A stretch of 61,950 nucleotides of DNA, the filler included. It is 3 parts of 3 records of this genome, joined end to end, with 100 filler letters (N's around TTAATTAATTAA, not from the genome) between each part and the next. Parts side by side here need not be neighbours in the genome. Positions count along the whole stretch, not along the records: positions 18,115 to 49,938 come from DRR723986_1339; 2 more parts are not named here. One strand, written 5' to 3'. Numbering within the stretch: the first letter of the stretch is position 1; the number at the start of each line of letters is the position of its first letter. The notes below the pieces were generated by a model. The model was not told the origin of the DNA and ran no database searches. It was given only the letters and a program-made list of their open reading frames with translations. This document shows positions 1 to 61,950 of the stretch, one piece after another. The translations under genes and the position numbers were made by a program.

Positions 1-1566
1 CTCTTTCAGCTTTTCGCACATGGCGCGGCCACGGCGTTCCGCCTGGCTGCGGTGCACGAGCACGGAAAGCGCATCCACCGGCTCTTCGTTGACCAGGATC
101 GACATCCTGACCAGATCGCCGGCCCGGTAGTCCGAAATCTGATAGTCGAACGATGCGTAGCCCTTGGAGATCGACTTCAGGCGATCGTAGAAGTCGAACA
201 CGACTTCGTTGAGCGGCAGGTCGTAGGTTACCATCGCGCGGGAGCCGACATAGGACAGGTCGATCTGAAGACCGCGCCGTTCCTGGCACAGTTTCAGGAT
301 ACCGCCCAAATATTCGTCCGGCGTCATGATGGTTGCGCGGATCCAGGGCTCGCGGATTTCGGAAATCTTCACCACATCCGGCATGTCGGCCGGGTTGTGA
401 AGTTCGACTTCCGCACCGTCCGTCAGGGACATCTGGTAGACCACCGACGGCGCGGTCGCGATCAGGTCGAGGTCGAATTCGCGGTAGAGCCGTTCCTGGA
501 TGATTTCCAGGTGCAGCAGACCGAGGAAGCCGCAGCGGAAGCCGAAGCCGAGAGCTGCGGATGTTTCCATTTCAAACGAGAACGAGGCATCGTTGAGGCG
601 CAGCTTGCCCATGGCAGCGCGCAGATCCTCGAAGTCGTTCGCGTCGACCGGGAAGAGACCGCAGAACACGACCGGCTGAGCCGGCTTGAAGCCCGGAAGG
701 GCTTCCGTGCAGGGTTTCTTTTCCAGGGTGATGGTATCACCGACACGGGTGTCGGCCACTTCCTTGATGGACCCGGTGATGACGCCGATCTCGCCGGCCT
801 TCAGCTCGTCCACTTGCAGGAATTTCGGGGTCATGACGCCGACGCGGTCGACATCATAGGCAGCGCCCGTACCCATCATCTTGATCTTCTGGCCCCTCTT
901 CAGGGAGCCGTCGATGACACGGACGAGCACCATCACGCCGAGATAGGTGTCGTACCAGCTGTCGACCAGCATCGCCTTCAGTGTCGCTTCCGGGTCACCT
1001 TCCGGAGGCGGCAGCTTGGAAACGATCGCTTCCAGCACGTCATCGACACCAAGACCGGTCTTGGCGGAGATCATGCAGGCTTCTGACGCATCGATGCCGA
1101 TCACGTCCTCGATCTGTTCCTTGATGCGGTCCGGTTCGGCCGCAGGCAGGTCGATCTTGTTGAGGACGGTGACGATCTCATGATCGTTGTCGATGGCCTG
1201 ATAGACGTTGGCGAGCGTCTGGGCTTCCACACCCTGAGAGGCGTCGACCACCAGCAGCGAGCCTTCACAGGCCGCCAGCGAGCGGGACACTTCATAGGCA
1301 AAGTCCACGTGGCCCGGCGTGTCGATCAGGTTCAGCGTATATTGTTCGCCGTCCTTGGCATTGTAGATCAGTCGCACTGTTTGCGCCTTGATCGTGATGC
1401 CGCGCTCGCGTTCGATGTCCATCGAATCGAGCACCTGCTCGGTCATTTCGCGGTCGGTCAGCGTGCCGGTCATCTGGATCAGGCGGTCGGCCAGCGTCGA
1501 CTTGCCGTGATCGATATGAGCCACGATGGAAAAGTTGCGGATGTTGGAAAGCTTCTTCGTCGTCAT
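1..1566 (-). CDS. lepA: Elongation factor 4 (LepA), 3' end runs off the window
   Basis: Read manually on the minus strand (absent from the ORF track): [30 protein letters not shown]...[18 protein letters not shown]...[25 protein letters not shown]...NKIDLP; the frame reads ...[11 protein letters not shown] at base 1. Confidence 0.97.
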
Positions 1567-1802
1567 GGCCGCCCCTTTACCATTGCAATTCGATTTCGCC
1601 TAGTAGATTGAAGCCTTCGGGCGTTGAATTCCGGTGCTTTTTTGCACCCTCGGGCGAATGCCGGGTTTCGCCGCTCCGGCAGGGATATGGCGCCTCCGGC
1701 AAATGACGTAGCCCGCAGGTGACATTTGTCGTGGCAAATCAACCTCAAAGTGTGATCTAGATTGCATCGGCACTGATGTGTCGAGCAGCCTGACAAGAGA
1801 GC

Positions 1803-2321
1803 ATGATGTTGATCCGTAATGCAGAACCGAAGGATGTCCCGTCGATCCTGGCGCTTTATAACCAGGCTGTGCGCGAGACGACGGCTGCCTGGACAAATCG
1901 TGAGGAAACGCTGGACGACAGGCTGACCTGGTACGAAGGCCGGGTGAAGCAGGGTCTGCCGGTTCTGGTGGCCGTGGACGATGCCGATACCGTTCTCGGG
2001 TTCGCCAGCTTCGGGCCGTTCCGGCCTCGCGAAGGGTACCGCCTGACGGCGGAACATTCCGTCTATGTCGACCCGGCGGCACAGCGGCGCGGCATTGGGA
2101 AGGCGCTTCTGGAGCGGTTGGTCGACATTGCCGCCGACATGAAATTACATGTGCTGGTCGGCGTCATCGACGGGGACAATGCTGCGTCCATCGCCCTTCA
2201 CGAGAAGCTTGGTTTTCATGTTGCCGGCCGTCTGCCGGAAGCCGGCACCAAATTCGGCCGCTGGCTGGATCTGGTCTTCGTTGCCAGGGTTCTGGGGCCG
2301 ATGCAGTCGCCGAAAGCCTAG
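1803..2321 (+). CDS. GNAT N-acetyltransferase (phosphinothricin acetyltransferase/YncA-MnaT-like)
   Basis: GFASFGPFRPREGYRLTAEHSVYV, QRRGIG, NAASIALHEKLGF, KFGRWLD motifs. Confidence 0.9.
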   Translation: MMLIRNAEPKDVPSILALYNQAVRETTAAWTNREETLDDRLTWYEGRVKQGLPVLVAVDDADTVLGFASFGPFRPREGYRLTAEHSVYVDPAAQRRGIGKALLERLVDIAADMKLHVLVGVIDGDNAASIALHEKLGFHVAGRLPEAGTKFGRWLDLVFVARVLGPMQSPKA

Positions 2322-2338
2322 GCGTCATCCAGCCGGTC

Positions 2339-3427
2339 TCAATTGGCCGTCAGCACCGACCGGCAGTCATTCGGCAGGGCTGCCAGAGCCATGGGCCGTT
2401 TCTTGACCACCTTCGGAGGCTCTCCGGGCTTGGGAGGATTTTTGGGAACCCAGGGTTCGTCGGACAGCCAATAGGCAAGGTCCGCGCCACAGCCATCGCC
2501 CGGGGGCGGCGGGTTCTGGTTCTTGCAGCCGGCACTGCCTGCAGGGCAGGAAAGGCGAACGTGGAAGTGATAGTGATGCCCCCACCACGGTCGTACCTTG
2601 CGCAACCAGGCGCGGTTGCCGCCCTTCTCGAAATCGCACAGAGCCTTCTTGATCGTCGGGCTGACGAAGATGCGTGCAACACGCTGGTCGGATGCGGCGC
2701 GCCGGATCAGCCGAGCATGGTCATCTGACCATTTCCTGGGGTCGACACGCCGGTCTGCACCCTTGACGTCCATCGGACCGATCAGCATCGAAATAGCGGA
2801 GATGTCTTCGCGTTCCTGAGCGGTCAGTCGCCGGTTCGGCATTTCCGTCAGCCAGATATCGGCGTCGAGGCCAATCTGATGGCTGGCATGGCCGGATGTC
2901 ATCGGCCCGCCGCGCGGCTGCGCGATATCGCCGACAAGCAAACCGTTCCAGCCGACCTTGGGGGCATCGCTGGCCAGATCCTTGAGATAGTCGATCAGGA
3001 CAGGGTGACCCCAATTGCGGTTGCGCGACAGACGCATTGCCTGCCAGGTCGGGCCATCCGTCGGCAGTTCAGCTCCGCCTGCAAGGCAACCCTTGGCGTA
3101 GGATCCGATCGAGCGGGCTTTCAGTTGAGCTGGTCCGGTGGCGGCGCCGAAATAGTCTCGTGCCGGCTGGTCCCCATAAAGCACCAGCTTGGGCTTGTTC
3201 GCGACATAGCCTTCCGGCACATCGCGTTTCTTTACCGGGACAGGCACACCGGCCACCAGTTCGACGGTCGGCGAATAGTCCTCGGAGACGGGATCGGCCG
3301 GTTTGGCTGTCGGTACCGGCGCGGCTGACGCAACGAGACAGGATACCTGGAACGCGGCTGCAAATGCCATGAAGCCGGACACCGAAGGTGCCCAGCGATT
3401 TCGCTTGCCTGTTTTCCCCGTTCTCAC
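2339..3427 (-). CDS. mepA: Penicillin-insensitive murein endopeptidase
   Basis: SIGSYAKGCLAG, RNRNWGHP, GDIAQPRGGPMTSGHASHQIGLDADIW, WWGHHYHFHVRLSCP; start uncertain. Confidence 0.93.
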   Translation of the reverse strand: MRTGKTGKRNRWAPSVSGFMAFAAAFQVSCLVASAAPVPTAKPADPVSEDYSPTVELVAGVPVPVKKRDVPEGYVANKPKLVLYGDQPARDYFGAATGPAQLKARSIGSYAKGCLAGGAELPTDGPTWQAMRLSRNRNWGHPVLIDYLKDLASDAPKVGWNGLLVGDIAQPRGGPMTSGHASHQIGLDADIWLTEMPNRRLTAQEREDISAISMLIGPMDVKGADRRVDPRKWSDDHARLIRRAASDQRVARIFVSPTIKKALCDFEKGGNRAWLRKVRPWWGHHYHFHVRLSCPAGSAGCKNQNPPPPGDGCGADLAYWLSDEPWVPKNPPKPGEPPKVVKKRPMALAALPNDCRSVLTAN

Positions 3428-3496
3428 GTCGAAACCTCGTGCGCCAGTCTGGGTGTTCCGCCGTCGTTGCTCCCGCCGCGACGATCACCTCACTCG

Positions 3497-4582
3497 TCAG
3501 GCAGCATGCACCAAATCGGGTGCTTCTGCATCCGATTCGCTATTATCCACATGCGCCGCGATCATGTCGGCGAACGCGTCGAGGAAAACCGTGTTGTCGC
3601 GGATCACCCTGTCTGCAGCACCGTTCAGCGTGATGATGTTGCCGGGACGGGCATTGTCGATGTCTTCGGCTTCCGGTGGAAGATCGGCGTCGAGCCTGTG
3701 ATAGGTCACGTTCGGCAGTTCTGCAAAGAGCTGCCGTGCCTGATCGGAGGTCGTCTGGCTTTGCGCGTCGGCAAGGATCGACATCAGCGGCGCGCCCTTG
3801 GAGGGCTGCAGCCAGCCGAGGGCACCCCAGCCAACGGCGTCCTTGTAAAGGAACGACCGTGCCGGTGCCCGGCCGGTGCCAAGCGACAGGATGACGATCT
3901 CGTCGTCGCCCCAGCCAAGATTGCGGGCTTCCAGATACGCTGCCACTGTCGGGTCTTTCATGAAGACCGTTCCATCGATCAGGGCTTCCTCGCGCCGGCG
4001 GCTGAGATTTTCAACGCGTGCCGGTTCGAAATACGAGGGGGTGGCGGTGGTCGCACGCACAGCTTGCCAGAAGTAATAGTCGTCCGGCCGGCCGCTGCTT
4101 GCTTCAAGGCCGTTTGTCAGGAATACGGGTTTGCGCTGTTCCAGATCGTAGGCGGTCAGGACAAGATGGGTCAAGCCACTGGCCATGGAGGTCCAGCCGA
4201 AGCGTTCCTTCAGCAGCTTTTCCAGCGGCCGCGGATCGTAGGTCTCGTCGAACAGGCCAAGCGAACTGGTGACGGTTCTGGCCAGTCGTGCCGAGATTGA
4301 TGATTTGAAGATTTCCCGCGCGTCACGTTCGAAGAAGCTGCGCAGCTCATCAATTGTCGCGGCAGGTGCGCCGGCGGTGCCGCCTGGGCGCGGGGCGGAT
4401 AGGCCTGCAGCAATCAGGCCGCCGGTAGAAGAACCGGCCATCAGATCAAAAACCTGGTGCAGCGGCTCGCTAACGCCGCGCTGGCTCAATCGGCTTTCAA
4501 GTGTCTCAAGCAGCCGAAGCGGAATGAGGCCACGAATGCCGCCGCCGTCAATGGAAAGAATAAAACGTTTTTTCTGGGTCAT
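3497..4582 (-). CDS. Patatin-like phospholipase
   Basis: ILSIDGGGIRG, GSSTGG nucleophile elbow, TATPSYF, DGT (variant of DGG), LSLGTG; start taken at MTQKKRF. Confidence 0.88.
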   Translation of the reverse strand: MTQKKRFILSIDGGGIRGLIPLRLLETLESRLSQRGVSEPLHQVFDLMAGSSTGGLIAAGLSAPRPGGTAGAPAATIDELRSFFERDAREIFKSSISARLARTVTSSLGLFDETYDPRPLEKLLKERFGWTSMASGLTHLVLTAYDLEQRKPVFLTNGLEASSGRPDDYYFWQAVRATTATPSYFEPARVENLSRRREEALIDGTVFMKDPTVAAYLEARNLGWGDDEIVILSLGTGRAPARSFLYKDAVGWGALGWLQPSKGAPLMSILADAQSQTTSDQARQLFAELPNVTYHRLDADLPPEAEDIDNARPGNIITLNGAADRVIRDNTVFLDAFADMIAAHVDNSESDAEAPDLVHAA

Positions 4583-4821
4583 GGGATTCCCCGGGATCGT
4601 CGCAATGGAAGGCGCTACATCTCTCCGAGAAGACGGGAGACGCTTTTTGCTTACCTTTAGAATGTTGTCATCAATTGCGACACTGCAATGGCAAAGCGAA
4701 AAACAGGTGGACGATTTTTCGAAATTGGCGAGCAAGAAGTTAAACCGACTTCGCTAATCTGCGAAGACCGACCGCAGTTTTCCTTTTCTTGCGACGGCCA
4801 GCAGCCTGCCCGGGTGCTGGA

Positions 4822-5643
4822 TCACGAAACATTCACCAGGAAACTGGAAATGGTTTCAACCAGCAGGTCCGGGCATTCCCTGTGAGGCGTGTGCCCTCTT
4901 CCTTCCAGGATGACCTTCTGTCCGCCGGTGCTATTGGCGATGTGTTCCGGGTGGCGGGTTGATCCGTATTCGTCCAGTGCGCCGTGGATCGCAAGGGTGC
5001 TGCAGCGGACACCGGCAAGCGCATCGTCAAGGGACCAATGGGCGAAGGCGGGCGAAAGCCATGATTCCGTCCAGGCATCCAGCACCCAGCGCGCCTTGTC
5101 GCCGTGATAGAGCGCAAGTCTGTCGAACGCGCCGGGATCGGCAAATGCGGTGCGTGCTTCGCGCACACCTTCCAGGGTGCGGTCCTCGATAAGCGCCTGA
5201 GCGGCAATCGTGACCAGGGCCGTGACCTTCTCGGGATGCTGTGCGGCCGTATGCACCGCCATGCCACCACCGACGCTGTGCCCACAGGCAACAAATCGTG
5301 TGAGGTCCAGCTGCTCGCACAGCGCAGGCACAACCGTACTGCCTTCATCCGCAATGAAGCTTGCGGGCAGGATGTCTTCGCGCACCGACGACTGGCCGAA
5401 GCCGGGCCTGTCATAGGCAATCACGACCCGTCCGCTGGCCACGGCAAGGCGCTCGGGAAAATCACGCCAGAGGGCGATACAGCCAAGAGAATCGTGAAAC
5501 AGGAGCACCGGCACCTTGCCGGGCAAACGATCTTCAGGTGTCCAGCAGCGAACGTGAACGGTGGAGTTGCCGACCGTGACGGCGCGCGTTTCGACATGGA
5601 CGGTGCCGGACAAGAGAGTGGTCAAAGAAGAAAACCTTTCCAT
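4822..5643 (-). CDS. Alpha/beta fold hydrolase
   Basis: LFHDSLG, AYDRPGFGQS, GHSVGG, IHGALDEYG, GHTPH; start uncertain. Confidence 0.85.
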   Translation of the reverse strand: MERFSSLTTLLSGTVHVETRAVTVGNSTVHVRCWTPEDRLPGKVPVLLFHDSLGCIALWRDFPERLAVASGRVVIAYDRPGFGQSSVREDILPASFIADEGSTVVPALCEQLDLTRFVACGHSVGGGMAVHTAAQHPEKVTALVTIAAQALIEDRTLEGVREARTAFADPGAFDRLALYHGDKARWVLDAWTESWLSPAFAHWSLDDALAGVRCSTLAIHGALDEYGSTRHPEHIANSTGGQKVILEGRGHTPHRECPDLLVETISSFLVNVS

Positions 5644-5844
5644 TCGCATTGAAGGGCTGTGCCGGAAAACGGCGGAACGGTCTGTCAGGATTCGCATGGG
5701 GGATGCGGTTTCCTGCCGAGGCTTATCGCAGGCCATGCACCTGCAACAAGCCTCTCTTTTCGAACTAATCTGTCTTGGCTCTTTATCCCGCGCGGTCTTT
5801 CGGACTAGGATCGTGCCGATTTTCCAACCTTCACAGGAAGTTCC

Positions 5845-6888
5845 ATGAATATCGATCTGCTTCGCCGCCTTTGCGAAACGCCGGGTGTACCGGGTCACGA
5901 ACACCGGGTCCGCGACCTGATTCAGGCGGAAATCAAGGGCTTGTTCGACGAGGTTACCGTCGACCCGATGGGTTCGCTGCTTTGCCGCCGCGACAGCCGC
6001 AAGGCTTCCAAGAAGGGAACCCCGAAGAAGGTCATGCTTCTGTGCCACATGGATGAGATCGGCTTCCTGGTCTCACATGTCACGGACAAGGGCTTCGTTC
6101 ACGTGCAGCCGGTTGGTGGCTTCGATGCCCGCAACCTGTTCTCCCGCCGCGTGCTGGTGTCTACCGATGAAGGCGACTTCAAGGGGGTGATGAACCCGGG
6201 CGGCAAGCCGATCCATATCTCTTCTCCGGAAGAGCGCAAGAAAGTGCCGGAGCCCAAGGAATTCGTCATCGACATGGGCCTTGGCGAAAAGACCAAGGAG
6301 ATCGTCAAGGTCGGCGACATGGTGACCATGGACGAGCCGCTGATCGAGATCGGCGACAAGGTCGTCTCCAAGGCGCTCGACAACCGCATCGCCTGCTGGC
6401 TCGGCATCGAGGCGATCAGAGGTCTGGGCAAGGCCAAGCATGATTGCGAAATTCATGTCGCCTTCACCTGCCAGGAAGAAGTCGGCCTGCGCGGCGCGCG
6501 CACCGCGTCCTTCGCCATTGCGCCGGACATCGGGCTTGGCATCGATACCACGCTTGCCTGCGACACGCCGGGCGTTCCCGAGCAGGACCGCACCACTGTG
6601 CAGGGCGAAGGCTTCGGTCTGCACGTAAAGGATTCCAGTTTCATCGCGGACCGCGATCTGGTGAAGGAAATCGAAGCCATTGCGGTTAAGGAAAAGATCC
6701 CGTTCCAGCGCACCATGCTGGCGGCTGGTGGCCAGGACGGCGCGGCTGCCCAGCAGGCGGCTGCCGGTGCCAAGGCAATCGGCATCGTTGTCGGCACCCG
6801 CTACATTCACACGGTCACTGAAATGATCGACAAGGGTGACCTTCAGGCGGCTCTGGACATCATCGTCGCCTACCTGAAAAAGGCGTAA
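5845..6888 (+). CDS. M42 family metallopeptidase (TET/Frv-like aminopeptidase)
   Basis: PGVPGHE, CHMDEIGF, SKALDNR, QEEVGLRGA, GIDTT, RYIHT. Confidence 0.92.
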   Translation: MNIDLLRRLCETPGVPGHEHRVRDLIQAEIKGLFDEVTVDPMGSLLCRRDSRKASKKGTPKKVMLLCHMDEIGFLVSHVTDKGFVHVQPVGGFDARNLFSRRVLVSTDEGDFKGVMNPGGKPIHISSPEERKKVPEPKEFVIDMGLGEKTKEIVKVGDMVTMDEPLIEIGDKVVSKALDNRIACWLGIEAIRGLGKAKHDCEIHVAFTCQEEVGLRGARTASFAIAPDIGLGIDTTLACDTPGVPEQDRTTVQGEGFGLHVKDSSFIADRDLVKEIEAIAVKEKIPFQRTMLAAGGQDGAAAQQAAAGAKAIGIVVGTRYIHTVTEMIDKGDLQAALDIIVAYLKKA

Positions 6889-6894
6889 GGCATG

Positions 6895-6923
6895 GAAAAG
6901 GGGAGCTTCGGCTCCCCTTTTTA
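6895..6923 (+). terminator. Rho-independent terminator
   Basis: AAAAGGGGAGC-TTCG-GCTCCCCTTTTT just after the M42 stop. Confidence 0.9.
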
Positions 6924-6956
6924 AGTCAGGTGTCAGATCTGGTTTTTTCCCACCTG

Positions 6957-6985
6957 CGTCATTGCCGGACTTGATCCGGCAGTCC
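6957..6985. repeat. Single arm of an alphaproteobacterial REP-like palindrome
   Basis: CGTCATTGCCGGA-CTTGA-TCCGGCAGTCC hairpin resembling the rhizobial GTCATTGCCGGGCTTGACCCGGCAATCC repeat; lies between convergent genes. Confidence 0.55.
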
Positions 6986-7032
6986 GGTCCAGCCCACGTC
7001 CCAACCGGAGTGTACGCGGAAGGGCTGCCTGC

Positions 7033-7647
7033 TCAGGCTACCAGGCCGAGGAGGTTCGAGACCTGGTCGCCGGTGCCTGCATAAAGCTCGCTGACGGCAG
7101 CGCTCTGGTAGCTGAAGGAGCCGTTGTCGAAGTTGCCTTCGATGGAAGAGGCGTTTGCGGAGCGGACGGACAGCCCGGTTTCGCTGTCGTAGGACACCCG
7201 CTCGAAGGATACGAACTGCGCGGAAACGGTTTCACCACCGATTTCGGCTTCAATAGTGGTCGTTGAAATCGTCGCGCTTTCATAGGCGACATTCGCCGAA
7301 GCGCCGCTTTCCTCTTCACCAAGAGCCACCTTCAGTTTGCCGGCGGTCTTCTGATAGTCCTCGACGGTCGCCAGCGCGCCGTCCTTTTCCTTGTCGTCGT
7401 CCTTGCCTTTGCCTTTTTCGACCGCATCCTGAAGGGCGGCGATCACGACCGCGTCTTCCTCGGCCTGTTTGCTGGCTGCTTCCAGAGCATTGACGGCGGG
7501 GGACTTGTCGTGGCCATTCCGCTGGCCGATCTCGTGGCCGTAGGCGTTGCCCTTGGGATCGTTCTTCTGGCCTTCAGCGCCGCCATTCGAAAAGGAAGCC
7601 GTAAAGAGGCTCGCGCTTTGCGTGGTGGTTTCGATGGAAATCTGCAT
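7033..7647 (-). CDS. Hypothetical acidic Ser/Thr/Ala-rich protein
   Basis: 204-aa ORF from MQISIETT with host-like codon usage; no family recognised. Confidence 0.7.
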   Translation of the reverse strand: MQISIETTTQSASLFTASFSNGGAEGQKNDPKGNAYGHEIGQRNGHDKSPAVNALEAASKQAEEDAVVIAALQDAVEKGKGKDDDKEKDGALATVEDYQKTAGKLKVALGEEESGASANVAYESATISTTTIEAEIGGETVSAQFVSFERVSYDSETGLSVRSANASSIEGNFDNGSFSYQSAAVSELYAGTGDQVSNLLGLVA

Positions 7648-7716
7648 GGCTTCGGATCCCGGCTTGTCCGGCCCTTTCTGGTCCGGCACAGTTGCAGAAA
7701 GCATCCTGCAAAACCG

Positions 7717-7732
7717 TTAACAGGCTATTAAC
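7717..7732. promoter_or_regulatory. CtrA box (TTAA-N7-TTAAC)
   Basis: TTAA CAGGCTA TTAAC about 70 nt upstream of the 7647 start, in a GC-rich alphaproteobacterial contig. Confidence 0.75.
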
Positions 7733-7748
7733 CAATGCAAGGCCGTCT

Positions 7749-8429
7749 TCAGACCGGCATTGCCGGGCCAAATGCCTTTTCCAGAAACCGCCCGCCCAGC
7801 ACCATGCCGCGCTCGTCAATCGAATGGCCGAGGCCGGCCAAAAGGTGCAGGCTTGAGGAAACCCCGGCATCGTCAAGCGCCTTTTGTGCTGCCTGGGCAT
7901 GATAGCGGGCAACGACATCGTCTTCCTCGCCATGGACGATCAGCACCGGGCTTTGCGTGTTGACCGGACCCAGCTGGCTGGCTCCCGGCAACAGTCCGGA
8001 ATAACCGATCAGGGCCGCTGGCGGAGACGGGCGGCGCAGGCCGCATTGAAAGGTCATCATGGCTCCCTGGCTGAAGCCGACCAATGCCAACGCGCTGCCG
8101 TCCAGCGAATGGCGGGCCAGTTCGTCGTCCAGAAACCTGTCGAGCACCGGATGGGCGGCCTGCGCGCCGAGGCGGTATTCATTGGGATCGCGCTCCTGGA
8201 GTGCAAACCATTGCCGCCCGCCAAGCGCTTCAAAGGGAAGGTGTTCAGGAGCGTTCGGCGCAACGAAAGCCGCATCGGGAAGCTGTCCCTGCCAGGCGCG
8301 CCCGAGGTCGATCAGGTCAAGGCCATCCGTGCCGTAGCCATGCAGGATCACAACCAGCTGACGGGCGGGTTTGCCGGAGGCCGGTGCAAGACGTGGACCG
8401 TCGAGAAGGGGAGGAAAGGTGCCTGTCAA
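7749..8429 (-). CDS. Phospholipase/carboxylesterase (Abhydrolase_2/YpfH-like)
   Basis: LHGYG, GFSQGAM, HGEEDDVV, GLGHSID; probable TTG start. Confidence 0.9.
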   Translation of the reverse strand: MTGTFPPLLDGPRLAPASGKPARQLVVILHGYGTDGLDLIDLGRAWQGQLPDAAFVAPNAPEHLPFEALGGRQWFALQERDPNEYRLGAQAAHPVLDRFLDDELARHSLDGSALALVGFSQGAMMTFQCGLRRPSPPAALIGYSGLLPGASQLGPVNTQSPVLIVHGEEDDVVARYHAQAAQKALDDAGVSSSLHLLAGLGHSIDERGMVLGGRFLEKAFGPAMPV

Positions 8430-8445
8430 TTTTGGGGAAACCTGA

Positions 8446-9726
8446 TTATTCGGCTGGTGTCTTCCGGTCTGCCGCATCGGAAGGTGACGGCAGTCTTTCC
8501 TGAAGACGCATGAAGGGAAGGGCGATCAGCATGGCGGCGAGGATCAGCACGCCTGCCAGGGCAAACGGCGCGCCGGGAAAGGAAATCGCCGCCTCAGGAC
8601 CTGAAAACGTGGCAAAGACCTGGGTCATCACCAGCGGGCTCACCACCATGGAAAGGCCGGCGGCACTGGCAATCAGGCCCTGCAATTCGCCCTGCGCATT
8701 GTCCGGGACACGGACCGACATTAGACCGGTGAAGGCAGGCGTCGCCATCGCACCAAGCGCCGCGAACGAGATCAGCAGATAGGCCATCCAGCCGGTATCG
8801 GCGACGGCGAGACCGGCAAAGGCCACGAGATTGGCGGCCAGTCCGATGAAGAGTGTCCGGCCGGGCCCGAGCTTTGGTTCCAGGACACGGATCAGGTATC
8901 CCTGAACGAAGGCAAATCCGACACCGACGGCCGCAAGTGACAGACCGATGTCTCCGGGGCTCCAGGCGAAGACCTCCTCCGCATAGTAGCTCCAGACGGA
9001 CGGGTAGACGTAATGGGCGATGTCGAACAGGAAGATGGCCAGAAGCAGCGTGCGCACCGCCGGATAGGCGGCGATCTGCTTGAAGGCCCCGAAAGGATTG
9101 GCCCGTTTCCAGTCAAAATCTCTTCTGTTTTCGTCCTTCAGCGTTTCCGGCAGCATGAAATAGCCGAAGAGGAAATTGACGAAGGAAAGGCCTGCGGCGG
9201 CATAAAAGGGCGCACGCGGTCCGTATTCGCCGAGATAACCGCCGATCATCGGCCCGAGTACGAAGCCGACACCAAATCCGGCTCCGACAAGGCCGAAGTT
9301 CTTCGCCCTGTCTTCCTTGGACGACACGTCGGCAATGAAGGCTGATGCGGCCGAGAAGGTTGCTCCGGCGACACCCGACAGGGTTCTGCCGATGAACAGC
9401 ACGGCCAGATGCCAGGAGAAGGCCATGATCAGGTAGTCGACAGCCATGGCGAACATGGACACCAGTAGCACCGGACGGCGGCCAAAGCGGTCGGACAGAT
9501 TGCCGAGCGTCGGACCGAAGGCGAACTGCATCAAGGCGTAGACGACGCTCAGTGCACCGCCCCAGCGGGCGGCTTCGCTCACAGGCAGCGAGGTGAGTTC
9601 GGTCAGGAGCGAGGGCATCACCGGCATCATCAGGCCGATGCCCATGGAATTGAGAACCAGCGTGACCAGGATGAACCCCAGCGCGCTGCGTTTGGAGATA
9701 CCGGACCGCAACTCTTTTCCCGCCAA
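8446..9726 (-). CDS. TCR/Tet family MFS efflux transporter
   Basis: About 12 hydrophobic segments, motif A GNLSDRFGRRPVLL, GRTLSGVAGA, motif C GFVLGPMIGG. Confidence 0.92.
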   Translation of the reverse strand: MAGKELRSGISKRSALGFILVTLVLNSMGIGLMMPVMPSLLTELTSLPVSEAARWGGALSVVYALMQFAFGPTLGNLSDRFGRRPVLLVSMFAMAVDYLIMAFSWHLAVLFIGRTLSGVAGATFSAASAFIADVSSKEDRAKNFGLVGAGFGVGFVLGPMIGGYLGEYGPRAPFYAAAGLSFVNFLFGYFMLPETLKDENRRDFDWKRANPFGAFKQIAAYPAVRTLLLAIFLFDIAHYVYPSVWSYYAEEVFAWSPGDIGLSLAAVGVGFAFVQGYLIRVLEPKLGPGRTLFIGLAANLVAFAGLAVADTGWMAYLLISFAALGAMATPAFTGLMSVRVPDNAQGELQGLIASAAGLSMVVSPLVMTQVFATFSGPEAAISFPGAPFALAGVLILAAMLIALPFMRLQERLPSPSDAADRKTPAE

Positions 9727-9759
9727 TCCCGTCAGCTGAAGGAGGGTGACCTTATCCGA

Positions 9760-11361
9760 TTACTCGGCGGCCACCAGCGCCGGCTGTTCCCAGTTGCCCT
9801 TTTCGATATCGGCAATCTGCTTGTCGATCTGGGCAACCACGAACCGGGAGAACGGCCCGAGGTGCACATAGAGCGCAAGCATCATCATGACCGGCTTGAT
9901 CGCCCTGAAATTGGTGAAGGCGGTCTTGATCAGGGTTTTCCAGAAGGGCCCGCGATAGGTGGTTTCCTTGAAGGTCATTGCCAGGATAAGACGGCCGAAC
10001 AGCTTGATATCGTGGAAGAACCCGGCGCCGAAGATCGAGCCGTTAGCGCCGCTCATGTCGAGCATGGAAGCCACCTTCTGAACGCGGCCGAAGTAGGCTT
10101 CCGGACCATAGACCCGGTCGATGACCTGCTTGAAGTCTTCCAGGATCTGCGCGCGCGGGCGCACTGTGGTGAAGTTGAGCCCGGCGGTGCACTGATCGCC
10201 ATGTTCCGTATCCGGATCATCGGTGGCGAAATCCGCATGCAGACGGCCTTCCTTGGCGAGCCGGCGCGTCAGCTGAGTGTTCGGCAGGGCATAGAGCAGA
10301 CCGGTCATCGCAACAGGGATCGCGGCTTCCTCGATCAGTGCCGAGATCTCGTCCGCCACCTTGTCGCTTTCCTCGTCGAAGCCGACAATGAAGCCGGCCA
10401 GCACGAAGATGCCGGCGTCGTAGATCTTGTGCACGCTCTTGGCGATGTCGCGGCGTGTGTTCTGCTTCTTGCGCGTCGCCACCAGGACTTCGGGGTCGGG
10501 GCTTTCGATGCCGATGAAGACCGAGAAATATCCGGCCTGCTGCATCATCTTCAACAAGGCTTCGTCGTCCGCCAGGTTGAGGGAAGCCTCGGTCGACATT
10601 TCGAACGGGTAGCTGCGTTCCTTCTGCCATTTCGCCAGTTCGGGCAGGAAGCCCTTCACGGCCTTCTTGTTGCCGATGAGGTTGTCATCGACGAAGTCGA
10701 CATGTCCCCGGTAGCCAAGTTCGTACAGCCGGTCGAGTTCGGCCAGCATCTGGTCGTTGGTCTTGGTGCGCGGCACGCGGCCATACAGCTCGATGATGTC
10801 GCAGAATTCGCAAGTAAAGGGGCAGCCGCGCGAATATTGCACGCCGATCTGGACATAATCGTCGAATCTCAGAAGGTCAAAGCGCGGTACGGGGCTGGAG
10901 GAAACGTCTGCCTTGAATTTCTCGGCCGAGAAACGGCCGTTGCGGACCCCTTCCTTCCAGGCGTCGACGAACGTGGTGAGGATGCCTTCGGCTTCCCCAA
11001 GGACCAGGAAGTCGGCCGCTTCATAAACTTCCGGAGAAGAGGTTGCGTCCGGACCGCCGACCACGACGGGAACATTCTTTTCCTGCGAACGGCGGATGAC
11101 GGCGAGGCAATCGGCCTGCTGGGGCAGCATGCCACCGGTCATCACCATGTCGGCCCAGGCGAGATCGTCGTTCGTCAGGGCGCCGGTGTTGCGGTCGATC
11201 AGCCGGACATTCCAGTTTTCCGGCAGCATTGCCGCAACTGTGATCAGGCCGAGAGGAGGAGCGGGATACTTGGCGCCGACCATTTCGCAGGTCGCACCAT
11301 AGTTCCAGAATGACCCGGCATTGAAGCGCGGATACACCAGCAGAACATTGCATTCCGACAT
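9760..11361 (-). CDS. B12-binding radical SAM protein (DUF4070-type)
   Basis: PPLGLITVAAMLP, VVGGP, RGCPFTCEFCD (CX3CX2C), FVDDN, FIGIES, GFIVGFD. Confidence 0.92.
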   Translation of the reverse strand: MSECNVLLVYPRFNAGSFWNYGATCEMVGAKYPAPPLGLITVAAMLPENWNVRLIDRNTGALTNDDLAWADMVMTGGMLPQQADCLAVIRRSQEKNVPVVVGGPDATSSPEVYEAADFLVLGEAEGILTTFVDAWKEGVRNGRFSAEKFKADVSSSPVPRFDLLRFDDYVQIGVQYSRGCPFTCEFCDIIELYGRVPRTKTNDQMLAELDRLYELGYRGHVDFVDDNLIGNKKAVKGFLPELAKWQKERSYPFEMSTEASLNLADDEALLKMMQQAGYFSVFIGIESPDPEVLVATRKKQNTRRDIAKSVHKIYDAGIFVLAGFIVGFDEESDKVADEISALIEEAAIPVAMTGLLYALPNTQLTRRLAKEGRLHADFATDDPDTEHGDQCTAGLNFTTVRPRAQILEDFKQVIDRVYGPEAYFGRVQKVASMLDMSGANGSIFGAGFFHDIKLFGRLILAMTFKETTYRGPFWKTLIKTAFTNFRAIKPVMMMLALYVHLGPFSRFVVAQIDKQIADIEKGNWEQPALVAAE

Positions 11362-11481
11362 TAACGGTCCCTCCAAACGGACACTTGTTCCTAACGGCGA
11401 CACCGTAACAACTTTACGCCCCGGCACAACCGCTTTGAATGTCCCTGCACGAATTCACGTGCTGTCCGAGCGGACAGACTG

Positions 11482-12795
11482 TCACGTCTGGCTGGCGCCT
11501 GGCTTGCGGATGTGAAAAACGAGCCCCTGCACATCCTTGCCGAGTTCCTTGCGCAGAATATCCCGTTTCTCCCGTGCATAGAGAAGGCCCGCGGCCTCTG
11601 CACAGCGCTTTAGATATTCGGGCCGGTGGGCGTAGCGCCCCGTAGCATCCACGCGGTAGTCCGGCCCGTCCGACGTATCGAGATGCTCGACGCTCGCGAC
11701 GAGCATGCCACCCGGGGCAAGGGCTCCTGCAAGCGCCCGCATGAAAGGCTCCAGATCGCCGAGATAACACAGCGTGTCGACACAGACTGCCAGATCGAAT
11801 TGGGCCGGCAGGTCGGAGGACAGAAATCCAACGAGCTCACCTTCGACCAGGAAGTCGTAGACCTTCAGCGCAGCGGCCTTGCGCAGCATGCCCGGTGACA
11901 GGTCGATGCCGGTGAGCCGGGCACAGTGGTCGCGGATCAGTGGTCCGCAAAGGCCGGTCCCGCAGCCGAGATCGACCACATGGGCAAACGGCAAGTCGCG
12001 CTCCCTGGCCAGCTCCGCGACTTCCTCGGCAACAAGCTTCGGCGCCTGGTAGCCGAGCCCGTTCAGGACGTCGTCAAAGCTTTCCGAAAAGCTGTCGAAA
12101 TGATCCCGGACATAGTCCGCAGGTGCAAGCGACAGGTCTTCTCCGCGGATCGCGGCAAACTGATAGCGGATGACCGGGTCGTCCGGGTAGGTTGCGACAA
12201 GCATCTCCATATGTCGTGTGGCGACTTCGGCCCGCCCAAGCGCGCACAATACGCGCGGATGCCAGCCCTTGTCGCTCCAGACGTCTGGCGGGAACTGCAG
12301 ACACCGTTCGAAGGCGTCTGCCGCTTCCTCTCTTTTGCCGGCAAGCATCAGCGATATGCCGAAGTTGTGCCAGCCGCTGTGATTGTTCGGGTCGAGGCGC
12401 ACGACTTCTCGCAGCATGGGCAGAAGCTCGTCGTTGTTGCTGGCTTCCTGCAGCATCATCGAGATGTTCTTCCAGGCTTCCTCGTGGCGGACTTCAATTT
12501 CTACTGCGCGCAAATAGGCCTTCAAGGCTTCGTCCTTGTCGCCTGAAAGCTTCAGGATGTTGCCGAGGTTGTTCCAGGCGGAGAAATTGCCCGGGTTCCT
12601 TTCCAGGGAGGCATGGATAAGCGCAACCGCATTGTCAGCCTTGCCGGCATCGAAATGGAGCAGCCCCAGGAAATGCAAGCCGTCCGCATGGTCGGGATCT
12701 TCCGATAGCACATCCTTGTAGGCGCTGAGGGCGGCTTCCAGATTGCCGCTGCGGTGGGCGGAGATGCCCTGTTGTAATCTCTCGTCAATTTGCAT
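11482..12795 (-). CDS. TPR-repeat protein fused to a class I SAM methyltransferase
   Basis: N-terminal TPRs (AWNNLGNIL), YVRDHFDSFSESFD, DLGCGTGLCG, GIDLSPGML, GRYAH. Confidence 0.9.
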   Translation of the reverse strand: MQIDERLQQGISAHRSGNLEAALSAYKDVLSEDPDHADGLHFLGLLHFDAGKADNAVALIHASLERNPGNFSAWNNLGNILKLSGDKDEALKAYLRAVEIEVRHEEAWKNISMMLQEASNNDELLPMLREVVRLDPNNHSGWHNFGISLMLAGKREEAADAFERCLQFPPDVWSDKGWHPRVLCALGRAEVATRHMEMLVATYPDDPVIRYQFAAIRGEDLSLAPADYVRDHFDSFSESFDDVLNGLGYQAPKLVAEEVAELARERDLPFAHVVDLGCGTGLCGPLIRDHCARLTGIDLSPGMLRKAAALKVYDFLVEGELVGFLSSDLPAQFDLAVCVDTLCYLGDLEPFMRALAGALAPGGMLVASVEHLDTSDGPDYRVDATGRYAHRPEYLKRCAEAAGLLYAREKRDILRKELGKDVQGLVFHIRKPGASQT

Positions 12796-12811
12796 CTGAA
12801 AAAAATCCAAT

Positions 12812-12836
12812 AAAAAAGGGCGGTCGAACCGCCCTT
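12812..12836 (-). terminator. Rho-independent terminator of the cold-shock gene
   Basis: Minus strand AAGGGCGG-TTCGA-CCGCCCTTTTTT. Confidence 0.8.
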
Positions 12837-12863
12837 GTACCCGGTAATGACCTGTAAGTGACC

Positions 12864-13064
12864 TTACAGGACTTTCAGGTCTTCAGCCACCATTTGACCG
12901 CGGCGCCACTCCAGGTCGAATGCCACAAGCTGGCCTTCCTTCAGAGTGTCAATACCGGACCGGCGCAGGGCCGAGATGTCGACAAGGATGTCCTCGCCGT
13001 CCTGCGGTTCGATCGTGCCGATACCTCGGCGCTGATCAAACCATTTCACGTTTCCATGTAGCAT
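12864..13064 (-). CDS. Cold-shock domain protein with degenerate RNP motifs
   Basis: MLHGNVKWFDQRRGIGTIEPQDGEDILVDISALRRSGIDTLKEGQLVAFD; 66 aa. Confidence 0.85.
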   Translation of the reverse strand: MLHGNVKWFDQRRGIGTIEPQDGEDILVDISALRRSGIDTLKEGQLVAFDLEWRRGQMVAEDLKVL

Positions 13065-13333
13065 GGAGTCTTCTTTCCAATTCTTGGCATCTTGGCATAC
13101 GACGGCTTCCATAGCTGCCTTTTTCAACGCCTTGATGACAGTGTTGATGATAATACTAAAGTACTTTTCAGACCCTGCTCGGAACTGGACATCGACGTGC
13201 GCAGTCTTTTCGCGACTGCCTCACTTCAAGAAGCCGTTCCATTTGGCGGAGGTCTGGTTGCCCGGTAAAAACTCCCGGGCTTTTCCATAGTGTCTATTAG
13301 TATGGTAATGAAATTGTTAATTTCAAGACCTGC

Positions 13334-13792
13334 TCACCGATCGAGCTTCCCAAGTATAACATATTTGAGGATATCGACGACTTGTTCGGAGGTCTCGGCG
13401 ACCGCAAGAGCAGCTGCGTCAACTTCCTTGAGCGGGTGGGTCAGCGACGGGTCGTGAACGACAATCAGAGACTTGCCGAGCGCGGCAGCATAGCCGGCAT
13501 CGAAGGCCGCGTTCCATTGCTTGTATTTATCGCCGAAGCGGACCACGACGATGTCGGCTTTTTCCAGCAGCGTCCGCGTGCGGATCGCGTTCACCTTCGC
13601 GCCCTTGTGGTCGTACCAGAACTTGTTGTCCTCACCACCAAGGATGGTCGCGCCGCAATCGTCGCTGGCATCGTGATCCGTTACGGGAGAGGAAAATTCC
13701 ACCGGCAGCTTGAGTGCGGATGTGCCTTCCATGATCCTGTCACGCCAGTCGGTATGGATTTCGCCGGATAAGTAGACGCGCCAGGTGGTCAT
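13334..13792 (-). CDS. YtoQ family protein (nucleoside 2-deoxyribosyltransferase-like)
   Basis: VYLSGEIHTDWR, SDDCG, VVRFGDKYKQWNAAFDAGYAAALGK, HPLKEVD. Confidence 0.88.
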   Translation of the reverse strand: MTTWRVYLSGEIHTDWRDRIMEGTSALKLPVEFSSPVTDHDASDDCGATILGGEDNKFWYDHKGAKVNAIRTRTLLEKADIVVVRFGDKYKQWNAAFDAGYAAALGKSLIVVHDPSLTHPLKEVDAAALAVAETSEQVVDILKYVILGKLDR

Positions 13793-14003
13793 AAGGTTCT
13801 CCCATGCAAGCTTTTGAATTATGTGGCGAAAATCCCCGCCTTGTTGTGATCCGAAACTGGGGGCTGAACCAGGCAACGTCAACCCCTGCGTTCATTTGCC
13901 CCTTGGTGGAAGGGGCCGGGAGACTCGACAAGCCTGCGCAAAAACTGAAGGGTAAACCGCCGCAAAACTGAGATTGCGGTCCGTAATTTTAAGGAGCTCA
14001 TTC

Positions 14004-14639
14004 ATGTCTGCACTTTTGCTCGGAGACGAGGCACCGGATTTCGAAGCCGACAGCACGGATGGTCCGATCCGTTTTCATGAGGCGATCGAAGGGTCCTGGG
14101 CGGTTCTGTTTTCCCACCCCAAGGATTTCACGCCGGTCTGCACCACCGAACTGGGAATGACCGCCAAGCTCAAGGACAAGTTCGCAGCCCGTGGCGTCAA
14201 GGTTTTCGGCGTTTCGGTCGATCCCATCGAGGATCACCATGCCTGGGTTGGTGACATCGCGGATACGCAAGGCGTTGCCCTGAACTTCCCGCTGATTGCC
14301 GATCCGGATCGTAAGGTGGCCACCGCATACGGCATGATCCATCCCAATGCCAACGATACGCTGACCGTGCGGTCGCTGTTCGTTATCGGCCCGGACAAGA
14401 AGATCAAGCTCAAGATCGAATACCCGGCATCCACGGGCAGAAACTTCGATGAAGTCATCCGCGTGATTGACAGTCTGCAGCTCACCTCCGCCCACAAGGT
14501 CGCCACCCCGGCCAACTGGGTGTCCGGTGAGGATGTCATCATCGTCCCGGCGGTGAGCGATGAAGAGGCGAAGGAGAAATTCCCTGAAGGCTGGAAGACC
14601 CTGAAGCCTTATCTGCGTGTCGTGCCGCAGCCCAAATAA
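14004..14639 (+). CDS. 1-Cys peroxiredoxin (Prx6 type)
   Basis: FSHPKDFTPVCTTE, YPASTGRNFDE, ATPANW, PYLR. Confidence 0.95.
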   Translation: MSALLLGDEAPDFEADSTDGPIRFHEAIEGSWAVLFSHPKDFTPVCTTELGMTAKLKDKFAARGVKVFGVSVDPIEDHHAWVGDIADTQGVALNFPLIADPDRKVATAYGMIHPNANDTLTVRSLFVIGPDKKIKLKIEYPASTGRNFDEVIRVIDSLQLTSAHKVATPANWVSGEDVIIVPAVSDEEAKEKFPEGWKTLKPYLRVVPQPK

Positions 14640-14730
14640 CGGCTGAACAGAACGGATGAAACGGCTGGCGGCGCATGAAAAAAGGCGCCGCCGTCTCTAG
14701 GTCTGGTCAGGGCAGGGACCTGCGACGGGA

Positions 14731-15588
14731 TCACACCGTCGCCAGCAAGGCCTTGAGGGCAACACGGTAGTCCGGATAGCGGAATGTAAACCCAAGCTCG
14801 TCCTTGAGGCGCTGGTTGGAAACCCGCTTGTTTTCGCCGTAGAAGGACCTGGCCATCGGTGTGAGATCCGCGGTTTCGAACGGGATCTCGGGCGGGGCTT
14901 CGACGCCGAGCAGCTCCGCGGCAAAGGCCACCACATCCTGCGGCGGGGCCGGTTCATCGTCCGTGACGTTGAAAACCCGCGTCGACGGCTTTGCCATGGC
15001 AGCCTTCAATGCGCCCGCAATATCGGCAACGTGAATGCGGTTGAAGACCTGACCCGGCTTCACTAGCCGCCGCGCCGTGCCCTTCCTGAAATTCTCGAAT
15101 GCATTCCGGCCCGGGCCATAAATGCCCGAAAGGCGGAAAATCTGCACCGGCAGGTCATTCTGTTCGGCAAATGCCAACCAGGCCACTTCCGCCGCAACAC
15201 GCTGGACGGAGCGTTTGGAAACGGGGTGGAGCGGAGTTTCCTCATCGACCCAGGCACCGTCGTGATTGCCGTAGACACCGACTGTGGAGAGGTATCCTAT
15301 CCAGCGCGGTTTCGCGCCGGCAATCTCATTGGCATATTGGTTCAGCACCGGGTCGCCGGCTTCATTCGGAGCAATCGAGACCAGTATATGCGTCGCTTGC
15401 TTCAGTGCTTCGGCAACGCCGTCGCCTTGAGAATTGCCGTCGAAGAGAAACGGTTCGACACCCAGTGTCCGGAGCGCCTCCATCTTGTCCGAAGAACGCG
15501 TTGTGCCGCCGATCCAGTCGAACTGGTCACGCACTTCTTCCACGAACGCCTTGGAGGAAAACCCGGTGCCAAAGATGAACAGACGCAT
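14731..15588 (-). CDS. Atypical SDR / NAD-dependent epimerase (YeeZ-like)
   Basis: IFGTGFS, YLSTVGVYG, RLSGIYGPGR, FNRIHVADIA. Confidence 0.88.
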   Translation of the reverse strand: MRLFIFGTGFSSKAFVEEVRDQFDWIGGTTRSSDKMEALRTLGVEPFLFDGNSQGDGVAEALKQATHILVSIAPNEAGDPVLNQYANEIAGAKPRWIGYLSTVGVYGNHDGAWVDEETPLHPVSKRSVQRVAAEVAWLAFAEQNDLPVQIFRLSGIYGPGRNAFENFRKGTARRLVKPGQVFNRIHVADIAGALKAAMAKPSTRVFNVTDDEPAPPQDVVAFAAELLGVEAPPEIPFETADLTPMARSFYGENKRVSNQRLKDELGFTFRYPDYRVALKALLATV

Positions 15589-15593
15589 AGGTT

Positions 15594-16421
15594 CTAAAGC
15601 TCCAGATGCTTGCGGCGGATTTCATAAAGCGCAACGCCCGTGGCAACGGCCAGGTTCAGGCTGTCGGCCTGTCCGACCTGCGGAATGCGGATCAAGGTAC
15701 GGCAGGCGGCTGCCATGTCGTCTTCCAGGCCCTTCTGCTCGTTGCCCATGACCAGCAGAACCGGCTCGGCATAGTCGGGCGTGCGATAGTCTACCGATCC
15801 CTTCAGGTGGGTGGCCGCGACGGTGCCGGGCCATTTTTCGGCCAGTGACTTGAATTCGTCCTTGCCGAGTTTGGCCAGCGGCACATGAAACAGCGATCCC
15901 ATGGTGGCGCGCACCGCTTCAACCGCGAAGGGATCCGTGCAATCACCGACCAGCATGACACCCGCACCACCGACCGCATCGACCGTACGGATGATCGTGC
16001 CGAGGTTGCCCGGATCGCGCACCCGGTCGAGTGCGACCCAGAGCGTGGTACCGGCGGGATCAATGTCGCGGGCTCCCAGAAGCTTCTGCTCGTAAACACC
16101 GACAACCATCTGCGGATTGTCCTTGCGCGTCATCGCGGACATGACGGCGGTCGATGCTTCCAGGATCAGGGCGCCGCGTGCCTTCGCGGCAGCAGCGGCC
16201 TTCTGCGCGACAGGATTGTCCCGCGCTTCAGGCCCGAGCGCGAGATAACGCACGCCCCAGCCGGCTTCCAGCGCATCGGTGGCCAGCTTCAGGCCTTCGG
16301 CCACGAACAGGCCCGACTGGCTGCGGTGCTTGCGCTGCGCGACGAGCCCCTTGATTTCCTTGACGATCGGGTTGGAATGGCTGGTGATCTGTTTCACCGC
16401 CCCCTGGCGTTTTTCGATCAT
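15594..16421 (-). CDS. TrmH/SpoU family RNA methyltransferase
   Basis: DPGNLGTIIRT, VRATMGS, GNEQKGL, DSLNLAVA. Confidence 0.93.
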   Translation of the reverse strand: MIEKRQGAVKQITSHSNPIVKEIKGLVAQRKHRSQSGLFVAEGLKLATDALEAGWGVRYLALGPEARDNPVAQKAAAAAKARGALILEASTAVMSAMTRKDNPQMVVGVYEQKLLGARDIDPAGTTLWVALDRVRDPGNLGTIIRTVDAVGGAGVMLVGDCTDPFAVEAVRATMGSLFHVPLAKLGKDEFKSLAEKWPGTVAATHLKGSVDYRTPDYAEPVLLVMGNEQKGLEDDMAAACRTLIRIPQVGQADSLNLAVATGVALYEIRRKHLEL

Positions 16422-17380
16422 CTGCTGCTCCAGCGTGAAAAGAGCGACGTGGACAGTGCGCGCTTGCCGTCCTCCTCGCGGATGACCAGTTCGCCGGATT
16501 CCAGCAGGCCGCCTTCGGTGTCCATGGTTTCTGCCATGAGTTCGTGAATGGACACGAAACTGGAGCGGATCGCATAGGCGGTCAGGATCATGAACAATGC
16601 GTCCTTGTCCAGAAGCTGCTTCAGATCCGCGAGCATGCCGGGCAGGCTGGTGTAGATGTCCCAGACCTCGCCCTTCGGGCCGCGGCCGTATTTCGGTGGG
16701 TCGAGAATGATGCCGTCATAGGTGTTGCCGCGCCGCACTTCGCGGGCAACAAATTTCGAAGCGTCCTCGCAGATCCATCGGATCGGCAGATCTTCGAGAC
16801 CTGACATCTCCTGGTTCTCGCGGGCATAACCGATCGCCTTCTTGGAGGCGTCCACATGGGTCACCTGCGCCCCTTCCGTCGCCGGCAGCAACGAGGCAAG
16901 GCCGGTGTAGCCGAAAAGGTTCAGGATCTTCAGCGGCTTTTCCGGTGCGCGCTCGCGTTCAGCGCGGATCTTGCCGTTGACCCAGTCCCAATGGGCGGCC
17001 TGTTCGGGGAAGACGCCGACGTGGCGGAACGACATGAAGCGACCGTTGTAGCGAACAGGCCCATATGACATCGGCCAGGTTTCCGGCACGCTTCCGGAAA
17101 ACTTCCAGCGGCCCGGGCCTTCTTCTTCCGTGTCGCCGGAAAAGACGGCATCGGCACGGTTCCAGACACTTTCCTTCTGCCGCCGGGCCCCCATGGCCTG
17201 CGGTTCCGGACGCACGATGGTGAACCGGCCATAACGCTCCAGCTTCTCGCCCTGGCCCATGTCCAGAAGCCGATAGTCCTTCCAGCCCTTGGTTTCCAGG
17301 ATCACCGGCCAGCTCTGGTGTGCAGGCTCGCCGGACGGGGCATAGGTGGAGGCACTGGTCTGATCCGCCACGGGTCTCAC
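16418..17380 (-). CDS. Class I SAM-dependent (rRNA) methyltransferase, RlmI/RlmK-like
   Basis: GVFPEQ, LNLFGYTG, HVDASKKA, ILDPPKYGRG; 4-nt overlap with the TrmH gene. Confidence 0.88.
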   Translation of the reverse strand: MRPVADQTSASTYAPSGEPAHQSWPVILETKGWKDYRLLDMGQGEKLERYGRFTIVRPEPQAMGARRQKESVWNRADAVFSGDTEEEGPGRWKFSGSVPETWPMSYGPVRYNGRFMSFRHVGVFPEQAAHWDWVNGKIRAERERAPEKPLKILNLFGYTGLASLLPATEGAQVTHVDASKKAIGYARENQEMSGLEDLPIRWICEDASKFVAREVRRGNTYDGIILDPPKYGRGPKGEVWDIYTSLPGMLADLKQLLDKDALFMILTAYAIRSSFVSIHELMAETMDTEGGLLESGELVIREEDGKRALSTSLFSRWSSR

Positions 17381-17575
17381 TCGTTTTCTGTCAGGTTTGA
17401 AGTTGTTCCGCCATAGAACATCCTGCCTTCTTTTGAAAGTAGATTAGACGTTCCTGTGTGGTCGAAAAGGTTTCCTGGCCGGCTTTTGAACCCGTCCGGT
17501 CCAAAGGTTTCGTGGACGGCTACAGCAGCACCGCAAAGGCAATTTCCCGCTGCCGTCGGCGATCCTGTCGAGCGC

Positions 17576-17616
17576 AAAAGAAAAGGGCGGGGAGCCGAAG
17601 CTCACCCGCCCTCTTT
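17576..17616 (-). terminator. Terminator-like hairpin after the MCP gene
   Basis: Plus strand AAAAGAAAAGGGCGGGGAGC-CGAA-GCTCACCCGCCCTCTTT; U-rich tail on the minus strand. Confidence 0.75.
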
Positions 17617-17632
17617 GGTCAGATGTGTGCGA

Positions 17633-18014
17633 TCAAGCCGCGGCAACCTCGGAGAGGAACTGCTCGACTTCACGCTTCAGTTCGTGGGTCTTCTGGGTCA
17701 GTTCTCCGGAAGCCGACAGCACCATGTCCGCAGACGAGGAGGTCTGGTCAACGGCCTGCGAAAGCTGCGACATGGAAGAGGACACGGCACCGGTTCCTTC
17801 CGCCGCGCGCTGCACGTTCTGCGAAATCTCCGCGGTGGCGGCGCCCTGCTGTTCGACGGCCGATGCGATGGCCGTGGTATAGGTGTTCACCTCGGTCATG
17901 GTCTCCGCGATCTCGCCAATGGCAACGACGGATTCCTTGGTCGCGTTCTGGATCTCGGTGATCTGGCTGGAGATCTCCTCCGTTGCCTTGGAGGTCTGGG
18001 TGGCCAGCTCCTTC
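17633..18014 (-). CDS. Methyl-accepting chemotaxis protein, C-terminal fragment
   Basis: KELATQTSKATEEISSQI...IASAVEQQGAATAEISQNV signalling-domain motifs; cut by the contig end. Confidence 0.9.
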
Positions 18015-18114
18015 NNNNNNNNNNNNNNNNNNNNNNNNNNNNNNNNNNNNNNNNNNNNTTAATTAATTAANNNNNNNNNNNNNNNNNNNNNNNNNNNNNN
18101 NNNNNNNNNNNNNN
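18015..18114. other. Artificial contig-joining spacer
   Basis: N44-TTAATTAATTAA-N44 (stops in all six frames); flanking genes are truncated. Confidence 0.98.
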
Positions 18115-20173
18115 CGTCCCCATGGGCTTTGGCGGCCCCCACGCCGCGTTCTTCGCGACCCGCGACGACTACAAGCGCTCCGCACCGGGCCGCATCATCG
18201 GGGTCAGTATCGACCGCCTCGGCAACCAGGCGCTGCGCATGGCAATGCAGACCCGGGAACAGCACATTCGCCGCGAGAAGGCGACCAGCAATATTTGCAC
18301 GGCGCAGGCGCTGCTGGCGATCATGGCCGCGTTCTATGCCATGTACCACGGCCCTGTCGGCCTGCGCCGGATTGCCGAGCGCACTCATCACCTGACCGGC
18401 CTGCTCGCCAGGGGCCTCTCGGCTGCCGGCATGGCGCCGGACAACGCCAGCTGGTTCGACACCCTGACCCTGACCGTTGGCGAACGCCAGGGCGAGATTG
18501 TCGAGCGTGCCCTGGCCCAAGGCATCAACCTGCGCCTGATCGGCAGCGACCGACTCGGTATCGCGCTCGACGAAACCACCAGCGCAGCCGATGTACAGCT
18601 ACTGCTTGGCGTCATCACCGGCAAGCCCGCTCCGGAGCTGACGGAGCCGGCTGACGGGCTGCCGCCGGCGCTACAGCGCGAGGTGGACTACCTGCAGCAC
18701 CCGCTGTTCAACGAGTATCACTCGGAGACCGAGCTGCTGCGTTATATGCGCCGCCTGGAGGACAAGGACATTGCCCTGAACCGGGCGATGATTCCGCTGG
18801 GCAGCTGCACCATGAAACTCAATGCGACAACCGAGATGCTGCCAGTCACCTGGCCCGAGTTCGGCGCCCTCCACCCCTTCGCCCCGGCGGAGCAGACCGT
18901 GGGCTATCGCCAGCTACTGGATGAGCTGGAGCATATGCTGCTGGAGTGCACCGGCTACGATGCCATTTCCATGCAGCCCAACGCCGGCTCCCAGGGTGAG
19001 TACGCCGGACTGCTGGCCATCAAGCGCTATCACGAGAGTCGTAGCGACGCGCAGCGCAATATCTGCCTGATCCCCTCCTCCGCCCACGGCACCAATCCTG
19101 CGAGTGCGGCCCTGGCCGGCATGAAAGTCGTCATCGTGGAGTGTGACTCGCGCGGCAACGTGGACATGGCGGACCTGAAAATGAAGGCCGAGCGCCACAC
19201 CAACGACCTGGCGGCCATCATGGTCACCTACCCGTCCACCCACGGCGTCTTTGAGGAGTCCATCGTCGAGCTCTGCGAGGTAGTCCACCAGCACGGCGGG
19301 CAAGTCTATGTCGACGGTGCAAACCTCAATGCGCTGGTGGGTATCGCCGCCCCCGGCAAGTTTGGCGCCGACGTGTCACACCTGAACCTGCACAAAACAT
19401 TCTGCATTCCCCACGGTGGCGGTGGCCCCGGCATGGGCCCCATCGGCGTGGGTGCACACCTGCAGCCCTTCCTGCCAACCAACCCGGTGGCGCCGGTACC
19501 AGGCCTTGCCCCGGACAACGACGTGGTGTCATCGACCCCGTACGGCAGTGCGTCCATCCTGCCGATCTCCTGGGCCTACATCGCCCTCATGGGCGGCGAG
19601 GGACTGACCGAGGCGTCCAAGGTTGCCATTCTCAGCGCCAACTACATCGCCCACCGGCTGCGGGACCACTACCCCATCCTGTATACCGGCACCACCGGCA
19701 ATGTTGCCCACGAGTGCATCATCGATATTCGCCCGATCAAGGAGGCCAGCGGTGTTTCCGAGGAAGACGTGGCCAAGCGGCTGATCGACTTCGGCTTCCA
19801 TGCGCCCACCATGTCCTTCCCGGTGGCGGGAACCCTGATGGTCGAACCCACCGAGTCCGAGTCCCTCGCGGAACTGGACCGGTTCTGCGATGCCCTGATC
19901 ACCATCCGCGACGAGATCCGCGCGGTCGAGGCGGGCCAACTGGACCCGGCGGACAACCCGCTGGCCAACGCCCCGCACACCCTGGCCGACGTTGTCGCCA
20001 GCGACTGGGCTCACCCCTATAGCCGCGAGCAGGCGGCCTACCCGGTTGATTCCCTGCGGACCAGCAAGTACTGGGCCCCGGTGAACCGGGTCGACAACGT
20101 GTATGGGGATCGCAACCTGTTCTGCGCCTGCCCGGCGATCGACAGCTGGCGTGAACTGGAGGAAGAAGCCTGA
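18115..20173 (+). CDS. gcvP: Glycine dehydrogenase (decarboxylating), P protein, 5'-truncated
   Basis: [71 protein letters not shown]. Confidence 0.98.
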
Positions 20174-20253
20174 TCCTGCAGAACTCCTGATTCTGCCTAT
20201 ACTCCTGACAGCATGCGGCATCCGCCGCAACCGCCGTCAAGGAGACTGAGATC

Positions 20254-21552
20254 ATGCCCAACAGAACACTGACCTACGCACTGACCCTGCTGGTGCTGCT
20301 CTGCGCCAGGCCAAGCCTGGCCAGCAGCGGCGCGACGATAGCGGCCATCTATATCGATGACCAACCCCAGCAGAGCGTCACCGGCGTAACGGTGTCGGTG
20401 GGCAAGGAACGTATGAGTGGCCCGCTGAACCTGCAGCAGCCCATACCCTCCGGAGCACGCATCCAGACACCCCCGCGGGTCACCCTGGACCTGCTCACCC
20501 AGAACCAGAACAGCCTGCGGGTGGCGCCGAATTCCGATGTCCGCATTGGGGTAAGCGCCCAGGGCGAGAACCACTCGGTCAGCAGCGGCAGCCTGTTCGC
20601 CTGGGTGAAGACAAAGCTGGACTTCTTCAACATCAGCGACAGTAACGGCCGCTTCCAGGGGGCCGCAAAATCAACCGCCTATGGCGCTACTGTCGGTCGC
20701 GGCGGCATCAGTTTCACTACCAGCGAAGGCGTCATCCGGGTCAACCAGCAGGTGCCGGTCAGCGTCGCCGGTACCGCGGTCAAGACCAATGGGCGCAGCC
20801 CGCTGACAGTGACCCGCTCTTCCAGCCTGGCGGCTGACCAGGGCTCGCAATCCTTCGACTTCGAGGCCTTCCAGTCACAACCGCAGGACTTTGCCAGCTT
20901 CGATGACGCCACCGACAGCCTGCAACAGTGGATTGCCCAGGCAGAGGCCGCCCACGACTGGGAGGCGGCAGTCGACCTGTATTCCACCCTGGGAGGGATG
21001 TATCTCGACGAGGGCGAGGCAGACGAGGCGGTGAGCTACCTCAACCGGGCCCTGGAGATCAATTACACCAATGGTTCCGGCCTGCTTGACCCGAGTTTCT
21101 CGGAAGATCACACCTTGCTGGGCTATGCCTTCCTGGAGCTGGAGTGGCCCATCCTGGCGCTGCTCAATTTCCGCCGGGCAGAAGAAATCCTGCTGGAAAT
21201 CGATCCCTATAACCCTTTGCTTGCCGATTCATGGATCGACCAGGCCGAAGCACTGCAGCAACTGGGCGACGAGCAGAGCTCGGTTGAACTCGCGCTCCAG
21301 GCAGCGGAACTGCTGGGTTACCAGTTAGACGAGGACATGGCACTGCTGGACGAGTGGATGGAGTCGGATGATCTGGAAATGCAGTACCTGGCCATCGACT
21401 ATGCCTGGGAAGTCAGCGATCGCCTGATGAGTATGGGCTGGGCGCTCCAGTTTGCCCAGCAGCCCGCGGAAGCGGATGAGTTATTCGCTACCGCCGGGGA
21501 ACTGGAGGATTTCATCAGCGACTGGGAAGCAGAAGTCGATGCCTATCGCTAA
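20254..21552 (+). CDS. Exported protein with a FecR-like beta domain and a very acidic TPR-like C-terminus
   Basis: Signal peptide; FecR-pattern segment GARIQT...SLRVAPNSDVRI...AAKSTAYGATV...TTSEGVIRV; TPR-like helices (LYSTLGGMYLDEGEADEAVSYLNRALEI). Confidence 0.7.
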   Translation: MPNRTLTYALTLLVLLCARPSLASSGATIAAIYIDDQPQQSVTGVTVSVGKERMSGPLNLQQPIPSGARIQTPPRVTLDLLTQNQNSLRVAPNSDVRIGVSAQGENHSVSSGSLFAWVKTKLDFFNISDSNGRFQGAAKSTAYGATVGRGGISFTTSEGVIRVNQQVPVSVAGTAVKTNGRSPLTVTRSSSLAADQGSQSFDFEAFQSQPQDFASFDDATDSLQQWIAQAEAAHDWEAAVDLYSTLGGMYLDEGEADEAVSYLNRALEINYTNGSGLLDPSFSEDHTLLGYAFLELEWPILALLNFRRAEEILLEIDPYNPLLADSWIDQAEALQQLGDEQSSVELALQAAELLGYQLDEDMALLDEWMESDDLEMQYLAIDYAWEVSDRLMSMGWALQFAQQPAEADELFATAGELEDFISDWEAEVDAYR

Positions 21553-23173
21553 ACGACTGGCGGCGTATACCGCCATCTTCCTGGCCCTGCTGCTGCTCGT
21601 CGGGAGCCTGCTGGGCGCCGCCTGGCGCCCGCTTGATTACATCGTGTTCAAGGCGCTGGCGATCGGTGACTCCCCGCAGCTTGAAGACGACATCCGGATC
21701 ATTGACCTGCCCTACTACAAGGCCGGCTCCGGCTCCTTCGACCTGCCTGACTTCCGCGCCCGCACCGTTGACCTGCTGCAGCAGATCGGCGAGCTGAGCG
21801 CCAACTATGAGCGGCCACGCGCGGTAATTCTTGACCTCTACTACGGGAGCGACCAACGCCTTGTGCCGGAGCTATTGGCCGCCATCGCGGGGCTGCAGGA
21901 GAAAAAAATCCGGGTCTACGGCGTGTTCGACACCATGGGCCTGGCGGGCACCTCCTTTGAACAGCGCCGGGCGGATCACGCCATGGCAATCTACGAGCGC
22001 CTCGACGGCGGTCTGCTGCATACCCGGTTCGACCAGAAGCTGGGAGCCATCACCTACCGTTCCCATCTCGAGATACACTACGACCAGGAAGATATGCAGG
22101 CCAGGGTTATGGCGCTGCCTCTGCGCGTTGCCATGGATCTGAACCAGATCGAGGAACCTGACCCAGTGCGGGAGTATGTGCTGCCCCACGGTGACCAGGC
22201 CGATGTAACGAGCAAGACACTCCAGTTCACTCACCCGCAGGGCAGTACCAGCGGCGGCCGTTTCCTGCAGCAGGGGACCGAGCTGGCCGCGCCTGACATC
22301 CACGACAAGTTGCTGATCGTCGCCAGCTTCGAGGGCGACCGCGTGGTCCAGGGTCGACCCGGCCCCGAGCACCTTGCCTGGGCGCTGGATGACCAGCGCA
22401 ACGGCAACCGCAATGCGCGGATACCGATGAACCAGCCCCTGATTATCGTCGGCGTGGTGCTGTTTGTGGCCGCGTGGACCGCGCTGGTTTATGCCGTGCT
22501 GTTCAAATACGCCAAGTCCCTGCAGACCCGGCCTGGCGCACTGGCGTTACTGGCCCTGCTCGCCGGACTTGCTGCCATCGGTGGACTATCGGCCCTGGTG
22601 CTGATGATTGGCCAGGTGCTGCCAGTCGGCCTGGCGCTGTTCGCGGCGGCGCTGGCCGCAGCGGTGGCCTGGCACTTCGCCAATCGGTTCCTGGTGACCG
22701 GCGTGGCGGAAGGTTCCGGCAAGTACGACGTGTTTATCAGTTATTCACGCAAAGACGGCGACTGGGTCTACAACAGCCTGTACAAACCGCTGAGCGAGCT
22801 GCGCAAAGCCGATGGCTCGGCTCTGTCGATCTTCTTCGATCGCAACGAGATCAGCCTGGGGGAGGCTTTTACCTCGAAATATATGTGGGCGATCGTCGAT
22901 AGCCAGCATTTCATACCGGTATTCTCGGAAAACTATTACGGCACGCGTAGCCACGGCCGCAATGAAATGGACCTGGCCTACAAGCGCCATGTCGAAAAGA
23001 GTATCCGAATACTTCCAGTGGCTTTCTCCGATGACAGCGTGCCGGAGATTTACAATGGATTGAATTACCTGAACGTGACCACCGAGACCGAATTTTTCGC
23101 CGCGCTGGCAGCCGAACTGACCGCGCCGGAAGCGTCAGCCAGGGACGATTCGGATTCCGCAGGTAGCGCCTGA
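21539..23173 (+). CDS. CHASE2-like sensor - 3TM - TIR domain membrane receptor
   Basis: N-terminal TM, PLDY..F, IRIIDL, PRAVILDLYY, KLLIVAS, PGPEHLAWAL (CHASE2 pattern); three TMs; then YDVFISYSRKDGDWV...IFFDRNEISLGE...AIVDSQHFIPVFSENY...RNEMDLA...ILPV (TIR); overlaps the upstream gene by 14 nt. Confidence 0.85.
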   Translation: MPIAKRLAAYTAIFLALLLLVGSLLGAAWRPLDYIVFKALAIGDSPQLEDDIRIIDLPYYKAGSGSFDLPDFRARTVDLLQQIGELSANYERPRAVILDLYYGSDQRLVPELLAAIAGLQEKKIRVYGVFDTMGLAGTSFEQRRADHAMAIYERLDGGLLHTRFDQKLGAITYRSHLEIHYDQEDMQARVMALPLRVAMDLNQIEEPDPVREYVLPHGDQADVTSKTLQFTHPQGSTSGGRFLQQGTELAAPDIHDKLLIVASFEGDRVVQGRPGPEHLAWALDDQRNGNRNARIPMNQPLIIVGVVLFVAAWTALVYAVLFKYAKSLQTRPGALALLALLAGLAAIGGLSALVLMIGQVLPVGLALFAAALAAAVAWHFANRFLVTGVAEGSGKYDVFISYSRKDGDWVYNSLYKPLSELRKADGSALSIFFDRNEISLGEAFTSKYMWAIVDSQHFIPVFSENYYGTRSHGRNEMDLAYKRHVEKSIRILPVAFSDDSVPEIYNGLNYLNVTTETEFFAALAAELTAPEASARDDSDSAGSA

Positions 23174-23207
23174 CCTCGCGGCCAGGCGTAGCGGCGTCCT
23201 GCCTGGC

Positions 23208-23369
23208 TCAGGTCTGGGTACCGGGCGGTCCCGGGCGCTGGGTGCCGGGGGGTCCCGGACGCTGAGTCCCGGGCGGTCCCGGGCGTTGGGTGCCGGGGGG
23301 TCCCGGACGCTGGGTCCCGGGCGGTCCCGGACGTTCTGTACCTTCCTTTTCCTTGTCCTGGTCAGACAT
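23208..23369 (-). CDS. 53-aa tandem-repeat peptide MSDQDKEKEGTE(RPGPPGTQ)5T
   Basis: AGGAG 6 nt before the ATG at 23369; repeat units differ only at third codon positions. Confidence 0.8.
   Translation of the reverse strand: MSDQDKEKEGTERPGPPGTQRPGPPGTQRPGPPGTQRPGPPGTQRPGPPGTQT
23214..23333 (-). repeat. Five tandem 24-nt units encoding RPGPPGTQ
   Basis: Consensus CGY CCG GGA CCS CCC GGB ACY CAR; units alternate between two sub-types (48-nt higher-order period). Confidence 0.95.
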
Positions 23370-23422
23370 GCACATCTCCTTGCGTTTACCTCTGCCTAAA
23401 CCTAGTCGCTGGATGGGGATTG

Positions 23423-25420
23423 TCAATCTGGCACCGTGGCCAGGATCGCATCAAAGCGCGCGGGATCCAGCGCCCGGAGCTTGACCAGGTCAGGATCCTC
23501 GAGCAGGAGCTCCGCCGAGAAGCCCAGCGACCTTGCCTGTGCCAGCGCCACATAGGCCGACTCCGGGTTGGCCAGGGCCCAGTGCACCAGGGCGGCAAAG
23601 TAGTGCGAAGTCGGCGGCGAACTGCCGGTAGCGAGCATGCGCTGGGTATAGGCCAGCGCCTCCGACTCGTGCCCCGAGTACGCGTGGTACAAGCCGAGCA
23701 GGCCCAGCGTTTCCCAGTCGTTGGGGTTACGTGACAGGCGTTGTTCGGCGAGGGAGATGGCTTGGGCATAGTTGGCCAGTTCCTGCTCCCTGTCACCCAG
23801 CGCACGATAGCTCTCGGCGATCCGCCCCCAGACCCGATGATCATCGGCAATGTTGCCGGCGGCGGCCTCATGCATCGCCGCGGCCCGGGCATAGTTGCCC
23901 TGGTAGTAATACAGCAGCCCGAGGTTGGTGTAGCTGATACCGAGGGAGCCGATGCTGTCGGCGCCTGCCTGCTCTATCACCTGCATCCACACCTGCTCCG
24001 CCTCGGCTTCCCGGCCGAGCATGTACAGGGCTGAGCCCTGGCCGATGAGTGCGCTGAGCAGGTCAGGTACCTTCACCAGGACCTCGTCATAGGCAAGCCG
24101 GGCTTTGTCATACTGCGCGGCAGCTATATAGAAATTCGCCAGCACAAGCCGGGTTTCCCAGTTGCTTTCGTCAAGGGCGACCGCACGCTGGAGATAGTCC
24201 TCGGCCTCCTCGTAGCGCCCGGTATCACCATAGGTCTTGCCGATTTCCTGCAAGGTCCGCGGGCGATCAGGGTAGTCGCGGTCGGCGGCGAACAGGTAAT
24301 CCAGTGACTTGGCGTATTCTCCCGCCTCGCGGTAGAGCACGCCCAGGGCGATCTGCACATCCCAGCCCGGTATGCCTGACTCGGACTTCGCCAGCGCCCG
24401 GAGGCAGGCCCGTTCCGCCAGGCTAAATGCCTCAGCTTCCCGGCTGTGGCTGTACTGCGCCAGTTGCGCGTCGCAGATGCCGGCAAAGGCGTCGGCGTAG
24501 TCCGGGTCGATCTCAACCGCTTCGGTAAAAAATGCGACCGCCTCATCAAGAATCGCGTCATTCCACGGCAGGCGCAGCTGGGCGCGGCCCTTCAGGTAGG
24601 CGTTGTAGGCGTCAAAGTTGGTGGTCGATGGACCAAGGGGCAGCGCACCCTCCTCCATGATCATCGGACGAATCGCACGCACGACTGCTCCGGCGATCTG
24701 GTCCTGCAGCGCGAATATGTCCTCCAGGGTGCCGTCATAGGTCTCCGACCAGAGGTGGTAGCCGTTGCTGGTATCGATCAACTGGGCGGTGACCCGCACG
24801 GCATCGCCGGTTTTGCGGACACTGCCCTCCAGCAGGGTCGCTACGCCCAGCGAGCGCCCGATAGCCATCACATCCTCGGTGGTGTCGCGAAAATGAAACG
24901 ACGAGGTTCTGGCGGCGACACGCAGGCCTTCAACCTGGGCCAGCACATTGAGCAGTTCTTCGGAAATACCATCACTGAAATAGGCATTGTCCGGGTCGCT
25001 GCTCATATTGGCGAAGGGCAGCACCGCAATCGACTGCGCCTGCGGATCGTCGACCGCCCAGGGAATCGTGCCGCGCTGCAGGTATAAACGTTCGTAATAG
25101 AGGTAACCAACCATCAGTACCAGGGTGCAGATCAGCACGAACTGCAAGGCATGGGCAGTGGATATCCTCGGCGGCGCGGCTTGTGCTTCCGGTGAGGGAA
25201 TAAGCCCCTCAGACGAGAGGTCAAAAACCCAGGACAGGAGCATGGCCACCGGGAAACCGCCAGCCATAATGTAGAGCATCAGGCGCATGGACCATTCAGG
25301 CAGCCCCATGATAGGCAGCATGATGTCGGCGACCTGAAGCACGGCCCAGGCCGCCGCCGCATAGGCGAAGGCAACCCTGAATACCTTACGGCGCTTCAGT
25401 TCGGCGATAAACGCCTGCAT
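23423..25420 (-). CDS. Membrane-anchored TolB-like(N)/TPR protein
   Basis: ELKRRKVFRVAFAY plus 3 TMs, SIAVLPFANMSSDPDNAYFSDGISEELLN, LEGSVRK, HLWSETYD, then multiple TPRs. Confidence 0.88.
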   Translation of the reverse strand: MQAFIAELKRRKVFRVAFAYAAAAWAVLQVADIMLPIMGLPEWSMRLMLYIMAGGFPVAMLLSWVFDLSSEGLIPSPEAQAAPPRISTAHALQFVLICTLVLMVGYLYYERLYLQRGTIPWAVDDPQAQSIAVLPFANMSSDPDNAYFSDGISEELLNVLAQVEGLRVAARTSSFHFRDTTEDVMAIGRSLGVATLLEGSVRKTGDAVRVTAQLIDTSNGYHLWSETYDGTLEDIFALQDQIAGAVVRAIRPMIMEEGALPLGPSTTNFDAYNAYLKGRAQLRLPWNDAILDEAVAFFTEAVEIDPDYADAFAGICDAQLAQYSHSREAEAFSLAERACLRALAKSESGIPGWDVQIALGVLYREAGEYAKSLDYLFAADRDYPDRPRTLQEIGKTYGDTGRYEEAEDYLQRAVALDESNWETRLVLANFYIAAAQYDKARLAYDEVLVKVPDLLSALIGQGSALYMLGREAEAEQVWMQVIEQAGADSIGSLGISYTNLGLLYYYQGNYARAAAMHEAAAGNIADDHRVWGRIAESYRALGDREQELANYAQAISLAEQRLSRNPNDWETLGLLGLYHAYSGHESEALAYTQRMLATGSSPPTSHYFAALVHWALANPESAYVALAQARSLGFSAELLLEDPDLVKLRALDPARFDAILATVPD

Positions 25421-25520
25421 AGAGATTGGCTCTTGTGCTGAATCCGGCCTGACTATAGCACCTCCCCGATGCAGCCTGAACTGAAATGCGCCTGCGGCAG
25501 GCTTGTTCCATGCGTTGCAA

Positions 25521-25548
25521 TTGCTATTCGGAACGGCTGCTCTATGAT
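25521..25548 (+). promoter_or_regulatory. Putative sigma70 promoter of the caspase operon
   Basis: TTGCTA-N16-TATGAT about 40 nt upstream of ATG 25589. Confidence 0.4.
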
Positions 25549-25588
25549 TAGGGAACACTATTAGCTGAACGGCATTGATACCCGCCCG

Positions 25589-26548
25589 ATGAATAAGCGA
25601 GCACTACTGGTCGGCATCCAGGACTACGATTACGCACCGCAGCTTTTCTGCTGCGCCGAAGACGCCCGGGCAATGGCCGATGTCCTCGGACGCCACGCTG
25701 ACGGCGCGCTCAATTACGAATGCCTGGCCCTGACCAGTGATCAGGGACGAATCACCGAGGCCGAACTGCGCGGCAAGGTACGCGAGCTGTTTGCCGACGT
25801 GGCCGGCGGCGAGGTGATCTTCTACTTTTCGGGGCACGGGGTCATAACCGATACCGGCGGCTACCTGGTAACCCAGGACGGCCAGGTAAATGACCAGGGT
25901 TACCCGATGTCCGAACTGCTGCAGATCGCAAACCGCAGCGGCGTTGGCTCGGTCCTGCTGATTCTCGACTGCTGCCATAGCGGCAGTATCGGTGGTAGCG
26001 GTGCAGACCCTTACCAGAACCAGGTGCTGCTCAGCGAGGGCGTCACCATCCTGGCCGCCTCATCACCGCAACAGGAATCCCGCGAGGGTCTGGAGCACAG
26101 CCTGTTCACTGAACTGGTGCTGGACGCGCTCAATGGTGGCGCCGCTGATATCCGGGGCAATGTGTCCGCGGCCTCTTTGTACGGCTATGTAGAGCAGTCT
26201 CTGGGGGCCTGGCAGCAGCGCCCCATGTACAAGTCCAACGCGCGCAGGCTGAACCCGATCAGACACTGCGAACCGGCGGTACCTGACCAGTTGCTGCGCC
26301 AGCTGCCGACACTGTTCACCTCGCCGCAACTGGCCATTGCGCTCGACCCGGGCTTTGAACACACCGATCCCAGTGCCGAGGCGGAAAAGGTCGCAATGTT
26401 CGACCAGTTCAAGGCCCTGCGCAACGCACGCCTGCTGGAGACGGCCGGCGGCGAAGACCTGTACTACGCTGCCATGCGCGGCGGCTCAGTCAAACTCACA
26501 CCGCTGGGACGATTTTACTGGCAGCTGGTAAAGAACCGGCGGATATAG
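25589..26548 (+). CDS. Caspase-like cysteine protease (peptidase C14) with a C-terminal accessory domain
   Basis: RALLVGI, FYFSGHG (His), ILDCCHSG (Cys), TILAAS, SLFT..LDALNGGAAD; C-tail LDPGFE...YYAAMRGGSVKLTPLGRFYWQLVKNRRI. Confidence 0.93.
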   Translation: MNKRALLVGIQDYDYAPQLFCCAEDARAMADVLGRHADGALNYECLALTSDQGRITEAELRGKVRELFADVAGGEVIFYFSGHGVITDTGGYLVTQDGQVNDQGYPMSELLQIANRSGVGSVLLILDCCHSGSIGGSGADPYQNQVLLSEGVTILAASSPQQESREGLEHSLFTELVLDALNGGAADIRGNVSAASLYGYVEQSLGAWQQRPMYKSNARRLNPIRHCEPAVPDQLLRQLPTLFTSPQLAIALDPGFEHTDPSAEAEKVAMFDQFKALRNARLLETAGGEDLYYAAMRGGSVKLTPLGRFYWQLVKNRRI

Positions 26549-26557
26549 GAGCGTTAC

Positions 26558-27076
26558 ATGTCGGACTCCGATACTTCCAGGGCCGTGCGGCCAGACGAAT
26601 ACGGGGACAGTTACCGGGCGGACTTCCTTACCATGTACCATGAGTACGTGGCGTCTGCCGACCGGATTTCAGAGCGCAGGACCGCCGCCAATACTTTCTT
26701 TGTCAGCGCCAACGCGGCGCTTCTCGGCCTCAACGGCTACTTCCTGCAGAAAGACGGGGAGCCTTCCCTGCTGATCAACGATGCCCTGTGGGTACCCGCA
26801 GTAGCGGCCATCCTCATGTGCTGGATCTGGCGCGGCCTGATTTCATCCTACAAAAGCCTTAACGGCGCCAAGTTCGGGGTCATCCTGGCCATGGAGCGCC
26901 AGCTTCCCGCGGCACCGTATACGGACGAGTGGGCAAACCTGCAGGACAGCCAGCGCAGCAGCAAACACATTCCGCTCAGTGATTCGGAGAAGTACGTGCC
27001 CATGGTCTTCATGATCGTCAACGTGGGTATCTTCACCCTGAGCTTTACCAATTTCATTCTTGGCAAGGTCAGCTAG
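26558..27076 (+). CDS. RipA-like small oligomeric membrane protein (2 core TMs plus a hydrophobic C-tail)
   Basis: Y..YV.SADRISERR..AN.FFVS.N, W...I.SY..LN.AKF.VI..ME.QLP..PY..EW pattern, recalled from Francisella RipA-like proteins; GGAG RBS. Confidence 0.7.
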   Translation: MSDSDTSRAVRPDEYGDSYRADFLTMYHEYVASADRISERRTAANTFFVSANAALLGLNGYFLQKDGEPSLLINDALWVPAVAAILMCWIWRGLISSYKSLNGAKFGVILAMERQLPAAPYTDEWANLQDSQRSSKHIPLSDSEKYVPMVFMIVNVGIFTLSFTNFILGKVS

Positions 27077-27085
27077 GAGATCAGT

Positions 27086-27931
27086 ATGCCCAGGGGCTTA
27101 TCCCTACATATCGGAGTCAACGTCTGCGACCCGGATCACTACGGCGGCTGGTCCGGCCCGCTGGAATGTTGCGAAGCGGATGCGGACGCCATTCACGGCC
27201 TGGCCGTGGAAGCCGGATTCGAACCGACGGTGCTGAAGACGGCACAGGCCACGCGTACTGCCGTGGCCGATGCCATCAGCTCGGCGGCTGCCACCTGTGA
27301 GGCCGGCGACTTCTTGCTGGTGAGCTACGCGGGGCACGGTGGCCAGATTGCCGACGTCGATGGCGATGAGAGCGACCAGATCGACGAGACCTGGTGCCTG
27401 TACGACGGCCAGTTACTCGACGACGAACTGAACGTCCTATGGGCAAAATTCCATGCGGGCGTGCGTATCCTGGTGCTGTCAGACAGTTGTCATAGCGGCT
27501 CGGTAACCAAGAGCGTCGCCAGCCGGCGCGGGGCGATGGGCGCTCGCAACGCCCTGTTCTCCGGGACAGCGCCACAGGCGGCGGGAAAGGCCCGCTTCAT
27601 GCCCCGACAGGCCGCGGCAGCGACCCAGCGCAAGAACCGTGATTTTTACGCCGGGCTGCAGACCTCCCTCCCCAACCCGCGACCGGCGATCAAGGCCAGC
27701 GTCAGGCTGCTCTCGGGCTGCCAGGATAACCAGCTCTCCACCGAACTGGACGGCAACGGGGTCTTTACCCGCAATGTGCTGCGGGTATGGGACAAGGGTA
27801 ACTTCCAGGGCGACTATCGGGAATTTCACCGCGCTGTTATCACCAATATGCACGAAAGCCAGCAACCCAATCACCTGGTGATTGGCGGTGAAAATTCCGA
27901 GTTCGACGCTCAGCGACCGTTTTCCATCTGA
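27086..27931 (+). CDS. Metacaspase-like peptidase C14
   Basis: SYAGHGGQ, DGDESDQIDETWCLYD..LLDDEL, LSDSCHSGS, LLSGCQDNQLS, GVFT, QQPN. Confidence 0.93.
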   Translation: MPRGLSLHIGVNVCDPDHYGGWSGPLECCEADADAIHGLAVEAGFEPTVLKTAQATRTAVADAISSAAATCEAGDFLLVSYAGHGGQIADVDGDESDQIDETWCLYDGQLLDDELNVLWAKFHAGVRILVLSDSCHSGSVTKSVASRRGAMGARNALFSGTAPQAAGKARFMPRQAAAATQRKNRDFYAGLQTSLPNPRPAIKASVRLLSGCQDNQLSTELDGNGVFTRNVLRVWDKGNFQGDYREFHRAVITNMHESQQPNHLVIGGENSEFDAQRPFSI

Positions 27932-27965
27932 GGTATTTCCACAACCCTGCCCTGTTCAGGCAGGC

Positions 27966-27991
27966 ATAAAAAAAGGCGCCGTAATGGCGCC
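27966..27991 (-). terminator. Terminator hairpin between convergent operons
   Basis: ATAAAAAAAGGCGCC-GTAAT-GGCGCC; U-tract on the minus strand, ending the SnoaL transcript. Confidence 0.75.
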
Positions 27992-28011
27992 CTGGAGATG
28001 AGAAACCGCTA

Positions 28012-28410
28012 TCAGGTCAGCGGGTTTTCACCACTCATGTAGATGTAAACTTCCTGGAACTTGTCACCGCGGATCCGCCAGAAGTTGGTGTTGTACAACA
28101 GCGTGGTATTGCCGTCGGCGTCAACCAGTTCTGCCGTGAAGCAGGCAGTGATACGTCCATTGGTTTCATCCACCGTGCAGGTGAAATCCCGATGGATGAT
28201 CGTGTCCCAGGCGCCCATGAAATCGATAAACATGCGCTTGATGTTGTCCTTGCCATCGTGCACGGCAAAGGCAGTTTGCACGGTGATCATGGCATTGTCG
28301 TGGAAACAGTCGAGGACCGCCTCCAGGTTTTTCTTGTCGACGTTGCCGAAGTACTTGTTCAACGCGAGATCAACCAGCTCATCGCGCGACAGGGAAGATT
28401 GGTATTGCAT
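28012..28410 (-). CDS. SnoaL/NTF2-like protein
   Basis: YFGNVD...VLDCFHDNA...HDGKDNIKRMF...NFWRIRGDKFQEVYIYMSGEN. Confidence 0.85.
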   Translation of the reverse strand: MQYQSSLSRDELVDLALNKYFGNVDKKNLEAVLDCFHDNAMITVQTAFAVHDGKDNIKRMFIDFMGAWDTIIHRDFTCTVDETNGRITACFTAELVDADGNTTLLYNTNFWRIRGDKFQEVYIYMSGENPLT

Positions 28411-28445
28411 AGTGCTGTCCTCTTGAAGTCGGTATCGGCGCCTGA

Positions 28446-28841
28446 TTACTTGAGCAGGTTCTCGCCACTCATGTAGACGAAAACGCGATCGAACTTGCCA
28501 TCCTTCAGATAGAAGCGATTGCAGTTTTCATAGCGCAAATGATCCGCCTCGCCCTTGGGCGTGACCTCAACCGAGAACTGCGAGCAGATAGCCTCGGAGT
28601 CCGTGTCAGCGGTGTGCACGAAATTGCCGTGCCAGATCCGGTCGTGAGCTGCGAACAGACCCTCAAACATGGTACGAATGCCTTGCTCGCGGCCTTCGTG
28701 CACGGTCATCGAGGTCACCTCGGTCAACACCGCATCCTCGTGAAAGCAGTCCAGCACCTGCTCCATGTCATAGTTGTCGACGCCGTGGAAGTAGCGCTTG
28801 GTGACGATGTCGACGTAGTACTCGTAGGGGATATCAGCCAT
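28446..28841 (-). CDS. SnoaL/NTF2-like protein (paralogue of the neighbour)
   Basis: YFHGVD...VLDCFHEDA...HEGREQGIRTMF...NRFYLKDGKFDRVFVYMSGEN. Confidence 0.85.
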   Translation of the reverse strand: MADIPYEYYVDIVTKRYFHGVDNYDMEQVLDCFHEDAVLTEVTSMTVHEGREQGIRTMFEGLFAAHDRIWHGNFVHTADTDSEAICSQFSVEVTPKGEADHLRYENCNRFYLKDGKFDRVFVYMSGENLLK

Positions 28842-28878
28842 TTATTATCGCCTCGTAATTATCGATTATGGTTAGTTC

Positions 28879-29622
28879 TTACTGCCCGCGTGAGAGAACG
28901 CCCTCGTCATTGGGCATCTCAGGCGCGGGAAACGCCGTCTTGCTGTGAGTCAGCCCCAGCTCCAGGAATACCTCGCAGAGCTTGTAGGACACCTGGCCCG
29001 GATTGATCACCGGCACCGGCAATACATCCTTCAGGTAGCCGTGGGACTGGTGCATGGTCGTGGAGCCCAGCACAATCACATCGGCACCGTCCTCCTCGAT
29101 GGCCCTCAGGCTCTCTTCCTCGAGCTTCTTGAAGATCACCTCTTCCTTGCCTTCCAGGAGTTCAGCAAGGTCGGGCCGGGTCTTCACCGAACGCAGCGAA
29201 GCGCAGCGGCTTTCGAGTTTGTACTCCGTGAGGATCTTCCGATAGAGGTGGAACCACTCATCCCACATGGTGATGATGGAAAACTTGTGACCCAGCATGC
29301 AGGCCATATGGATGGCCGCCTGACCGGGCCCGATCACCGGAATGGACAACCGCGACCGGAGGGCGTACATCCCCGAGTCACTGACGGTATCGATACAGAT
29401 CGCGTCGTATCCTTCCTGCTCGGCCTTCAGGCCGGCCTCAAATACGCTCATATCCATCAGCATGGTGTCATAGTAGCTGTCACCGAGGGCTGCGCCCCAG
29501 TTCACCGCGACAAAGTCGACGTCGAAGCCGGGCGCTACCATGTCGCCCGCCAGCTGCGATGCCCGGTTGGCAACACCGGCCTCATCCATGGGGATGGGAA
29601 CAATAATCTTGACCCTTTTCAT
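28879..29622 (-). CDS. Asp/Glu/hydantoin racemase family protein lacking both catalytic Cys
   Basis: AEQEGYDAICIDTVSDSG, IPVIGPG, HKFSIIT, DGADVIVLGSTTM, PVPVINP. Confidence 0.85.
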   Translation of the reverse strand: MKRVKIIVPIPMDEAGVANRASQLAGDMVAPGFDVDFVAVNWGAALGDSYYDTMLMDMSVFEAGLKAEQEGYDAICIDTVSDSGMYALRSRLSIPVIGPGQAAIHMACMLGHKFSIITMWDEWFHLYRKILTEYKLESRCASLRSVKTRPDLAELLEGKEEVIFKKLEEESLRAIEEDGADVIVLGSTTMHQSHGYLKDVLPVPVINPGQVSYKLCEVFLELGLTHSKTAFPAPEMPNDEGVLSRGQ

Positions 29623-29657
29623 AGAAACGCTCCTTAAAAAATGGGCTTTCACCAGAG

Positions 29658-29681
29658 CCCCGGCGCCAGAAGGCGCCGGGG
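29658..29681. other. GC-rich intercistronic hairpin
   Basis: CCCCGGCGCC-AGAA-GGCGCCGGGG between the TonB receptor stop and the racemase start. Confidence 0.65.
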
Positions 29682-29701
29682 GAATTTCCGACAAAAGCGG
29701 A

Positions 29702-32239
29702 TCAGAAGCGGTAGGTCAGATCCAACCCGTAGGTGCGACCAATGGAGTCATGGGCAAACGAGCCGCCAAACTCCGGCGCCGGTATCACTTCCTCGAGATA
29801 TTCCTCGTCAGTGATATTGCGGCCCCAGGCCGTCACATCCCAGTTCTCACCTTCCAGCGACACCCGCAGGTTCATGGTGTCGAAGCCATCACGCTTGGAG
29901 CGGCTGAAGTTGGCCGGGCCGAAGCCGAAACCAGGCACACCGTAGATGGCCGACAGGTCGGTAAACGAGTTCACGATACCGGCGTTGTCCTGGACCGTGT
30001 GGAACCAGGTCTCGCCGGTATACACCCAATCCAGGCGACCGATCAGGCTCATGGAGCCGGTGATCGGGAAGTTCACCTGGGCGCCCATATTGGCAGTGGA
30101 TTCCGGCGCGTAGGGCAGCTCGTTGCCCTCGGTATAGGGCCGGTTGCTGTTCTTGTCGATTTCACCGTCGGTGTAGCCGTAACCACCGTAGATGCTCAAC
30201 CAGTCAGTAGCCAGCCAGACACCGTCAAGCTCGAAACCCTTGACCGTCACCTCGTCGATATTATTCACCACGCGCAGCAGGCCGAAGCTGCCGGCGTAGA
30301 AGCTGAAGAACTGATTGTCCTCAACCTCAGTGTAGAACATCGCCGCATTCAGCTGCAGGGTGTTATCCAGCCACTGTGACTTGAAACCCACTTCGAAGGT
30401 CGTGGAGATCTCCTCGTCATACTCGTCACTGATATTCTGTGGCGCGGTGGCGAAGGTGCCGTAGTTCTGCTCGATAATGTCTTCACTGCCGATGCTGTTG
30501 AAACCACCGCTGCGGAAGCCGACACCGTAAGAGGCGTAGGTCGACAGGTTATCGGTAGCGCTCCAGCGCCAGGTCAGCTTGGGCTGCAGTTCAGAGTAGA
30601 CCTCGTCACGATCAGGGATCGTATCGGTGCCGGAACCATCAAATGCCGGGTTGATCGGTGCCTGGAATCCGAAAGCGCCGAAGATCTGCGCCGAGGGAAC
30701 ATTCGGTACGTTATTGGTAACGTCACGCTCTTCCCGGTCGTAGCGCAGGGCCAGCGAGATCTCCTGGGTATCGGTGAGATCGTAGGCCACCATGCCGTAT
30801 GCCGAGTACACCGTCGTATCGAAGGTGTCATCGAACAGCAGGTCGGTCGGGTTCGGCCCTTCCGGTGGCACGTAGGGACGGGCCTGGAAACCCAGCCCCA
30901 GGTCAGCGCCATAGGCCACCACCACGTCACGCTCGATGTCCAGGTAGTAAATGCCACCCATCCAGCTCAGCGCATCATCCTGGTTGGAGGTAAACCGCAG
31001 TTCGAAAGAGGTCGAGCTCTGGCTGCGCTCCTGGTACTGGTAGCCGTCACAGGTGGTCGGCGAGTACGGTGGCAACAGGCCATTCAGGCCGCCGAATGCC
31101 TCGACATAGACGCCGGGGGGGTTGCCATCCTGAATCGCGTAGAACGGGCTGACCAGCAGTGACGTGTCGAAGCTGTTATAGCTTTCGATACAGGCGCCCT
31201 GCGACTCCGGAGCGCCGAAGGAGTAGCCGCCGAAAGCCGCGCTGGTGCCGTCTGACAACAGGAATTCTTCCAGGTCATCGTAGGCAAAAATACCGGTGAT
31301 CACCGCCCCGGAGTCCAGTTCGTAATCCGCCTTCACAGACAGGAACAGGCTTTCCTGCTCATTCTCGGGCGGTACGTTGAACACGTACTTGAAGTCGGCG
31401 TCGTTAACGTCCTTGTACAGGTCGGGATTGCCCACGAAGTCGGCGGCCACATCCAGACCGAATACCGCATTGAAGTTGATGGTGCCACTCTCTACTTCGG
31501 AGTACGCCACCTGGCTGTCAACGGTGAGTTTGTCACTGGCTTTCCACAACAGCCGGCCGCGCAGTGAGGTGTCCTCGAAGTTCTGGATTACGTCGTCCTC
31601 GCCGGTGAAATCGTTCTTGTCAGCACCATCGCTCTCGCGGTAACTGAAGGCGATACGACCCGCCAGGTCATCGGTGATCGGACCCGAAATCACGCCAGTC
31701 GCACGACGCAGCTCATTGTTGCCAGCGCCAATGGTTATCTTGCCTTCCAGCTCCTCGGCCGGTGGCTTGGTGTTGACAATGATCGCGCCCGCTACCGCGT
31801 TACGGCCGTACAACGCGCCCTGCGGACCCTTCAGAACTTCGATCTGCTGTACGTCGAACAGCTCTTCGTTGAAGCCATTGGGGTTGGTGATAAGCACGCC
31901 ATCAACCACGTAAGCAAAGGTGGATTCGGCATCGCGGGTCGAGACAATCCCGCGAATAGTGACCTGGGTGTCGCCGGCATTAACCGTATTGAGCATGCTC
32001 ACGTTCGAAGTAAGTGCGATGAAGTCCTCCGGACGCTCAATGCCCGCATCCTTAATCGCGCTTTCAGTGAACGCGGTCACCGCGATCGGCACATCCTGCA
32101 GGCTTTCGTCCCGTTTCCGGGCAACGACCACGACCTCCTCTAATGTTGCACGCTCCTGCGCCATAACGGACACAGCCGGAAACGTTGAAGCGATCGCTGC
32201 CGCCAGTCCCACTACCAATGGTTTCTTCTTAAGGTTCAT
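29702..32239 (-). CDS. TonB-dependent outer-membrane receptor
   Basis: Signal peptide, TonB box LEEVVVVARKR, plug IEVLKGPQGALYGRNAVAGAI, C-terminal YRF. Confidence 0.95.
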   Translation of the reverse strand: MNLKKKPLVVGLAAAIASTFPAVSVMAQERATLEEVVVVARKRDESLQDVPIAVTAFTESAIKDAGIERPEDFIALTSNVSMLNTVNAGDTQVTIRGIVSTRDAESTFAYVVDGVLITNPNGFNEELFDVQQIEVLKGPQGALYGRNAVAGAIIVNTKPPAEELEGKITIGAGNNELRRATGVISGPITDDLAGRIAFSYRESDGADKNDFTGEDDVIQNFEDTSLRGRLLWKASDKLTVDSQVAYSEVESGTINFNAVFGLDVAADFVGNPDLYKDVNDADFKYVFNVPPENEQESLFLSVKADYELDSGAVITGIFAYDDLEEFLLSDGTSAAFGGYSFGAPESQGACIESYNSFDTSLLVSPFYAIQDGNPPGVYVEAFGGLNGLLPPYSPTTCDGYQYQERSQSSTSFELRFTSNQDDALSWMGGIYYLDIERDVVVAYGADLGLGFQARPYVPPEGPNPTDLLFDDTFDTTVYSAYGMVAYDLTDTQEISLALRYDREERDVTNNVPNVPSAQIFGAFGFQAPINPAFDGSGTDTIPDRDEVYSELQPKLTWRWSATDNLSTYASYGVGFRSGGFNSIGSEDIIEQNYGTFATAPQNISDEYDEEISTTFEVGFKSQWLDNTLQLNAAMFYTEVEDNQFFSFYAGSFGLLRVVNNIDEVTVKGFELDGVWLATDWLSIYGGYGYTDGEIDKNSNRPYTEGNELPYAPESTANMGAQVNFPITGSMSLIGRLDWVYTGETWFHTVQDNAGIVNSFTDLSAIYGVPGFGFGPANFSRSKRDGFDTMNLRVSLEGENWDVTAWGRNITDEEYLEEVIPAPEFGGSFAHDSIGRTYGLDLTYRF

Positions 32240-32259
32240 GGCATTCCTCCTGCCTTTTA

Positions 32260-33879
32260 TCACCTGGATTGATTACTACCTGAAAACTTTGTACGTAACT
32301 TATTGTCCGACTGGCTCATTACCCGCAATCGGCGCCACAAGGTGGTGGTACTGATACCGAGATGGTCCGCCACCTGTGTCTTGTCACCTGAAAACCGATC
32401 CATGGCCCGCCGAATCGCTTCTTCTTCCTGATCACGTAGCGATCCACCACTGGCGTCCGCTAGCGTAACAGGTTCCAGAAGCTCTGGCAGGATGCGCTGC
32501 ACATGTTGGCGGTCAAGGGTGCCGTCGAGGTGTGACAGGCAGTTGACCACCAATCGCTCGACGAAATTTTGTAGCTCGCGCACGTTGCCCGGCCAGGGGT
32601 AGCGATGAAAATCCTCCGCCACTACTGCGTAAAGCTGACTGAGATCACTGCCGACCCGGTACTGCTGTCCATAGCGCTGCAGGTAGTGCATCGCGATCGC
32701 CTCGATATCCTCGGTACGCTCACGCAGTGGGGGCAGCTTCAGGGAAAACACGTTGAGCCGATAGTAGAGGTCGTCGCGAAAGGCGCCGCTAGTGACGGCG
32801 CTGCGCAGATCGCGATTCGTCGCGGCGATCAGTTTAAAGTCCAAAGGAATCTCGCGGTTGCCGCCTACCGGGCGGATGCGTTTTTCCTGCAGCACGCGAA
32901 GCAGCTTGACCTGCTGGGTCGGAGGTAATTCCCCGACTTCGTCAAGATACAGCACGCCCCCATTGGCCTGTTCGACAAGCCCCATGCGACCGCCCCGCCG
33001 GGAACTGGTGAACGCGCCTTCCACATAACCGAAGAACTCACTTTCGAACAGTTCATTGGGGATACTGCCGCAGTTGACCGCAACCAGCGGCCCGTCCCGG
33101 TACTCGCTGTGGCGGTGAATCTCCCGGGTGATGTGTTCTTTGCCGGTGCCGCTTTCGCCCTCGACCAGCACCGCGCCCGGACTCAGGGCGTAGGTCTGGG
33201 CCAGGGCCGCCACCTGCTCCATCTGTGGAGAGCGAATGACGAATTGCTCATGAACCTTGCCCTGGGATAGCAGCGGAGAGCGGCCAAGCTGGTTGCGGCC
33301 CACCGCTACTGCCTCTCGCAGCATCTGGCGTACAGACTCCTTGCTGTACAGCAGGATCGTCGGCACCCCCTGTTGCTCCGCCATGTGGCAGGTATAGGAC
33401 GGCCCCACAACCACCTCCGGATGTTCTTCAGCCATCGCCAGCTGCAGGCGTTCGTTGGCCTCGCCGGAGGTGCTGTAGTTATGGTGTACGAGATCGACGT
33501 CAAGCAGGCCCGGCAGGCTCTGGAACAGGCGTCCCGGCGGTGTGTTCTCTGGCTGGTAGGTAAACAGGTGTACTCTTGGCGCAATGCGACGGGCTTTGGC
33601 CAGCGCCTCGATCACGTCGGTATCGGTTACCGGCTGGCCAATAACCGGCACAGAGAGCGTGTTGGCAAGGTAGGCGGCATTCGATCCGGCGCTGGCAACC
33701 ACATCCGGCTGGTGACGAGCGACGAGGCTGTGGTACTCGGTGTTGCGGCTGGCAACTGATTCGACAATCGTTATCTCCGCCTCATCGGCAAACTCGGGCA
33801 TGATCGCATTGATCAGCTCGCTGAACTTGCGATAGCCGACAATCAGGATACGGATCTTCTGGTTGGCGACGTTATTCAA
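32260..33879 (-). CDS. PrpR-like sigma54-dependent enhancer-binding protein
   Basis: PrpR_N-like N-terminus, GESGTGKE, ESEFFGY, GAFTSS (variant), YLDEVGE, FRDDLYYRL, WPGNVRELQN, Fis-type HTH LGISTTTLWRRL. Confidence 0.92.
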   Translation of the reverse strand: MNNVANQKIRILIVGYRKFSELINAIMPEFADEAEITIVESVASRNTEYHSLVARHQPDVVASAGSNAAYLANTLSVPVIGQPVTDTDVIEALAKARRIAPRVHLFTYQPENTPPGRLFQSLPGLLDVDLVHHNYSTSGEANERLQLAMAEEHPEVVVGPSYTCHMAEQQGVPTILLYSKESVRQMLREAVAVGRNQLGRSPLLSQGKVHEQFVIRSPQMEQVAALAQTYALSPGAVLVEGESGTGKEHITREIHRHSEYRDGPLVAVNCGSIPNELFESEFFGYVEGAFTSSRRGGRMGLVEQANGGVLYLDEVGELPPTQQVKLLRVLQEKRIRPVGGNREIPLDFKLIAATNRDLRSAVTSGAFRDDLYYRLNVFSLKLPPLRERTEDIEAIAMHYLQRYGQQYRVGSDLSQLYAVVAEDFHRYPWPGNVRELQNFVERLVVNCLSHLDGTLDRQHVQRILPELLEPVTLADASGGSLRDQEEEAIRRAMDRFSGDKTQVADHLGISTTTLWRRLRVMSQSDNKLRTKFSGSNQSR

Positions 33880-34490
33880 GGGGCGCTTCCCCCGGCGCCT
33901 GCATCGATGTCCGCAATGACGGCATCACAATCCCTGACATCGGCGTACTTGGCGTCCAGGTCGTGCAGGTTGGCGCGATGCGCGTCCATATTGCGGTCGC
34001 CCACAGCATCGGCCACCACGACCACCGGGAAATCATTCTGCAGGCCATCGACCGCCGTCGCGCGCACACAGCCGCTGGTAGTGAGGCCGGTGACTACAAG
34101 GGAGTCTACCCCGGCGTCACGGAGGCGCTGCAGCAGGTCGGTGCCGAAGAAGGCACTCGCGTACTGCTTCTCTATCAGCGTCTCTCCCTCCTGTGGCTGC
34201 AGGCGCGAATCCACCTCGACCCATTCGGAATCAGGCTGCAGCACATCGAGAACCGGCAAGCGAGCGCGAAACACCGGCGCCTGGTCCGCTGAACGATAGA
34301 TCACGGTGGTGAAGAATACCGGCAAACCCCGACGCCGGAAGGCATCCAGCAGGCGTCGGTTGGCGGCAACCACCGCATCGCTTTCACTGCCCAGAGGACA
34401 GCGGGGATCGGTGAAGCCATTGATCATGTCCACCAATACCAGCGCCGGCCGCTGGCCGAGAGACTGTGCCTGGTGGGCGAGATCAGGCAT
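33876..34490 (-). CDS. Isochorismatase-family amidase (NicF/N-carbamoylsarcosine amidase-like)
   Basis: LVDM (Asp), EKQYASAFFGT (Lys), GLTTSGCVRATAVD (Cys). Confidence 0.9.
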   Translation of the reverse strand: MPDLAHQAQSLGQRPALVLVDMINGFTDPRCPLGSESDAVVAANRRLLDAFRRRGLPVFFTTVIYRSADQAPVFRARLPVLDVLQPDSEWVEVDSRLQPQEGETLIEKQYASAFFGTDLLQRLRDAGVDSLVVTGLTTSGCVRATAVDGLQNDFPVVVVADAVGDRNMDAHRANLHDLDAKYADVRDCDAVIADIDAGAGGSAP

Positions 34491-36364
34491 CAGGCCGCGC
34501 TGCTACCGAGGAAGCTGGGCGACTCCGGCGGTGGCAGATGCGTTTCCTCCAGGCACCGTGACTTGAGCTCGTCAATCGTGCCACCGCGGTTGAACAGCTC
34601 GATGTCACCGCGCGACGCGCGCAACTGGCTCCGCAGGGCATCCGTTTCACCGGTATCCACCGAGCCGTCATCGGCAAGCACCACACCGTAGCGGCGCGCA
34701 CCGTCACGACTAACCAGGCGACGTTGCACATCCTGGCGCACCAGTTCGGGATCGCGCTCGTAGGGATCACCCCAGCCGCCACCGCCCCAGGTATTGAAAT
34801 ACAGGAGATCGCCTTCCTTGACCTTCACGCCCTCTATCTTGGCCGGCAGCCACTGTTCACTGCCATCGGTGCGCACCAGGCGCTTGGTGGAGCGCAATCC
34901 GGTTTCACCACCCAGGACACCCCAGGGGCAGGTCAGCCAACGTTCATCGTGGATACCGATCTCGCCGTCAGCCAGGAAGCGGTAGGCGACACTCAGGCCG
35001 TTGCCGCCCCGGTGCAGGCCGGCACCGCCGGAATCAGTGATGGTTTCGTAACGCTCTATCCGCAGCGGGAAATAGGACTCGATGAATTCATTGGGCACAT
35101 TGGTGAAGCCCGGCCACAGCGAATGGCCGTCAGGACCATCGCCTACCGGACGTCCCGGTATCCCGCCAAAGCCAATCTGGAACAGCTGGAACCATTCGCC
35201 GTTCTTGTCGTAGCCTGAGTAGAACAGGTGCGGCGAATCGGAGAAGCCGGCGGCATTGAGCATCTGTTCCGGAGCGCCCATGCCCAGCAGCGCGCCGAGC
35301 AGGTCGAAGATACGACCCAGGGCGTGCGTTCGTCCCGACAGCGCCGCGGGAAAATTCGGCTTGAGCAAGGTGCCCTGAGGAATGCGCACATCTACCAGGT
35401 CGTAGAACCCGTCATTGAACACGATCTGCGGGTCCACCACGTTAATCGTGAAGGAGCCGAAGAACATCTTGAACATGTCCTCGTTCAGGTAGAAATTCAC
35501 CGAGCTCTGGGCCTGCGGATCGGTGCCATCAAAATCAAAGATCGCGGTGGATCCTTCGCGCCACATACGGCACTTGATCTTGTAGGGACCCATACCCATA
35601 CCGTCGTCACACAGGTAATCCTCGAACTCCCGGGGCTCCTCGGGAATAAACATCTCGATGATGTGCTTCATCGCCTTGTAGTTACGCTCGAGCATAATTT
35701 CCATGGTCGACATGAGCACGTCGTCGCCAAAACGCTCGGCAAGCTCGACACAGCGTTTTGCCGCCGTGTTACAGGCCGCCACCAGTGCGTTGAGGTCAAA
35801 GCGGTTCCACTGGGGTGTGCGCACATTGTGCAGGATCAGCTCCAGCAGATCGGTCTGCAGCACCCCCTTCTTGTACAGCTTGGTCGGCGGGATACGGATC
35901 CCTTCCTGGTAAATGGTTGTCGCCTCGATCGGGATCGAGCCGGGCACCATGCCCCCGTTGTCCGACATATGGCCGAACATGGCAGACCAGGCGATGTGCC
36001 GGCCGCCCTTGAACACCGGCACCAGCACTACCCAGTCAGGCAGGTGGGAGACCGCGGCATTGCACATATAAGGATCGTTAGTGAGGATGATGTCGCCTTC
36101 CTCGATTTCCGCGTCATAGGCTTCGAGGAACGGACCGATGAAGGAACCGAACTGACCTACCACCATCTTGCCTTCGCGGTTGGCGATCATCGGGAAACAG
36201 TCCCCCTGCTCGCGGATACCTGGCGACATCGCGGTGCGGAACAGCACCGCATCCATTTCCTCGCGCGCATTGCGCAGGGCATTTTCGATGATGTCGACGG
36301 TCACGCCGTCCACCTCCACCTTGTTAAGCGGCGCCTCGTTGGTCTGGATAATCGTTGCAGTCAT
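34490..36364 (-). CDS. Hydantoinase B/oxoprolinase subunit
   Basis: RTAMSPGIREQGD, NDPY, HLPD, GHMSDNGG, QEG, DSGGAGLHRGGNG, GGGGWGDP. Confidence 0.93.
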   Translation of the reverse strand: MTATIIQTNEAPLNKVEVDGVTVDIIENALRNAREEMDAVLFRTAMSPGIREQGDCFPMIANREGKMVVGQFGSFIGPFLEAYDAEIEEGDIILTNDPYMCNAAVSHLPDWVVLVPVFKGGRHIAWSAMFGHMSDNGGMVPGSIPIEATTIYQEGIRIPPTKLYKKGVLQTDLLELILHNVRTPQWNRFDLNALVAACNTAAKRCVELAERFGDDVLMSTMEIMLERNYKAMKHIIEMFIPEEPREFEDYLCDDGMGMGPYKIKCRMWREGSTAIFDFDGTDPQAQSSVNFYLNEDMFKMFFGSFTINVVDPQIVFNDGFYDLVDVRIPQGTLLKPNFPAALSGRTHALGRIFDLLGALLGMGAPEQMLNAAGFSDSPHLFYSGYDKNGEWFQLFQIGFGGIPGRPVGDGPDGHSLWPGFTNVPNEFIESYFPLRIERYETITDSGGAGLHRGGNGLSVAYRFLADGEIGIHDERWLTCPWGVLGGETGLRSTKRLVRTDGSEQWLPAKIEGVKVKEGDLLYFNTWGGGGWGDPYERDPELVRQDVQRRLVSRDGARRYGVVLADDGSVDTGETDALRSQLRASRGDIELFNRGGTIDELKSRCLEETHLPPPESPSFLGSSAA

Positions 36365-36377
36365 TGTCCTGTTCTCC

Positions 36378-38438
36378 TCACGCCACCGGGTTAATCAACA
36401 GGTTACCGACCGCATCGACGCGGGCATCGTAACCGGGCAGAACCACCGTGGTGGAATCCATCTCGCTGACGATCGCCGGACCCGGAACCACCAGTCCTTC
36501 GTGTAACAGACCGCGATCGTAGATTGCGATCTCATGCCACTGCCCGTCGTAGTAAAAGCGGCTGTCGTGGATCCGGCACTCGTCGAGGGTCGTCCCCGCC
36601 TTGCCGACCCGCAGTTCGGCGATGGCTTTTGCCCGCGCCTTGGCGACCGCGCGAATCATCAGGATCTCGTGGCCGTCACCCAGCTTGAAGGTAAACAACT
36701 GCTCGTGTTCGGCATCGAACTGCTCGGTGAGCAGGCCTATGCCGCGTTCGGCGAGGTCCGCCTCGGTGAAATCAACCGTGATCTGGAATGCCTGCCCTGC
36801 ATAGCGCAGGTCTGCCTGGTAGCTCACTTCGTGATCTTCAACCGGGATACCGTCTGCCAGCAGGGATTCGCCCGCGCGCAGCTGCAGTCCCTTGAGGTCG
36901 GCCCGCAGTTGCTCATCCGACAGGTCGGAGGCCATGGTCAGGTAAGTCCGCGCCGCCTCGTCCTGTACCTGGGTAGTGGCATCGCCGTAGGCGCAGAGCA
37001 CCCCGGGACCCGGCGGCACGATGACCGGCCAGGCGTTGGTCAGAATACCCAGCGCGTTGGCATGCAGTGGCCCGGCCCCGCCGAAGCCCACCAGGGCAAA
37101 GTCACGCGGATCGTAACCCTGCTCCACCGAGACCAGCCGCAGCGCACCGAACATCGATTCATTGACGATTTTGATAATGCCTTCCGCGGCTTCCATCAGC
37201 TCGATGCCCATGGCATCCGCGACCTGCTGCACCGCTTTCACCGAGGCATCGCGGTTAATCTCCATCTTGCCGCCCAGTTGGACATCAGACGGCAGATAGC
37301 CAAGGACTACATTGGCGTCACAAACGGTGGGTTGCTCGCCGCCTTTCATGTAGCAGGCCGGACCCGGCACCGCACCGGCAGATTCCGGACCCACCCGCAG
37401 CGCCCGGGTCAGTTCCGGTACAAACGCAATGGAACCGCCACCAGCACCGACCGTGCGCACATCGACTGACGGTGCGCGCACCCGGACGTCTCCGACGAAG
37501 GTCTCGCGGCGCACCCGGGCCCGGGAATCCTGGATCAGGGCGACATCGGTAGAGGTGCCGCCCATGTCGAAGGTAAGAATATCGCCAAAGCCTGCCCGGC
37601 TGCAGAAGTAGATCGCACCGGCAACGCCCCCTGCCGGACCGGACATCAGCAGGTTGACGGGGGATTCGCCGGAAGCGCGGGCCGAGGCCAGGCCGCCATC
37701 GGAGCGCAGGATCGAGAGCTGGGTATCCTTGCCAAGGCGATCTTCGAGAGCCGTCTGCAGGTTACTGACATAGCGCGCCACTTCCGGGCGCACGTAGGAG
37801 TTCACAACCGTGGTCTCGGTGCGCTCGTACTCCTGCATCTCGGGCACCACCTCGCTGGAGATAGAGATCGGCGTGTCACCAAAGATCTCGGCGGCGATCT
37901 CTCGCGCCCGGCGCTCGTGCTCGCCATTGAGATACGCGTTGATGAAACAGATGGTGAGTGCCTGGATCCCGCCCCTGGCGTACAGCGTTTTCAAGTCAGT
38001 GCGCAGCTGTGCCTCGTCGAGGCTGCTCACCACCGAGCCGTCGGCGGCAATCCGCTCCCGTGCACCGATGGTCAATTCCAGCGGCGCCAGCAATGGCTTT
38101 TTCACATAGCTGACCCAGCCACCAAGTCCACCGGGACAATAGGAGCGGGCGACCTGCAGGGTGTCCTCGTAACCGGCGGTGGTCACCAGGCCCACGGTGG
38201 CGCCTTTGCCGGTTAGTACAGCGTTGGTAGCCACAGTCGTCCCGTGCATCACCAGCTTGATCTGGGTGGGATCGATGCCCGACTCTTCACAGATACGGGC
38301 GACACCGTTCAATACGCCGATGGAGGAGTCCTCCGGCGTGGAGGGTACCTTGGCGGTGTGGGTCTCGCCGGTCTCCTCGTTCATCAGCAGAAAGTCGGTA
38401 AAGGTTCCGCCGACATCGACACCCAATCGGTATGCCAT
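36378..38438 (-). CDS. Hydantoinase A/oxoprolinase ATP-binding subunit
   Basis: GVDVGGTFTD, HGTTVATNA, SGPAGGV, DMGGTSTD, GAGGGSIA, FGGAGPLH. Confidence 0.95.
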   Translation of the reverse strand: MAYRLGVDVGGTFTDFLLMNEETGETHTAKVPSTPEDSSIGVLNGVARICEESGIDPTQIKLVMHGTTVATNAVLTGKGATVGLVTTAGYEDTLQVARSYCPGGLGGWVSYVKKPLLAPLELTIGARERIAADGSVVSSLDEAQLRTDLKTLYARGGIQALTICFINAYLNGEHERRAREIAAEIFGDTPISISSEVVPEMQEYERTETTVVNSYVRPEVARYVSNLQTALEDRLGKDTQLSILRSDGGLASARASGESPVNLLMSGPAGGVAGAIYFCSRAGFGDILTFDMGGTSTDVALIQDSRARVRRETFVGDVRVRAPSVDVRTVGAGGGSIAFVPELTRALRVGPESAGAVPGPACYMKGGEQPTVCDANVVLGYLPSDVQLGGKMEINRDASVKAVQQVADAMGIELMEAAEGIIKIVNESMFGALRLVSVEQGYDPRDFALVGFGGAGPLHANALGILTNAWPVIVPPGPGVLCAYGDATTQVQDEAARTYLTMASDLSDEQLRADLKGLQLRAGESLLADGIPVEDHEVSYQADLRYAGQAFQITVDFTEADLAERGIGLLTEQFDAEHEQLFTFKLGDGHEILMIRAVAKARAKAIAELRVGKAGTTLDECRIHDSRFYYDGQWHEIAIYDRGLLHEGLVVPGPAIVSEMDSTTVVLPGYDARVDAVGNLLINPVA

Positions 38439-38473
38439 CCCTGTTGTCTCCTTGTTGTTATCTCATCCGCCGT

Positions 38474-39373
38474 TCAGGCGGCGTTATTGCTCAGCCAGTA
38501 ATGGGCCCTGCCACCCTGGGTGTAACCAGTCAATTCGCTCGCCAGCTGCACTGCCGACAGCAAAGCCGGCATGGCAATACCGGTGGTGAAACCCATCTGC
38601 TCGCACAGCATGACCACGTCCTCGGTCGCCACATTGCCCTTGGCACCGGGAGCGAAAGGACAGCCGCCAAGGCCGCCTATGGCGCTATCAAATTTGCGCA
38701 CGCCACTTTCAATGGCGGCGAACACATTGGCCAGACCGAGCGCTCTGGTGTCGTGGAAATGGCAGGCCAGGCGCTCCGCACCGTGTTCGGCGACGAGCAC
38801 ATCCAGCAGGCGGCGCACTGCGGCAGGATTAGCCGCACCGATGGTATCGGCAATCACTACCTCGTCGGCACCCCACGCCGCCAGCTGGCGGGCCTGCTCA
38901 ATGATGGTCGCATCGGCCACCGCCCCCTCGAAGGGGCACTCAAAGGCCACCGACAGGTAAGCCTGCACCCGCGCACCCTCGGCTTTGCCGCGCGCAATAA
39001 TAGCCTCGGCCACGGCGAAGGTCTGCTCCAGGCCCATGCCGATATTCTTCTGGTTCATGGTTTCGGTCGCACAGGCTACCAGGGCCACGGTGCCGGCTCC
39101 GGCTTCCCGCGCCAGCTCGTAGCCTTTCATATTCGGCACCAGCACGCTCAGTTCGACATCGTCAGGCACGTGCAGCCGGGACAGCAGTTCGCCCGTTCCC
39201 GCCATCTGGGGTACCGCGCGGGGCGATACGAAGCTGCCCGCCTCGAGGTGTTTCAGGCCGGCCGCAAGCAGGGCTTCGATCAAGCGCTGCCGCTGGTCAA
39301 GATCAAGATGCCGATCCTGGCTCTGCAAACCGTCACGAGGACCGACCTCGTTGATGATGATGTGCTGTGGCAT
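38474..39373 (-). CDS. HMG-CoA lyase family (hydroxyacyl-CoA lyase)
   Basis: EVGPRDGLQ, SFVSPRAVPQM, ADTIG, CHFHDT, GGLGGCPFAPGAKGNVATED. Confidence 0.93.
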   Translation of the reverse strand: MPQHIIINEVGPRDGLQSQDRHLDLDQRQRLIEALLAAGLKHLEAGSFVSPRAVPQMAGTGELLSRLHVPDDVELSVLVPNMKGYELAREAGAGTVALVACATETMNQKNIGMGLEQTFAVAEAIIARGKAEGARVQAYLSVAFECPFEGAVADATIIEQARQLAAWGADEVVIADTIGAANPAAVRRLLDVLVAEHGAERLACHFHDTRALGLANVFAAIESGVRKFDSAIGGLGGCPFAPGAKGNVATEDVVMLCEQMGFTTGIAMPALLSAVQLASELTGYTQGGRAHYWLSNNAA

Positions 39374-40572
39374 CAGCCGATCACTCCTCTATCGCGCATA
39401 TCCCGGATTTCCTCCGCGCTGCAACCAAGCAGGCCGGCAAAGACCTGCTCGGTATGCTGGCCGAGCAGAGGCGCGGGGGTAAAAGACTCTTCCCCGGTAC
39501 GCGACAACTTGATCGGATTGCCGGGACCGCGGGTCGATGCACCGCCGGGGTGTTGCAGTTCGATCACCATATTGCGGTGCTGAACCTGAGGGTCCGCCAG
39601 CGCCTGACTGAAGCGATTAACCGGTGCACAGGGGATTCGCTTCTCCTCCAGCTGCGCCAGCCAATAGGCACAGGTGTTTTCTGCCAGCTGCTGGTTAAGC
39701 CGGTCATTGATCATATCCCGTGCCGCCCAGCGGCCGGGCTGGCCGTCGAGCGCGGGGTCGTCGAACTCGGCGCAGGGAACAACCTGCTTCAGGTTCTGCC
39801 AGAAATTGTCGGTGATCACCGCAATAACAATAAAGCCGTCGGCACAGCGATACGTGTTATACGGCACATGCACAAAGTGCGAATTGCCGATCGGGTAAGG
39901 ATCCTCCCCTGACAGGAAGTGCATGGTGGCCATGTAGTTGAGCAGGGACACCTGGCAATCCAGCATGGAGATATCCACATGTTGCCCGCGGCCACTGCGC
40001 TCGCGCTCGTACAGCGCTGCCAGCACACCCATCACGCCGAACATGCCGCCACCCAGGTCGCCGATCGGGATGCCCGCGCGGACCGGGTGGTCGGGATCGG
40101 TACCGGTGATCGACATGCCACCGCCAGTGGCCTGGGCCACCTGGTCGAAGGCGGGGCGGTTGCTGCCCGGGCCGTCGGAGCCAAAGCCGGTAACCGTGCA
40201 GGTGATGACGCGCGGGTTGACCTGGCTGAGGGATTCGAAATCGATCTTCAGCCGCTCGGGCACCCCGGCGCCGAAATTACTGATCACAATGTCGGATTTC
40301 TCGACCAGCCGATAGAACTGGGCGAGCCCCTCATCGCTCTTGAGGTCGATGGCAACGCTCTGCTTGTTGCGGTTCAGGGTAAGGAAGTAGGCCCCCATGC
40401 CCTCCAGGGAGTTGGCAGGGTCCGTGGCCAGCAGTTTCCGCGTGCCCTCGCCTTGCAGCGGCTCGACCTTGATGGTTTCGGCGCCGAGATCCGCCAGGAT
40501 CATCGCCCCATAAGGACCCGACAGCATATGGGTCAGGTCGAGAATTCGCAGGCCGGCGAGCGGTTTGGCCAT
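39373..40572 (-). CDS. CaiB/BaiF family III CoA-transferase
   Basis: LAGLRILDL, SGPY, LADLGAETIKVEP, NRNKQS, GDLGGG. Confidence 0.95.
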   Translation of the reverse strand: MAKPLAGLRILDLTHMLSGPYGAMILADLGAETIKVEPLQGEGTRKLLATDPANSLEGMGAYFLTLNRNKQSVAIDLKSDEGLAQFYRLVEKSDIVISNFGAGVPERLKIDFESLSQVNPRVITCTVTGFGSDGPGSNRPAFDQVAQATGGGMSITGTDPDHPVRAGIPIGDLGGGMFGVMGVLAALYERERSGRGQHVDISMLDCQVSLLNYMATMHFLSGEDPYPIGNSHFVHVPYNTYRCADGFIVIAVITDNFWQNLKQVVPCAEFDDPALDGQPGRWAARDMINDRLNQQLAENTCAYWLAQLEEKRIPCAPVNRFSQALADPQVQHRNMVIELQHPGGASTRGPGNPIKLSRTGEESFTPAPLLGQHTEQVFAGLLGCSAEEIRDMRDRGVIG

Positions 40573-40626
40573 TATCAAAGAGCTCCTGGGCATCAATGCC
40601 AGCAGATAACTGTCGTTCCAACTCAT

Positions 40627-40643
40627 CGCAGGAACCATGCCAA
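40627..40643 (-). promoter_or_regulatory. Sigma54 (-24/-12) promoter of the catabolic operon
   Basis: Minus strand TTGGCATGGTTCCTGCG (GG-N10-GC), 55 nt upstream of the CoA-transferase ATG; the operon encodes a sigma54 activator. Confidence 0.75.
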
Positions 40644-40774
40644 GTCGCGAGACTTCCCCCAAACCTCACTCATGCCACGAGAAAAGTCTTATAAATCATG
40701 AGTCTATGAGGGCATCGGCTCTACGATCGAGGCGCTGCTGCTTCGTGAGTATACGCCCGGGGCCGGGCTTTTGG

Positions 40775-40806
40775 TTCAAGCTGAATTAAAATATTTCAAT
40801 CTGAAA
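40775..40806. promoter_or_regulatory. Candidate enhancer (UAS): two TTCA-N3-TGAA palindromes
   Basis: TTCAagcTGAA (40775-40785) and TTTCAatcTGAAA (40794-40806), centres 20 bp apart, about 140-160 bp upstream of the -24 element. Confidence 0.55.
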
Positions 40807-41218
40807 GATTATTTTCAGCCGGCTCTTCGGTTAATTGCAATTTGGCGCCGGAAAACGCGGCGGGATCGAGATCCAGTACCTGCCAGCCCTCCAGTCCGGT
40901 ACGCGGGGCGTCCTGCGCTACCGCACCACCGCCGGCAATCACGGCATCCCGGGCCGAGACCAGCGAGTCCACGCCCAGGGACAGCAGGAACAAACCCTCC
41001 CCATGAGCCGCCAGGTGGCGCCCGGGCTCGCTGTCGGGGCGGGTGGGCTGCACCAGGACGATCCAGCTTTCACCCACTCGAAAGCGCGCGGTGCGCACCC
41101 CCCTTTCCGGCAGTTCCCCCCACAGGAAATCCTGGATCCCGAGCGCCTCAGCATAGCGGGCTACCGCTGCGTCCAGGTCGCGAACCAGCAGGTTGATGTG
41201 GTGCACCTTGTTCAGCAC
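40796..41218 (-). CDS. VOC family protein (methylmalonyl-CoA epimerase/glyoxalase-like)
   Basis: VHHINLLVRDLDAA, RGVRTARF, HGEGLF. Confidence 0.82.
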   Translation of the reverse strand: MLNKVHHINLLVRDLDAAVARYAEALGIQDFLWGELPERGVRTARFRVGESWIVLVQPTRPDSEPGRHLAAHGEGLFLLSLGVDSLVSARDAVIAGGGAVAQDAPRTGLEGWQVLDLDPAAFSGAKLQLTEEPAENNLSD

Positions 41219-41243
41219 GGGATTGCTCCGCGGCCTGCAGACT

Positions 41244-42965
41244 TCACTTTGTTGCCTGGCGATCGAACACCACTTTGCCGTTAACCATGGTCAACTGCAC
41301 CTGGGTCTCGTGGATGGTGTACGGATCCACCGCCAGGATATTGCGATCCAGTACTACCAGGTCCGCCTGCTTGCCCACCTCAATGGACCCCAGCTGGTCT
41401 TCACGCTCCAGCTGATAGGCCGCGTCGATGGTATAGCCCCGGATCGCCTCGGCGACCGTAATCCGCTCGGAGACCAGCGGCTGCACCGCGAAGTCGGGAT
41501 CCCCGGCGGGCTGGCGCGTGACCCCCATTTCGATATTGAACAGGGGGTTAAGCCCATCGATGCCAATCCAGCTGGCCGGGTAATCGCTACCCAGGGTCAG
41601 GCGAGCGCCGGCCGCGGCGATACTGCGCAGCGGGTACAACTGGTGAAAGCGCTCTTCACCCAGGGCTTCCTGCGCCACCACATCAAACTCCAGCCAGGTC
41701 GGGGTCGACTGGGCAATCACGTCCAGCTCGCCAAAACGCGGAACATCGGTCGGGTTGACGACCTGGATATGGCACAGGGTAATCCGGGAGCGGCTGTCCG
41801 GCACAAGCTCGCGCAAGGCCTGCGCCATGTCCAGCCCCATACGCACCGCACCGTCACCCAGTGCGTGGATATGCAGGTTCATGTTTTCACGTCCCGCGGC
41901 TACCACCACCTCCAGGGTTGCAGCGCGCGGCACCAGCGGGGCAGCCACGTGACCCTCGGGTTCCCGATAGGGCGTAATAGTGACCGCCGTACTCGCCTCG
42001 AAGGTACCATCGAGGGAAATCTTCAGGGTATTAAGTTCATAGAACTCGCTGTTATACCCGGCGTGCAGCTCGTTCACCGTGGCGATGGCATCGGGCAACT
42101 GCGCCGGCGTATTCACGTAATAGGAACCCACGATCCGCAGCGGCAACTCCCCCGCTTCGGCCCGGTCATGCAACAGGTCCATACCCAGCTCACCGGTATC
42201 GATCGTGCCCGCATCAAAGGCCGCGGTGATACCCATGGAGGACATCAGCGGCAGAAAAGAGTCTGCAGCCTCCTCCATGCGCTCCCGGGAGACCACCTTC
42301 AGCGCATCGACCACTGGGCCGAAGGCGGCACCTTCCACCAGCCAGCCCGTAGGCGTGCCATCGCGATAGCGTTGGTAGTAATGCGCGCCGGGCACCGGGT
42401 CCGGGGTATTCCGGTCCAGCCCCGCGATTTTCATGGCGGCGCTGTTCGCCCAGGCGGTATGGCCACCCTCATCAGTGATGATCGCCGGCCGGTCCGGAAC
42501 CACACTGTCCAACTGTGCCGCGGTTGGACCGGTGGGGCCGAAGGCCTTGGCCAGGAAGCCCCAGCCGATCAGCGGGTTCTGGTCCGGGTTCTCCGCGGCG
42601 TAGCGGGCAATCTCCGCCAGCACTTCGTCGGCGCTCATCGCCGGGCTGAGCTGGACCGAGAACACATAAGGCAGGGTATCGGGGATATGGATGTGGGTGT
42701 CGATAAACCCCGGCAGGAGCAAACCACCCGCGAGGTCGACAAGCCGGGTGTCCGGTCCCGCCAGGCCGGCAGCGCCGGCGGCATCGCCGACATACACTAT
42801 CTCATCGCCGGCGACAGCCACCGTGTCGGCCCAGGGCCGTTCAGCATCGAGGGTATAGGCTTTGCCTCCCTGGAAAATAACGTCGGCATACTCCGCAGCC
42901 TGCGAGGCAGCGGTCCAGCCGCACAACAGTGTCAGTAACAGGCCTGTGCGTAACAGCGAGATCAT
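41244..42965 (-). CDS. Exported amidohydrolase_3 (YtcJ-like) metal-dependent hydrolase
   Basis: Signal peptide, PGFIDTHIH, GHTAWANS, KISLDG, HIHALGD, GSDYP, GSIEVGKQADLVVLD. Confidence 0.9.
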   Translation of the reverse strand: MISLLRTGLLLTLLCGWTAASQAAEYADVIFQGGKAYTLDAERPWADTVAVAGDEIVYVGDAAGAAGLAGPDTRLVDLAGGLLLPGFIDTHIHIPDTLPYVFSVQLSPAMSADEVLAEIARYAAENPDQNPLIGWGFLAKAFGPTGPTAAQLDSVVPDRPAIITDEGGHTAWANSAAMKIAGLDRNTPDPVPGAHYYQRYRDGTPTGWLVEGAAFGPVVDALKVVSRERMEEAADSFLPLMSSMGITAAFDAGTIDTGELGMDLLHDRAEAGELPLRIVGSYYVNTPAQLPDAIATVNELHAGYNSEFYELNTLKISLDGTFEASTAVTITPYREPEGHVAAPLVPRAATLEVVVAAGRENMNLHIHALGDGAVRMGLDMAQALRELVPDSRSRITLCHIQVVNPTDVPRFGELDVIAQSTPTWLEFDVVAQEALGEERFHQLYPLRSIAAAGARLTLGSDYPASWIGIDGLNPLFNIEMGVTRQPAGDPDFAVQPLVSERITVAEAIRGYTIDAAYQLEREDQLGSIEVGKQADLVVLDRNILAVDPYTIHETQVQLTMVNGKVVFDRQATK

Positions 42966-43143
42966 CAAGGCAACCCTCGAGCGGGCGATTGAAACCGTGA
43001 AAATATTACAGCCTAACTGAGGCAATGTTGAGACAATTCGTCTTAAAGGAAGGACGCCGCTGTTTGCTACCCGCAACACGGTGATGAGGGCCAAAAGCCC
43101 CCCCGGCGGTAGGACGCCCACGATAGAAAAGGAAGACTATACC

Positions 43144-44337
43144 ATGTCGATCCCCGTTCGCCGGCTGCTCGCGCCGGTGCTGGTCGTAGTGGGTGGCGCA
43201 GGCATTTTTGCCCTGCTCCATGCCACCAAGCCCGAGCCTGAAAAGGCCACCGAACAACCCCGTCCCACCAGTGTCTACACCGCGCCTGTGCAACGTTCTG
43301 ACGCCCTGCTGGAAGTGCATACCCAGGGCGAGGTCCGGGCCCGCACCGAGTTGGATATTGTCACCCAGGTGGGCGGCCGGATTGTCGAAGTCTCCCCCGA
43401 GTTTGTCGAAGGTGGCCGGATCACTCCCGGCGAAGCGCTGCTGGTCATCGAGGATGCGGACTACAAGCTGGCCCTGCGTCAGGCTGAAGCGCGGGTTGCG
43501 GAAGCCGAAGTGGCGGTGCAGCAGGCTCTGGCGGATGCGGATGTGGCGCGCAAGCAGCTGCGCAACGATCCCAACCCCTCGGACCTGGCGCTGAAAAAGC
43601 CCCAGGTCGCGCAGGCGCGAGCCGCCCGGGAAGCGGCCCTGGCCAACCTGGAACAATCGCAGCTGAACCTGGAACGGACCCGGATATCGCTGCCCTTCGC
43701 CGGGCGCGTGGTAAGCACCCGGGTCGACCTCGGCCAGTTCATCGCCCCGGGTTCCGTGCTGGGTAAGGTCTTCGGTACCGAGATCGTGGAAGTTCGCCTG
43801 CCATTAAGTGATACCCAGCTGGCGGCCCTGGGCCTGCCAATCGGCTACACCGCGCCGGCGCAGCAGGGCCTGCCGGTAACACTCGAGGCCAATGTTGCCG
43901 GCCAGACCCAGAGCTGGCAGGGGCAACTGGTTCGGCTGGATGCCGCCATCGACCCGGATACCCGGATGTTGTTCGCCACCGCTGAGGTCACCAGCCCCTA
44001 TACCGGTAACGCATCGGCCCAGGGCATGCCGCTGGCCGTAGGCCTGTTTGTAGATGCCACCATCCAGGGCCGCCGTGTCGCGGATGCCGCCAGCATTCCC
44101 AGCAGCGCCCTGCGCGCCGGGAACGTGGTGTTCCTGATCAACGACGAGGGCCGCCTGGAAATTCGCGATGTCTCCGTTGCCCACGTGGCCGGCGGAACCG
44201 CGGTAATAACCGCCGGGCTCAACCCGGGGGAGCAGGTGATCACCTCCGCTATTCGCAATCCCATCCAGGGCATGGCCCTGGCCCGGATCGGCGCCGACGC
44301 AGTCGCCGCCAGTGACGGCGAGGCCGTCGAGGAGTAA
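43144..44337 (+). CDS. RND periplasmic adaptor (membrane fusion protein)
   Basis: N-terminal TM, QVGGRI, coiled hairpin, ISLPFAGRV, IDPDTR, GLNPGEQV. Confidence 0.92.
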   Translation: MSIPVRRLLAPVLVVVGGAGIFALLHATKPEPEKATEQPRPTSVYTAPVQRSDALLEVHTQGEVRARTELDIVTQVGGRIVEVSPEFVEGGRITPGEALLVIEDADYKLALRQAEARVAEAEVAVQQALADADVARKQLRNDPNPSDLALKKPQVAQARAAREAALANLEQSQLNLERTRISLPFAGRVVSTRVDLGQFIAPGSVLGKVFGTEIVEVRLPLSDTQLAALGLPIGYTAPAQQGLPVTLEANVAGQTQSWQGQLVRLDAAIDPDTRMLFATAEVTSPYTGNASAQGMPLAVGLFVDATIQGRRVADAASIPSSALRAGNVVFLINDEGRLEIRDVSVAHVAGGTAVITAGLNPGEQVITSAIRNPIQGMALARIGADAVAASDGEAVEE

Positions 44338-44341
44338 GACC

Positions 44342-47300
44342 ATGGAACGTCTGGTTGCCTGGTGGGTTCGCAATCCGGTCGCCGCCAACCTGCTGATGAT
44401 CGGCATTCTGCTGGCCGGCTTCCTCGGTTTCGAAGCCATGGAGCGGGAAGCCTTTCCGCAGGTGAAGCCAAACCAGGTCGAAATCGAGATCGTCTGGCCC
44501 GGCGCCGCACCGCAGGAAGTTGAAGAACAGATCATTATCCGCATCGAGGAAGCGCTGAAAAACCTCGACCGCATCTTCCACGTGTACTCCACCGCGATGG
44601 AGAATTACGGGCGGATCGAGGTGACAACCTATCCCGATGTGGACATCAACGCATTCCTCAACGATGTGAAGAATGCCGTGGACTCAGTGACCTCCCTGCC
44701 CCGGGATATCGAGAATCCGCAGATCAGGCGCACCGAGTACCGCAACGAAATGATGCGGGTCGCCGTGCACGGCGATGTCAGCGAGCGGGAACTGACCCGT
44801 CTGGCGCAGGACCTGCGCAATGAGGTGGCGGCACTTCCCTACGTGTCCACCATTGAGCTTTTCGGGGTGCGTCGGGAAGAGGTCACCATCGAACTGTCGG
44901 AGGCGGCGATGCGCCGCTACAACCTCGGCTTTGCCGAGGTGGCCAATGCCATTCGCGCCAACTCGCTGAACCTGTCCTCGGGCCAGGTGCGCACCGAGAC
45001 CGGCGACATCCAGTTGCGCGCGCGCAACCTTGCGGACAACCAACTGGACTTCGAACGCATTGTGGTGCGCCAGACCACCGAGGGTGCCGCTATCCGGGTG
45101 GGCGATGTGGCGACAGTGATCGATGGCTTTGAGGATAACGAGATCCTGGCAACGATGAACGGCCAGCCGGCCGTCCTGCTGCAGATCCAGAGCACCGACA
45201 ACATGCAGGTGGTCAAGGCCAGCGAGGCCGTGAAAGCCTGGATGGCCGAGGCCAGGCCGCGCATGCCGGCGGGTGTAGAACTGACGCTCTGGTTCGATAC
45301 CGCGGACATCTACTCCAATCGCATGGACCTGATCGGCGCATCGGCCTCACTCGGCCTGCTGCTGGTGTTCTGCGTATTGATCCTGTCGCTGCGACCCAAG
45401 GTCGCACTCTGGGTAACCGCGGGGATAGGCGTGGCCTTCCTGGGCACGTTTTCCATGCTGCCGGTCAACGACGTTTCCCTGAACATCATCTCCACCTTCG
45501 CCTTCCTGCTCGTACTGGGCATCGTGGTCGATGACGCCATTGTGGTCGGCGAAAGCATCCACCACCATGCGCATGAAAAACTCAGCGCTGAGCAAGCGGC
45601 GATCAAGGGCACCATGGCGGTAAGCCGCCCGGTGATCTTCGCCGTGTTGACCACCATCATCGCCTTCGCACCCTGGCTGTTCGTCACCGGGGAAGCAGCC
45701 CAGGTCACCCGCCAGCTGTCGATTGTCATTACCGTGGCGCTGGTGATATCCCTGGTCGAAGCCTTTTTCATCCTGCCCTCGCACCTGCGTCATCTCGAAC
45801 CGCGCAAGAATCTCAAGGGCCTGGCCCTGCGCCAGCAGCGCATCGAGCACAGCATCATCGACTTCGCCCATAACCGCTACCGCCCCCTGCTCCAGTGGGC
45901 ACTGCAGCGGCGCGTGTTGACCACCAGCCTGTTTGTGGCTGCCTTTATGATCGCCATGGGCCTGTTCTCCAGTGGCTGGGTACGGTTCTACTTCCAGCCG
46001 CAGGTCGAGAGCGAGCAGATCTACATCAACGTCGAAATGCCCACCGGCACGCCCTATGCCCGCGCCCTCGAGGTATTGAATCACCTGCAGGAAGCCGAGC
46101 TTGCCCTGATCGAAGAGGTCGAGAACATGGCCGAGGAGTCCGGCGAGGGCAGCGGCAAGCTCATTGAGGGCTGGTACACCCGGTCCAGGCGCGACAGCGT
46201 CATCGCCATCGTGCAGCTGGCGCCACCGGAAGTTCGCGCCATGTCCGCACGCGAGGCGGCAGACCGCTTCCGCCAGCTGGTGGGGGACATTCCTGACGCC
46301 GATGCGATCGAGGTCAACTACACCCTGAATGATCGCGGCTCCGACGTCTCCTACCTGCTGCGCCATCGCGATGATGAAATGCTGCGGGCGGCAAGCAAGG
46401 AGCTACAGGTTCAGCTGGCCTCTTACGATGGCACGTTCTATGTCCGCGACAGCCAGCGCGGCGGCCTGGACGAAATCCTGCTGAACCTGAAGCCGGGCAC
46501 CGAGAAACTGGGGCTGACCCTGGGCGAGATATCCAACCAGGTGCGCCAGGCCTATTTTGGCGAGGAAGTGCAGCGCTTGCCGCGGGAAAATGGCGACGTG
46601 AAGGTAATGGTGAAGTACCCCATGGAACTGCGCAGCAGCCTGGCCAGCCTAGACAACTTCCGGGTGCGCACCCGGGACGGCAGGGAAGTGCCGCTGATGT
46701 CCGTGGTAGACGTCGAAATCGGCAGCGGCGTCCAGCGTATCCAGCGTCGTGACGGCGAGCGTGTGGTCTACGTTAACGCCGACATGGAGCAGGACAGTGT
46801 CAGTGACATCACCAAGGACATCAATGACAACTTCCTGGCCAAGCTGGCCGGGAAATACCCCGGGCTGACCGTACTCAAGGGAGGATCGCAGGAGGAAGAA
46901 GAACAGTTCTTCAGTGAAATCATTGCGCTGTACGCGGTGGCCTTGTTCATGATGTATGCGCTGATCGCGGTGGCCTTCCATTCCTACTGGTTACCCCTGC
47001 TGATCATGACCGCAATTCCCTTTGGCTTCATGGGGGCGGTGTTCGGCCACCTGATCTTCGACCTGCCCATGGCCCTGTTTTCGTACTTTGGTATCGGCGC
47101 GGCCGCCGGGGTGGTGGTGAATGACAACCTGGTGCTGGTGGATTACATGCGGCGCCTGCGTCAGGAGGGCATGGATATACTGGATGCGGTGCTGGAGGCC
47201 GGGGTCAATCGTTTCCGCCCGATCCTGCTGACCACCGTCACTACCTTCGTTGGCCTGATCCCCATCATGGCGGAACGCTCCACCGACGCGGAGTTCCTCA

Positions 47301-47479
47301 AACCAGCGGTGCTGTCCCTGGCCTTTGGCGTGCTGTTCGCCCTGTTCGTCAGCCTGCTGATGGTACCCGCCCTGTACGTGATCGGTGACGATTGCGCACG
47401 CGGGGCAGCGCGACTGCGCTCCCTGCTGTTCCCCAGGCGCTACCCGGCGGACCAGCTGGAGGTCGATCGCGGGCCCTAG
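44342..47479 (+). CDS. RND efflux permease (AcrB/AcrD/AcrF superfamily)
   Basis: NPVAANLLM, GIVVDDAIVVGE, RFRPILLTT; about 1045 aa. Confidence 0.95.
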   Translation: MERLVAWWVRNPVAANLLMIGILLAGFLGFEAMEREAFPQVKPNQVEIEIVWPGAAPQEVEEQIIIRIEEALKNLDRIFHVYSTAMENYGRIEVTTYPDVDINAFLNDVKNAVDSVTSLPRDIENPQIRRTEYRNEMMRVAVHGDVSERELTRLAQDLRNEVAALPYVSTIELFGVRREEVTIELSEAAMRRYNLGFAEVANAIRANSLNLSSGQVRTETGDIQLRARNLADNQLDFERIVVRQTTEGAAIRVGDVATVIDGFEDNEILATMNGQPAVLLQIQSTDNMQVVKASEAVKAWMAEARPRMPAGVELTLWFDTADIYSNRMDLIGASASLGLLLVFCVLILSLRPKVALWVTAGIGVAFLGTFSMLPVNDVSLNIISTFAFLLVLGIVVDDAIVVGESIHHHAHEKLSAEQAAIKGTMAVSRPVIFAVLTTIIAFAPWLFVTGEAAQVTRQLSIVITVALVISLVEAFFILPSHLRHLEPRKNLKGLALRQQRIEHSIIDFAHNRYRPLLQWALQRRVLTTSLFVAAFMIAMGLFSSGWVRFYFQPQVESEQIYINVEMPTGTPYARALEVLNHLQEAELALIEEVENMAEESGEGSGKLIEGWYTRSRRDSVIAIVQLAPPEVRAMSAREAADRFRQLVGDIPDADAIEVNYTLNDRGSDVSYLLRHRDDEMLRAASKELQVQLASYDGTFYVRDSQRGGLDEILLNLKPGTEKLGLTLGEISNQVRQAYFGEEVQRLPRENGDVKVMVKYPMELRSSLASLDNFRVRTRDGREVPLMSVVDVEIGSGVQRIQRRDGERVVYVNADMEQDSVSDITKDINDNFLAKLAGKYPGLTVLKGGSQEEEEQFFSEIIALYAVALFMMYALIAVAFHSYWLPLLIMTAIPFGFMGAVFGHLIFDLPMALFSYFGIGAAAGVVVNDNLVLVDYMRRLRQEGMDILDAVLEAGVNRFRPILLTTVTTFVGLIPIMAERSTDAEFLKPAVLSLAFGVLFALFVSLLMVPALYVIGDDCARGAARLRSLLFPRRYPADQLEVDRGP

Positions 47480-47498
47480 CAAGGCCTTACCGACAGGC

Positions 47499-47532
47499 AT
47501 AAAAAAAAGCCCGCTGTAGCGGGCTTTTTTAT
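47499..47532. terminator. Bidirectional rho-independent terminator
   Basis: ATAAAAAAAAGCCCGCT-GT-AGCGGGCTTTTTTAT between the convergent RND and sulfatase genes. Confidence 0.92.
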
Positions 47533-47544
47533 TTCGGCTGAGAC

Positions 47545-49071
47545 TTATTCCTTGAGGTAGCGGTCCGTCAGCTTGTCGATAGACCAGGAATCGGGCTTCT
47601 GGCTCGGCGGGTAGTCCGCGAAGGTCTGCAGGAACTGGGCGGTAACGCTCAGTCCCAGGTAACCCTGGGGAGCCTTGTCGATCACCCAGTCCCAATAGGT
47701 ATTGGAGTTCTGGTCAGCCCGCTCAAAGGGGTCCCGGCGCAGGTTGAAAATCTTGAACATGCGCAGGGTCACAAAGGGCTCCGCCCACAGGGCCATCGTC
47801 TTCGCCCGGTTCTCGGCATAGACCAGCTTCCAGTCGCCTACCCGCACTCCAACCGGCATCCCCTCATCGTTGAGGTAATGAAACTCGCGGCGCGGTCCCT
47901 GCTGCTGCTCTCCGGTGAGATAGGGCAGGAAGTTATAGCCATCAAGATGCAGCTTCGAATTCTTGCTGCCAACCCGCGTACCCTTCAACAGGCGCTGCTT
48001 GAGCTCAGCATCACCCGCAGCCGCGGCAAAGGTCGGCATCCAGTCGAGGTGCGACATGATGGTATTGCTGACCTGGCCCGGGGCAATCTTGCCGGGCCAG
48101 CGCACCATGGCCGGTACGCGATAGGCGCCCTCCCAGTTGGAGTTCTTCTCGCTGCGGAACGGCGTGATGCCTGCATCGGGCCAGGTGTTGAAGTGCACGC
48201 CATTGTCGGTTGAGTAGAAAACAATCGTGTTGTCGGCGATACCCAGCTCATCTAGCTGGTTCAGCAGGCCGCCCACCAGTTCGTCGTGCGCGACCATCAC
48301 GTCGTTGTAAAAACCCTGGCCGGACTTGCCGAGGTGCTTCTCTGCCGGGTGTGTCCGAAAATGCATGCCGGTGGTGTTTACCCAGACAAAGAAGGGCTTG
48401 TCATCCTTCACCGAACGGTCGATGAATTTGCTGGCTGCGGCGGAAAACTCCTCGTCGGCGGTTTCCATCCGCTTGCGGGTCAGGGCGCCGGTGTCCTCGA
48501 TCCGACCATCCGCGTAGGAATGAATCACGCCGCGGGGACCAAACATCTCCCGGAAACGCGGATCCTGCGGGTAGTCCGGATCTTCCGGCTCTTCTTCGGC
48601 GTTGAGGTGGTAGAGGTTGCCGAAAAACTCGTCGAAACCATGGTTGGTCGGCAGGTGTTCATCCCGGTCACCGAAGTGGTTCTTGCCGAACTGGCCGGTG
48701 GCGTAGCCCTGGCTCTTCAACACTTCGGCAATGGTGAGATCGCGCTCGTTGATGCCCAGTTCCGCGCCGGGCAAGCCCACCTTGGTCAGGCCGGTACGCA
48801 GGCCAGACTGGCCGGTGATAAAGGTCGAGCGCCCGGCGGTACAGCTCTGGTCACCGTAGTAATCGGTGAAGCGCATGCCTTCCTGGGCGATACGATCGAT
48901 ATTGGGCGTCCGATAGCCCATGATCCCATCACTGTAAGCGCTGATATTGGTAATGCCGATATCGTCACCCCAGATCACAAGGATATTGGGCTTCTCTGCA
49001 CTGATGGCCGGTAGCGCCAGTGCGAGTAGCAGGGCTGCGACCGACGCCTGCAGTTTTCTTGGTATGGACAT
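47545..49071 (-). CDS. Arylsulfatase (Cys-type formylglycine sulfatase), exported
   Basis: Signal peptide, PNILVIWGDD, SCTAGRSTFITG (CxAxR), GKNHFG, HGFDEFFG, STDNG. Confidence 0.95.
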   Translation of the reverse strand: MSIPRKLQASVAALLLALALPAISAEKPNILVIWGDDIGITNISAYSDGIMGYRTPNIDRIAQEGMRFTDYYGDQSCTAGRSTFITGQSGLRTGLTKVGLPGAELGINERDLTIAEVLKSQGYATGQFGKNHFGDRDEHLPTNHGFDEFFGNLYHLNAEEEPEDPDYPQDPRFREMFGPRGVIHSYADGRIEDTGALTRKRMETADEEFSAAASKFIDRSVKDDKPFFVWVNTTGMHFRTHPAEKHLGKSGQGFYNDVMVAHDELVGGLLNQLDELGIADNTIVFYSTDNGVHFNTWPDAGITPFRSEKNSNWEGAYRVPAMVRWPGKIAPGQVSNTIMSHLDWMPTFAAAAGDAELKQRLLKGTRVGSKNSKLHLDGYNFLPYLTGEQQQGPRREFHYLNDEGMPVGVRVGDWKLVYAENRAKTMALWAEPFVTLRMFKIFNLRRDPFERADQNSNTYWDWVIDKAPQGYLGLSVTAQFLQTFADYPPSQKPDSWSIDKLTDRYLKE

Positions 49072-49224
49072 GGTTCTGCCTCTCCTGTCGTTTTTCGCGG
49101 AAGCGGCAGTATGCTGTATACGGGGTGATTTTCAAGTCGCCGCCGGGTGAGTGAAAAATTTACACTCCCTGAGGCCCGCAACGGCTTGCAATGCAACACT
49201 TTTTCTCTATGATGCGCCCTCCCG

Positions 49225-49241
49225 CTGGCACGGGTTTTGCT
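49225..49241 (+). promoter_or_regulatory. Consensus sigma54 promoter
   Basis: CTGGCACGGGTTTTGCT matches TGGCACG-N4-TTGCW. Confidence 0.85.
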
Positions 49242-49366
49242 GACAAATTACTGAACACGGCAAAAACGGCTGCAAGCGGGTCATTCGACCGCCAGAAGCA
49301 CAGTATCAGGGCACGCCGCGCACCAAGTAGAGGCGCCGGCGAGCGAGTTTGCGAGGAGAGCAGGCA

Positions 49367-49651
49367 ATGCCAAACAGTCAGTTAAGCAATGGAAGCCGGG
49401 TCCGCAGGGCCGTCAACGACCTCGTTCTGGCGGAAATGTTTCTCGTCCAGGCGACGATCGAAAGCGCCACCGCCATCGGAGACGGCCTCAGCGCGCTTGG
49501 ACGCCAGCTGACCGCCGACACCGATGAGGGGACACCGAGCGCCGGGGAGCAAAGCCTGAGCGCCGTGCTGTCACGCACCGCCGACGAAGCGATCGAGCCT
49601 TATACCAGCCGGTTGCGCATCCTGCGCGAACTGATGGACAGCGAGCGCTAA
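49367..49651 (+). CDS. Hypothetical 94-aa helical protein
   Basis: GAGGAG RBS upstream of ATG 49367; lies downstream of the sigma54 promoter. Confidence 0.7.
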   Translation: MPNSQLSNGSRVRRAVNDLVLAEMFLVQATIESATAIGDGLSALGRQLTADTDEGTPSAGEQSLSAVLSRTADEAIEPYTSRLRILRELMDSER

Positions 49652-49742
49652 TCCCGGCCCGGAACAGGCCTACGGGGTCGGGGCACGACTGCCCTGCCCC
49701 ACCAAACAACGTCTCAGGGCCTGCCAGTGCAGGCGCCGTCCT

Positions 49743-49938
<196 letters not shown>

Positions 49939-50038
49939 NNNNNNNNNNNNNNNNNNNNNNNNNNNNNNNNNNNNNNNNNNNNTTAATTAATTAANNNNNN
50001 NNNNNNNNNNNNNNNNNNNNNNNNNNNNNNNNNNNNNN
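49939..50038. other. Artificial contig-joining spacer
   Basis: N44-TTAATTAATTAA-N44. Confidence 0.98.
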
Positions 50039-50093
50039 TCGCTTGAAGCTAAGAAGGGGAAGTTTACACATCGTTAGGTAAGTAACAAGCCGA

Positions 50094-50500
50094 CTAAAGT
50101 AGTGATATCTTGACTGTTTTGTTTTCAACGTCAACTGAAATCCAATCTGCTTTTTCTTCACCAGGCAAGCAGTCAATTAGGCTGTCACCAATCGAATAGC
50201 TGGCGAGTGCTCTTTTACCCAGTATTATTGTCATGTTATAAAGGTCCTGACCATTTTTCCCATGTAGGCATTCGCTTCAATTTCTCCGGTATCAATTACA
50301 TGCTGTTTACTCAGGAGCCGTCGATTAAGTTTGGGATCTAGATATGTTGCCGAAAAAACTCCATCACACCAAAACCCTTGTAATTCTAACTCCTTCGAAT
50401 TCTTAAGTGTTCGACAGAGATGGAACTCAAGGCGTCCACAAAACTCATCATTGAAAGATTCGATAATCCGTTCCATTTTTGCAGCGTTATCAATTTTCAT
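50094..50500 (-). pseudogene. Frameshifted hypothetical gene (pseudogene or homopolymer error)
   Basis: MKIDN...GFWCDGV...AYMGK continues, after adding one A to the A5 run near 50255, as NGQDLYNMTIILGKRALASYSIGDSLIDCLPGEEKADWISVDVENKTVKISLL*. Confidence 0.7.
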
Positions 50501-50993
50501 TCGCAAAGATTCAGAATCTCTGTCTTATTTCTAAAGTTACTATTTTCTACAGCCCTCTAATGGGGGTTATGTAAAGTAGGGACTAGATCGATTCCCCATA
50601 TCAAACGAAAGTTTTGCAGCCAAACCCGTGGGAGCAACAAAACAATTTGTCACCTATGACTGTTGCTCTACATGCTCACTTTCACTGGGATCGGGCAAAT
50701 TAATCAGTCGTGAAGAAAGAATAACCAATGTGTAAAGTACCTATACGACCATAGTGGCATCTGCCTAGCACCTACAGATCGTGACCAGAGTAGAACTGAT
50801 AAGCGCTGATTGTTGTGAAATTTGGAGAGAACGGAATCGCGGTCACTTAATATCGTGGTCATCAAAAACTTGCTATTTTTCTAGCAACAGCTTACGATAG
50901 ATAGCCGAGGTTTTTCAAATCCGCATCCGCGTGCCCACGGTTTCTATGCTCTCGGGTTACGTTTAATGCAAAGCACTTTTGATCTGTTGTTTG

Positions 50994-52445
50994 TTACCGT
51001 TCAAGGATGTAGAAGAACAGTCCAAGTAATAGCACCAATAGTATTATCACTATGACTGACACGATGTACGACACAATTAGGGCGGCCACAATTCTACCCC
51101 ACGATCTTCTGGCCAAAAACCGCTTTAGGTTTATCATGAAAAACGGTGCAAACAAAAAAGTGACCACCAGTGGAATCGCGCCTGAAACTGCATTCGCAAT
51201 TATGAATTGAATTTCCGGTTCTGCCGAAAAGGTTGGCAGCGCAGCCAAGGCCGTAATAAGAGCTTGTAGCCCTGCCCCAATGCTACCCATCGAAAAAAGG
51301 AATAGTGATATTTGTTTAAATGATTTTCCAGGAGGATTGGCTTTAAGTATTAGGGACGCAGGCATCAGCATCACTGAAGTCAGGAGGCCGCTAATAGCAT
51401 AAAATAGCTCTCCTACAATCGGTGCTGAGAGAAAGCTAAAGAAATCGGCAAAAGGGGCCGGCTCGCGAAGTATAGTTATAGATTGCTCATTAAGCTTGTT
51501 AAACACATAGATTGAAATAGCGCCTGAAACCAGGTACAAGGCTGCCGCCTTTTTCAAGGATTCGTCAAGAATGCTTACTCTATGGAAAGACGTGGGGCTT
51601 TTTATAAATGTAATTAGAAGACCAGCAAAGCCAAAAACGCCGCCAAATAAGTACGAGGCAACACTCCCAGCTTCATTAGGAGGCATTTTTGCCAGTTCAA
51701 GACTATCCCGTGGATTCTCATTTCTTGCTTTCCTGATTTGCTCTGTTTCCCGCTCAAAACTATCGATTGCCGTATCAGTCAGCTTTTCGGACAATAGTGC
51801 TCTTATCTTCGGATGAATGCTTGCGAGCACGGTAGGGATTTTCTTAGCTTCTATTGAATTGGTCTTTTGAGTTTCTTCAAGTAAAGTGTTAATGAAAGCT
51901 TCCAATTCTTTTTCTGGGTCAACGGAGTATGTTTCATCTGTTACCAAATGGCAAAAGTCACTAAAGTTTTTTGACATGAGCAATTCGGTTTTTAACCTGA
52001 CAGCTTCTTTCAGACTTTCAACATGTACTGACTCGTTTGCAAAAGCAATTGCCAATATTAATGTGCCGAGATTGTTATACGCTGTGAAATTCTCAGATGA
52101 AACTTCCTTTTTCAATGTAACTCTATGCCACATTTTCGCCGCTTTTTCTAGATCCTCAGATTGAAGGTAATTCAAGGCTGTTTCGTCTAGGCGGTTATGG
52201 CTGGCAAACCAGAATAGCGCATTGGATAGTTTTTTTCGATTGATCTCAATGCTTGTCAATGCTTTTTCAACGGCTCCATTGGATCTATCTGGCTTTCCTG
52301 TGAAATCCAAATCAGTATCGAATTCAATATTTGTCCCAAGCATTTGAAGTGAATTGATTATATCTTTTTGCCTAGCAATTGTCTGTTGATTGGCTCCAGC
52401 AAAAATTCCAATGACATGATATGGGTTATGTCTGATTAAATTCAC
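50994..52445 (-). CDS. Hypothetical protein: soluble helical N-domain plus multi-TM C-domain
   Basis: 483-aa ORF; NPYHVIGI and TPR-like AYNNLGTL; about 6 hydrophobic segments in the C-terminal half. Confidence 0.75.
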   Translation of the reverse strand: MNLIRHNPYHVIGIFAGANQQTIARQKDIINSLQMLGTNIEFDTDLDFTGKPDRSNGAVEKALTSIEINRKKLSNALFWFASHNRLDETALNYLQSEDLEKAAKMWHRVTLKKEVSSENFTAYNNLGTLILAIAFANESVHVESLKEAVRLKTELLMSKNFSDFCHLVTDETYSVDPEKELEAFINTLLEETQKTNSIEAKKIPTVLASIHPKIRALLSEKLTDTAIDSFERETEQIRKARNENPRDSLELAKMPPNEAGSVASYLFGGVFGFAGLLITFIKSPTSFHRVSILDESLKKAAALYLVSGAISIYVFNKLNEQSITILREPAPFADFFSFLSAPIVGELFYAISGLLTSVMLMPASLILKANPPGKSFKQISLFLFSMGSIGAGLQALITALAALPTFSAEPEIQFIIANAVSGAIPLVVTFLFAPFFMINLKRFLARRSWGRIVAALIVSYIVSVIVIILLVLLLGLFFYILER

Positions 52446-53086
52446 GATATCATTTCGCTCGATTGATAATCAAGAGCGTTGGCAATATTGCACTCTTTTG
52501 TTTTTTACCTTGATGCGTACTTGTTCGGGTTGTTCAAAGAGACGCTACTGTTCAGCTTAGGTCACGGCTTAGTATTGCCAATTTCGAAACTAGGCAAACA
52601 CACGAAAGCGCAATGAAGGGTTCTGATGCAAACATAAAGCGTAACTTTCGGTTCCTAAAATCAATGAGATCAGATCTGGCATGAATATTTCGTGATTCAA
52701 TTATTGTTGTAGAATATTAGACAGTCTACCAAGATAGCATATTTGGAAATATTTGTAAGTAATGTTGGATGTTAGCAGTAATTTTATCTGCATTTCCTTG
52801 CAAACAAAAAGCCCTCTAATAAAGCTTATGTAAACCTACCCTACCCCCCAACCTCAAACCACCATCCCTGCGCTTGCAGTCTTCCAATATCAAATGACCC
52901 AAACTCTCAGAACATAACCATGCTCCTCGCTCGGACCGCACAGCCAAACAGCTGACAGATCCTCTTGTGCAAGATATCGCATACATCCGGAAAAATCGCC
53001 AGACAATCAGTACAACAGCGATATATAAAGAATTGTTCAATGCTGAATTCCCGCGAATACATTCTCTTATCGATCCCCAGGAAAAC

Positions 53087-53120
53087 AAAAAAAGCACTTC
53101 CCGCCTGCGCAGGAAGTGCT
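53087..53120 (-). terminator. Rho-independent terminator of the lipoprotein gene
   Basis: Minus strand AGCACTTCC-TGCGCAGGCG-GGAAGTGCT followed by a T-run. Confidence 0.75.
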
Positions 53121-53200
53121 CAAATTTTACTAAAACCTGCCGGCCGCCAGATTGACCTTGCAAGCTCAAATTCATCCAGATAAGCTGCCCCAGGCGCCTG

Positions 53201-53914
53201 TTAACGACTGAGCGCCTTCAGGGCGTCCCGCAGTGCTTTCTCAATGTCATTCTCACTCTTGGGGTCACGCGGATCGATAATCGAGTTGCCAGTCTTTAAC
53301 AGCAGCGATGGATCGATTTGCAGGATAACTTCATTGCTGCTTATTTCATCCACCACGATTTCCGGGCTGAACTCAAGTTTGACGTTTGAAGTGCCGTCGC
53401 CATAGAAAATGAATTCTTCCGCCACGCCGCCCTCGTAGATGCGGCCCTCAATTATCGCCGAATATCGGTCGGATGTCGCAAAATCACCAAACACCTCGTC
53501 ACCGGCGTACTGGCTCCGTTCGCTGGAACTGAATCGGTGAAACTCGAATTTTATCTTGTCATACCTGCCTTCAGGAATCGAAGCCGCCACCAGACGCACC
53601 GACTGCGCGCCGGAGTCCAACGTCAGTACCGTCGGAGCCGTCTTAATATCGCGGTCGCCGTCGCTATCATCCTCGCCGCTGGTATTGAGCTTCATCCGCG
53701 AAATCAATAATCGCAGGCGGTCAATCCGCAAGGAGTCAATATGCGAAGTCAGAACCGAGCTTTGTGAGCCTTTGACCGCTGCCTGGCTGACAACCGTTGC
53801 CGGCATTTCAGCAAGTACTTCCAGGTTAGTTGCCTGAGGTCCGGAAGGGTCGTCATCCGAGCAGGCTGCCATGAACAGGAGGCTACAGATGCCAACAATC
53901 AGAAGTTTATGCAT
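53201..53914 (-). CDS. Lipoprotein, possibly DUF4382-like
   Basis: Lipobox MAA-C followed by SDDDP; IPEGRYDKIKF pattern. Confidence 0.7.
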   Translation of the reverse strand: MHKLLIVGICSLLFMAACSDDDPSGPQATNLEVLAEMPATVVSQAAVKGSQSSVLTSHIDSLRIDRLRLLISRMKLNTSGEDDSDGDRDIKTAPTVLTLDSGAQSVRLVAASIPEGRYDKIKFEFHRFSSSERSQYAGDEVFGDFATSDRYSAIIEGRIYEGGVAEEFIFYGDGTSNVKLEFSPEIVVDEISSNEVILQIDPSLLLKTGNSIIDPRDPKSENDIEKALRDALKALSR

Positions 53915-54486
53915 GTTACTCCTCCAAAAATTTTGTTATTCGAGCACGATATGAGTGTATGTACAAACCGGCAACGCAAAAGTTGGTCGCCTATTGCCAC
54001 GGCTGTCCCGCAGACTGAGTGTCCGTTATCGACCAATAGTTCTTGCTTCACTCGTGATTTCAGCCCAGCGCTCTTCAGTAAGCTTCGCCAAGTTTAGCGC
54101 AACACTCCCCCGCAGAATGTCTCCCGGCCTGCATTCCAAAACAACAGGCAGATTGCAGCGCCCTTGCTGATTCGGGCTTGCCTTTTGAGCTTCTTGTTAA
54201 CAATCGAACCAAAGGTGAACATCGGCTGAATCCAGCTGAAAGAATAGCAGTAAGACTGAAGAATATGAGACATATAGTGGCAACAAAATCCTCGAGAGAT
54301 ATCTCTTTCCGCAATTCGAGGATCCTGGAACCACTCCGGTGCGCTTACATTCACTGAACAGGCGTGAGGACGTCCATTGAATCGGCATGCGGGATGCCGT
54401 AGTTGTATAGGTCCAGGCACTGAGAGGCTTAGGCCAGACTACTACGGCCGTCCAACGCGCATGCTGCCCAAGATTGCTTAAAACAG

Positions 54487-55344
54487 TTATCTCTCACAAA
54501 TTTCCTTCAACTTCTGCAGCGCGTTTGGCCATCCATCATTAAACATGGCTGTCCACTCAGATGCTGATGTGATGTTGACTTTGAGTGTGGTGACGCCCTT
54601 TTCTTCGGAAAATGTGTAGCGCTCGTGAATGCCGATCCATCCTTTGGCCATTTCGCTGTCACGGTCTTCTGCTCCACCTTTTAGCAGCATGGCAATGTGT
54701 TTGGCATGGCTGTAGTCGTAGGGTTTATGTGCGATCAAGGTTACCAAAGTTCCTTCCCCACTTGGCGATACGAACTTTAACATTTCGCCCTCAGCCCACG
54801 TGCCTTCATACGTTGAGCCTTCCCACCCGGCATTTGACCATTCTTCGTAGGTCGTCAGGTGGAACATGGTTTCCCATACTTTCTGTTTTTCCGCATTAAT
54901 GTTAACCGTGAATTCGAGCAGGACAGAATTCTCGGCGTAACGCTTAAAGCTGTCCAATATGGCTTGCCACCCTGCCTTTTGTAATTCAACAGGATTTTCA
55001 CTTTCGGCTACAAAGGTCTCGGTAACTGTTGTTGCCTCTCCCTGCTGCACGAATGTGACCTTAACTGTCCGGCCATCACTCATGGTGTAGGTGATAAGTT
55101 GATTGGTTTTTACTTCATCATACAGTCCTTCAAAGTCGAAAGCAAGGCTACCATCCCTGGCCTCCATTCTTGAGACAAACTTGCCGCCTGGGCGCAGGTC
55201 ATTTTCTGCTCTGGATGTATGCCAATCAGGTGATGCGGTGTTCCAGTTGGTGATGTCCACCGGATTAGTCCACAATTGCCATACTTTTTCCAGCGGCGCA
55301 TTAATGTGCACCTGTACCGTAATATTTGTTTTTGAAATTGCCAT
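54487..55344 (-). CDS. Tandem SRPBCC (AHSA1-like) domain protein
   Basis: Two repeats of INAxxxKVW...GW..IL/AL; DLRPGGKF.SRMEARDGS. Confidence 0.88.
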   Translation of the reverse strand: MAISKTNITVQVHINAPLEKVWQLWTNPVDITNWNTASPDWHTSRAENDLRPGGKFVSRMEARDGSLAFDFEGLYDEVKTNQLITYTMSDGRTVKVTFVQQGEATTVTETFVAESENPVELQKAGWQAILDSFKRYAENSVLLEFTVNINAEKQKVWETMFHLTTYEEWSNAGWEGSTYEGTWAEGEMLKFVSPSGEGTLVTLIAHKPYDYSHAKHIAMLLKGGAEDRDSEMAKGWIGIHERYTFSEEKGVTTLKVNITSASEWTAMFNDGWPNALQKLKEICER

Positions 55345-55503
55345 ACTGCTACTGTTTTTGTTAGTTGTCAGAATGTGTTTGTCTTGTTAAGACAAAAATA
55401 GAAAAATAGGTGTTCTCCAAGGGACTCATGCTGTACAAGAATGACAGCATGCGGGTGTTTTGCGACAAACGCCATTTTTACCCTCTTAGTCTCAATCCAG
55501 ACA

Positions 55504-56496
55504 ATGAAAACTGTAAGCATCCTTGTACCTGAATCCTCGGTAATGCAGGCCATTGCCGATCCGCAATATTTGTTTTCTGCAGCTAATCAGTTCCTGACAG
55601 CGGCGGGCAAACAGCCCCTGTTCAACGTGGAGCTGGTAGGCGCAAAAAAAGAAGTGAAACTCAATCAAGGGCGATTTTCGATCCATACAGATCGACTGCT
55701 CAAGGATGTACAAGAGACTGATTTGGTGTTAATTCCGGCATTATTTGGCGATATGCAAAAGGCGATTGCTTTGAACAAAACCTTTTTACCCTGGATCAGT
55801 CAACAGTATGAAAAAGGGGCAGAAGTTGCCTCGCTTTGTGTCGGTGCATTTTTGCTGGCGTCCACAGGATTATTGGATGGTAAAAAATGCTCAACACATT
55901 GGGGATTTCAGAATGAGTTCCGTCAAATGTTTCCGGAGGTGGAGGTGATGGACGGCAGTGTGATTACCGAAGAACACCGGATCTATTCCAGTGGCGGGGC
56001 AAATTCATACTGGAGCCTGCTCTTGCATTTATTGGAGAAGTATACTGACCGAGCAACGGCCATCCTGGCATCCAAATACTTTGCCGTGGATATTGACAGG
56101 GACAGCCAGGCGGCCTTTTCCATGTTTCAGGGGCAAAAAAACCATATGGATGAGGCCGTCAAAACCGCGCAGCAGTTTATTGAAAGAAATATAGCCGAGC
56201 GGGTATTGGTTGATGATCTGGCCGGCATGGTCGCTGTAGGCAGACGAAGTTTTGAGCGCCGGTTCAAACAAGCTACCAACAACACGGTACAAGAATACAT
56301 CCACCGGGTCAAGACTGAAGCCGCTAAACGTCAGTTTGAGAACAATCGCAAAACTGTCAATGAAGTCATGCTTGAAGTCGGCTACACAGACGGCAAGGCA
56401 TTTCGCAACATGTTCAAAAAAATCACTGGTCTTACGCCAATTGAGTACCGGAATAAGTACAATACGCGTGAGCTTCAAAGGCCTGTGAAGGATTAA
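55504..56496 (+). CDS. GlxA-type AraC regulator (DJ-1/PfpI plus HTH)
   Basis: ASLCVGAFLLASTGLLDGKKCSTHW, SSGG, RSFERRFK, VGYTD.KAFR..FKKITGLTP; divergent from the SRPBCC gene. Confidence 0.92.
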   Translation: MKTVSILVPESSVMQAIADPQYLFSAANQFLTAAGKQPLFNVELVGAKKEVKLNQGRFSIHTDRLLKDVQETDLVLIPALFGDMQKAIALNKTFLPWISQQYEKGAEVASLCVGAFLLASTGLLDGKKCSTHWGFQNEFRQMFPEVEVMDGSVITEEHRIYSSGGANSYWSLLLHLLEKYTDRATAILASKYFAVDIDRDSQAAFSMFQGQKNHMDEAVKTAQQFIERNIAERVLVDDLAGMVAVGRRSFERRFKQATNNTVQEYIHRVKTEAAKRQFENNRKTVNEVMLEVGYTDGKAFRNMFKKITGLTPIEYRNKYNTRELQRPVKD

Positions 56497-56898
56497 ACTC
56501 AAAAAACTATCGAATGATCCGCAGCGGTAGTTAAAACAGCAACTGCCAAGTCATAAAAGTAGCAGAAGCTCCGTGCGATTGTGCACCCCAGGGAAAGTTT
56601 TGCCATGTAGCGCTAAGCTGATAACTGTGATGCGTGGCAGCTAAAAGTTTAATGCAGCGCCATTCGCCTGGTGCCACGCTTCACTTCCCAGCCCCTCAAC
56701 CCCAAACTCCAAGTCTCCAACCTGAAGCCATCCGACCCAAAAGTCAAATGACAGACTCACATTCCCAAGACTCCAGTCTAAATGACTAACAAAAAGAAAC
56801 AGCAAGCCGCAAGTCTTCGACGGCGAAGCGCTCAGGCAAGCCAAAACCGAAAAGTGTGAATGTTGTATCTATTGTGATCGTGTAATTCGTGCAGGCAT

Positions 56899-57810
56899 CT
56901 ACTGCTCTAAATCTGCCAGAATCGGTTTGAGCATGGTTTCGGTGTAATACTCAACTCCCGGTGTGTTAAGGTGATGCAGATCGAAATAATACTCCGGCTG
57001 CGGTACCGCATTTGTGTGATCGTAATATTCAATTCCGTACTGCTGTTTCATCGTTTCCAGGAAAGCCATAAGCTCCCCGGTGCCGGCAAGATCTCCCAAT
57101 AACATCGGCGGAACAATGATAACCACATTGGCCTCATTATTAGTCGAGAGTTCGATGAAGTCACGCAGGATACCGGTGTAGGTCTCAAATGCGTCCTTGT
57201 TTAATCCCTCCAGATACAGGACATCCAGGTTTTTGTCGACGTTGCCAAGATCAATGCCTTTCAGGCTTTTGTCCTGACTCTTGCGTTTGCTGGCTTTCTT
57301 AAAAATCCATTCGGGGTAGAACTTCTTGCGGAAGTAATTGAGGATGACGGTTTTGTCGACGTCATTGTCAATTAATCGCTGCAGGAAATCGAGCGTCAGC
57401 GGTTCTTTGGTGGGGAAAAAGTTCTTGTGGTTCCACTTTTCGGATTGAACCGACCAGGGGTCCAGGAAATACAGGACCGACTTGGTCTTGTTGTTGTTAT
57501 CGTAGAAAATCGAGAGGAACATCTTGGCAGGGACCACTCCCCCGCCGCTGCCGACCGAAAGGTTAAGCAGACGCCGGTCCAAAATCTTCTCAACGCGCTG
57601 ATGGTTGCGTGTGCGCGAAAAAACGCGGCCATGTGAAGTGCCGAACATCAGCAGGTCAACTTCACTGTCTTCCGGCATAATGTAGAGGTTCGACTCCGTT
57701 TCCCAATTCTTATAACTGTAACGCGGAATATCCAGCAGCTTCAATGCTGCCAAGGGTGTTCCGACACATATAAGGGCAAACAGCAGTATTTTTACGATCA
57801 GCTTAACCAT
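56899..57810 (-). CDS. Membrane-anchored SGNH-like protein (partner of the MBOAT)
   Basis: N-terminal TM, FGTSH (Ser block), C-terminal FDLHHLN (DxxH); 3 nt downstream of the MBOAT gene. Confidence 0.72.
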   Translation of the reverse strand: MVKLIVKILLFALICVGTPLAALKLLDIPRYSYKNWETESNLYIMPEDSEVDLLMFGTSHGRVFSRTRNHQRVEKILDRRLLNLSVGSGGGVVPAKMFLSIFYDNNNKTKSVLYFLDPWSVQSEKWNHKNFFPTKEPLTLDFLQRLIDNDVDKTVILNYFRKKFYPEWIFKKASKRKSQDKSLKGIDLGNVDKNLDVLYLEGLNKDAFETYTGILRDFIELSTNNEANVVIIVPPMLLGDLAGTGELMAFLETMKQQYGIEYYDHTNAVPQPEYYFDLHHLNTPGVEYYTETMLKPILADLEQ

Positions 57811-57813
57811 AGC

Positions 57814-59259
57814 TCAAAATACGAAGTAAATGAATTCCTGCTTGCCGAATTCGCCAAAAATCAAAATGCTCCAGAGCAACATTGCATAGACCGCCCAGCG
57901 AATTGGCAGCGGTTTCTGTGAGAGGAAATGTCGCATCTGATGTTTGCGCTGCATCAGGTGCATGCACTCCATAAACAGGATCGCCAGTACCCCAACTGCA
58001 AATTGCTTGTGGCCGATTCCGAGTGCCGCAATGTCGAGCGAGAAACTGAAGTCCGTAAACATGCTCTGCAGGATCACAATGGCGTCACCAACGTTATTGG
58101 CGCGGAAAAAGACCCAGGCTATCACCACCAGATGGAAGGTGATAAAGACCTGAATGAACTTCTGCAATTTGGGCACTTTGTGCAGCTTCAAGGCATGGCG
58201 GATACTGTGTCGTTGTTTCTGCGTTACAATCGCTGCTATCAGATAAATGCCGTGCAACGCACCCCAGACGACAAATGTCCAGTTGGCGCCGTGCCACAAA
58301 CCACTGACCAGGAAAACAATAAAGAGGTTGTAATACCAGCGCCACTTGACGACGCGGTTGCCGCCCAGCGGAATGTAAAGGTAGTCGCGGAACCAGCTTG
58401 ATAGTGAAATATGCCATCGCTTCCAGAATTCTGAGATCGACGCCGAGAAATAGGGCCGGTTGAAGTTGTCCATCAGGCGGTAGCCCATCACCTGCGCGGC
58501 ACCAATTGCAATGTCGGAATAGCCCGAAAAATCGCAGTAAATCTGGAAGGCAAAGAAGTAGGTGGCGATTATCACCGGCAGCCCGGTGAAGTCCCCAGGG
58601 TCGTTATAGACCGTGTTAACGACCACCGCAAGTTTATCGGCGATTACCAGCTTCTTGAAGAATCCCCAGAGCATCAGCTTGAGGCCGTCGGTGACGCGCT
58701 GATAGTCGAAATCATATTGTTTGTGGAACTGCGGCATCAGGCGCTCGGAACGCTCGATAGGCCCGGCGACCAGCTGCGGAAAAAACGAGACGTAAACGGC
58801 AAATATGCCGGCGTGTTTTTCGGGTTTGATGCGCCCGTTGTAGACGTCTATCGAATAACTGAGTGTCTGGAAGGTATAGAATGAAATCCCGACCGGCAGC
58901 AGCACATCAAAATAGGCGAGGTCCGTAAAAATATTGAAGTTGTTGAGGACCGCGCGCGTGGAGTCACTAAAAAAGTTAAAATACTTGAAGAAGAACAGGA
59001 TGCCCAGATTGCTCATCAGACTGAGCATCAAGTACTTTTTGCGCTGCTTTTTTTCAGCGCACTTCCCCATCTGCAGGCCGGCCCAGTAATCAATCGCCGT
59101 GGAAGCGATGATCAGGAGCACATACTCGGCCTTCCAGCACATGTAAAAATAGTAGCTGGCGGCCAGGAGCAGCGTCCAGCGAAAACGATACGGCAGCCAG
59201 AAGTACAGGACTATGACCGTCGGGAAAAAAATGAGGAATTCAAGCGAGTTGAATAACAT
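57814..59259 (-). CDS. MBOAT O-acyltransferase (AlgI/DltB/PatA family)
   Basis: MLFNS, LPVGISFYTFQ, FFPQLVAGPIER, QIYCDFSGYSDIAIG, FWKRWHISLS, SGLWHGA, FIYFVF. Confidence 0.95.
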   Translation of the reverse strand: MLFNSLEFLIFFPTVIVLYFWLPYRFRWTLLLAASYYFYMCWKAEYVLLIIASTAIDYWAGLQMGKCAEKKQRKKYLMLSLMSNLGILFFFKYFNFFSDSTRAVLNNFNIFTDLAYFDVLLPVGISFYTFQTLSYSIDVYNGRIKPEKHAGIFAVYVSFFPQLVAGPIERSERLMPQFHKQYDFDYQRVTDGLKLMLWGFFKKLVIADKLAVVVNTVYNDPGDFTGLPVIIATYFFAFQIYCDFSGYSDIAIGAAQVMGYRLMDNFNRPYFSASISEFWKRWHISLSSWFRDYLYIPLGGNRVVKWRWYYNLFIVFLVSGLWHGANWTFVVWGALHGIYLIAAIVTQKQRHSIRHALKLHKVPKLQKFIQVFITFHLVVIAWVFFRANNVGDAIVILQSMFTDFSFSLDIAALGIGHKQFAVGVLAILFMECMHLMQRKHQMRHFLSQKPLPIRWAVYAMLLWSILIFGEFGKQEFIYFVF

Positions 59260-59679
59260 GCTGTGCGGGTTGATGAATGGAATGTTTCTGGACGGCTGGA
59301 GAGTCGCCGCCAAAAAAACGCTTGGCCCGGGCTTCGGGAGCCCTAAGTCAAAACCGAAAGGAATTTGCTGCTGCAGCCCAAAATTGCGTCAATTGTGGCA
59401 AATATAAAAGAAAGCTTTTGAGCACCACACTTTGCCGTTACTTCTCTGTAAACATTCAGTCCGGCGGAGCGACTGCATTCGAGTCAATTCACTGCCGCGC
59501 TTGCTAAAGATGTGTGCTTGTTCGCTTGCCGCACAGGACTTCCCCACCAACTGCTACACAAGCGCCAAATTCGTTTCCAGCATAAATTATTCTATCTTCC
59601 GCCAGAGAGTCTGCCTTATCTGTTTTTGCCTTTTGAAGCTTTAGAATACGTCATTCCCCATACATTCTCAGGAATTCTG

Positions 59680-60315
59680 ATGAGCTCAGCTAACAAACCG
59701 ACAATTACGCCGCTTCCCGACGGCCCTTACAAGGTCGAAAACCTGGAGAACTTCAATAATCGCAAGGGTGCAATTGAAGCCAAGCCAACTATGATGCTCT
59801 GCCGCTGCGGCGGTTCCGGCAACAAACCATACTGTGATGGCACACATCGCAAGAATGGATTTTCTTCCGCCAAACTCGACGGCCGCGTCGAGGACCAACG
59901 CGATAATTACGTCGGCAAAAAAATTACGATTCACGATAACCGCGGAATCTGCGCGCATGCCGGACGTTGTACCGACGGCCTGCCTGCCGTTTTCCATCTG
60001 AACGAAGAGCCCTGGATTTTTGCGGACTCCGCTTCGGCCGAAGAAGTTATCGCTACAATTAATCAGTGTCCTTCCGGCGCTCTCAGCTACACCGTCGAAG
60101 ACGTGGAACATCGTGATCGCCCCGGCGATCCCTCCGTTTTTGTGGCGCCCAACGGTCCCTACGTCGTCAGCGGTGGTCCCGACCTGAACGATACGCCGCG
60201 CGGCGAAGGTGCTTCAACGGAGCACTTCACGATGTGCCGTTGCGGTGGCTCCAAAAACAAGCCCTTTTGTGACGGTACTCATTGGCATAACAATTTCAGC
60301 GACGACAAGAACTAA
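59680..60315 (+). CDS. CDGSH iron-sulfur protein with a central divergent ferredoxin domain
   Basis: LCRCGGSGNKPYCDGTH and MCRCGGSKNKPFCDGTH flanking CAHAGRC...CPSGAL. Confidence 0.9.
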   Translation: MSSANKPTITPLPDGPYKVENLENFNNRKGAIEAKPTMMLCRCGGSGNKPYCDGTHRKNGFSSAKLDGRVEDQRDNYVGKKITIHDNRGICAHAGRCTDGLPAVFHLNEEPWIFADSASAEEVIATINQCPSGALSYTVEDVEHRDRPGDPSVFVAPNGPYVVSGGPDLNDTPRGEGASTEHFTMCRCGGSKNKPFCDGTHWHNNFSDDKN

Positions 60316-60412
60316 GTCCGCTGTGCGGCTTTCCAAAAGTTATTCTTTGCGCGGGATCAGTTAAAACGCTAACTGGTTCCGCGTATTTTTTTTATTCTCG
60401 CCTCCTCTGCAC

Positions 60413-60964
60413 ATGCCGGATTACAACTCGCAGCTCGTCGCTTACCTGGACAGCTGCCCCGAACTCAAGGAAACGCTGGCCGCCTGTACTGCCTCTGGTG
60501 TTAACAATTATTACATCGGTGCCGGCGCCATCACCCAACTGATTTGGAATAACCTGTCGGGCCGCCCGAACCTGCACAAGGTCAAAGACATCGACATTGT
60601 TTACTTCGCCGATGTTGATCTGGAGCCTGCACAAATTGACGCGCTACGCCGCTGCGTCTCACACGATCTTCCGCTCGATATTGTTAACCAGGCCCGCGTG
60701 CACGAATGGTATCATCACAAATTCGGCAATCGCATCGAGGCATTTACGAAAGTTGAGGATGGAATCGATACCTGGCTTTCGGCCGTAGCAATTGGCGTTC
60801 GCAAAATTACTGACTACGAAATCTATGCGCCCTTTGGTCTGCAGGATGCATTCACTAAAACACTCAGGCCCAACAAACGCACGATGAGCAAACAAAATTA
60901 CCTGGACATCACCTCAAGTTTTAAGCGCCGCTGGAACGATCTGAGCATTCTTCCCTGGGACTGA
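60413..60964 (+). CDS. DUF925 / nucleotidyltransferase family protein
   Basis: IGAGAI.Q.IWN, KDIDIVYF, VNQARVH.WY, APFGL.D, RW. Confidence 0.85.
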   Translation: MPDYNSQLVAYLDSCPELKETLAACTASGVNNYYIGAGAITQLIWNNLSGRPNLHKVKDIDIVYFADVDLEPAQIDALRRCVSHDLPLDIVNQARVHEWYHHKFGNRIEAFTKVEDGIDTWLSAVAIGVRKITDYEIYAPFGLQDAFTKTLRPNKRTMSKQNYLDITSSFKRRWNDLSILPWD

Positions 60965-61128
60965 TTATGGCCCCGTCTGTGTTCCTGCTCCTTTTTGGCC
61001 GCGAATATAAAAGTATAAATGTATATACTTGAGGGCTTCGCCATCTGCGCATGCGCTTGCCGGCTTGCTTTTTGAGTTTTCTTGTTAGTCGGCGAGTGTT
61101 GAGCTGGAATTAATTGTACTTTTGAATT

Positions 61129-61608
61129 ATGACATCTACGACGCGTTATTTCCAGAATACGGTCACGCTTGCGGCGCAGCGGCGTGGTTTTCATGTTATC
61201 ACGGCTGAAGTTGAAGCCGGGCTGCCGCAGATAGCTGAAATCGAAGTTGGCCTGCTGCATGTTTTTATTCAGCATACGAGCGCTTCCCTGACGATTAATG
61301 AGAATGCGGACCCGACAGTGCGCATGGACTTTGAGGACCACTTCACGCGCATGCTTCCCGAGGATCCATCGCTCTACCGGCATACGTTTGAAGGTCCGGA
61401 CGACATGACTTCACACATCAAGGCTTCCCTGCTCGGCAATTCGGTGACTGTGCCGATCAGTGGCGGGCGTTTGGCCTTGGGCACCTGGCAGGGCATTTAT
61501 CTGTGTGAGCATCGCGAGCAGCTACGGCGGCGGCGCATTGTCATTACGGCACATGGCCAAGTGCTTGGCAAGGCATACGGCCCGGAACATGGCCCGGAAC
61601 ATGGCTAG
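61129..61608 (+). CDS. yjbQ: YjbQ/UPF0047 family (secondary thiamine-phosphate synthase)
   Basis: HTSASLTINENADPTV, HTFEGPDDMTSHIK, LGTWQGIYLCEHR. Confidence 0.9.
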   Translation: MTSTTRYFQNTVTLAAQRRGFHVITAEVEAGLPQIAEIEVGLLHVFIQHTSASLTINENADPTVRMDFEDHFTRMLPEDPSLYRHTFEGPDDMTSHIKASLLGNSVTVPISGGRLALGTWQGIYLCEHREQLRRRRIVITAHGQVLGKAYGPEHGPEHG

Positions 61609-61950
61609 GTGGCGGGATAAACTTCTGCAGAGTTCAGATGCTGCAGGCAGGGTCTTGCGGGTAATGCGTATAGTTCAGCAACCTGCACTCAGAGCTGGGT
61701 TCTTCTTCTGTAGATGATTCAACTAGCGTTAAGATCTTTCGCCTGAAATTAGAGTAATGAGCTGATTTGTTATGCGGTATGTAGTGGTTCGACTCGCCAC
61801 GAGCCCTTTTGTTGAGGGATGTCAGCCTGTTCTAATATGCAAGGTAAAAGAGTTCTCCGTTCTGTGGTAGTGTGCCCAGCGGGAAGAATTTCCGGATAAA
61901 AGGTACTCGAGACTCCGGCCTCAAATTTTTGCAACAGGGTCGAGCCCTAA

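Follow-up and report, generated by a model that had tools for sequence, protein, structure and literature searches.

Can bacteria wire envelope sensing to a TIR-caspase death pathway? Judging from its sequence, a seven-gene island of a marine bacterium, located at 20254..27931 of the window (the whole stretch of DNA analyzed, 61,950 nucleotides), suggests that they can. A preliminary description of this DNA had reported seven contiguous genes between gcvP and an unrelated operon, and all seven ORFs, as well as both flanks, were confirmed (Table 1). The upstream flank is gcvP, which is broken by a masked run of N, and the downstream flank is a SnoaL/racemase/TonB-receptor/hydantoinase operon. 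No defense or mobile genes were found in the flanks of the island. Most of the domain assignments made previously hold, with the exception of the "RipA-like" name of g6, which was returned by none of the profile libraries searched; this protein belongs to the 8xMP family (PF24838).

The end of g1 and the start of g2 overlap by 14 nt. The g4 ORF is open to position 25558, and its probable start, at 25420, was placed where the alignments of homologues begin. In the divergent g4/g5 intergenic region, the number of sigma-70-like sites is not above that in shuffled sequences, so the promoter evidence there is weak.

Table 1. Genes of the island and the intergenic region between g4 and g5 (positions in the window).
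Feature	Position	Strand	Description
g1	20254..21552	+	Secreted protein with FecR-like beta domain and TPR; putative partner of the CHASE2-TIR receptor
g2	21539..23173	+	TM, putative CHASE2, TM region, cytoplasmic TIR; start at 21539 probable
g3	23208..23369	-	53-aa peptide, M..(RPGPPGTQ)x5; five perfect units, one Arg per unit
g4	23423..25420	-	Membrane protein with TolB-N-like domain and TPR repeats
g4/g5 intergenic region	25421..25588		Divergent; one sigma-70-like site at 25521-25548 (+)
g5	25589..26548	+	Caspase-like protease of the ThsE type (type IV Thoeris); carries the C-terminal domain of the family
g6	26558..27076	+	8xMP family (PF24838) membrane protein; probable membrane effector
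g7	27086..27931	+	Second caspase, without C-terminal sensor domain; variable linker flanked by Arg170/Arg174

The caspases and the 8xMP protein

The genes for the caspase, the 8xMP protein and the second caspase form a fixed trio in the subclade to which the window belongs. The trio loci constitute one clade (FastTree support 1.0) nested within the g5 family.

According to the Pfam analysis, g5 is a Peptidase_C14 protein (E 4e-14). All 78 aligned family sequences, g5 among them, have His83 and Cys129, and the C-terminal domain (residues ~220-319) aligns across the family. The C-terminal residues W208, Q210, R211, K215, R225, E257, G307 and Y310 are conserved in the trio clade (11/11) and in at least 65 of the 67 other sequences. 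By eye, g5 appears to have motifs in common with EcCaspase and PsCaspase over its whole length. Most relatives of g5 adjoin short TIR genes, and relatives with 41-55% identity were found in TIR-caspase operons. A TIR gene stands alongside 21 of the 30 non-trio relatives with enough flanking sequence; a further 5 of these 30 have a long TPR-S1 protein alongside, the family of which is TIR-flagged in 2 of its 13 members. By its sequence, g5 is assigned to the family of ThsE, the type IV Thoeris effector.

The EACC1-caspase two-gene system, in which the EACC1 single-TM gene lies directly upstream of the caspase, was also considered for g5 and g7 and rejected. The NF047832 scores were 103.3 and 31.4 bits, respectively, with a cut-off of 140, and the gene upstream of g5 is g4, which lies on the other strand.

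The g7 protein was identified by Pfam as a Peptidase_C14 protein as well (E 4.5e-18). Its His84 and Cys135 are invariant in seven trio loci, and the two Arg residues flanking its linker are also invariant.

The assignment of g6 to PF24838 has a score of 110.7 bits (Pfam gathering cut-off 30; E 6.3e-32), and the match spans positions 3-134 of the 136-position profile. All trio loci contain the 8xMP gene, as does one further locus (L168), in which it has TIR genes on both sides and is next to a ThsE-type caspase. In addition, 5 of the 23 loci examined have 8xMP and a short TIR gene of the ThsB type as a two-gene pair. Because of this pairing, g6 looks like a second, parallel TIR-dependent effector and not like a gasdermin-like protease substrate. 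The earlier proposal that the caspases activate the membrane protein in the manner of gasdermins is, thus, not retained; no gasdermin families were found among the Pfam and PADLOC matches of the seven proteins.

Loci of the trio clade lack both the SLOG gene and the canonical short TIR. Flanks long enough to judge the surroundings were available for four trio loci, all from metagenomes, and in three of these a membrane receptor with a cytoplasmic TIR stands alongside the trio. This receptor is a putative CHASE2-TIR protein in the window, a TIR-TM-2xPASTA protein directly upstream of the trio in L089, and a TIR-TM-ectodomain protein directly downstream in L090. In L156/L157, no TIR was found within ~6 kb upstream or 2.7 kb downstream of the trio.

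The receptor pair, the repeat peptide and the TolB-like protein

The g1 protein has a signal-peptide-like N-terminus and Pfam matches to TPR. Its N-domain is beta-rich, and residues 65-208 of the AF2 model align to the C-terminal signaling domain of PupR (6ovm_R; Z 9.1, rmsd 2.8 Å, 120 residues). Pfam FecR matches 1 of the 25 g1 family members (E 3.7e-8), and FecR clusters account for 26 of the 30 Atlas matches (scores 0.91-0.92, taken as a lead only). By the fold and profile matches to FecR/PupR, the N-domain of g1 is predicted to be FecR-like. A g1 homologue is located directly upstream of a g2 homologue in 30 of 32 loci according to clustering, and also in L012 according to tblastn.

The g2 protein contains the sole TIR of the whole 62-kb window (Pfam TIR_2, E 3e-14). 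The g2 protein of the window itself has no match with CHASE2 (PF05226) at E <= 0.1; CHASE2 was matched in 18 of the 35 full-length family members (best E 7.6e-7), and the TM layout of g2, an N-terminal TM followed by a C-terminal TM bundle, fits a CHASE2 receptor. Hydrophobic segments were scored at residues 7-25, 302-320 and 337-355; unlike these three, a further segment at ~362-383 is a reading by eye. Two Glu residues, Glu442 and Glu476, do not vary among 35 family sequences. Glu476 sits in the motif ...RNEMDLA, and we take it to be the candidate catalytic Glu on the basis of the WCxxE-type TIR motif.

Pairwise counts over the five units of g3 gave 28 synonymous and 0 non-synonymous codon differences; since all differences are synonymous, g3 is a real coding gene. 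Analogous repeat peptides were found in L090, L092 and L094. The synonymous/non-synonymous counts between units of the repeat peptides were 28/0, 135/0 and 20/0, and these peptides are under selection. The searches made turned up no precedent for a repeat peptide that is under selection and has a single protease site in each unit.

The g4 protein contains three hydrophobic segments and Pfam TPR matches. Between the hydrophobic segments lies a domain with a fold similar to those of the TolB N-domain, LpoB and PelC (E 1e-6 to 2e-6 in Foldseek). For residues 165-350, modeled with a pLDDT of 83.6, the TolB match has E 1.9e-6 and rmsd 3.0 over 133 columns, and further Foldseek matches include GNA1162, PelC, LpoB and CadC. 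The model, thus, predicts a TolB N-terminal-like fold for the central domain of g4. In L090 and L092, the trio has a g4 homologue upstream, in divergent orientation, and L065 and L081 encode fusions of the g4 module to TIR. Three loci combine the trio with the TolB-like/TPR membrane protein and with a perfect-repeat peptide that carries one Arg in each unit; in L089 and L156, the trio occurs without the repeat peptide or g4.

Proposed pathway and alternative readings

On balance, and on evidence that is entirely comparative, we incline to the view that the island is a type IV Thoeris variant with a transmembrane receptor in place of the small cytoplasmic TIR sensor. Around the observed domain identities, family membership of g5 and g6, conservation of catalytic residues and recurrent gene associations, we infer the biochemical steps, the nature of the cue and the feeding of g5 by g2 as follows. 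A cue from the periplasm or envelope would be sensed jointly by the putative CHASE2 ectodomain of g2 and by g1, the secreted FecR-like/TPR partner of g2, with g4 as a possible further sensor or regulator. The cytoplasmic TIR domains of g2 would then gather and convert NAD+ to a signal of the cyclic-ADP-ribose type, and binding of this signal to the C-terminal domain of g5 would switch on Arg-specific proteolysis. The 8xMP protein, as the second TIR-dependent effector, would damage the membrane, and g7 would act as a protease further down the chain, with cleavage in the Arg-flanked linker as its probable mode of activation. The g3 peptide may tune or report protease activity, either as a multi-site substrate or as a ligand of TPR.

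All seven genes may act as one system. A rather unlikely alternative is that two or three independent modules are merely neighbors, namely, a self-sufficient envelope-sensing g1-g2 pair, the TIR of which would be its own NAD+-depleting effector; the caspase/8xMP/caspase set, driven by a TIR elsewhere or by another trigger; and the TPR protein with its peptide. The three groups differ in orientation and probably have separate promoters. In 30 of 32 genomes, most of them from Bacteroidota, the g1-g2 pair has neither a g5-type caspase nor any other conserved neighbor; in L012, an unrelated, weak caspase-domain ORF lies ~6 kb from the pair. The L156/L157 trio without a nearby TIR also agrees with separate modules, as does the TIR sequence of g2, which has no detectable similarity with the TIRs beside g5 relatives (phmmer E < 10) and belongs to a different subfamily. 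However, in an unrelated genome of Gemmatimonadales (L040), the gene directly after a g2 homologue (40% identity) encodes a caspase of the ThsE type that belongs to a distant branch (tree support 0.974), and this association arose independently. Moreover, different membrane TIR receptors directly adjoin the trio in L089 and L090, g5 retains the C-terminal domain common to TIR-coupled family members, and the 62 kb hold no TIR other than that of g2.

The link from TIR to caspase, suggested in the preliminary description, is upheld by the ThsE type of g5, the TIR genes adjoining its relatives, the transmembrane TIRs of sister loci and the L040 pair, which also shows that CHASE2-TIR and a ThsE-type caspase directly adjoin outside the window. 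The suggested outside-in direction of sensing is likewise supported by the CHASE2 and PASTA ectodomains and by g1 as a periplasmic FecR/TPR partner.

It is improbable that the island is a peptide-processing or cell-cell signaling system and not an immune one. In such a system, the caspases would cut g3 at each Arg, the identical peptides released would be sensed by the periplasmic TPR/FecR/CHASE2 proteins, and the TIR output would serve ordinary signaling or developmental cell death. The perfectly identical repeat units with one Arg each, under selection in three loci, are consistent with this, as are the TPR domains of g1 and g4, a peptide-binding fold (TPR-peptide complexes are among the structural neighbors of g1), and the similarity of g4 to TIGR04510 "putative peptide modification system cyclase" (E 7e-15, below the family cut-off). 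The validated protease of the family is also reported to be Arg-specific (Rousset et al., preprint). However, no signal peptide in g3 and no adjoining exporter gene were found, the trio of L089 and L156 lacks peptide and g4, and the family context is anti-phage. In addition, two of the three types of repeat have Pro right after Arg, an arrangement that often blocks cleavage by proteases.

Coupling of the g2 TIR to g5 with an intracellular trigger, the ectodomains only anchoring the protein or localizing it to the envelope where phage enters, is very improbable. Indeed, the Thoeris TIRs described in the literature examined all sense infection inside the cell, but three different bona fide sensor ectodomains recur here (CHASE2, PASTA and an unassigned one) and the secreted partner g1 is conserved, which makes anchoring alone hard to accept. 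Very little probability, the smallest we assign, is attached to g3 as a poly-precursor cut by the Arg-specific caspase to identical 7-9-residue peptides, which would escape once the membrane effector opens the cell and be read by the periplasmic TPR/FecR/CHASE2 receptors of sister cells. If true, the TIR-caspase response would be passed on between cells, and this would be the bacterial version of a cytokine loop via a Toll-like receptor.

Under the preferred reading as a type IV Thoeris variant, the locus offers a testable case of one TIR driving both protease and membrane-protein effectors, of a possible two-caspase cascade, and of a repeat peptide under selection in which each unit has one protease site.

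Comparison with known systems

No named system had been recognized in the preliminary description; the core of the island is now read as a variant of type IV Thoeris, in which N7-cADPR made by the TIR activates the caspase. According to Rousset et al. (preprint), this system comprises the short TIR ThsB and the caspase-like ThsE, the C129A substitution in PsCaspase abolished defense, and a conserved C-terminal domain of ThsE caspases is described in the discussion. Likewise, g5 has the His/Cys dyad, with Cys129 as in PsCaspase, and the C-terminal domain, and the candidate catalytic Glu476 is kept in the TIR of g2. The detection rule given there places a TIR_2/ThsB gene no more than one gene away from the caspase. 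In contrast, the island has no short TIR at this distance; its only TIR is the putative CHASE2 transmembrane receptor two genes away, which falls outside the rule because g3 and g4, on the other strand, separate g2 from g5. The island also differs in that 8xMP and a second caspase replace the SLOG-type third gene, and in the addition of the TPR membrane protein and the repeat peptide.

Type V Thoeris, as described in a preprint, combines TIR with ThsF/DUF2270, a three-TM homo-oligomeric membrane effector. On that description, 8xMP is similar in being small, with approximately three TM segments, and in pairing with short TIR genes. However, profile-profile comparison found no homology between 8xMP and DUF2270 (PF10028; hhalign probability 0.35%, E 0.17), no direct PF10028 match was obtained, and 8xMP stands between two caspases.

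Among CHASE2 receptors, the EACC2-caspase-CHASE2 proteins of Kaur et al. 2021 also tie a CHASE2 ectodomain to a caspase-based conflict system. There, a single protein carries both caspase and CHASE2 and has no TIR, whereas in the island the putative CHASE2 domain is joined to TIR, and a separate protein of the putatively signal-dependent ThsE type supplies the caspase. Two proteases in series, the first activated by a nucleotide signal, are known from SAVED-CHAT and PCaspase of type III-B CRISPR (Rousset et al., preprint), which resembles the model proposed for g5 and g7. The sensor domain and the upstream signal generator of the island are different, and its g5 to g7 cascade is proposed only from gene order and the Arg-flanked g7 linker.

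The Thoeris systems described in the literature examined rely on soluble TIR proteins detecting phage inside the cell, and a clade with TIR on CHASE2/PASTA transmembrane receptors would differ from them. Should the receptor TIR continue to feed a Thoeris caspase, TIR immunity in bacteria could be triggered at the envelope, which would be the layout of animal Toll-like receptors. In the latter, a membrane span connects a sensor domain on the outside with a TIR in the cytoplasm, and g2 has a similar architecture, an analogy for which no whole-receptor homology is claimed. The ectodomains of Toll-like receptors are unrelated to CHASE2/PASTA, and bacterial TIRs are NAD+-consuming enzymes, not adaptor scaffolds as in Toll-like receptors.

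Gene content and surroundings of the island

The seven ORFs of the island (20254-27931) listed in the preliminary description were all found in the sequence, and its two caspases, g5 and g7, were both assigned to Peptidase_C14 in Pfam. PADLOC assigned the locus to no named system; its matches were limited to PDC-S66, a TIR model of candidate status, and one generic model for caspases. As for the membrane protein g6, the former label "RipA-like" was given by none of the libraries used, and the protein was identified as Pfam 8xMP (PF24838; 110.7 bits vs a cut-off of 30).

Metabolic genes border the island at both ends, with gcvP at one and, at the other, genes for SnoaL, a racemase, a TonB receptor, a sigma-54 activator, an isochorismatase and a hydantoinase. 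No mobile or known defence genes adjoining the island were found. Since the first N run interrupts gcvP, only its C-terminal 683 codons can be read as one ORF. A DNA search of 31 related genomes gave a strong match for the gcvP part only, and the locus itself produced only short matches, all to the TolB-like domain. The gcvP protein is only ~60% identical to that of the "same genus" genomes, so synteny could not show insertion. The many matches of the TolB-like segment of g4 in related genomes indicate a multi-copy domain family. The radical SAM protein and the methyltransferase fusion encoded upstream of the locus look unrelated to it. The sequencing runs listed for the sequence comprise seven DNA runs, from marine or estuary metagenomes, and no RNA run.

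Features of the window and of the comparison loci (L-numbers; metagenomes and other genomes)
Source	Position	Strand	Feature
Window	9760-12810	-	B12-binding radical SAM protein (DUF4070) beside TPR-methyltransferase fusion, upstream of locus
Window	18015-18114		N run
Window	49939-50038		N run
Window	20254-21552	+	g1: signal-peptide-like start, TPR repeats
Window	from 21539 (probable start)		g2: 14-nt overlap with g1 stop; TIR_2 (Pfam)
Window	2.4 kb upstream of trio		g2 as CHASE2-TIR receptor
Window	24691-24835		g4, TolB-like domain: many matches in related genomes, 68-78% DNA identity
L039	about 4700-13200		Algoriphagus antarcticus: ~20 small ORFs of one family (60-96 aa) around FecR/TPR and CHASE2-TIR pair
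L065	1828-3798		TIR fused to TolB-like/TPR module, single TM between; receptor-like protein
L081	9995-11698		TIR fused to TolB-like/TPR module, TM absent
L089	ends 30 nt before caspase		TIR-TM-2xPASTA protein
L090	starts 42 nt after second caspase		TIR-TM-ectodomain protein
L090	directly upstream of caspase		Repeat ORF MASEHKE(RPGPPDD)x8
L092, L094 (cut start)	directly upstream of caspase		Repeat ORFs, (RGKPDQDIS) units
L097	10964-11449		SLOG-type third gene (alignment A3)
L152	5103-9810		691-aa protein, ~ten hydrophobic segments and TIR domain, upstream of ThsE-type caspase; preceded by Ser/Thr kinase fused to PQQ beta-propeller
L168	6452-9169		Short TIR, 8xMP, short TIR, ThsE-type caspase; no second caspase
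L176	11373-13208		Large protein, GDSL lipase and g7-like caspase domain
L178	5388-8825		Large protein, GDSL lipase and g7-like caspase domain
L179	6601-9147		Large protein, GDSL lipase and g7-like caspase domain

The g5 caspase and the type IV Thoeris family

The search with g5 yielded 1686 relatives at E<=0.001, and neighbourhoods were fetched for 80 loci, the best among 200 that were confirmed in metagenomes. Outside the clade of the window, the usual gene order is a short TIR, the caspase and a gene of ~160 aa. According to the local TIR profile, a TIR occurs near the caspase in 40 of these best 80 loci. Flanks of at least 600 nt upstream and at least 2000 nt downstream are present in 30 of the best 80 loci that lack the trio (g5-type caspase, 8xMP and g7-type second caspase); 21 of them contain a TIR, five further ones a long TPR-S1 protein whose cluster was flagged as TIR in 2/13 members, and four neither.

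The short TIR and caspase of the g5 relatives make up the operon described by Rousset et al. as type IV Thoeris. That system comprises a short TIR with a caspase-like protease, its defence is lost upon TIR E79Q or caspase C129A substitution, and cleavage by the caspase is Arg-specific and promiscuous. In the g5 family, His83 and Cys129 are invariant in all 78 aligned sequences, and in the alignment the hallmark residues of the C-terminal part are as well conserved within the clade of the window as elsewhere in the family. In addition, EcCaspase and PsCaspase, taken from a published supplement, share motifs with the whole length of g5 in a comparison made by eye only. The PDB sequence search with g5 found only metacaspases and MALT1.

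The ~160-aa gene following the caspase in canonical operons was considered as a diverged 8xMP; this was rejected, the product being a YpsA-type SLOG protein (Pfam YpsA SLOG matches 9/22 members, best E 1.7e-6). Of 69 non-trio metagenome loci, 40 have this gene directly 3' of the caspase, and it may correspond to the "fifth gene" left unexplained in the Pycsar-Thoeris IV operons of PMC13069673.

Receptor-type TIRs and the trio clade

The trio is present in L089-L094, L148 and L156, and L157 ends inside 8xMP. The trio loci and the window group in a single clade of the type IV family (support 1.0); the short TIR and the ~160-aa SLOG gene are absent from all of them. Four loci have flanks adequate for the TIR question (the window, L089, L090 and L156/L157), and three of these encode a membrane receptor whose TIR is cytoplasmic. 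In L156/L157, no TIR is present within ~6 kb upstream and 2.7 kb downstream. A search for more trios via g7 matched 2/132 family genomes, 4/401 order genomes and 4 viral contigs, all of them without g5, 8xMP or TIR beside the match.

In the window, the receptor is encoded by g2, in which an N-terminal TM is followed by ~270 residues, a bundle of TMs and then a TIR domain (Pfam TIR_2, E 3e-14) with invariant Glu442 and Glu476. CHASE2 was not detected in the window's own g2; 18 of 35 full-length relatives, and also the L040 relative, gave a match to it. The g1 and g2 genes form a close pair: by clustering, 30/32 genome loci have a g1 homologue immediately upstream of the g2 homologue, and tblastn adds L012. 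The N-domain of g1 is all-beta in the AF2 model (25 homologues, pLDDT 79). Residues 65-208 of the model align to the FecR-family regulator PupR (6ovm_R; Z 9.1, rmsd 2.8 A, 120 residues), a match obtained only in the wide VIA search; Foldseek with the whole model gave TPR proteins only. Pfam FecR matches one of the 25 family members, and FecR clusters account for 26/30 Atlas feature matches of g1, which serve as a lead only.

The preliminary description proposed one wired pathway from periplasmic sensing through TIR to the caspases. Against it, a g5-type caspase accompanies the g1-g2 loci in L040 only, and L012 has an ORF with a caspase domain (753 aa) ~6 kb from the pair; no other conserved neighbour of the pair was found across the genome loci. 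The TIRs beside g5 relatives form several mutually distinct clusters, and the g2 TIR has no similarity to them at phmmer E<10. In favour of the link, a g2 homologue in L040 (a Gemmatimonadales MAG) is directly followed by a ThsE-type caspase. This caspase is on a distant branch, grouped with that of L168 (support 0.974), and the L040 receptor-TIR/caspase association is independent of the window's clade. By its published frequency, type IV Thoeris is rare (573 systems in about 46,000 genomes), and on this argument, which is not a computed test, two separate adjacencies of these rare genes are unlikely to be due to chance.

The preliminary description also placed a membrane effector downstream of the caspases, with bacterial gasdermins as precedent. 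In the neighbourhoods of 8xMP, a short ThsB-type TIR gene directly adjoins 8xMP in 5 of 23 loci that score above the cut-off (L181, L182, L184, L196 and L208); 55 of the 105 called ORFs were scanned, those left out being the 8xMP ORFs and mostly short or overlapping ORFs. Owing to this adjacency, g6 is read as a putative second TIR-dependent effector rather than a gasdermin-like substrate of the caspases, and a protease-dependent step in its action is possible. The family is sporadic: in the class sample, 21 of 401 genomes score above the cut-off. A second case of 8xMP with a type IV Thoeris caspase, independent of the first, is L168. The PDB sequence search with 8xMP found nothing, and the literature search for "8xMP" and "PF24838" nothing relevant.

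As for g7, His84 and Cys135 are kept in 7/7 aligned trio loci, and a variable linker is bounded by invariant Arg170 and Arg174; the protein is without a C-terminal sensor domain. A g5 to g7 cascade, which we purely infer, is plausible. Related caspase domains also occur without g5, 8xMP or TIR, some fused to a GDSL lipase and an M15 peptidase and others in vWA-MoxR contexts. Two of the three large lipase-caspase proteins in the Table also carry the Peptidase_M15 cell-wall hydrolase domain.

The g4 protein contains three hydrophobic segments, a TolB-like domain and TPR repeats. The domain model (pLDDT 83.6) matches the TolB N-domain, GNA1162, PelC, LpoB and CadC (E about 1e-6), and these structural neighbours are periplasmic; the C-terminal part of g4 may be periplasmic like them, or else cytoplasmic. 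In L090 and L092 a g4 homologue is located upstream of the trio in divergent orientation, and L089 and L156 have neither g4 nor the peptide. The TIR fusions in L065 and L081 tie the TolB-like/TPR module to TIR signalling in general. The peptide gene g3 encodes M..(RPGPPGTQ)x5. Its units and those of the repeat ORFs contain one Arg each, and synonymous/non-synonymous differences between units are 28/0 in the window, 135/0 in L090 and 20/0 in L092.

Comparison with known Thoeris systems

The TIR-8xMP pairs resemble type V Thoeris (TIR with ThsF/DUF2270), whose effector is a three-TM homo-oligomer; however, 8xMP and DUF2270 are without similarity in profile comparison. The core of the island is type IV Thoeris. 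The published detection rule admits at most one intervening gene, and by that rule the window falls outside type IV Thoeris. For CHASE2 with TIR and for PASTA with TIR, the literature search led in each case to one Aravind-group paper, in which these receptors are not described. No description of receptor-type TIRs, the 8xMP/second-caspase pair or g4/peptide was found in the literature searched; the supplements of a 2025 TIR survey may list some of these pairs. All functional steps suggested for the island are putative and come from comparison of a handful of metagenome loci. The finding is a variant of type IV Thoeris, which differs from the known system in its receptor-type TIRs with CHASE2, PASTA or other ectodomains, in the added pair of 8xMP and second caspase, and in the added g4/peptide accessory.

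Follow-up and report, generated by a model that had tools for sequence, protein, structure and literature searches.

Within a 61,950-nucleotide stretch of DNA (the window), we found two overlapping genes on the plus strand that are best explained as a two-gene sensory module with coupled translation. The upstream gene (20254-21552) encodes a 432-residue protein, here called the partner, that is secreted and has a predicted FecR-type fold and TPR repeats; the downstream gene (21539-23173) encodes a 544-residue receptor in which a CHASE2-like ectodomain and four transmembrane (TM) helices in total are joined to a cytoplasmic TIR domain. We propose that the partner relays a cue from the cell envelope to the receptor, which would in turn switch on NAD+ cleavage by the TIR domain, and we assign this reading a probability of roughly 0.55.

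The receptor open reading frame is unbroken from an ATG at 21539 through 23173, and all of the features described below lie on the plus strand. The assigned start agrees with the N-termini of the relatives in the alignment (M-x-T-L-K-R-L) and overlaps the TAA of the upstream gene (21550-21552) by 14 nt. A short cytoplasmic N-terminus bearing Lys/Arg precedes the first TM helix (residues ~2-32; 21542-21634), which is followed by an extracytoplasmic CHASE2-like domain of approximately 260 amino acids (residues ~33-292; 21635-22414), supported by conservation and by the CHASE2 evidence presented below, and then by three TM helices (residues ~293-381; 22415-22681). Hydropathy analysis yielded hydrophobic stretches at residues 2-32, 293-325, and 332-381, the last of which comprises two helices, and the AlphaFold2 model (mean pLDDT 90.5) placed helices at 2-41, 300-324, 332-356, and 364-386. 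From the two together we assign one N-terminal TM helix and three TM helices ahead of the TIR domain; the three helices called in the initial annotation were therefore recovered, and an N-terminal one was added. A juxtamembrane linker (F-L-V-T-G-V-A-E-G-S-G-K; 22682-22720), in which the columns F384, L385, G388, A390, E391, and G392 are nearly invariant across the family alignment, leads into the TIR domain (residues ~395-530; 22721-23128, supported by Pfam, fold, and profile alignment). The gap between the last TM helix and the TIR domain is only about 12 residues, in keeping with the earlier description of a TIR domain directly behind the membrane. These observations confirm that the receptor combines an extracytoplasmic sensor domain with an inward-facing TIR domain.

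The receptor had initially been presented as a Toll-like unit in its own right. Its architecture stands, but the secreted partner had been overlooked, and the unit is a two-gene operon. The partner carries a signal peptide (helix 4-17); a FecR-fold domain rich in beta structure occupies residues ~26-213, and the C-terminal half (216-431) is entirely helical and TPR-like. TPR matches were obtained in Pfam, and residues 165-430 matched TPR proteins in the fold search. In the AlphaFold2 model of the partner (pLDDT 77.3), residues 65-207 matched the C-terminal signalling domain (CCSSD) of PupR (Z 13.9, rmsd 2.5, 122 residues aligned); the anti-sigma factor BDI_1681 was also matched (Z 12.7), and Foldseek returned 6ovk_R (E 1.2e-3). 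Pfam FecR (PF04773) did not match the window's own copy of the partner and was found in one of 20 members of the partner family (3.7e-8); judging from the model, we assign the partner a FecR-domain fold. The pairing is conserved: a partner homologue (BLASTP E < 1e-5) on the same strand immediately precedes the TIR gene in at least 26 of 32 loci, and in L016, L019, and L024 an ORF of 379-405 amino acids that can be aligned with the partner family occupies the partner position.

The architecture and topology of the receptor, together with an invariant Glu residue in its TIR domain, suit a TIR enzyme controlled by an extracytoplasmic sensor. In the pathway that we propose, the partner would be exported to the periplasm, where it would present its FecR-fold domain and TPR repeats, and the receptor would sit in the inner membrane with an N-in TM helix, a divergent CHASE2-type domain, three TM helices, the rigidly conserved linker, and the cytoplasmic TIR domain. 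An extracytoplasmic signal is probably captured first by the partner and would then be handed on, by contact, to the CHASE2 domain; by analogy with other FecR/CHASE2 pairs, a macromolecule or some envelope state is the probable cue. Rearrangement of the TM bundle, or clustering, could then gather the TIR domains, which would cleave NAD+ by means of Glu476, and the loss of NAD+ may lead to growth arrest or cell death, as is the case for self-contained TIR effectors. A signal derived from ADP-ribose would be an alternative output; because we found no third gene conserved with the receptor-partner pair, NAD+ loss itself is the simplest one. It is a more tentative suggestion, and one that we hold with considerably less confidence, that the periplasmic FecR/TPR co-receptor senses a foreign or damage-associated macromolecule (candidates being a phage, a competitor's protein, or a wall fragment) and that the CHASE2 receptor responds by firing its tethered TIR NADase.

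The presence of a cytoplasmic TIR domain, as called initially, was upheld by two measures: Pfam TIR_2 (PF13676) matched residues 398-523 (E 2.9e-14; 54 bits, with a cut-off of 28), and the best fold match of the AlphaFold2 model was the TIR domain of Hydra TRR-2 (Z 17.6, rmsd 2.0, 124 residues aligned). Foldseek searches with the receptor model gave 24 matches at E <= 0.001, of which the top ones were TIR domains (TIR match E 5.3e-6) and one lower row was not; the whole 544-residue model matched TIR domains and TM helices only. The motif S-H-G-R-N-E-M-D-L includes H-G-R-N-E (22952-22966), the counterpart of the TIR W-x-x-x-E, and carries E476 at 22964-22966. In a family profile search E476 aligned with the Glu of the AbTIR W-x-x-x-E (8g83, E 1.6e-6), and it also falls on the N-E-L Glu of the SNC1 TIR domain. 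It is invariant in all 173 full-length relatives, which sustains the original claim that the catalytic-position Glu is retained. The Trp of the motif is absent from the receptor, where H472 and G473 occupy the usual Trp and Cys sites, again as first described; among the 173 relatives, position 472 is His in 124, Phe in 18, Tyr in 18, and Trp in 3, and position 473 is Cys in 152 and Gly, the residue of the window copy, in 4. S401 and Y402 are as invariant as E476 across these relatives, and D397, F399, and D434 are nearly so, a pattern that would be expected of an enzyme pocket. In AbTir, whose E208 and W204 are described in PMC10641520, the E208A variant is reported there to be inactive. The receptor TIR domain probably cleaves NAD+.

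Which product would follow from such cleavage is a separate matter. AbTir is listed among the TIR enzymes that make isomers of cyclic ADP-ribose (cADPR), and the Trp of its WxxxE motif has been linked to cADPR production (PMC10641520); because this Trp is His in most members of the present family (124/173), a cyclic-ADPR messenger is less certain here than plain NAD+ cleavage. We think it improbable that the TIR domain produces a nucleotide of the cyclic-ADPR type, or another one derived from ADPR, that is read by a receptor encoded elsewhere, with a regulatory rather than a suicidal effect. The TIR domain would then take the place of the cyclase in ordinary CHASE2 receptors, and the outputs of CHASE2 proteins described in PMC5192318, PMC9239204, and PMC13001267 are indeed second-messenger cyclases and kinases, as stated in the initial annotation. 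The genomic setting would also suit such a role, in that the neighbours of most related loci are unremarkable (rpsI/rplM, polA, ndk, a class II tRNA-synthetase core fragment) and the flanks look stably, and seemingly vertically, inherited within genera (Aequorivita, Kriegella); this setting is as compatible with a physiological sensor as with a defence gene. Against a messenger, however, no gene for a SLOG, Macro, SAVED, or SIR2-SLOG receptor is conserved beside the pair across the 27 scanned loci or in the window. The effector expected alongside the TIR gene in Thoeris, a ThsA-type protein (a SIR2, Macro, or TM domain with SLOG), was likewise absent from the neighbouring window genes scanned on both sides and is not conserved across the 27 loci.

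Conflict-type domains (TIR, SIR2-TIR, CHAT, SLATT, STAND NTPase, caspase) neighbour the pair in five of the 27 loci scanned, with SIR2-TIR fusions confined to L004 and L017, and the remaining 22 have no such neighbour. The window itself carries two caspase genes 2.4-3.9 kb downstream of the receptor; a small ORF behind the caspase in L032 was considered as an 8xMP homologue and rejected. PADLOC matched at the level of the TIR domain only (candidate PDC-S66, 6.9e-8), the TIR matches from NCBIfam (retron-TIR, FxsC, and ThcB4) stayed below threshold, and neither source matched a known defence system as a whole. None of 15 pattern matches came from a viral contig, no relatives were found on plasmids, and a search of sequencing runs listed no RNA run carrying the window sequence. 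Four DNA runs, all from a single marine-plankton study, contained at least half of the sampled sequence words and may include the source. One search gave 123 family representatives after clustering at 50% identity, and the Atlas clusters of the family hold 80-108 members. Databases annotate these proteins merely as "TIR domain-containing", and our literature search found no paper describing a CHASE2-TIR protein. The long variants (675-737 aa) were considered for an extra domain, which was rejected, as their tails are Lys/Glu-rich low complexity. TIR_2 is present in 73 of the 82 distant N-domain relatives that were scanned, and in one other its place is taken by a Schlafen AlbA_2 domain. This subfamily of N-terminal domains therefore appears to be tied to TIR output, and the Schlafen variant, like the published caspase-CHASE2 fusions (PMC8195603), would fit an output of the effector type.

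The fold rankings raise the prospect of a TIR domain without enzymatic activity, one that would recruit other TIR proteins by TIR-TIR contacts in the manner of TLR and MyD88. The nearest solved folds are those of receptor and adaptor TIRs (TRR-2, IL-1RAcPb, TIRAP/MAL, MyD88; Z 16-17.6), which outrank the enzymes SARM1 (Z 14.9) and AbTIR (Z 10.2), the motif Trp is missing, and in the Kriegella loci L001 and L003 separate TIR-only and pYEATS-TIR genes stand just upstream. A scaffold nevertheless seems to us quite unlikely, given that all 173 relatives retain the Glu, along with pocket-type residues, that separate TIR genes adjoin the pair in only four of the 27 loci scanned (L001, L003, L004, and L017), and that no further TIR gene was found within approximately 4 kb downstream in the window.

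Assigning the ectodomain to CHASE2 required several lines of evidence. PF05226 (CHASE2) did not match the window receptor even at E <= 10 with the N-terminal part alone, and profile comparisons with canonical CHASE2 domains were weak: the family HMM missed three canonical CHASE2 proteins (E 0.95), and hhalign placed R73/D99 on R89/D110, which are invariant in those three proteins, with an E of 0.0021 but a probability of only 13.6%. A canonical CHASE2 profile had no matching chain among solved structures. The missing Pfam match and the weak profile comparisons, together with a near-invariant set of polar residues (of 173 relatives, D33 in 167, R73 in 171, D99 in 171, Y152 in 171, H161 in 170, and D267 in 169), could point to a periplasmic module with no relation to CHASE2, perhaps an enzyme, with the TIR domain reporting an event other than ligand binding. 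We consider this doubtful, because half of the aligned relatives (24 of 48) do match PF05226 at E <= 0.01 (best 1.2e-8), and of the 82 distant relatives 10 match at E <= 0.001 and five exceed the gathering score of 26.3 bits, with matches that span profile positions ~5-250 of 257. In the ESM-Atlas, 29 of the 30 named clusters found with the N-terminal part of the window protein are CHASE2 (score 0.94), and in a neighbouring cluster CHASE2 and TIR_2 each occur on 99% of the 80 members (score 0.95). The order of one TM helix, an extracytoplasmic domain, and three TM helices, as given by hydropathy and the model, is also the topology described for a CHASE2 kinase (PMC5192318), and a FecR partner is present, in line with reports that FecR-domain and TPR proteins cluster with CHASE2 cyclases and kinases (PMC9239204, PMC5192318). 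We accordingly describe the ectodomain as CHASE2-like and as a divergent subfamily, with membership short of proven; the initial CHASE2 call is thus supported by the relatives, the Atlas, and the topology, but not by a Pfam match in the window protein itself.

That the window copy is a decaying or inactive acquisition is very improbable: Gly473 is atypical and only two close relatives were found (84% and 61% identity), but neither ORF is interrupted, the stop of the first is coupled to the start of the second, and every other invariant residue is retained.

The window consists of three contigs joined by artificial linkers, and the receptor is on the middle one, which looks Halieaceae-like. The GcvP encoded there is 83-86% identical to Halieaceae proteins and 60-61% identical to those of the kin of genome G001, and in two draws of 401 genomes, one at class and one at phylum level, identity did not exceed 67%. 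The first contig (1-18014) is 98% identical to G001, and nothing past 18014 matches that genome; a genomic-island edge at this position was considered and rejected, as the artificial linker N44-TTAATTAATTAA-N44 there marks the contig end. Neither G001 nor 61 of its relatives yielded P0001 (positive control 3/3), but this absence says nothing about the lineage of the receptor, because the middle-contig GcvP points to Halieaceae.

To our knowledge, all known bacterial TIR enzymes are triggered from inside the cell; a TIR domain coupled to an extracytoplasmic sensor would extend TIR biology to sensing at the cell surface and give a bacterial parallel to the layout of Toll-like receptors. An outside-in pathway, if true, would be a prokaryotic functional counterpart of those receptors and the first CHASE2 system with an enzymatically readable activation. 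The ligands of CHASE2 domains are described as largely unknown (PMC5192318), and for the rhizobial cyclases the reported signal is described only as a protein (PMC13001267). A CHASE2 receptor with NAD+ cleavage as its output, six near-invariant residues in the ectodomain, and a dedicated FecR/TPR partner would offer a compact system for finding a CHASE2 cue.

Metazoan Toll-like and Toll-related receptors such as Hydra TRR-2 have the same arrangement of ectodomain, membrane, and cytoplasmic TIR domain as the receptor described here, whereas the latter has a CHASE2-like rather than an LRR ectodomain, four TM helices rather than one, and an identity of 24%; the resemblance is one of layout and is not evidence of descent. 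AbTir, SARM1, ThsB (Thoeris), TIR-STING, SPARTA, and Cat1 share with the receptor the TIR fold and the Glu of the catalytic motif. These NAD+ hydrolases are soluble and triggered by cytoplasmic cues; the receptor, in contrast, is an integral membrane protein with an extracytoplasmic sensor, has His for the motif Trp, and is not linked to a ThsA-type gene.

Among CHASE2 systems, CyaD1, CyaD2, and CyaK of Sinorhizobium meliloti are likewise inner-membrane CHASE2 receptors fed by a separate envelope protein, NsrA (PMC13001267, PMC7529298). A protein signal is relayed by NsrA, in the outer membrane, to these CHASE2 cyclases (PMC13001267), whose output is that of an adenylate/guanylate cyclase where ours is a TIR domain (PMC13001267, PMC7529298). 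NsrA is described as a beta-barrel outer-membrane protein of ~1200 aa (PMC7529298), whereas our 432-residue partner is predicted to be soluble; we found no beta-barrel of the NsrA type in its model, in which residues 216-431, the C-terminal half, are all helical. The EACC2-caspase with a C-terminal CHASE2 domain (Kaur, Burroughs, Iyer, Aravind 2021; PMC8195603) similarly couples CHASE2 to a death or immunity effector, but there a caspase, placed N-terminal to CHASE2, serves as the effector, and the available text of that report does not name TIR as a CHASE2 partner. In gene content, the Burkholderia 'BiofilmReg' operon of a LysM/FecR protein and a CHASE2 histidine kinase (PMC5192318) and a Campylobacterota cluster of a CHASE2 adenylate cyclase, a FecR-domain protein, and a TPR protein (PMC9239204) share with the present pair a secreted FecR-domain protein, with TPR, next to a TM-CHASE2-3TM receptor. 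These clusters have a kinase or cyclase as output, whereas the module described here lacks LysM, fuses FecR and TPR in a single partner, and ends in a TIR domain.

The receptor gene (21539-23173, plus strand) coincides exactly with one intact ORF of 544 amino acids. Judged from sequence, the ATG at 21539 is likely its start, and relatives share this position in the alignment. The start overlaps the stop codon of the upstream partner gene (TAA, 21550-21552) by 14 nt, with GGAAG approximately 9 nt 5' of the ATG, an arrangement from which we infer that the two genes are translationally coupled. The initial annotation had proposed a CHASE2 ectodomain, three transmembrane helices, and a cytoplasmic TIR domain that keeps its catalytic glutamate. 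The three helices ahead of the TIR domain were recovered at residues 300-324, 332-356 and 364-386 of an AlphaFold2 model built on 48 relatives (mean pLDDT 90.5), in line with hydropathic segments at 293-325 and 332-381; a further hydropathic segment (2-32) and model helix (2-41) lie at the N-terminus, which carries K5 and R6. These two residues, together with the transmembrane segments, predict that residues ~33-292 are extracellular and that the TIR domain is intracellular. A linker conserved in the alignment of relatives, F-L-V-T-G-V-A-E-G-S-x-K-Y-D, connects the last transmembrane helix to the first TIR strand.

The TIR assignment holds: residues 398-523 match Pfam TIR_2 (54 bits, where the cut-off is 28; E 2.9e-14), and model residues 393-534 superimpose on the TIR domain of Hydra TRR-2 (Z 17.6, rmsd 2.0, 124 aligned). 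The model also resembles IL-1RAcPb, TIRAP/MAL and MyD88 (Z 16.0-16.3), SARM1 (14.9), Cat1 (12.9), ThsB (11.9) and AbTIR (10.2), and Foldseek concurs with the TIR fold. The glutamate motif of the receptor reads S-H-G-R-N-E-M-D-L. In the family profile, H-C-R-N-E aligns to W-T-N-Y-E of the NAD+ hydrolase AbTIR (8g83, E 1.6e-6) and to the equivalent motifs in 7uxr, TLR15 and BtpA; with the receptor sequence alone, N-E-M aligns to N-E-L of SNC1. According to the excerpted text of PMC10641520, the AbTir motif contains E208, and the E208A mutant is inactive. Conservation was scored over 173 full-length relatives, which are all collected proteins of 480-760 aa, leaving out P0161 and P0214 (without TIR) and P0222 (a low-complexity false match). 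The motif glutamate, E476, is invariant (173/173), which together with the profile alignment upholds its proposed retention at the catalytic position; S401 and Y402 are likewise invariant, and D397 (170/173), F399 (171/173) and D434 (169/173) are nearly so. At the tryptophan position of the motif, His predominates (124 relatives), Phe and Tyr account for 18 each, and Trp itself is found in 3; Gly473 of the window receptor is a minority state, with Cys in 152/173 relatives and Gly in 4/173.

The partner gene (20254-21552, plus strand), which the initial annotation had missed, encodes 432 aa, in which a signal peptide is followed by a beta-rich half and then by a helical half where the TPR matches fall. 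We surveyed the 32 listed loci from species-representative genomes with a full-length receptor relative; at 26 of them a partner homologue (BLASTP E < 1e-5) immediately precedes the receptor gene in the same orientation. At L016, L019 and L024 an ORF of 379-405 aa, alignable along its length, occupies the partner position; L027 and L028 are cut on the partner side, and L032 is without a partner gene. Pfam FecR matched one of 20 partner members (3.7e-8) and did not match the window partner. In the partner model (pLDDT 77.3), residues 65-207 resemble the C-terminal cell-surface-signalling domain of PupR, a FecR-type anti-sigma regulator (Z 13.9, rmsd 2.5 over 122 aligned residues), and, at Z 12.7, the anti-sigma factor BDI_1681. 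For residues 165-430 the fold matches are TPR proteins, and the model contains no beta-barrel. The FecR identity of the partner is clearer from this predicted fold than from Pfam. In Chitinophagales and some Flavobacteriaceae, many partner homologues have a conserved G-C-x or x-C-x at the extreme C-terminus (last block of the partner alignment, A2); the window partner does not, and its residues 274-318 form instead a 45-residue insertion of low confidence.

The evidence on the CHASE2 identity of the ectodomain points both ways. The receptor has no PF05226 match, even at E <= 10 with the N-terminal part alone, and for three canonical CHASE2 proteins from G001, the genome matching the first contig, an HMM of the family N-terminal part gave E 0.95. 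The hhalign comparison with this trio was also weak (probability 13.6%, E 0.0021); in favour of CHASE2, its short alignment corresponds to the canonical CHASE2 core and places the family-invariant R73 and D99 on the trio-invariant R89 and D110. Also in favour, half of the 48 aligned relatives (24) match PF05226 at E <= 0.01, the best at 1.2e-8. A HMMER search with residues 1-394 over 1.84 billion representatives identified 123 proteins at E <= 0.001, and we scanned the 82 of at least 400 aa for domains: ten have a CHASE2 match at E <= 0.001, five (P0113, P0135, P0151, P0166, P0202) exceed the curated 26.3 bits, and the matches cover profile positions ~5-250 of 257. By ESM-Atlas features, residues 1-394 fall with clusters of which 29 of the 30 named carry CHASE2 (score 0.94, 202/256 features common). 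For the whole receptor, the nearest cluster is TIR, 10% of its members carrying CHASE2 (0.99), the second is TIR only (0.98), and the third, of 80 members, has CHASE2 on 99% and TIR_2 on 99% (0.95). The CHASE2 kinase topology printed in the excerpt of PMC5192318 is that of the window receptor. From the relatives' matches, core alignment, Atlas features, topology, and kind of partner gene, we take the ectodomain to be a divergent CHASE2-type domain, with a probability of roughly 85%. Sequence search found no solved CHASE2 structure. Six polar ectodomain residues are near-invariant among the 173 relatives (D33 in 167, R73 171, D99 171, Y152 171, H161 170, D267 169), a pattern of conservation that looks like a putative binding or catalytic site.

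TIR_2 is carried by 73 of the 82 scanned relatives. P0214 has a Schlafen AlbA_2 domain at the TIR position, an additional N-terminal TIR is present in P0199, P0145 is an OmpA-domain protein of 1430 aa, and four without any domain match may be truncated, because they are only 405-477 aa long. In P0091, P0124, P0149 and P0185 (~680-720 aa), the TIR domain is followed by highly charged, Lys/Glu-rich tails 150-190 residues long.

Two genes on each side of the pair were scanned at 27 of the 32 listed loci, that is, without L002, L010, L012 and L015 (ORF layout as L001/L009) and L022 (no flanks). Conflict-type neighbours occur at five: pYEATS-TIR and TIR at L001 and L003, with a CHAT/TPR-S giant additionally at L001; SLATT_1 and SIR2-TIR at L004; SIR2-TIR and nSTAND1 at L017; and a caspase directly downstream at L032. 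Ordinary genes surround the pair at the other 22, and among the neighbours at the 27 loci we found no further gene conserved alongside the two. At eight of the 27 (L005, L007, L009, L020, L021, L024, L026, L027) a neighbour carries Por_Secre_tail or CHU_C, sorting domains for type IX secretion, and peptidase neighbours occur at five loci (S9 at L019 and L030, M12B at L020, M28 at L021, M19 at L026); both may just be Bacteroidota gene content.

In the window, the next gene after the receptor is convergent with it and encodes a TPR membrane protein (23423-25558, minus strand). Three tightly packed plus-strand genes (25589-27931) likely form a conflict or cell-death cassette: two caspase genes flank one for an 8xMP octameric membrane protein (PF24838, 6.3e-32). 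The first caspase matches the NCBIfam EACC1-associated type at 103 bits, under its cut-off of 140, and shares 36% identity with the caspase adjoining the Gemmatimonadales relative, L032. Between the convergent TIR-gene and TPR-gene ends lies a 24-bp tandem repeat (23214-23335; 5 copies, 84% matches); translated from the minus strand, it gives repeated P-G-P-P-G-T-Q-R within an ORF of 72 aa.

The receptor gene is on the middle contig (18115-49938) of three connected by artificial linkers, N44-TTAATTAATTAA-N44, at 18015-18114 and 49939-50038. The middle-contig gcvP (18122-20173) lacks the first ~262 profile positions; genuine truncation was ruled out, as the contig start falls within the gene. 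Its product is 83-86% identical to Halieaceae proteins. The first contig (1-18014) has 98% identity to G001, but the window GcvP is just 60-61% identical to that of G001's kin, and thus the contigs may stem from different organisms. The third contig (50039-61950) has a GC content of 41-51%, versus ~60% elsewhere. The receptor was found in none of 61 relatives of G001, though these are kin of the first contig and have no bearing on the receptor gene's lineage. A search of 5.8 billion protein clusters found just two close receptor relatives (84% and 61% identity; all others <= 47%), and the best full-length match among those listed from a pattern-based scan of 185,579 species-representative genomes is 44% identical. 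There are at least 32 full-length loci, and those listed comprise 29 from Bacteroidota, 1 from Acidobacteriota, 1 from Gemmatimonadales and 1 without an assigned name; the Atlas clusters include Pseudomonadota members. The relative in an Acidobacteriota MAG (L014) is split across three frames (query residues 3-81, 89-287, 273-527), and is either a frameshifted or broken copy or the product of assembly errors.

What we observed directly is the architecture and the gene pairing. In the mechanism that we propose, the FecR/TPR partner would capture an envelope cue and pass it to the CHASE2 domain of the receptor, the transmembrane bundle and rigid linker would relay the signal inward, and the TIR domains would come together and cleave NAD+ via E476. 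A serious rival is that the TIR output is a regulatory messenger, a role in keeping with the many related loci in housekeeping contexts. We favour NAD+ depletion because no reader gene is linked to the pair, because a nucleic-acid-type domain can stand in for the TIR (P0214), because CHASE2 is known fused to caspases (excerpt of PMC8195603), and because the cADPR-linked Trp is absent; the excerpt of PMC10641520 describes AbTir W204 as important in cADPR production.

CHASE2-TIR proteins are present in public databases under generic names, and full-text literature searches on CHASE2 plus TIR and on membrane TIR found no description of the fusion; both terms occur in PMC8195603 (excerpt) and PMC3501461, not joined to each other. 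We see in the two genes a variant of the known CHASE2/FecR receptor pairs whose output would be a TIR enzyme. In Burkholderia, a LysM/FecR protein adjoins a CHASE2 histidine kinase (excerpt of PMC5192318); in Campylobacterota, a CHASE2 adenylate cyclase is clustered with a FecR-domain protein and a TPR protein (excerpt of PMC9239204); and the rhizobial CHASE2 cyclases CyaD1, CyaD2 and CyaK sense a plant protein via the outer-membrane protein NsrA (excerpts of PMC13001267 and PMC7529298). A FecR-type partner, as in the window pair, is common to the Burkholderia and Campylobacterota sensors.

Follow-up and report, generated by a model that had tools for sequence, protein, structure and literature searches.

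Comparative sequence analysis identified a 53-aa ORF on the minus strand of the window (the whole stretch of DNA that was analysed, 61,950 nucleotides with filler included) as a genuine protein-coding gene under strong purifying selection in two distantly related marine bacteria. The gene (23208..23369, stop included) encodes a non-globular, Pro/Gly-rich repeat protein, which consists of the acidic and Lys-rich leader MSDQDKEKEGTE, five RPGPPGTQ units, and a terminal T. Very probably, the gene is real and belongs to the TIR/caspase/8xMP cassette in which it lies. It was considered a real small protein because it is intact under selection and occupies the same place, behind a membrane TPR gene, in both bacteria.

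The reading frame runs from the ATG at 23369-23367 to the TGA at 23210-23208, and the Shine-Dalgarno sequence AGGAG is located at 23376..23380 on the same strand, 6 nt 5' of the ATG. The five 24-nt units (23214..23333, minus strand) were called by Tandem Repeats Finder both at a period of 24 (5.0 copies, score 177) and at a period of 48 (2.5 copies, 93% matches, score 216), and the runner-up array in the window scored 64 (24 rows in all). The units alternate as A and B, since the period-48 call outscored the period-24 call. All variation within the array is synonymous and falls on the third codon position of five columns (CGT/CGC, CCG/CCC, GGG/GGC/GGT, ACC/ACT, and CAG/CAA). The chance of five variable columns sharing one codon phase is P ~0.012, and this one-phase variation within the window array is, taken alone, suggestive only as evidence of coding. 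The 53-aa protein contains no hydrophobic segment and therefore neither a signal peptide nor a transmembrane (TM) segment. The original prediction had described the purely synonymous third-base variation, the AGGAG ribosome binding site, and the lack of a signal peptide, and all of these features were recovered, with 5/5 columns varying as described. Arg is the sole charged residue of the repeat unit and was invariant in 10/10 units of the two loci; the RPGPPGTQ units hold the strings RPGP and PGPP.

Several other views of the ORF and its product were set aside. A longer TTG-started form (23426, 72 aa) was not conserved in the second genome. A collagen-like triple helix was ruled out because the repeat period is 8 residues and not 3, with Gly spaced by 3 and then 5 residues instead of standing at every third position. 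The consensus of SH3 or GYF ligand motifs fitted inexactly, and such domains are absent from the cassette. Downstream of the stop of the 53-aa ORF, between the two convergent genes, there is a GC-rich hairpin without a T-run (23157..23194, minus strand; -32.2 kcal/mol for a 76-nt stretch, z -1.99). This hairpin was not among the calls of the terminator scan, and the promoter/terminator scan as a whole gave nothing useful.

The second locus was obtained from a scan of one genome per species (185,579 species) with the back-translated exact pattern PGPPGTQRPGPPG, which returned one match, in a Halieaceae MAG. The orthologous ORF of this MAG (L021 4154-4309) encodes MADKDKDESP followed by three RPGPPGTQ units, RPGPAGTP, a further RPGPPGTQ, and R. 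It has AGGAG 8 nt 5' of its ATG and starts 1 nt past the stop of a 667-aa TPR gene. The open frame, the Shine-Dalgarno sequence, and the five units are common to both ORFs, and both the repeat sequence and the copy number of five are kept between the two loci. The arrays differed at 32 of 120 bases, with 30 of the 32 differences at the third codon position, and 38 of the 40 residues (95%) were identical. At least 30 of 32 differences would fall in one phase by chance with P ~3e-12. The third positions are saturated, since 75% of them differ between the two arrays. In a more conservative column test over the ten units, 8/8 third-position columns were variable, compared with 2/16 first- and second-position columns (Fisher P = 6e-5). 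The conservation of the repeat (95%) may be set beside the window-vs-MAG identity of the neighboring proteins, which was 58% for the TPR protein, 71% and 69% for the caspases, and 49% for 8xMP. These counts bear out the original prediction of a real gene under protein-level selection, for which frameshifts and non-synonymous drift in homologous arrays were the points to look at; the one homologous array had 0 frameshifts, 0 stops, and 2 non-synonymous changes (both in the single MAG unit RPGPAGTP) against 30 third-position changes.

The case for selection comes from two independent loci only, and the units within each of them are related to each other. The mean differences between units were 2.8 and 5.3 within the arrays and 6.2 between the arrays (6.4 for same-position pairs). 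The arrays have thus been homogenised or re-expanded in each lineage, as the units are closer within than between arrays, and because of this homogenisation the 40 residues are not 40 independent witnesses. A near-identical strain is represented in marine plankton metagenome contigs, in which the sole change inside the ORF, 23331 A>G, is synonymous (CGT>CGC). The contigs of this strain break inside the repeat array (window 23239-23261 and 23341), so that they leave the copy number unconfirmed. Because assemblies break inside the array, short-read assemblies will often lose or split the gene.

The small protein stood alone in searches for relatives. It matched 0 families in Pfam, PADLOC, and NCBIfam. 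Neither the window peptide nor the MAG peptide was present among 15 billion predicted proteins. The MAG TPR protein, encoded on the same contig as the MAG peptide, was present there, which indicated that the 53-aa gene is unannotated. A search of 41 relatives for the peptide gave a best E of 0.0125, which is noise. In a set of 5.8 billion proteins, a single-sequence query found none at E<=1 among 1246 candidates, and a profile query found one unrelated Micromonospora protein at E 2.5. Among 1.84 billion representatives there were 94 matches at E<=0.001; inspection of 18 of them (the top and the shortest) showed that 18/18 were other low-complexity repeats with a period of 8 residues (RRPGDPAT, TQRPxPPA, TQRPNDPT, and RPGASGTL), compositional look-alikes rather than relatives. 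Repeats of this kind, with R-P at the same spacing, were seen in proteins P0127-P0132, P0124, P0197, P0202, and P0212 (RRPGDPAT, PPATQRPR, TTQRPNDP, and RPGASGTL). Most such public 8-residue-period repeats resemble either Pro/Thr linkers or 24-nt DNA repeats that have been translated, and evidence of kinship with the 53-aa gene was not seen. The ESM Atlas gave no usable match to the peptide. Pattern scans able to detect the identical repeat returned 0 matches in the metagenome collection and 0 in the viral collection, and tandem peptide repeats were sought in 55 loci (428,500 bases), where the MAG locus and a poly-Ser run were the only finds. Among the 11 runs checked for the locus, no RNA run contained it. 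A literature search found no paper on such a peptide in TIR systems, and no such peptide is mentioned in the available text of the Thoeris surveys and the conflict-system survey.

The cassette of about 7.7 kb (20254-27931) contains seven genes including the 53-aa ORF. A 432-aa TPR protein with an N-terminal signal-peptide-like segment (20254..21552, plus strand) is encoded just upstream of the TIR gene, whose product is a membrane protein with a C-terminal TIR_2 domain (21539..23173, plus strand; the ATG at 21539 is the likely start of an ORF listed from 21452). The TIR gene converges on the 53-aa gene, with 34 nt between the two stops. The minus strand then carries the gene of the 665-aa TolB-like/TPR protein (23423..25420), which comprises a conserved N-terminal region with three TM-like segments, a TolB-like domain, and TPR repeats. 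Divergent from this gene are those of C14 caspase 1 (25589..26548, plus strand; 319 aa, with a C-terminal extra domain), the 8xMP membrane protein (PF24838; 26558..27076, plus strand), and C14 caspase 2 (27086..27931, plus strand; 281 aa). In both cassette caspases the His/Cys dyad is intact and a signal peptide is absent. The C14 proteases and TPR proteins named as neighbors in the original prediction were found, two of each, while the CHASE2 domain that it placed in the neighboring TIR protein was not supported by any Pfam match, even at E up to 10. The outer domain of this TIR protein (21539-22700, plus strand) matched no Pfam family at all up to the same E.

The gene order C14, 8xMP, C14, head to head with TPR and then the peptide, is common to the window and the MAG. 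A TIR protein adjoins in both loci, and the two are unrelated in sequence and architecture; the MAG TIR protein has its TIR at the N-terminus, together with a single TM segment and an outer domain, and its gene lies 80 nt downstream of the peptide ORF on the same strand. The cassette TIR proteins are membrane proteins of 544-573 aa and 347 aa with TIR_2 matches and are not encoded beside the caspases. PADLOC recognised only the caspases and, weakly, the TIR in the cassette. The flanks differ too, with a gcvP-like gene and a TonB-dependent receptor in the window vs rmuC and glyQS in the MAG. The nearest genome compared (G001) was 98% identical over 14000-18014 and then had no collinear match to at least 53800, which makes the cassette accessory DNA within a region of at least 36 kb that is specific to the strain. 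Several copies, 66-88% identical to the 360 bases that end at the break (~17655-18014), lie elsewhere in G001. At this edge, the best N-terminal match of a glycine-cleavage P-protein ORF (18122-20173, plus strand) begins at profile position 263 of 429, and the ORF may be a 5'-truncated or rearranged gcvP. Farther along the window, the GC content falls from ~0.60 to 0.41-0.51 over 50001-60000, a drop that points to a second block of foreign DNA.

Of 401 genomes of the order, 5 contained relatives of caspase 1, as did 2 more among 306 genomes of the MAG's family. These relatives lay directly behind a short ThsB-type TIR gene in 7/7 loci examined, a count that leaves out a second, stop-containing match in one genome (L032). 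After the ThsB_TIR-C14 pair, a small RyR-like gene or the gene of a membrane protein often came next. Caspase 1 aligned end to end, including its C-terminal domain, with the seven ThsB_TIR-C14 caspases at 34-37% identity. Its sole NCBIfam match was caspase_w_EACC1, at 103 bits vs a cut-off of 140. In another Halieaceae-family genome, a 61-aa Pro/Gly/Lys-rich, non-repetitive ORF (L038 2739-2924, plus strand) overlaps the end of the DUF6338 gene of a ThsB_TIR-C14-DUF6338 operon, and this ORF might be either a chance product of GC-rich sequence or a further small, Pro-rich partner.

The 8xMP family was present in 20/401 sampled genomes of the class, and 8xMP was directly behind a ThsB-type TIR gene in 5/15 loci examined. 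These five loci (L040, L041, L043, L044, and L045, from class-level genomes) are two-gene operons of a short ThsB-type TIR and then 8xMP. Such operons look like a Thoeris-type system with 8xMP as a putative membrane effector. The neighbors of 8xMP were checked with Pfam for 40/168 ORFs, immediate neighbors only, and among those 40 there was no caspase and no TPR protein; the repeat peptide was absent from the TIR + 8xMP loci examined. Neither 8xMP (best E 0.34) nor caspase 1 had a match in a sequence search of the PDB, and a literature search found no paper on 8xMP or PF24838.

The closest described counterpart of the cassette is type IV Thoeris, which couples a short TIR protein to the caspase-like protease ThsE and, in the available part of the report, operates through an N7-cADPR signal and promiscuous proteolysis with Arg at P1 (Rousset et al., bioRxiv 10.1101/2024.10.24.620036). 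As far as that text describes the system, the cassette resembles it in having TIR and C14 genes together, in the combination of a caspase domain and a C-terminal extra domain in caspase 1, and in the position of the caspase 1 relatives directly behind ThsB-type TIR genes. It differs from the system so described in that its TIR proteins are large TIR_2-type membrane proteins not adjacent to a caspase, and in having two caspases, 8xMP, one or two TPR proteins, and the repeat peptide. The available text of the same paper names no peptide component (bioRxiv 10.1101/2024.10.24.620036). The cassette also resembles the TIR + 8xMP operons in coupling an 8xMP membrane protein to a TIR protein, unlike which it is not limited to two genes. 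Since the relatives of caspase 1 and of 8xMP elsewhere partner short ThsB-type TIR genes, the cassette was regarded as a compound Thoeris-like system. On the basis of sequence, it was filed as a putative new variant of the Thoeris-like TIR-caspase systems, with the peptide as a candidate new, unclassified component.

The partner of the 53-aa protein in its transcription unit is the 665-aa TolB-like/TPR protein. The true start of its gene is the ATG at 25420 and not the GTG at 25558, as the MAG protein aligns from residue 1. The protein begins with KRRK, ahead of the three TM-like segments. Pfam found only TPR families in it and no HTH. In its homologues, the TolB-like/TPR module follows either a kinase with one TM segment or domains of the cyclase or response-regulator type. 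The positive-inside rule and the kinase-TM-TolB-TPR relatives predict a periplasmic location for the TPR domain. Six closer orthologues of the TPR protein were 87, 57, 55, 51, 51, and 41% identical, and a Pro/Gly tail was present in none of the six. The best NCBIfam match was TIGR04510 ("putative peptide modification system cyclase"), at 54.8 bits vs a cut-off of 400; membership was rejected, as the match covers the shared TolB-like/TPR region only, and a literature search found nothing on "peptide modification system cyclase" in a relevant sense. The acidic charge of the TPR domain (-28) was discarded as a clue to its ligand, since the paralogues are equally acidic. A metagenome scan with the TPR C-terminus found three distant kinase-TolB-TPR loci without such a peptide, and among plasmids the only relatives were rhizobial and of the cyclase type, all of them covering less than 80% of the query.

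With a gap of 53 nt (window) or 1 nt (MAG) between the stop of the TPR gene and the ATG of the peptide gene, the peptide is probably made together with the TPR protein. The original prediction had put forward three functions, in the first place an octapeptide precursor processed by the caspases, and also a TPR ligand or protease decoy and a translation sensor working through EF-P and PPG. Our tentative choice among the readings, which we hold as possible, is that the 53-aa protein acts as an extended multivalent ligand of its TolB-like/TPR partner. A receptor-ligand pair is the most economical reading because the peptide has an operon partnership with a TPR protein, a fold that habitually binds extended peptides. 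The five identical octads would form an extended, polyproline-II-like rod presenting one Arg per octad, and this rod would lie along the TPR superhelix. The contact between them would set or report the state of a sensor governing the TIR, caspase, and 8xMP response. The main objection to the TPR ligand is topology, as an outside-facing TPR domain would have to meet a peptide without a signal peptide. With the TPR domain predicted on the periplasmic side, the peptide would have to get out of the cytoplasm, as might happen on a breach of the membrane. A complex prediction with TPR residues 115-665 and the peptide, made without alignments, scored 0.00 ("no answer") and speaks neither for nor against binding.

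Peptide-receptor pairs of the RRNPP kind offer a comparison for this arrangement. Rap-Phr, NprR-NprX, PlcR-PapR, and AimR-AimP belong to Firmicutes and to phages of Firmicutes. Each couples a cytoplasmic receptor, whose output is an HTH or a phosphatase, to a pro-peptide that has an export signal and a single core. The window locus resembles these pairs in having a small peptide gene directly behind the gene of a TPR-domain protein, the putative binder. It differs in that the partner is a membrane TolB-like/TPR protein without an HTH and in that the peptide is leaderless and has five repeats.

The invariant Arg of each unit may point to the caspases instead of, or in addition to, the TPR protein. 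MALT1 paracaspase and the metacaspases are Arg/Lys-specific, and the caspase 1 model (mean pLDDT 69.7) was closest to MALT1 paracaspase, followed by metacaspases and caspases. Caspase 1 belongs to the clade seen in ThsB_TIR-C14 operons, and the caspase studied from an operon of this kind is strictly Arg-P1 specific according to the available text (bioRxiv 10.1101/2024.10.24.620036). From these relationships, the cassette caspases probably prefer Arg. Both keep the dyad, and they would share the compartment of the peptide, as both lack signal peptides. Contact of the peptide with the caspases, whether as substrate, pseudo-substrate, or scaffold, is somewhat doubtful and is not exclusive with the TPR ligand. 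The narrower proposal that the five Arg residues, the only charged residues of the units and unchanged in all ten, dock in the S1 pockets of the C14 proteases and are cut poorly appears more doubtful. The peptide would then serve as a pseudo-substrate brake, a labile antidote that is lost when translation fails, or as a five-site scaffold clustering caspase monomers. Arg-Pro bonds are cut poorly by most Arg-specific proteases, and since each Arg of the array precedes Pro, a pseudo-substrate or scaffold is suggested rather than a substrate. Against such a caspase-directed role, the peptide belongs to the transcription unit of the TPR protein and not to that of the caspases. In addition, Arg-P1 specificity is known for PsCaspase, whereas caspase 1 was compared with seven other caspases, and poor cutting before Pro is a generality that is not specific to the caspase 1 clade.

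The Pro-rich motifs themselves might also be the functional part, with PPG and RPGP slowing the ribosome so that the ORF reports the translation capacity or EF-P state of the cell, or with translation of the ORF tuning how stable the operon mRNA is or how strongly it is expressed. PPG motifs are EF-P-dependent pause sites, and the window protein has 5 of them and the MAG protein 4; the presence of PPG/PPP-type motifs is shared with the EF-P-dependent polyproline proteins. One MAG unit is without PP (PAG). Thr and Gln are conserved as strongly as Pro, and we know of no part for these two residues in ribosome pausing. The cores RAPP, RGPP, and RAGP arrest ribosomes and are strongly avoided in proteomes, as described in the available part of PMC12992588. 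The 53-aa ORF resembles the RAPP, RGPP, and SecM arrest peptides, as presented there, in being a small ORF with Arg-x-Pro/Gly-Pro strings that is hard to translate, and the RPGP of its unit is similar to the RAGP of SecM. It differs from them in that the exact cores RAPP, RGPP, RAPG, and RAGP are absent, in the fivefold repetition of the motif where arrest peptides have theirs near the C-terminus, and in the lack of a conserved downstream gene. The RAPP peptides described in the same portion of the source tend to be secretory or membrane proteins (PMC12992588), unlike the 53-aa protein, which has neither a signal nor a TM segment. Arrest peptides precede the gene that they regulate; in the MAG the TIR gene begins 80 nt downstream on the same strand, as this explanation would have it, while in the window no gene lies downstream on the ORF strand and the convergent gene ends 34 nt away. 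Taken together, a role in translational pausing seems unlikely.

It is quite improbable that the protein is a multi-core precursor, from which the neighboring caspases, cutting after each Arg, would release active PGPPGTQR octapeptides. Precursors such as yeast alpha-factor, the TRH precursor, and those of fungal RiPPs are cut at basic residues, and the 53-aa protein resembles them in its identical tandem cores, each set off by one basic residue and lying behind a short leader, and in the two neighboring proteases of a probably Arg-specific kind. It departs from them in lacking a secretory signal, spacers between the cores, and detected maturation enzymes, with no modifying enzyme or exporter found by Pfam in either the window or the MAG cassette. 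Its junctions are Arg-Pro bonds, which are poor cleavage sites.

A danger signal for neighboring cells, tied to a Thoeris-like suicide module, is very improbable; no other explanation squares a leaderless peptide with a TPR partner that faces outward and is encoded in the same operon. In the infected cell, a TIR signal would activate the Arg-specific caspases and 8xMP, and the cytoplasmic (RPGPPGTQ)5, whole or as octapeptides, would escape through the breached membrane. The periplasm-facing TolB-like/TPR sensor of sister cells would catch the peptide and prime their own cassette. If true, such a signal would be a bacterial counterpart of damage-associated signalling.

That the ORF is not a gene, being a tandem DNA repeat open by chance or the trace of a constraint on the other strand or on RNA, is hardly credible: gene callers did skip it, leaving the MAG peptide out of the predicted proteins that list its TPR neighbor, and unrelated 8-residue-period repeats resembling translated DNA repeats are common, but the differences between species are confined to one codon phase in 30/32 cases (P ~3e-12), start, Shine-Dalgarno sequence, frame, length, and five units are conserved while neighboring proteins are 49-71% identical, the antisense frame, which uses the same wobble positions with 34/39 residues conserved, has a stop within the window array, and no Rfam family reached threshold (one match of 20.9 bits vs a gathering score of 55).

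Small proteins regularly escape notice. Of the products of the seven-gene TIR/caspase/8xMP cluster, the 53-aa protein is the best conserved, yet it is absent from the public protein sets queried. That one locus can combine two independent TIR partners is seen from the cassette, which has both a ThsE-like caspase and 8xMP. These two TIR-partner effectors are joined there by caspase 2, the membrane TIR protein, the TolB-like/TPR membrane protein, and the peptide. If the peptide acts as a regulator, a bait, or a signal of a Thoeris-like system, it would be a new kind of part, a repetitive polyproline peptide, in bacterial TIR-caspase immunity and, being of synthetic scale, a simple handle on how compound membrane-linked systems are held off and set off.

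Follow-up and report, generated by a model that had tools for sequence, protein, structure and literature searches.

A ThsE-family caspase in a predicted caspase-8xMP-caspase operon near a receptor-like membrane TIR protein: a possible multi-effector variant of type IV Thoeris

Type IV Thoeris pairs a ThsB TIR protein with a caspase-like protease (accessible text of Rousset et al., bioRxiv 10.1101/2024.10.24.620036), an effector named ThsE in the accessible text of Yirmiya et al. (bioRxiv 10.64898/2025.12.03.692087). According to the accessible text of the first preprint, the catalytic cysteine of the studied caspase is Cys129, and the C-terminal domain is proposed as the site that binds the TIR-made signal. 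The same text detects type IV systems as a caspase homolog and a TIR_2 or ThsB match with at most one gene between them. The members of the ThsE family studied in the accessible text of the two preprints are anti-phage, and the second preprint, which treats the diversity of Thoeris, leaves aside TIRs whose role is that of an NAD+-depleting effector. Throughout the Thoeris literature, as far as its text was accessible, systems pair a TIR gene with an effector gene, and no membrane-spanning TIR is named. Bacterial caspases are also found in the caspase conflict systems, which comprise EACC1 and EACC2 modules and variable sensors, including CHASE2, and among which caspase-CHASE2 fusions occur (accessible text of Kaur et al., eLife 2021, PMC8195603). 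The link between this caspase family and TIR proteins is already published. Three features of the locus described below were found nowhere in the literature we searched, within its accessible text: a membrane-sensor TIR that replaces ThsB, a caspase-8xMP-caspase operon, and a conserved TPR gene beside it. All three are absent from the accessible text of bioRxiv 10.1101/2024.10.24.620036, bioRxiv 10.64898/2025.12.03.692087, PMC13243611, and PMC8195603; the supplementary tables of the preprints may list them.

The window, by which we mean the whole stretch of 61,950 nucleotides that was analyzed, consists of three contigs joined by N spacers. Because of these joins, only the middle contig is contiguous with the caspase gene P0001. 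This contig carries a six-gene block, P0006-P0005-P0002-P0001-P0003-P0004, flanked by truncated gcvP and SnoaL/racemase genes (Table 1). The intergenic gaps between P0001 and P0003 and between P0003 and P0004 are 9 nt each, which argues for one operon in the order caspase-8xMP-caspase. The stop of P0006 overlaps the likely start of P0005, so this pair is probably co-translated. From the end of the P0005 ORF to the start of P0001 there are 2.4 kb and a single gene: P0005 and P0001 lie on the same strand with the oppositely oriented P0002 between them, and they are therefore not part of one operon. The likely start of P0002, judged from its sequence, is a Met at ORF residue 47 (~nt 25420). An earlier sequence-only reading of this DNA mentioned neither the caspase-8xMP-caspase operon nor the conserved membrane TPR gene P0002. 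A scan for promoters and terminators over 23100-28100 counted no more sites than were counted in shuffles. A genome that matches only the first contig of the window (G001) contained no ortholog of P0005 and none of P0001, the closest protein there being 26% identical to the latter (E 4.8e-6).

Table 1. Position of the six-gene block, its annotated parts, and the contig joins, counted along the window.
Feature	Position (nt)	Strand	Description
N spacer	18015-18114		join between first and middle contigs
Middle contig	18115-49938		contig that carries P0001
P0006	20254..21552	+	TPR protein with hydrophobic N-terminus; Pfam TPR match only
P0005	21452..23173	+	CHASE2-like sensor, transmembrane segments, TIR_2; likely start Met29, nt 21536
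P0005 TIR_2	22730-23107		residues 427-552
P0002	23423..25558	-	membrane-anchored TPR protein; Pfam TPR families; three hydrophobic segments; divergent from the caspase operon
P0001	25589..26548	+	ThsE-family caspase-like protease, 319 aa
P0001 Peptidase_C14 (PF00656)	25595-26239		residues 3-217
P0001 His83	25835-25837		dyad histidine, motif FSGHG
P0001 Cys129	25973-25975		dyad cysteine, motif LDCCHSG
P0001 C-terminal domain	26264-26545		~residues 226-319, 94 aa
P0003	26558..27076	+	8xMP-family membrane protein, 172 aa; hydrophobic segments; candidate membrane effector
P0004	27086..27931	+	second, stand-alone C14 caspase, 281 aa
N spacer	49939-50038		join between middle and last contigs

We compared this block with the closest described systems. 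Like type IV Thoeris, it has a caspase-like protease with an intact dyad and a TIR_2 gene within one gene of it. Unlike type IV Thoeris, the window has no small soluble TIR, and P0005 is a multi-pass, CHASE2-like protein that belongs to another transcription unit. In addition, P0001 shares its operon with an 8xMP protein and a second caspase, and the block also encodes a conserved membrane TPR protein. The locus also resembles two-gene operons composed of a TIR gene and an 8xMP gene (at L180, L181, L182, and L186, see below), whose membrane protein belongs to the same family (PF24838) as P0003; P0003, however, comes after a caspase rather than a TIR and is only one among three candidate effectors. 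With the caspase conflict systems, as described in the accessible text of PMC8195603, the locus shares caspase-fold proteases and, through the CHASE2-like part of P0005, possibly extracellular CHASE2-type sensing, and the best NCBIfam match of P0001 is an EACC1-associated model. It differs from them in that this match falls under the model's cut-off, no EACC module was seen, and the CHASE2-like part is fused to a TIR and not to a caspase.

The Peptidase_C14 domain of P0001 scores 53.3 bits against a Pfam cut-off of 21.4 (E 4.1e-14). The sequence-only reading had claimed an intact His/Cys dyad and a C-terminal domain of ~85 aa, and both were borne out. His83 and Cys129 are invariant in both alignments that were built (A1 and A2, with 27 and 58 sequences), and the C-terminal domain (LDPGFE...KLTPLGRFYWQLVKNRRI; 94 aa) is conserved and modelled with a pLDDT of 96.4 when taken alone. 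An AF2 model of the whole protein has a pLDDT of 94.2, and its best structural matches are the MALT1 paracaspase and metacaspases. Fold searches with the tail model returned almost solely winged-helix proteins of the MarR, PadR, and ArsR types (VIA-align Z 5.2-6.6; best Foldseek E 0.026). In the model, the tail thus reads as a winged-helix fold, with fold scores that are middling and give no function. When solved structures were searched with P0001 as a single sequence and as a profile, only spurious or N-terminal metacaspase/MALT1 matches were obtained, and the structure database searched held no solved structure of the P0001 family. P0001 has the consensus residue at 79 of the 80 columns that are conserved at ≥85% in the 57 other members of A2, the sole departure being a Leu to Ile change at position 77. 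From residue 205 onward, P0001 agrees with the consensus at all 26 conserved columns, which hold the same residues in the TIR-adjacent members. The tail is still under family constraint, as judged from this alignment. Among NCBIfam models, the best match is the EACC1-associated caspase NF047832 (103.3 bits, under the cut-off of 140); TIR-adjacent relatives of P0001 score 93-115 bits and fall under the same cut-off. No ThsE-specific model in NCBIfam or PADLOC matched.

A protein search with P0001 returned 1686 homologs. The best 120 of these show 50-91% identity over 74-100% of the query; most of them cover 98-100% of it and are 312-351 aa long. P0001 also matches phrog_18397 over its full length (E 1.7e-57). 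Scanning a single genome for each prokaryote species gave 105 relatives; 80 loci were kept, and these come from many bacterial phyla and from Methanosarcinaceae. We called ORFs in the 80 loci, clustered the neighboring proteins, and built a TIR profile from the largest neighbor cluster. This cluster holds 63 proteins from 45 loci, 37 directly upstream of the caspase, and three of its representatives match Pfam ThsB_TIR. By the cluster profile, 47 of the 80 loci have a ThsB-like TIR (roughly 125-210 aa in these loci) no more than 300 nt from the caspase, and 52 have one within 2.5 kb. The same profile found no ThsB-like TIR ORF anywhere in the window, where the only TIR-like ORF is P0005 itself. 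The kinship with caspases encoded beside small TIR genes that the sequence-only reading had claimed therefore holds over the full length of the protein, and so does the claim that no soluble TIR adjoins P0001.

A pair in E. coli shows the same kinship. Among 5426 complete E. coli genomes, 29 match the DNA of a Salmonella record found through P0001, and in 10 of the 29 the match covers ≥80% of the query. In one of these genomes, the annotation gives a 133-aa 'TIR domain-containing protein' followed 8 nt on by a 'caspase family protein', and residues 3-319 of P0001 align to this TIR-linked caspase with 35% identity (E 2e-63). The pair adjoins two kinds of genes, whose annotations read Kiwa KwaB-like and 'Pycsar system effector family protein'. 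The latter was considered as a relative of 8xMP and ruled out, as the two show no similarity. A blastn search of a Photobacterium TIR-caspase locus against E. coli gave no match. By its architecture, its end-to-end homology to TIR-linked members, and its gene context, P0001 is placed in the type IV Thoeris effector (ThsE) family, a placement made by comparison with TIR-linked relatives rather than with the PsCaspase or EcCaspase sequences themselves.

The order caspase-8xMP-caspase was observed at only three of the 80 genome loci: L001 (Halieaceae), L002 (Pseudomonadales), and L003 (Lysobacterales), whose caspases are 70%, 66%, and 55% identical to P0001. A quick maximum-likelihood tree (81 rows) groups the three loci with the window in one clade (SH-aLRT 100). 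The operon-bearing clade is rare and gammaproteobacterial. Besides this clade, the 42 rows of its half of the tree comprise 17 that are TIR-adjacent, 4 that are TIR-near, and 17 that are TIR-less; of the 39 rows in the other half, 30 are TIR-adjacent. The tree was rooted by midpoint only, so we draw no order of events from it. Orthologs of P0003 and P0004 are present in all three other loci, those of P0003 in the same position. The divergent TPR membrane gene P0002 is kept in L001 (E 2e-247) and L002 (E 1e-207), and L003 is cut at the caspase.

A large TIR_2 protein is encoded near all four operon loci. The L001 protein (347 aa) carries its TIR at the N-terminus and has a single strong hydrophobic segment and a 150-aa tail; its gene lies 237 nt past the TPR gene, with which it shares the strand. 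The L003 protein (968 aa) combines a TIR and a single hydrophobic segment with WD40 repeats; its gene starts 13 nt past the second caspase, on the same strand. The L002 protein is a cytosolic SIR2_2-TIR_2 fusion encoded beside an nSTAND1 NTPase. Both L002 genes lie on the strand opposite to the second caspase and begin ~3.7 kb (SIR2_2-TIR_2) and ~1.3 kb (NTPase) past it. This SIR2-TIR and nSTAND1 pair may be a separate system. No cut-off TIR was seen past the TPR gene at the end of the L002 contig. The hydrophobic segments were called with a simple Kyte-Doolittle scan, and the Arg/Lys runs that precede the single segments of the L001 and L003 proteins would place their TIR domains inside the cell. 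The four TIR domains have at most 30% identity, over parts of their length, and their positions and orientations relative to the operon differ. Since they are not orthologous, a TIR would be paired with the operon by type and not by descent.

We also counted TIR matches across the genomes of the three relatives. The L001 genome as assembled (4.0 Mb) has one TIR_2 match, which is the operon neighbor, and no ThsB_TIR match. That the sole TIR_2 match of this genome adjoins the operon is the strongest single item for a TIR pairing. The L002 genome has seven TIR_2 matches and one ThsB match; the L003 genome has three TIR_2 matches and three ThsB matches, which are the same three genes. With P0005 as the query, no homolog was found in any of the three genomes. 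The proposal that the caspase was rewired to a transmembrane TIR receptor keeps part of its force: TIR_2 proteins are found near three of three other operon loci, and two of them are predicted single-pass membrane proteins. The link itself would be one of gene context, seen at four loci.

The TIR_2 domain of P0005 scores 53.9 bits against a Pfam cut-off of 28. The P0005 family comprises 49 clusters of about 540 aa each, all of the same build, and P0005 itself is ~545 aa long from its likely start. The TIR is the best conserved part of the family: Asn504-Glu505 are kept in at least 95% of 50 sequences, and from its place in the usual TIR motif we take Glu505 to be the catalytic Glu. The predicted topology has one N-terminal and three C-proximal membrane segments, an arrangement that fits a CHASE2-type outer domain. 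A Lys/Arg-rich loop after the first C-proximal segment argues that the TIR is cytoplasmic. P0005 had been read earlier as a CHASE2-TIR protein and as the only TIR, 2.4 kb from the caspase. It is indeed the sole TIR-like ORF and predicted to be multi-pass; the CHASE2 label gained indirect support from homologs. The N-terminal 395 aa of P0005 gave no CHASE2 (PF05226) match at E≤1, and two of three homologs scored above the cut-off of 26.3 bits (P0145, 29.4 bits; P0156, 35.3 bits) and the third below it (P0171, 25.3 bits). A precomputed PF05226 match is present in three of the 49 clusters of the family. We thus call the outer domain CHASE2-like, a label that is indirectly supported by these homologs. 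The hydrophobic N-terminus of the partner protein P0006 is read as a predicted export signal, and its N-terminal 232 aa matched no family.

P0003 matches the 8xMP family (PF24838) over profile positions 3-134 of 136, with 110.7 bits against a cut-off of 30. Among 401 sampled Pseudomonadota genomes, the 8xMP profile matched in 16, at 17 places. We viewed the neighbors in 15 of these loci, leaving out one fragment and one sub-threshold match. Four of the 15 have a TIR gene immediately upstream of 8xMP, in the same orientation: a TIR_2/SEFIR in L180, a TIR_2 in L181, and a ThsB_TIR in L182 and L186. 8xMP thus appears to be itself a TIR-linked membrane protein. A search of solved structures with P0003 gave no match, and a literature search for '8xMP' and 'octameric membrane protein' found no relevant paper. 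The second caspase, P0004, has a Peptidase_C14 domain (66.2 bits; Pfam) with a dyad, His84 (YAGHGG) and Cys135 (SDSCHSG), that is invariant in 30 sequences. Its family is found in varied gene contexts: among 80 metagenome loci, none had an 8xMP gene or a tailed caspase, so that no further example of the operon was obtained there, and a TIR-nSTAND1 protein is encoded directly downstream in five (confirmed with Pfam on the two that were checked). The family of each candidate effector in the operon is thus separately linked to TIRs elsewhere, weakly so for the second caspase (5/80 loci).

Taken together, the gene context points to a TIR-signal-activated, multi-effector variant of Thoeris that is driven by a receptor-like membrane TIR, a reading to which we give about an even chance. 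Starting from the observed family, architecture, operon, and recurrent nearness of a TIR gene, we infer which TIR is involved, what kind of signal it makes, and the outcome as follows. The membrane TIR protein, in the window P0005 and probably its co-translated partner P0006, would sense a cue at the envelope. The cytoplasmic TIR of P0005 would then convert NAD+ into a nucleotide signal, which would bind the C-terminal domain of P0001 and possibly the 8xMP protein as well. The activated effectors would cause proteolysis and membrane damage, and phage spread would be stopped or the cell killed. The second caspase and the TPR membrane protein have no assigned role in this mechanism.

One gene separates the TIR_2 gene P0005 from P0001, which formally falls under the published detection rule for type IV Thoeris. 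The agreement is formal only: the two genes are in separate units, and P0005 is a large membrane TIR as opposed to the small TIRs of the family. Against the membrane-TIR reading, the operon is known from four loci only, which share descent. The TIRs near these loci are not orthologous and are differently placed, P0005 and P0001 belong to separate transcription units, and a TIR domain can act as an effector that depletes NAD+ instead of making a signal. It is also possible that the genome from which the window comes has a ThsB gene elsewhere.

The most probable of the rival readings, which we hold to be unlikely, is an orphan cassette: the operon would answer to a TIR elsewhere, or would have lost its ThsB, and P0005/P0006 would be an independent sensor whose TIR depletes NAD+. 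The separate units with an oppositely oriented gene between them fit such an orphan cassette, as does the overlap of P0006 and P0005, which makes this pair look self-contained, and TIRs that act as NAD+-depleting effectors are precisely the class set aside in the accessible text of the Thoeris-diversity preprint. The failure to find P0005 homologs in the genomes of the three relatives points the same way, and the several TIR_2 matches in the L002 and L003 genomes make partners in trans possible there. Against this rival, the single TIR_2 match of the L001 genome is the operon neighbor, with no ThsB match in that genome, and the L003 TIR protein starts only 13 nt past the second caspase. The full conservation of the P0001 tail also argues against decay.

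Could the operon work without any TIR? In 28 loci of the family, no ThsB-like TIR was found within 2.5 kb of the caspase; a wider search of the fetched DNA for any TIR-like ORF found one in 9 of these and none in 19. These 19 of 80 loci suggest that ThsE-like caspases may also act without a neighboring TIR. TIR-less loci of the family show other partners instead: a SLOG/YpsA-like gene lies directly downstream of the caspase in 18 of the 80 loci (a weak Pfam match, E 6.6e-4, in one of two tested), and NDT-like partners occur in others. The winged-helix tail could then sense a phage protein, a nucleic acid, or another ligand, the modelled fold resembling that of MarR/PadR-type proteins, which bind either DNA or a range of small ligands; alternatively, P0004 or 8xMP would control P0001, as in a protease cascade. 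We consider this improbable: the conserved residues of the P0001 tail are identical to those of TIR-adjacent members, TIR genes lie near all four operon loci, and 8xMP is TIR-linked elsewhere too. Least probable of all is a role outside defense, as an envelope-stress or developmental cell-death module that would monitor the state of its own envelope through the TPR membrane protein and the CHASE2-like sensor: the middle contig has no recognized defense genes and the flanking genes are ordinary metabolism genes, the operon keeps a membrane TPR gene at its side, and caspase-CHASE2 fusions occur among the caspase conflict systems of bacteria with multicellular habits (accessible text of PMC8195603), but the studied members of the family are anti-phage according to the preprints, as far as their text was accessible, and the E. 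coli relative adjoins the Kiwa KwaB-like and Pycsar-annotated genes.

If a membrane TIR with an outer sensor does drive a ThsE caspase, bacterial TIR signaling could start at the envelope. The P0001 operon beside a receptor-like membrane TIR suggests such a pathway that reads the cell envelope. In animal Toll-like receptor pathways, an outer sensor is joined by a membrane span to an inner TIR, with caspase-family proteases downstream. Bacterial TIRs signal via NAD+-derived small molecules and not via adaptor scaffolds. The likeness is offered as an analogy only, and no homology of the sensor parts is claimed; if the reading is true, no system tested to date would parallel animal Toll-like receptors as closely. 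A stronger form of the membrane-TIR reading, which we put forward tentatively as a possible but less than likely case, is an outside-in pathway in the style of these receptors. In it, an envelope sensor-TIR would emit a signal that acts on the ThsE caspase and 8xMP, perhaps also on the second caspase, simultaneously, and lineages would swap outer sensors (CHASE2-like, WD40 propeller, or an unknown domain) on one cassette. With three candidate effectors in one cassette, the operon is a compact test bed for one signal that fires several.

Related arrangements, which also favor the membrane-TIR reading, are seen outside the operon-bearing clade. A membrane TIR_2 protein is encoded directly beside a ThsE-like caspase in two other clades: in L031, it is multi-pass and upstream, and in L076, a TIR with one segment is downstream. 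At L079, a distant ThsE-like caspase is accompanied by a TIR, an 8xMP protein, and two further proteases, one trypsin-like and the other a subtilase.

The window may be an assembly in which organisms are mixed. When the three contigs were compared with G001, the nearest genome, we found a match to contig 1 (1-18014) only, at 98%. The gcvP gene of contig 2 is single-chain, and its best matches in G001 have 35-40% identity and are split over two separate frames. The GC content of contig 3 is 41-51%, versus ~60% for the rest of the window.

Spacers of the window and groups of loci around relatives of its ThsE-like caspase
Feature	Position or loci	Description
Spacer	18015-18114	N run around TTAATTAATTAA between contigs 1 and 2
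Spacer	49939-50038	N run around TTAATTAATTAA between contigs 2 and 3
SLOG/YpsA-like gene	L006-L010, L013, L014, L016-L018, L021, L022, L028, L036, L044, L045, L070, L080	directly after caspase
Nucleoside 2-deoxyribosyltransferase-like neighbour	L004, L005, L010, L013, L074, L075	beside TIR-less caspase
Longer caspases	L027, L033, L035, L037, L038	clade of 411-434 aa proteins

ThsE-like caspases, the family of the window gene at 25589-26548, are also found at loci that lack a TIR gene. In Acidobacteriota and Methanosarcinaceae, such TIR-less caspases adjoin proteins that match nucleoside 2-deoxyribosyltransferase weakly (E 1.4e-4 and 4e-3 for the two proteins tested). These neighbours may act as TIR substitutes. 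Immediately 3' of the caspase, a SLOG/YpsA-like gene (median 165 aa) occurs in 18 of the 80 loci, both with and without a TIR gene. The longer caspases form a clade that is mainly from Chloroflexota, with one row labelled Proteobacteria; a ~240-aa protein that matches no Pfam family is conserved 5' of them.

An E. coli locus (L191:1944-4675, NZ_CP125885.1) appears to hold a four-gene version of the TIR-caspase system. Two genes lie 5' of the TIR-caspase pair in the same orientation, one annotated as 'Pycsar system effector family protein' and the other a hypothetical gene of 262 aa, and a gene annotated as Kiwa KwaB-like lies nearby.

In a Pseudomonadota MAG (L079:5342-10956), a ThsE-like caspase of 450 aa shares its locus with a TIR protein, an 8xMP membrane protein, a subtilase and a trypsin-like protease, and tyrosinase genes adjoin this locus. 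At three loci (L089:4041-9844, L131 and L146), two proteins are encoded downstream of a relative of the window's second caspase: first a ~1060-aa TIR-nSTAND1-TPR protein, then a caspase with a fused C-terminal TIR-like segment. Past the TPR gene of L002, which shares the caspase-8xMP-caspase operon with the window, the contig end (1-377) contains PGPPDVQR repeated in tandem, and a zinc-ribbon-like ORF begins there.
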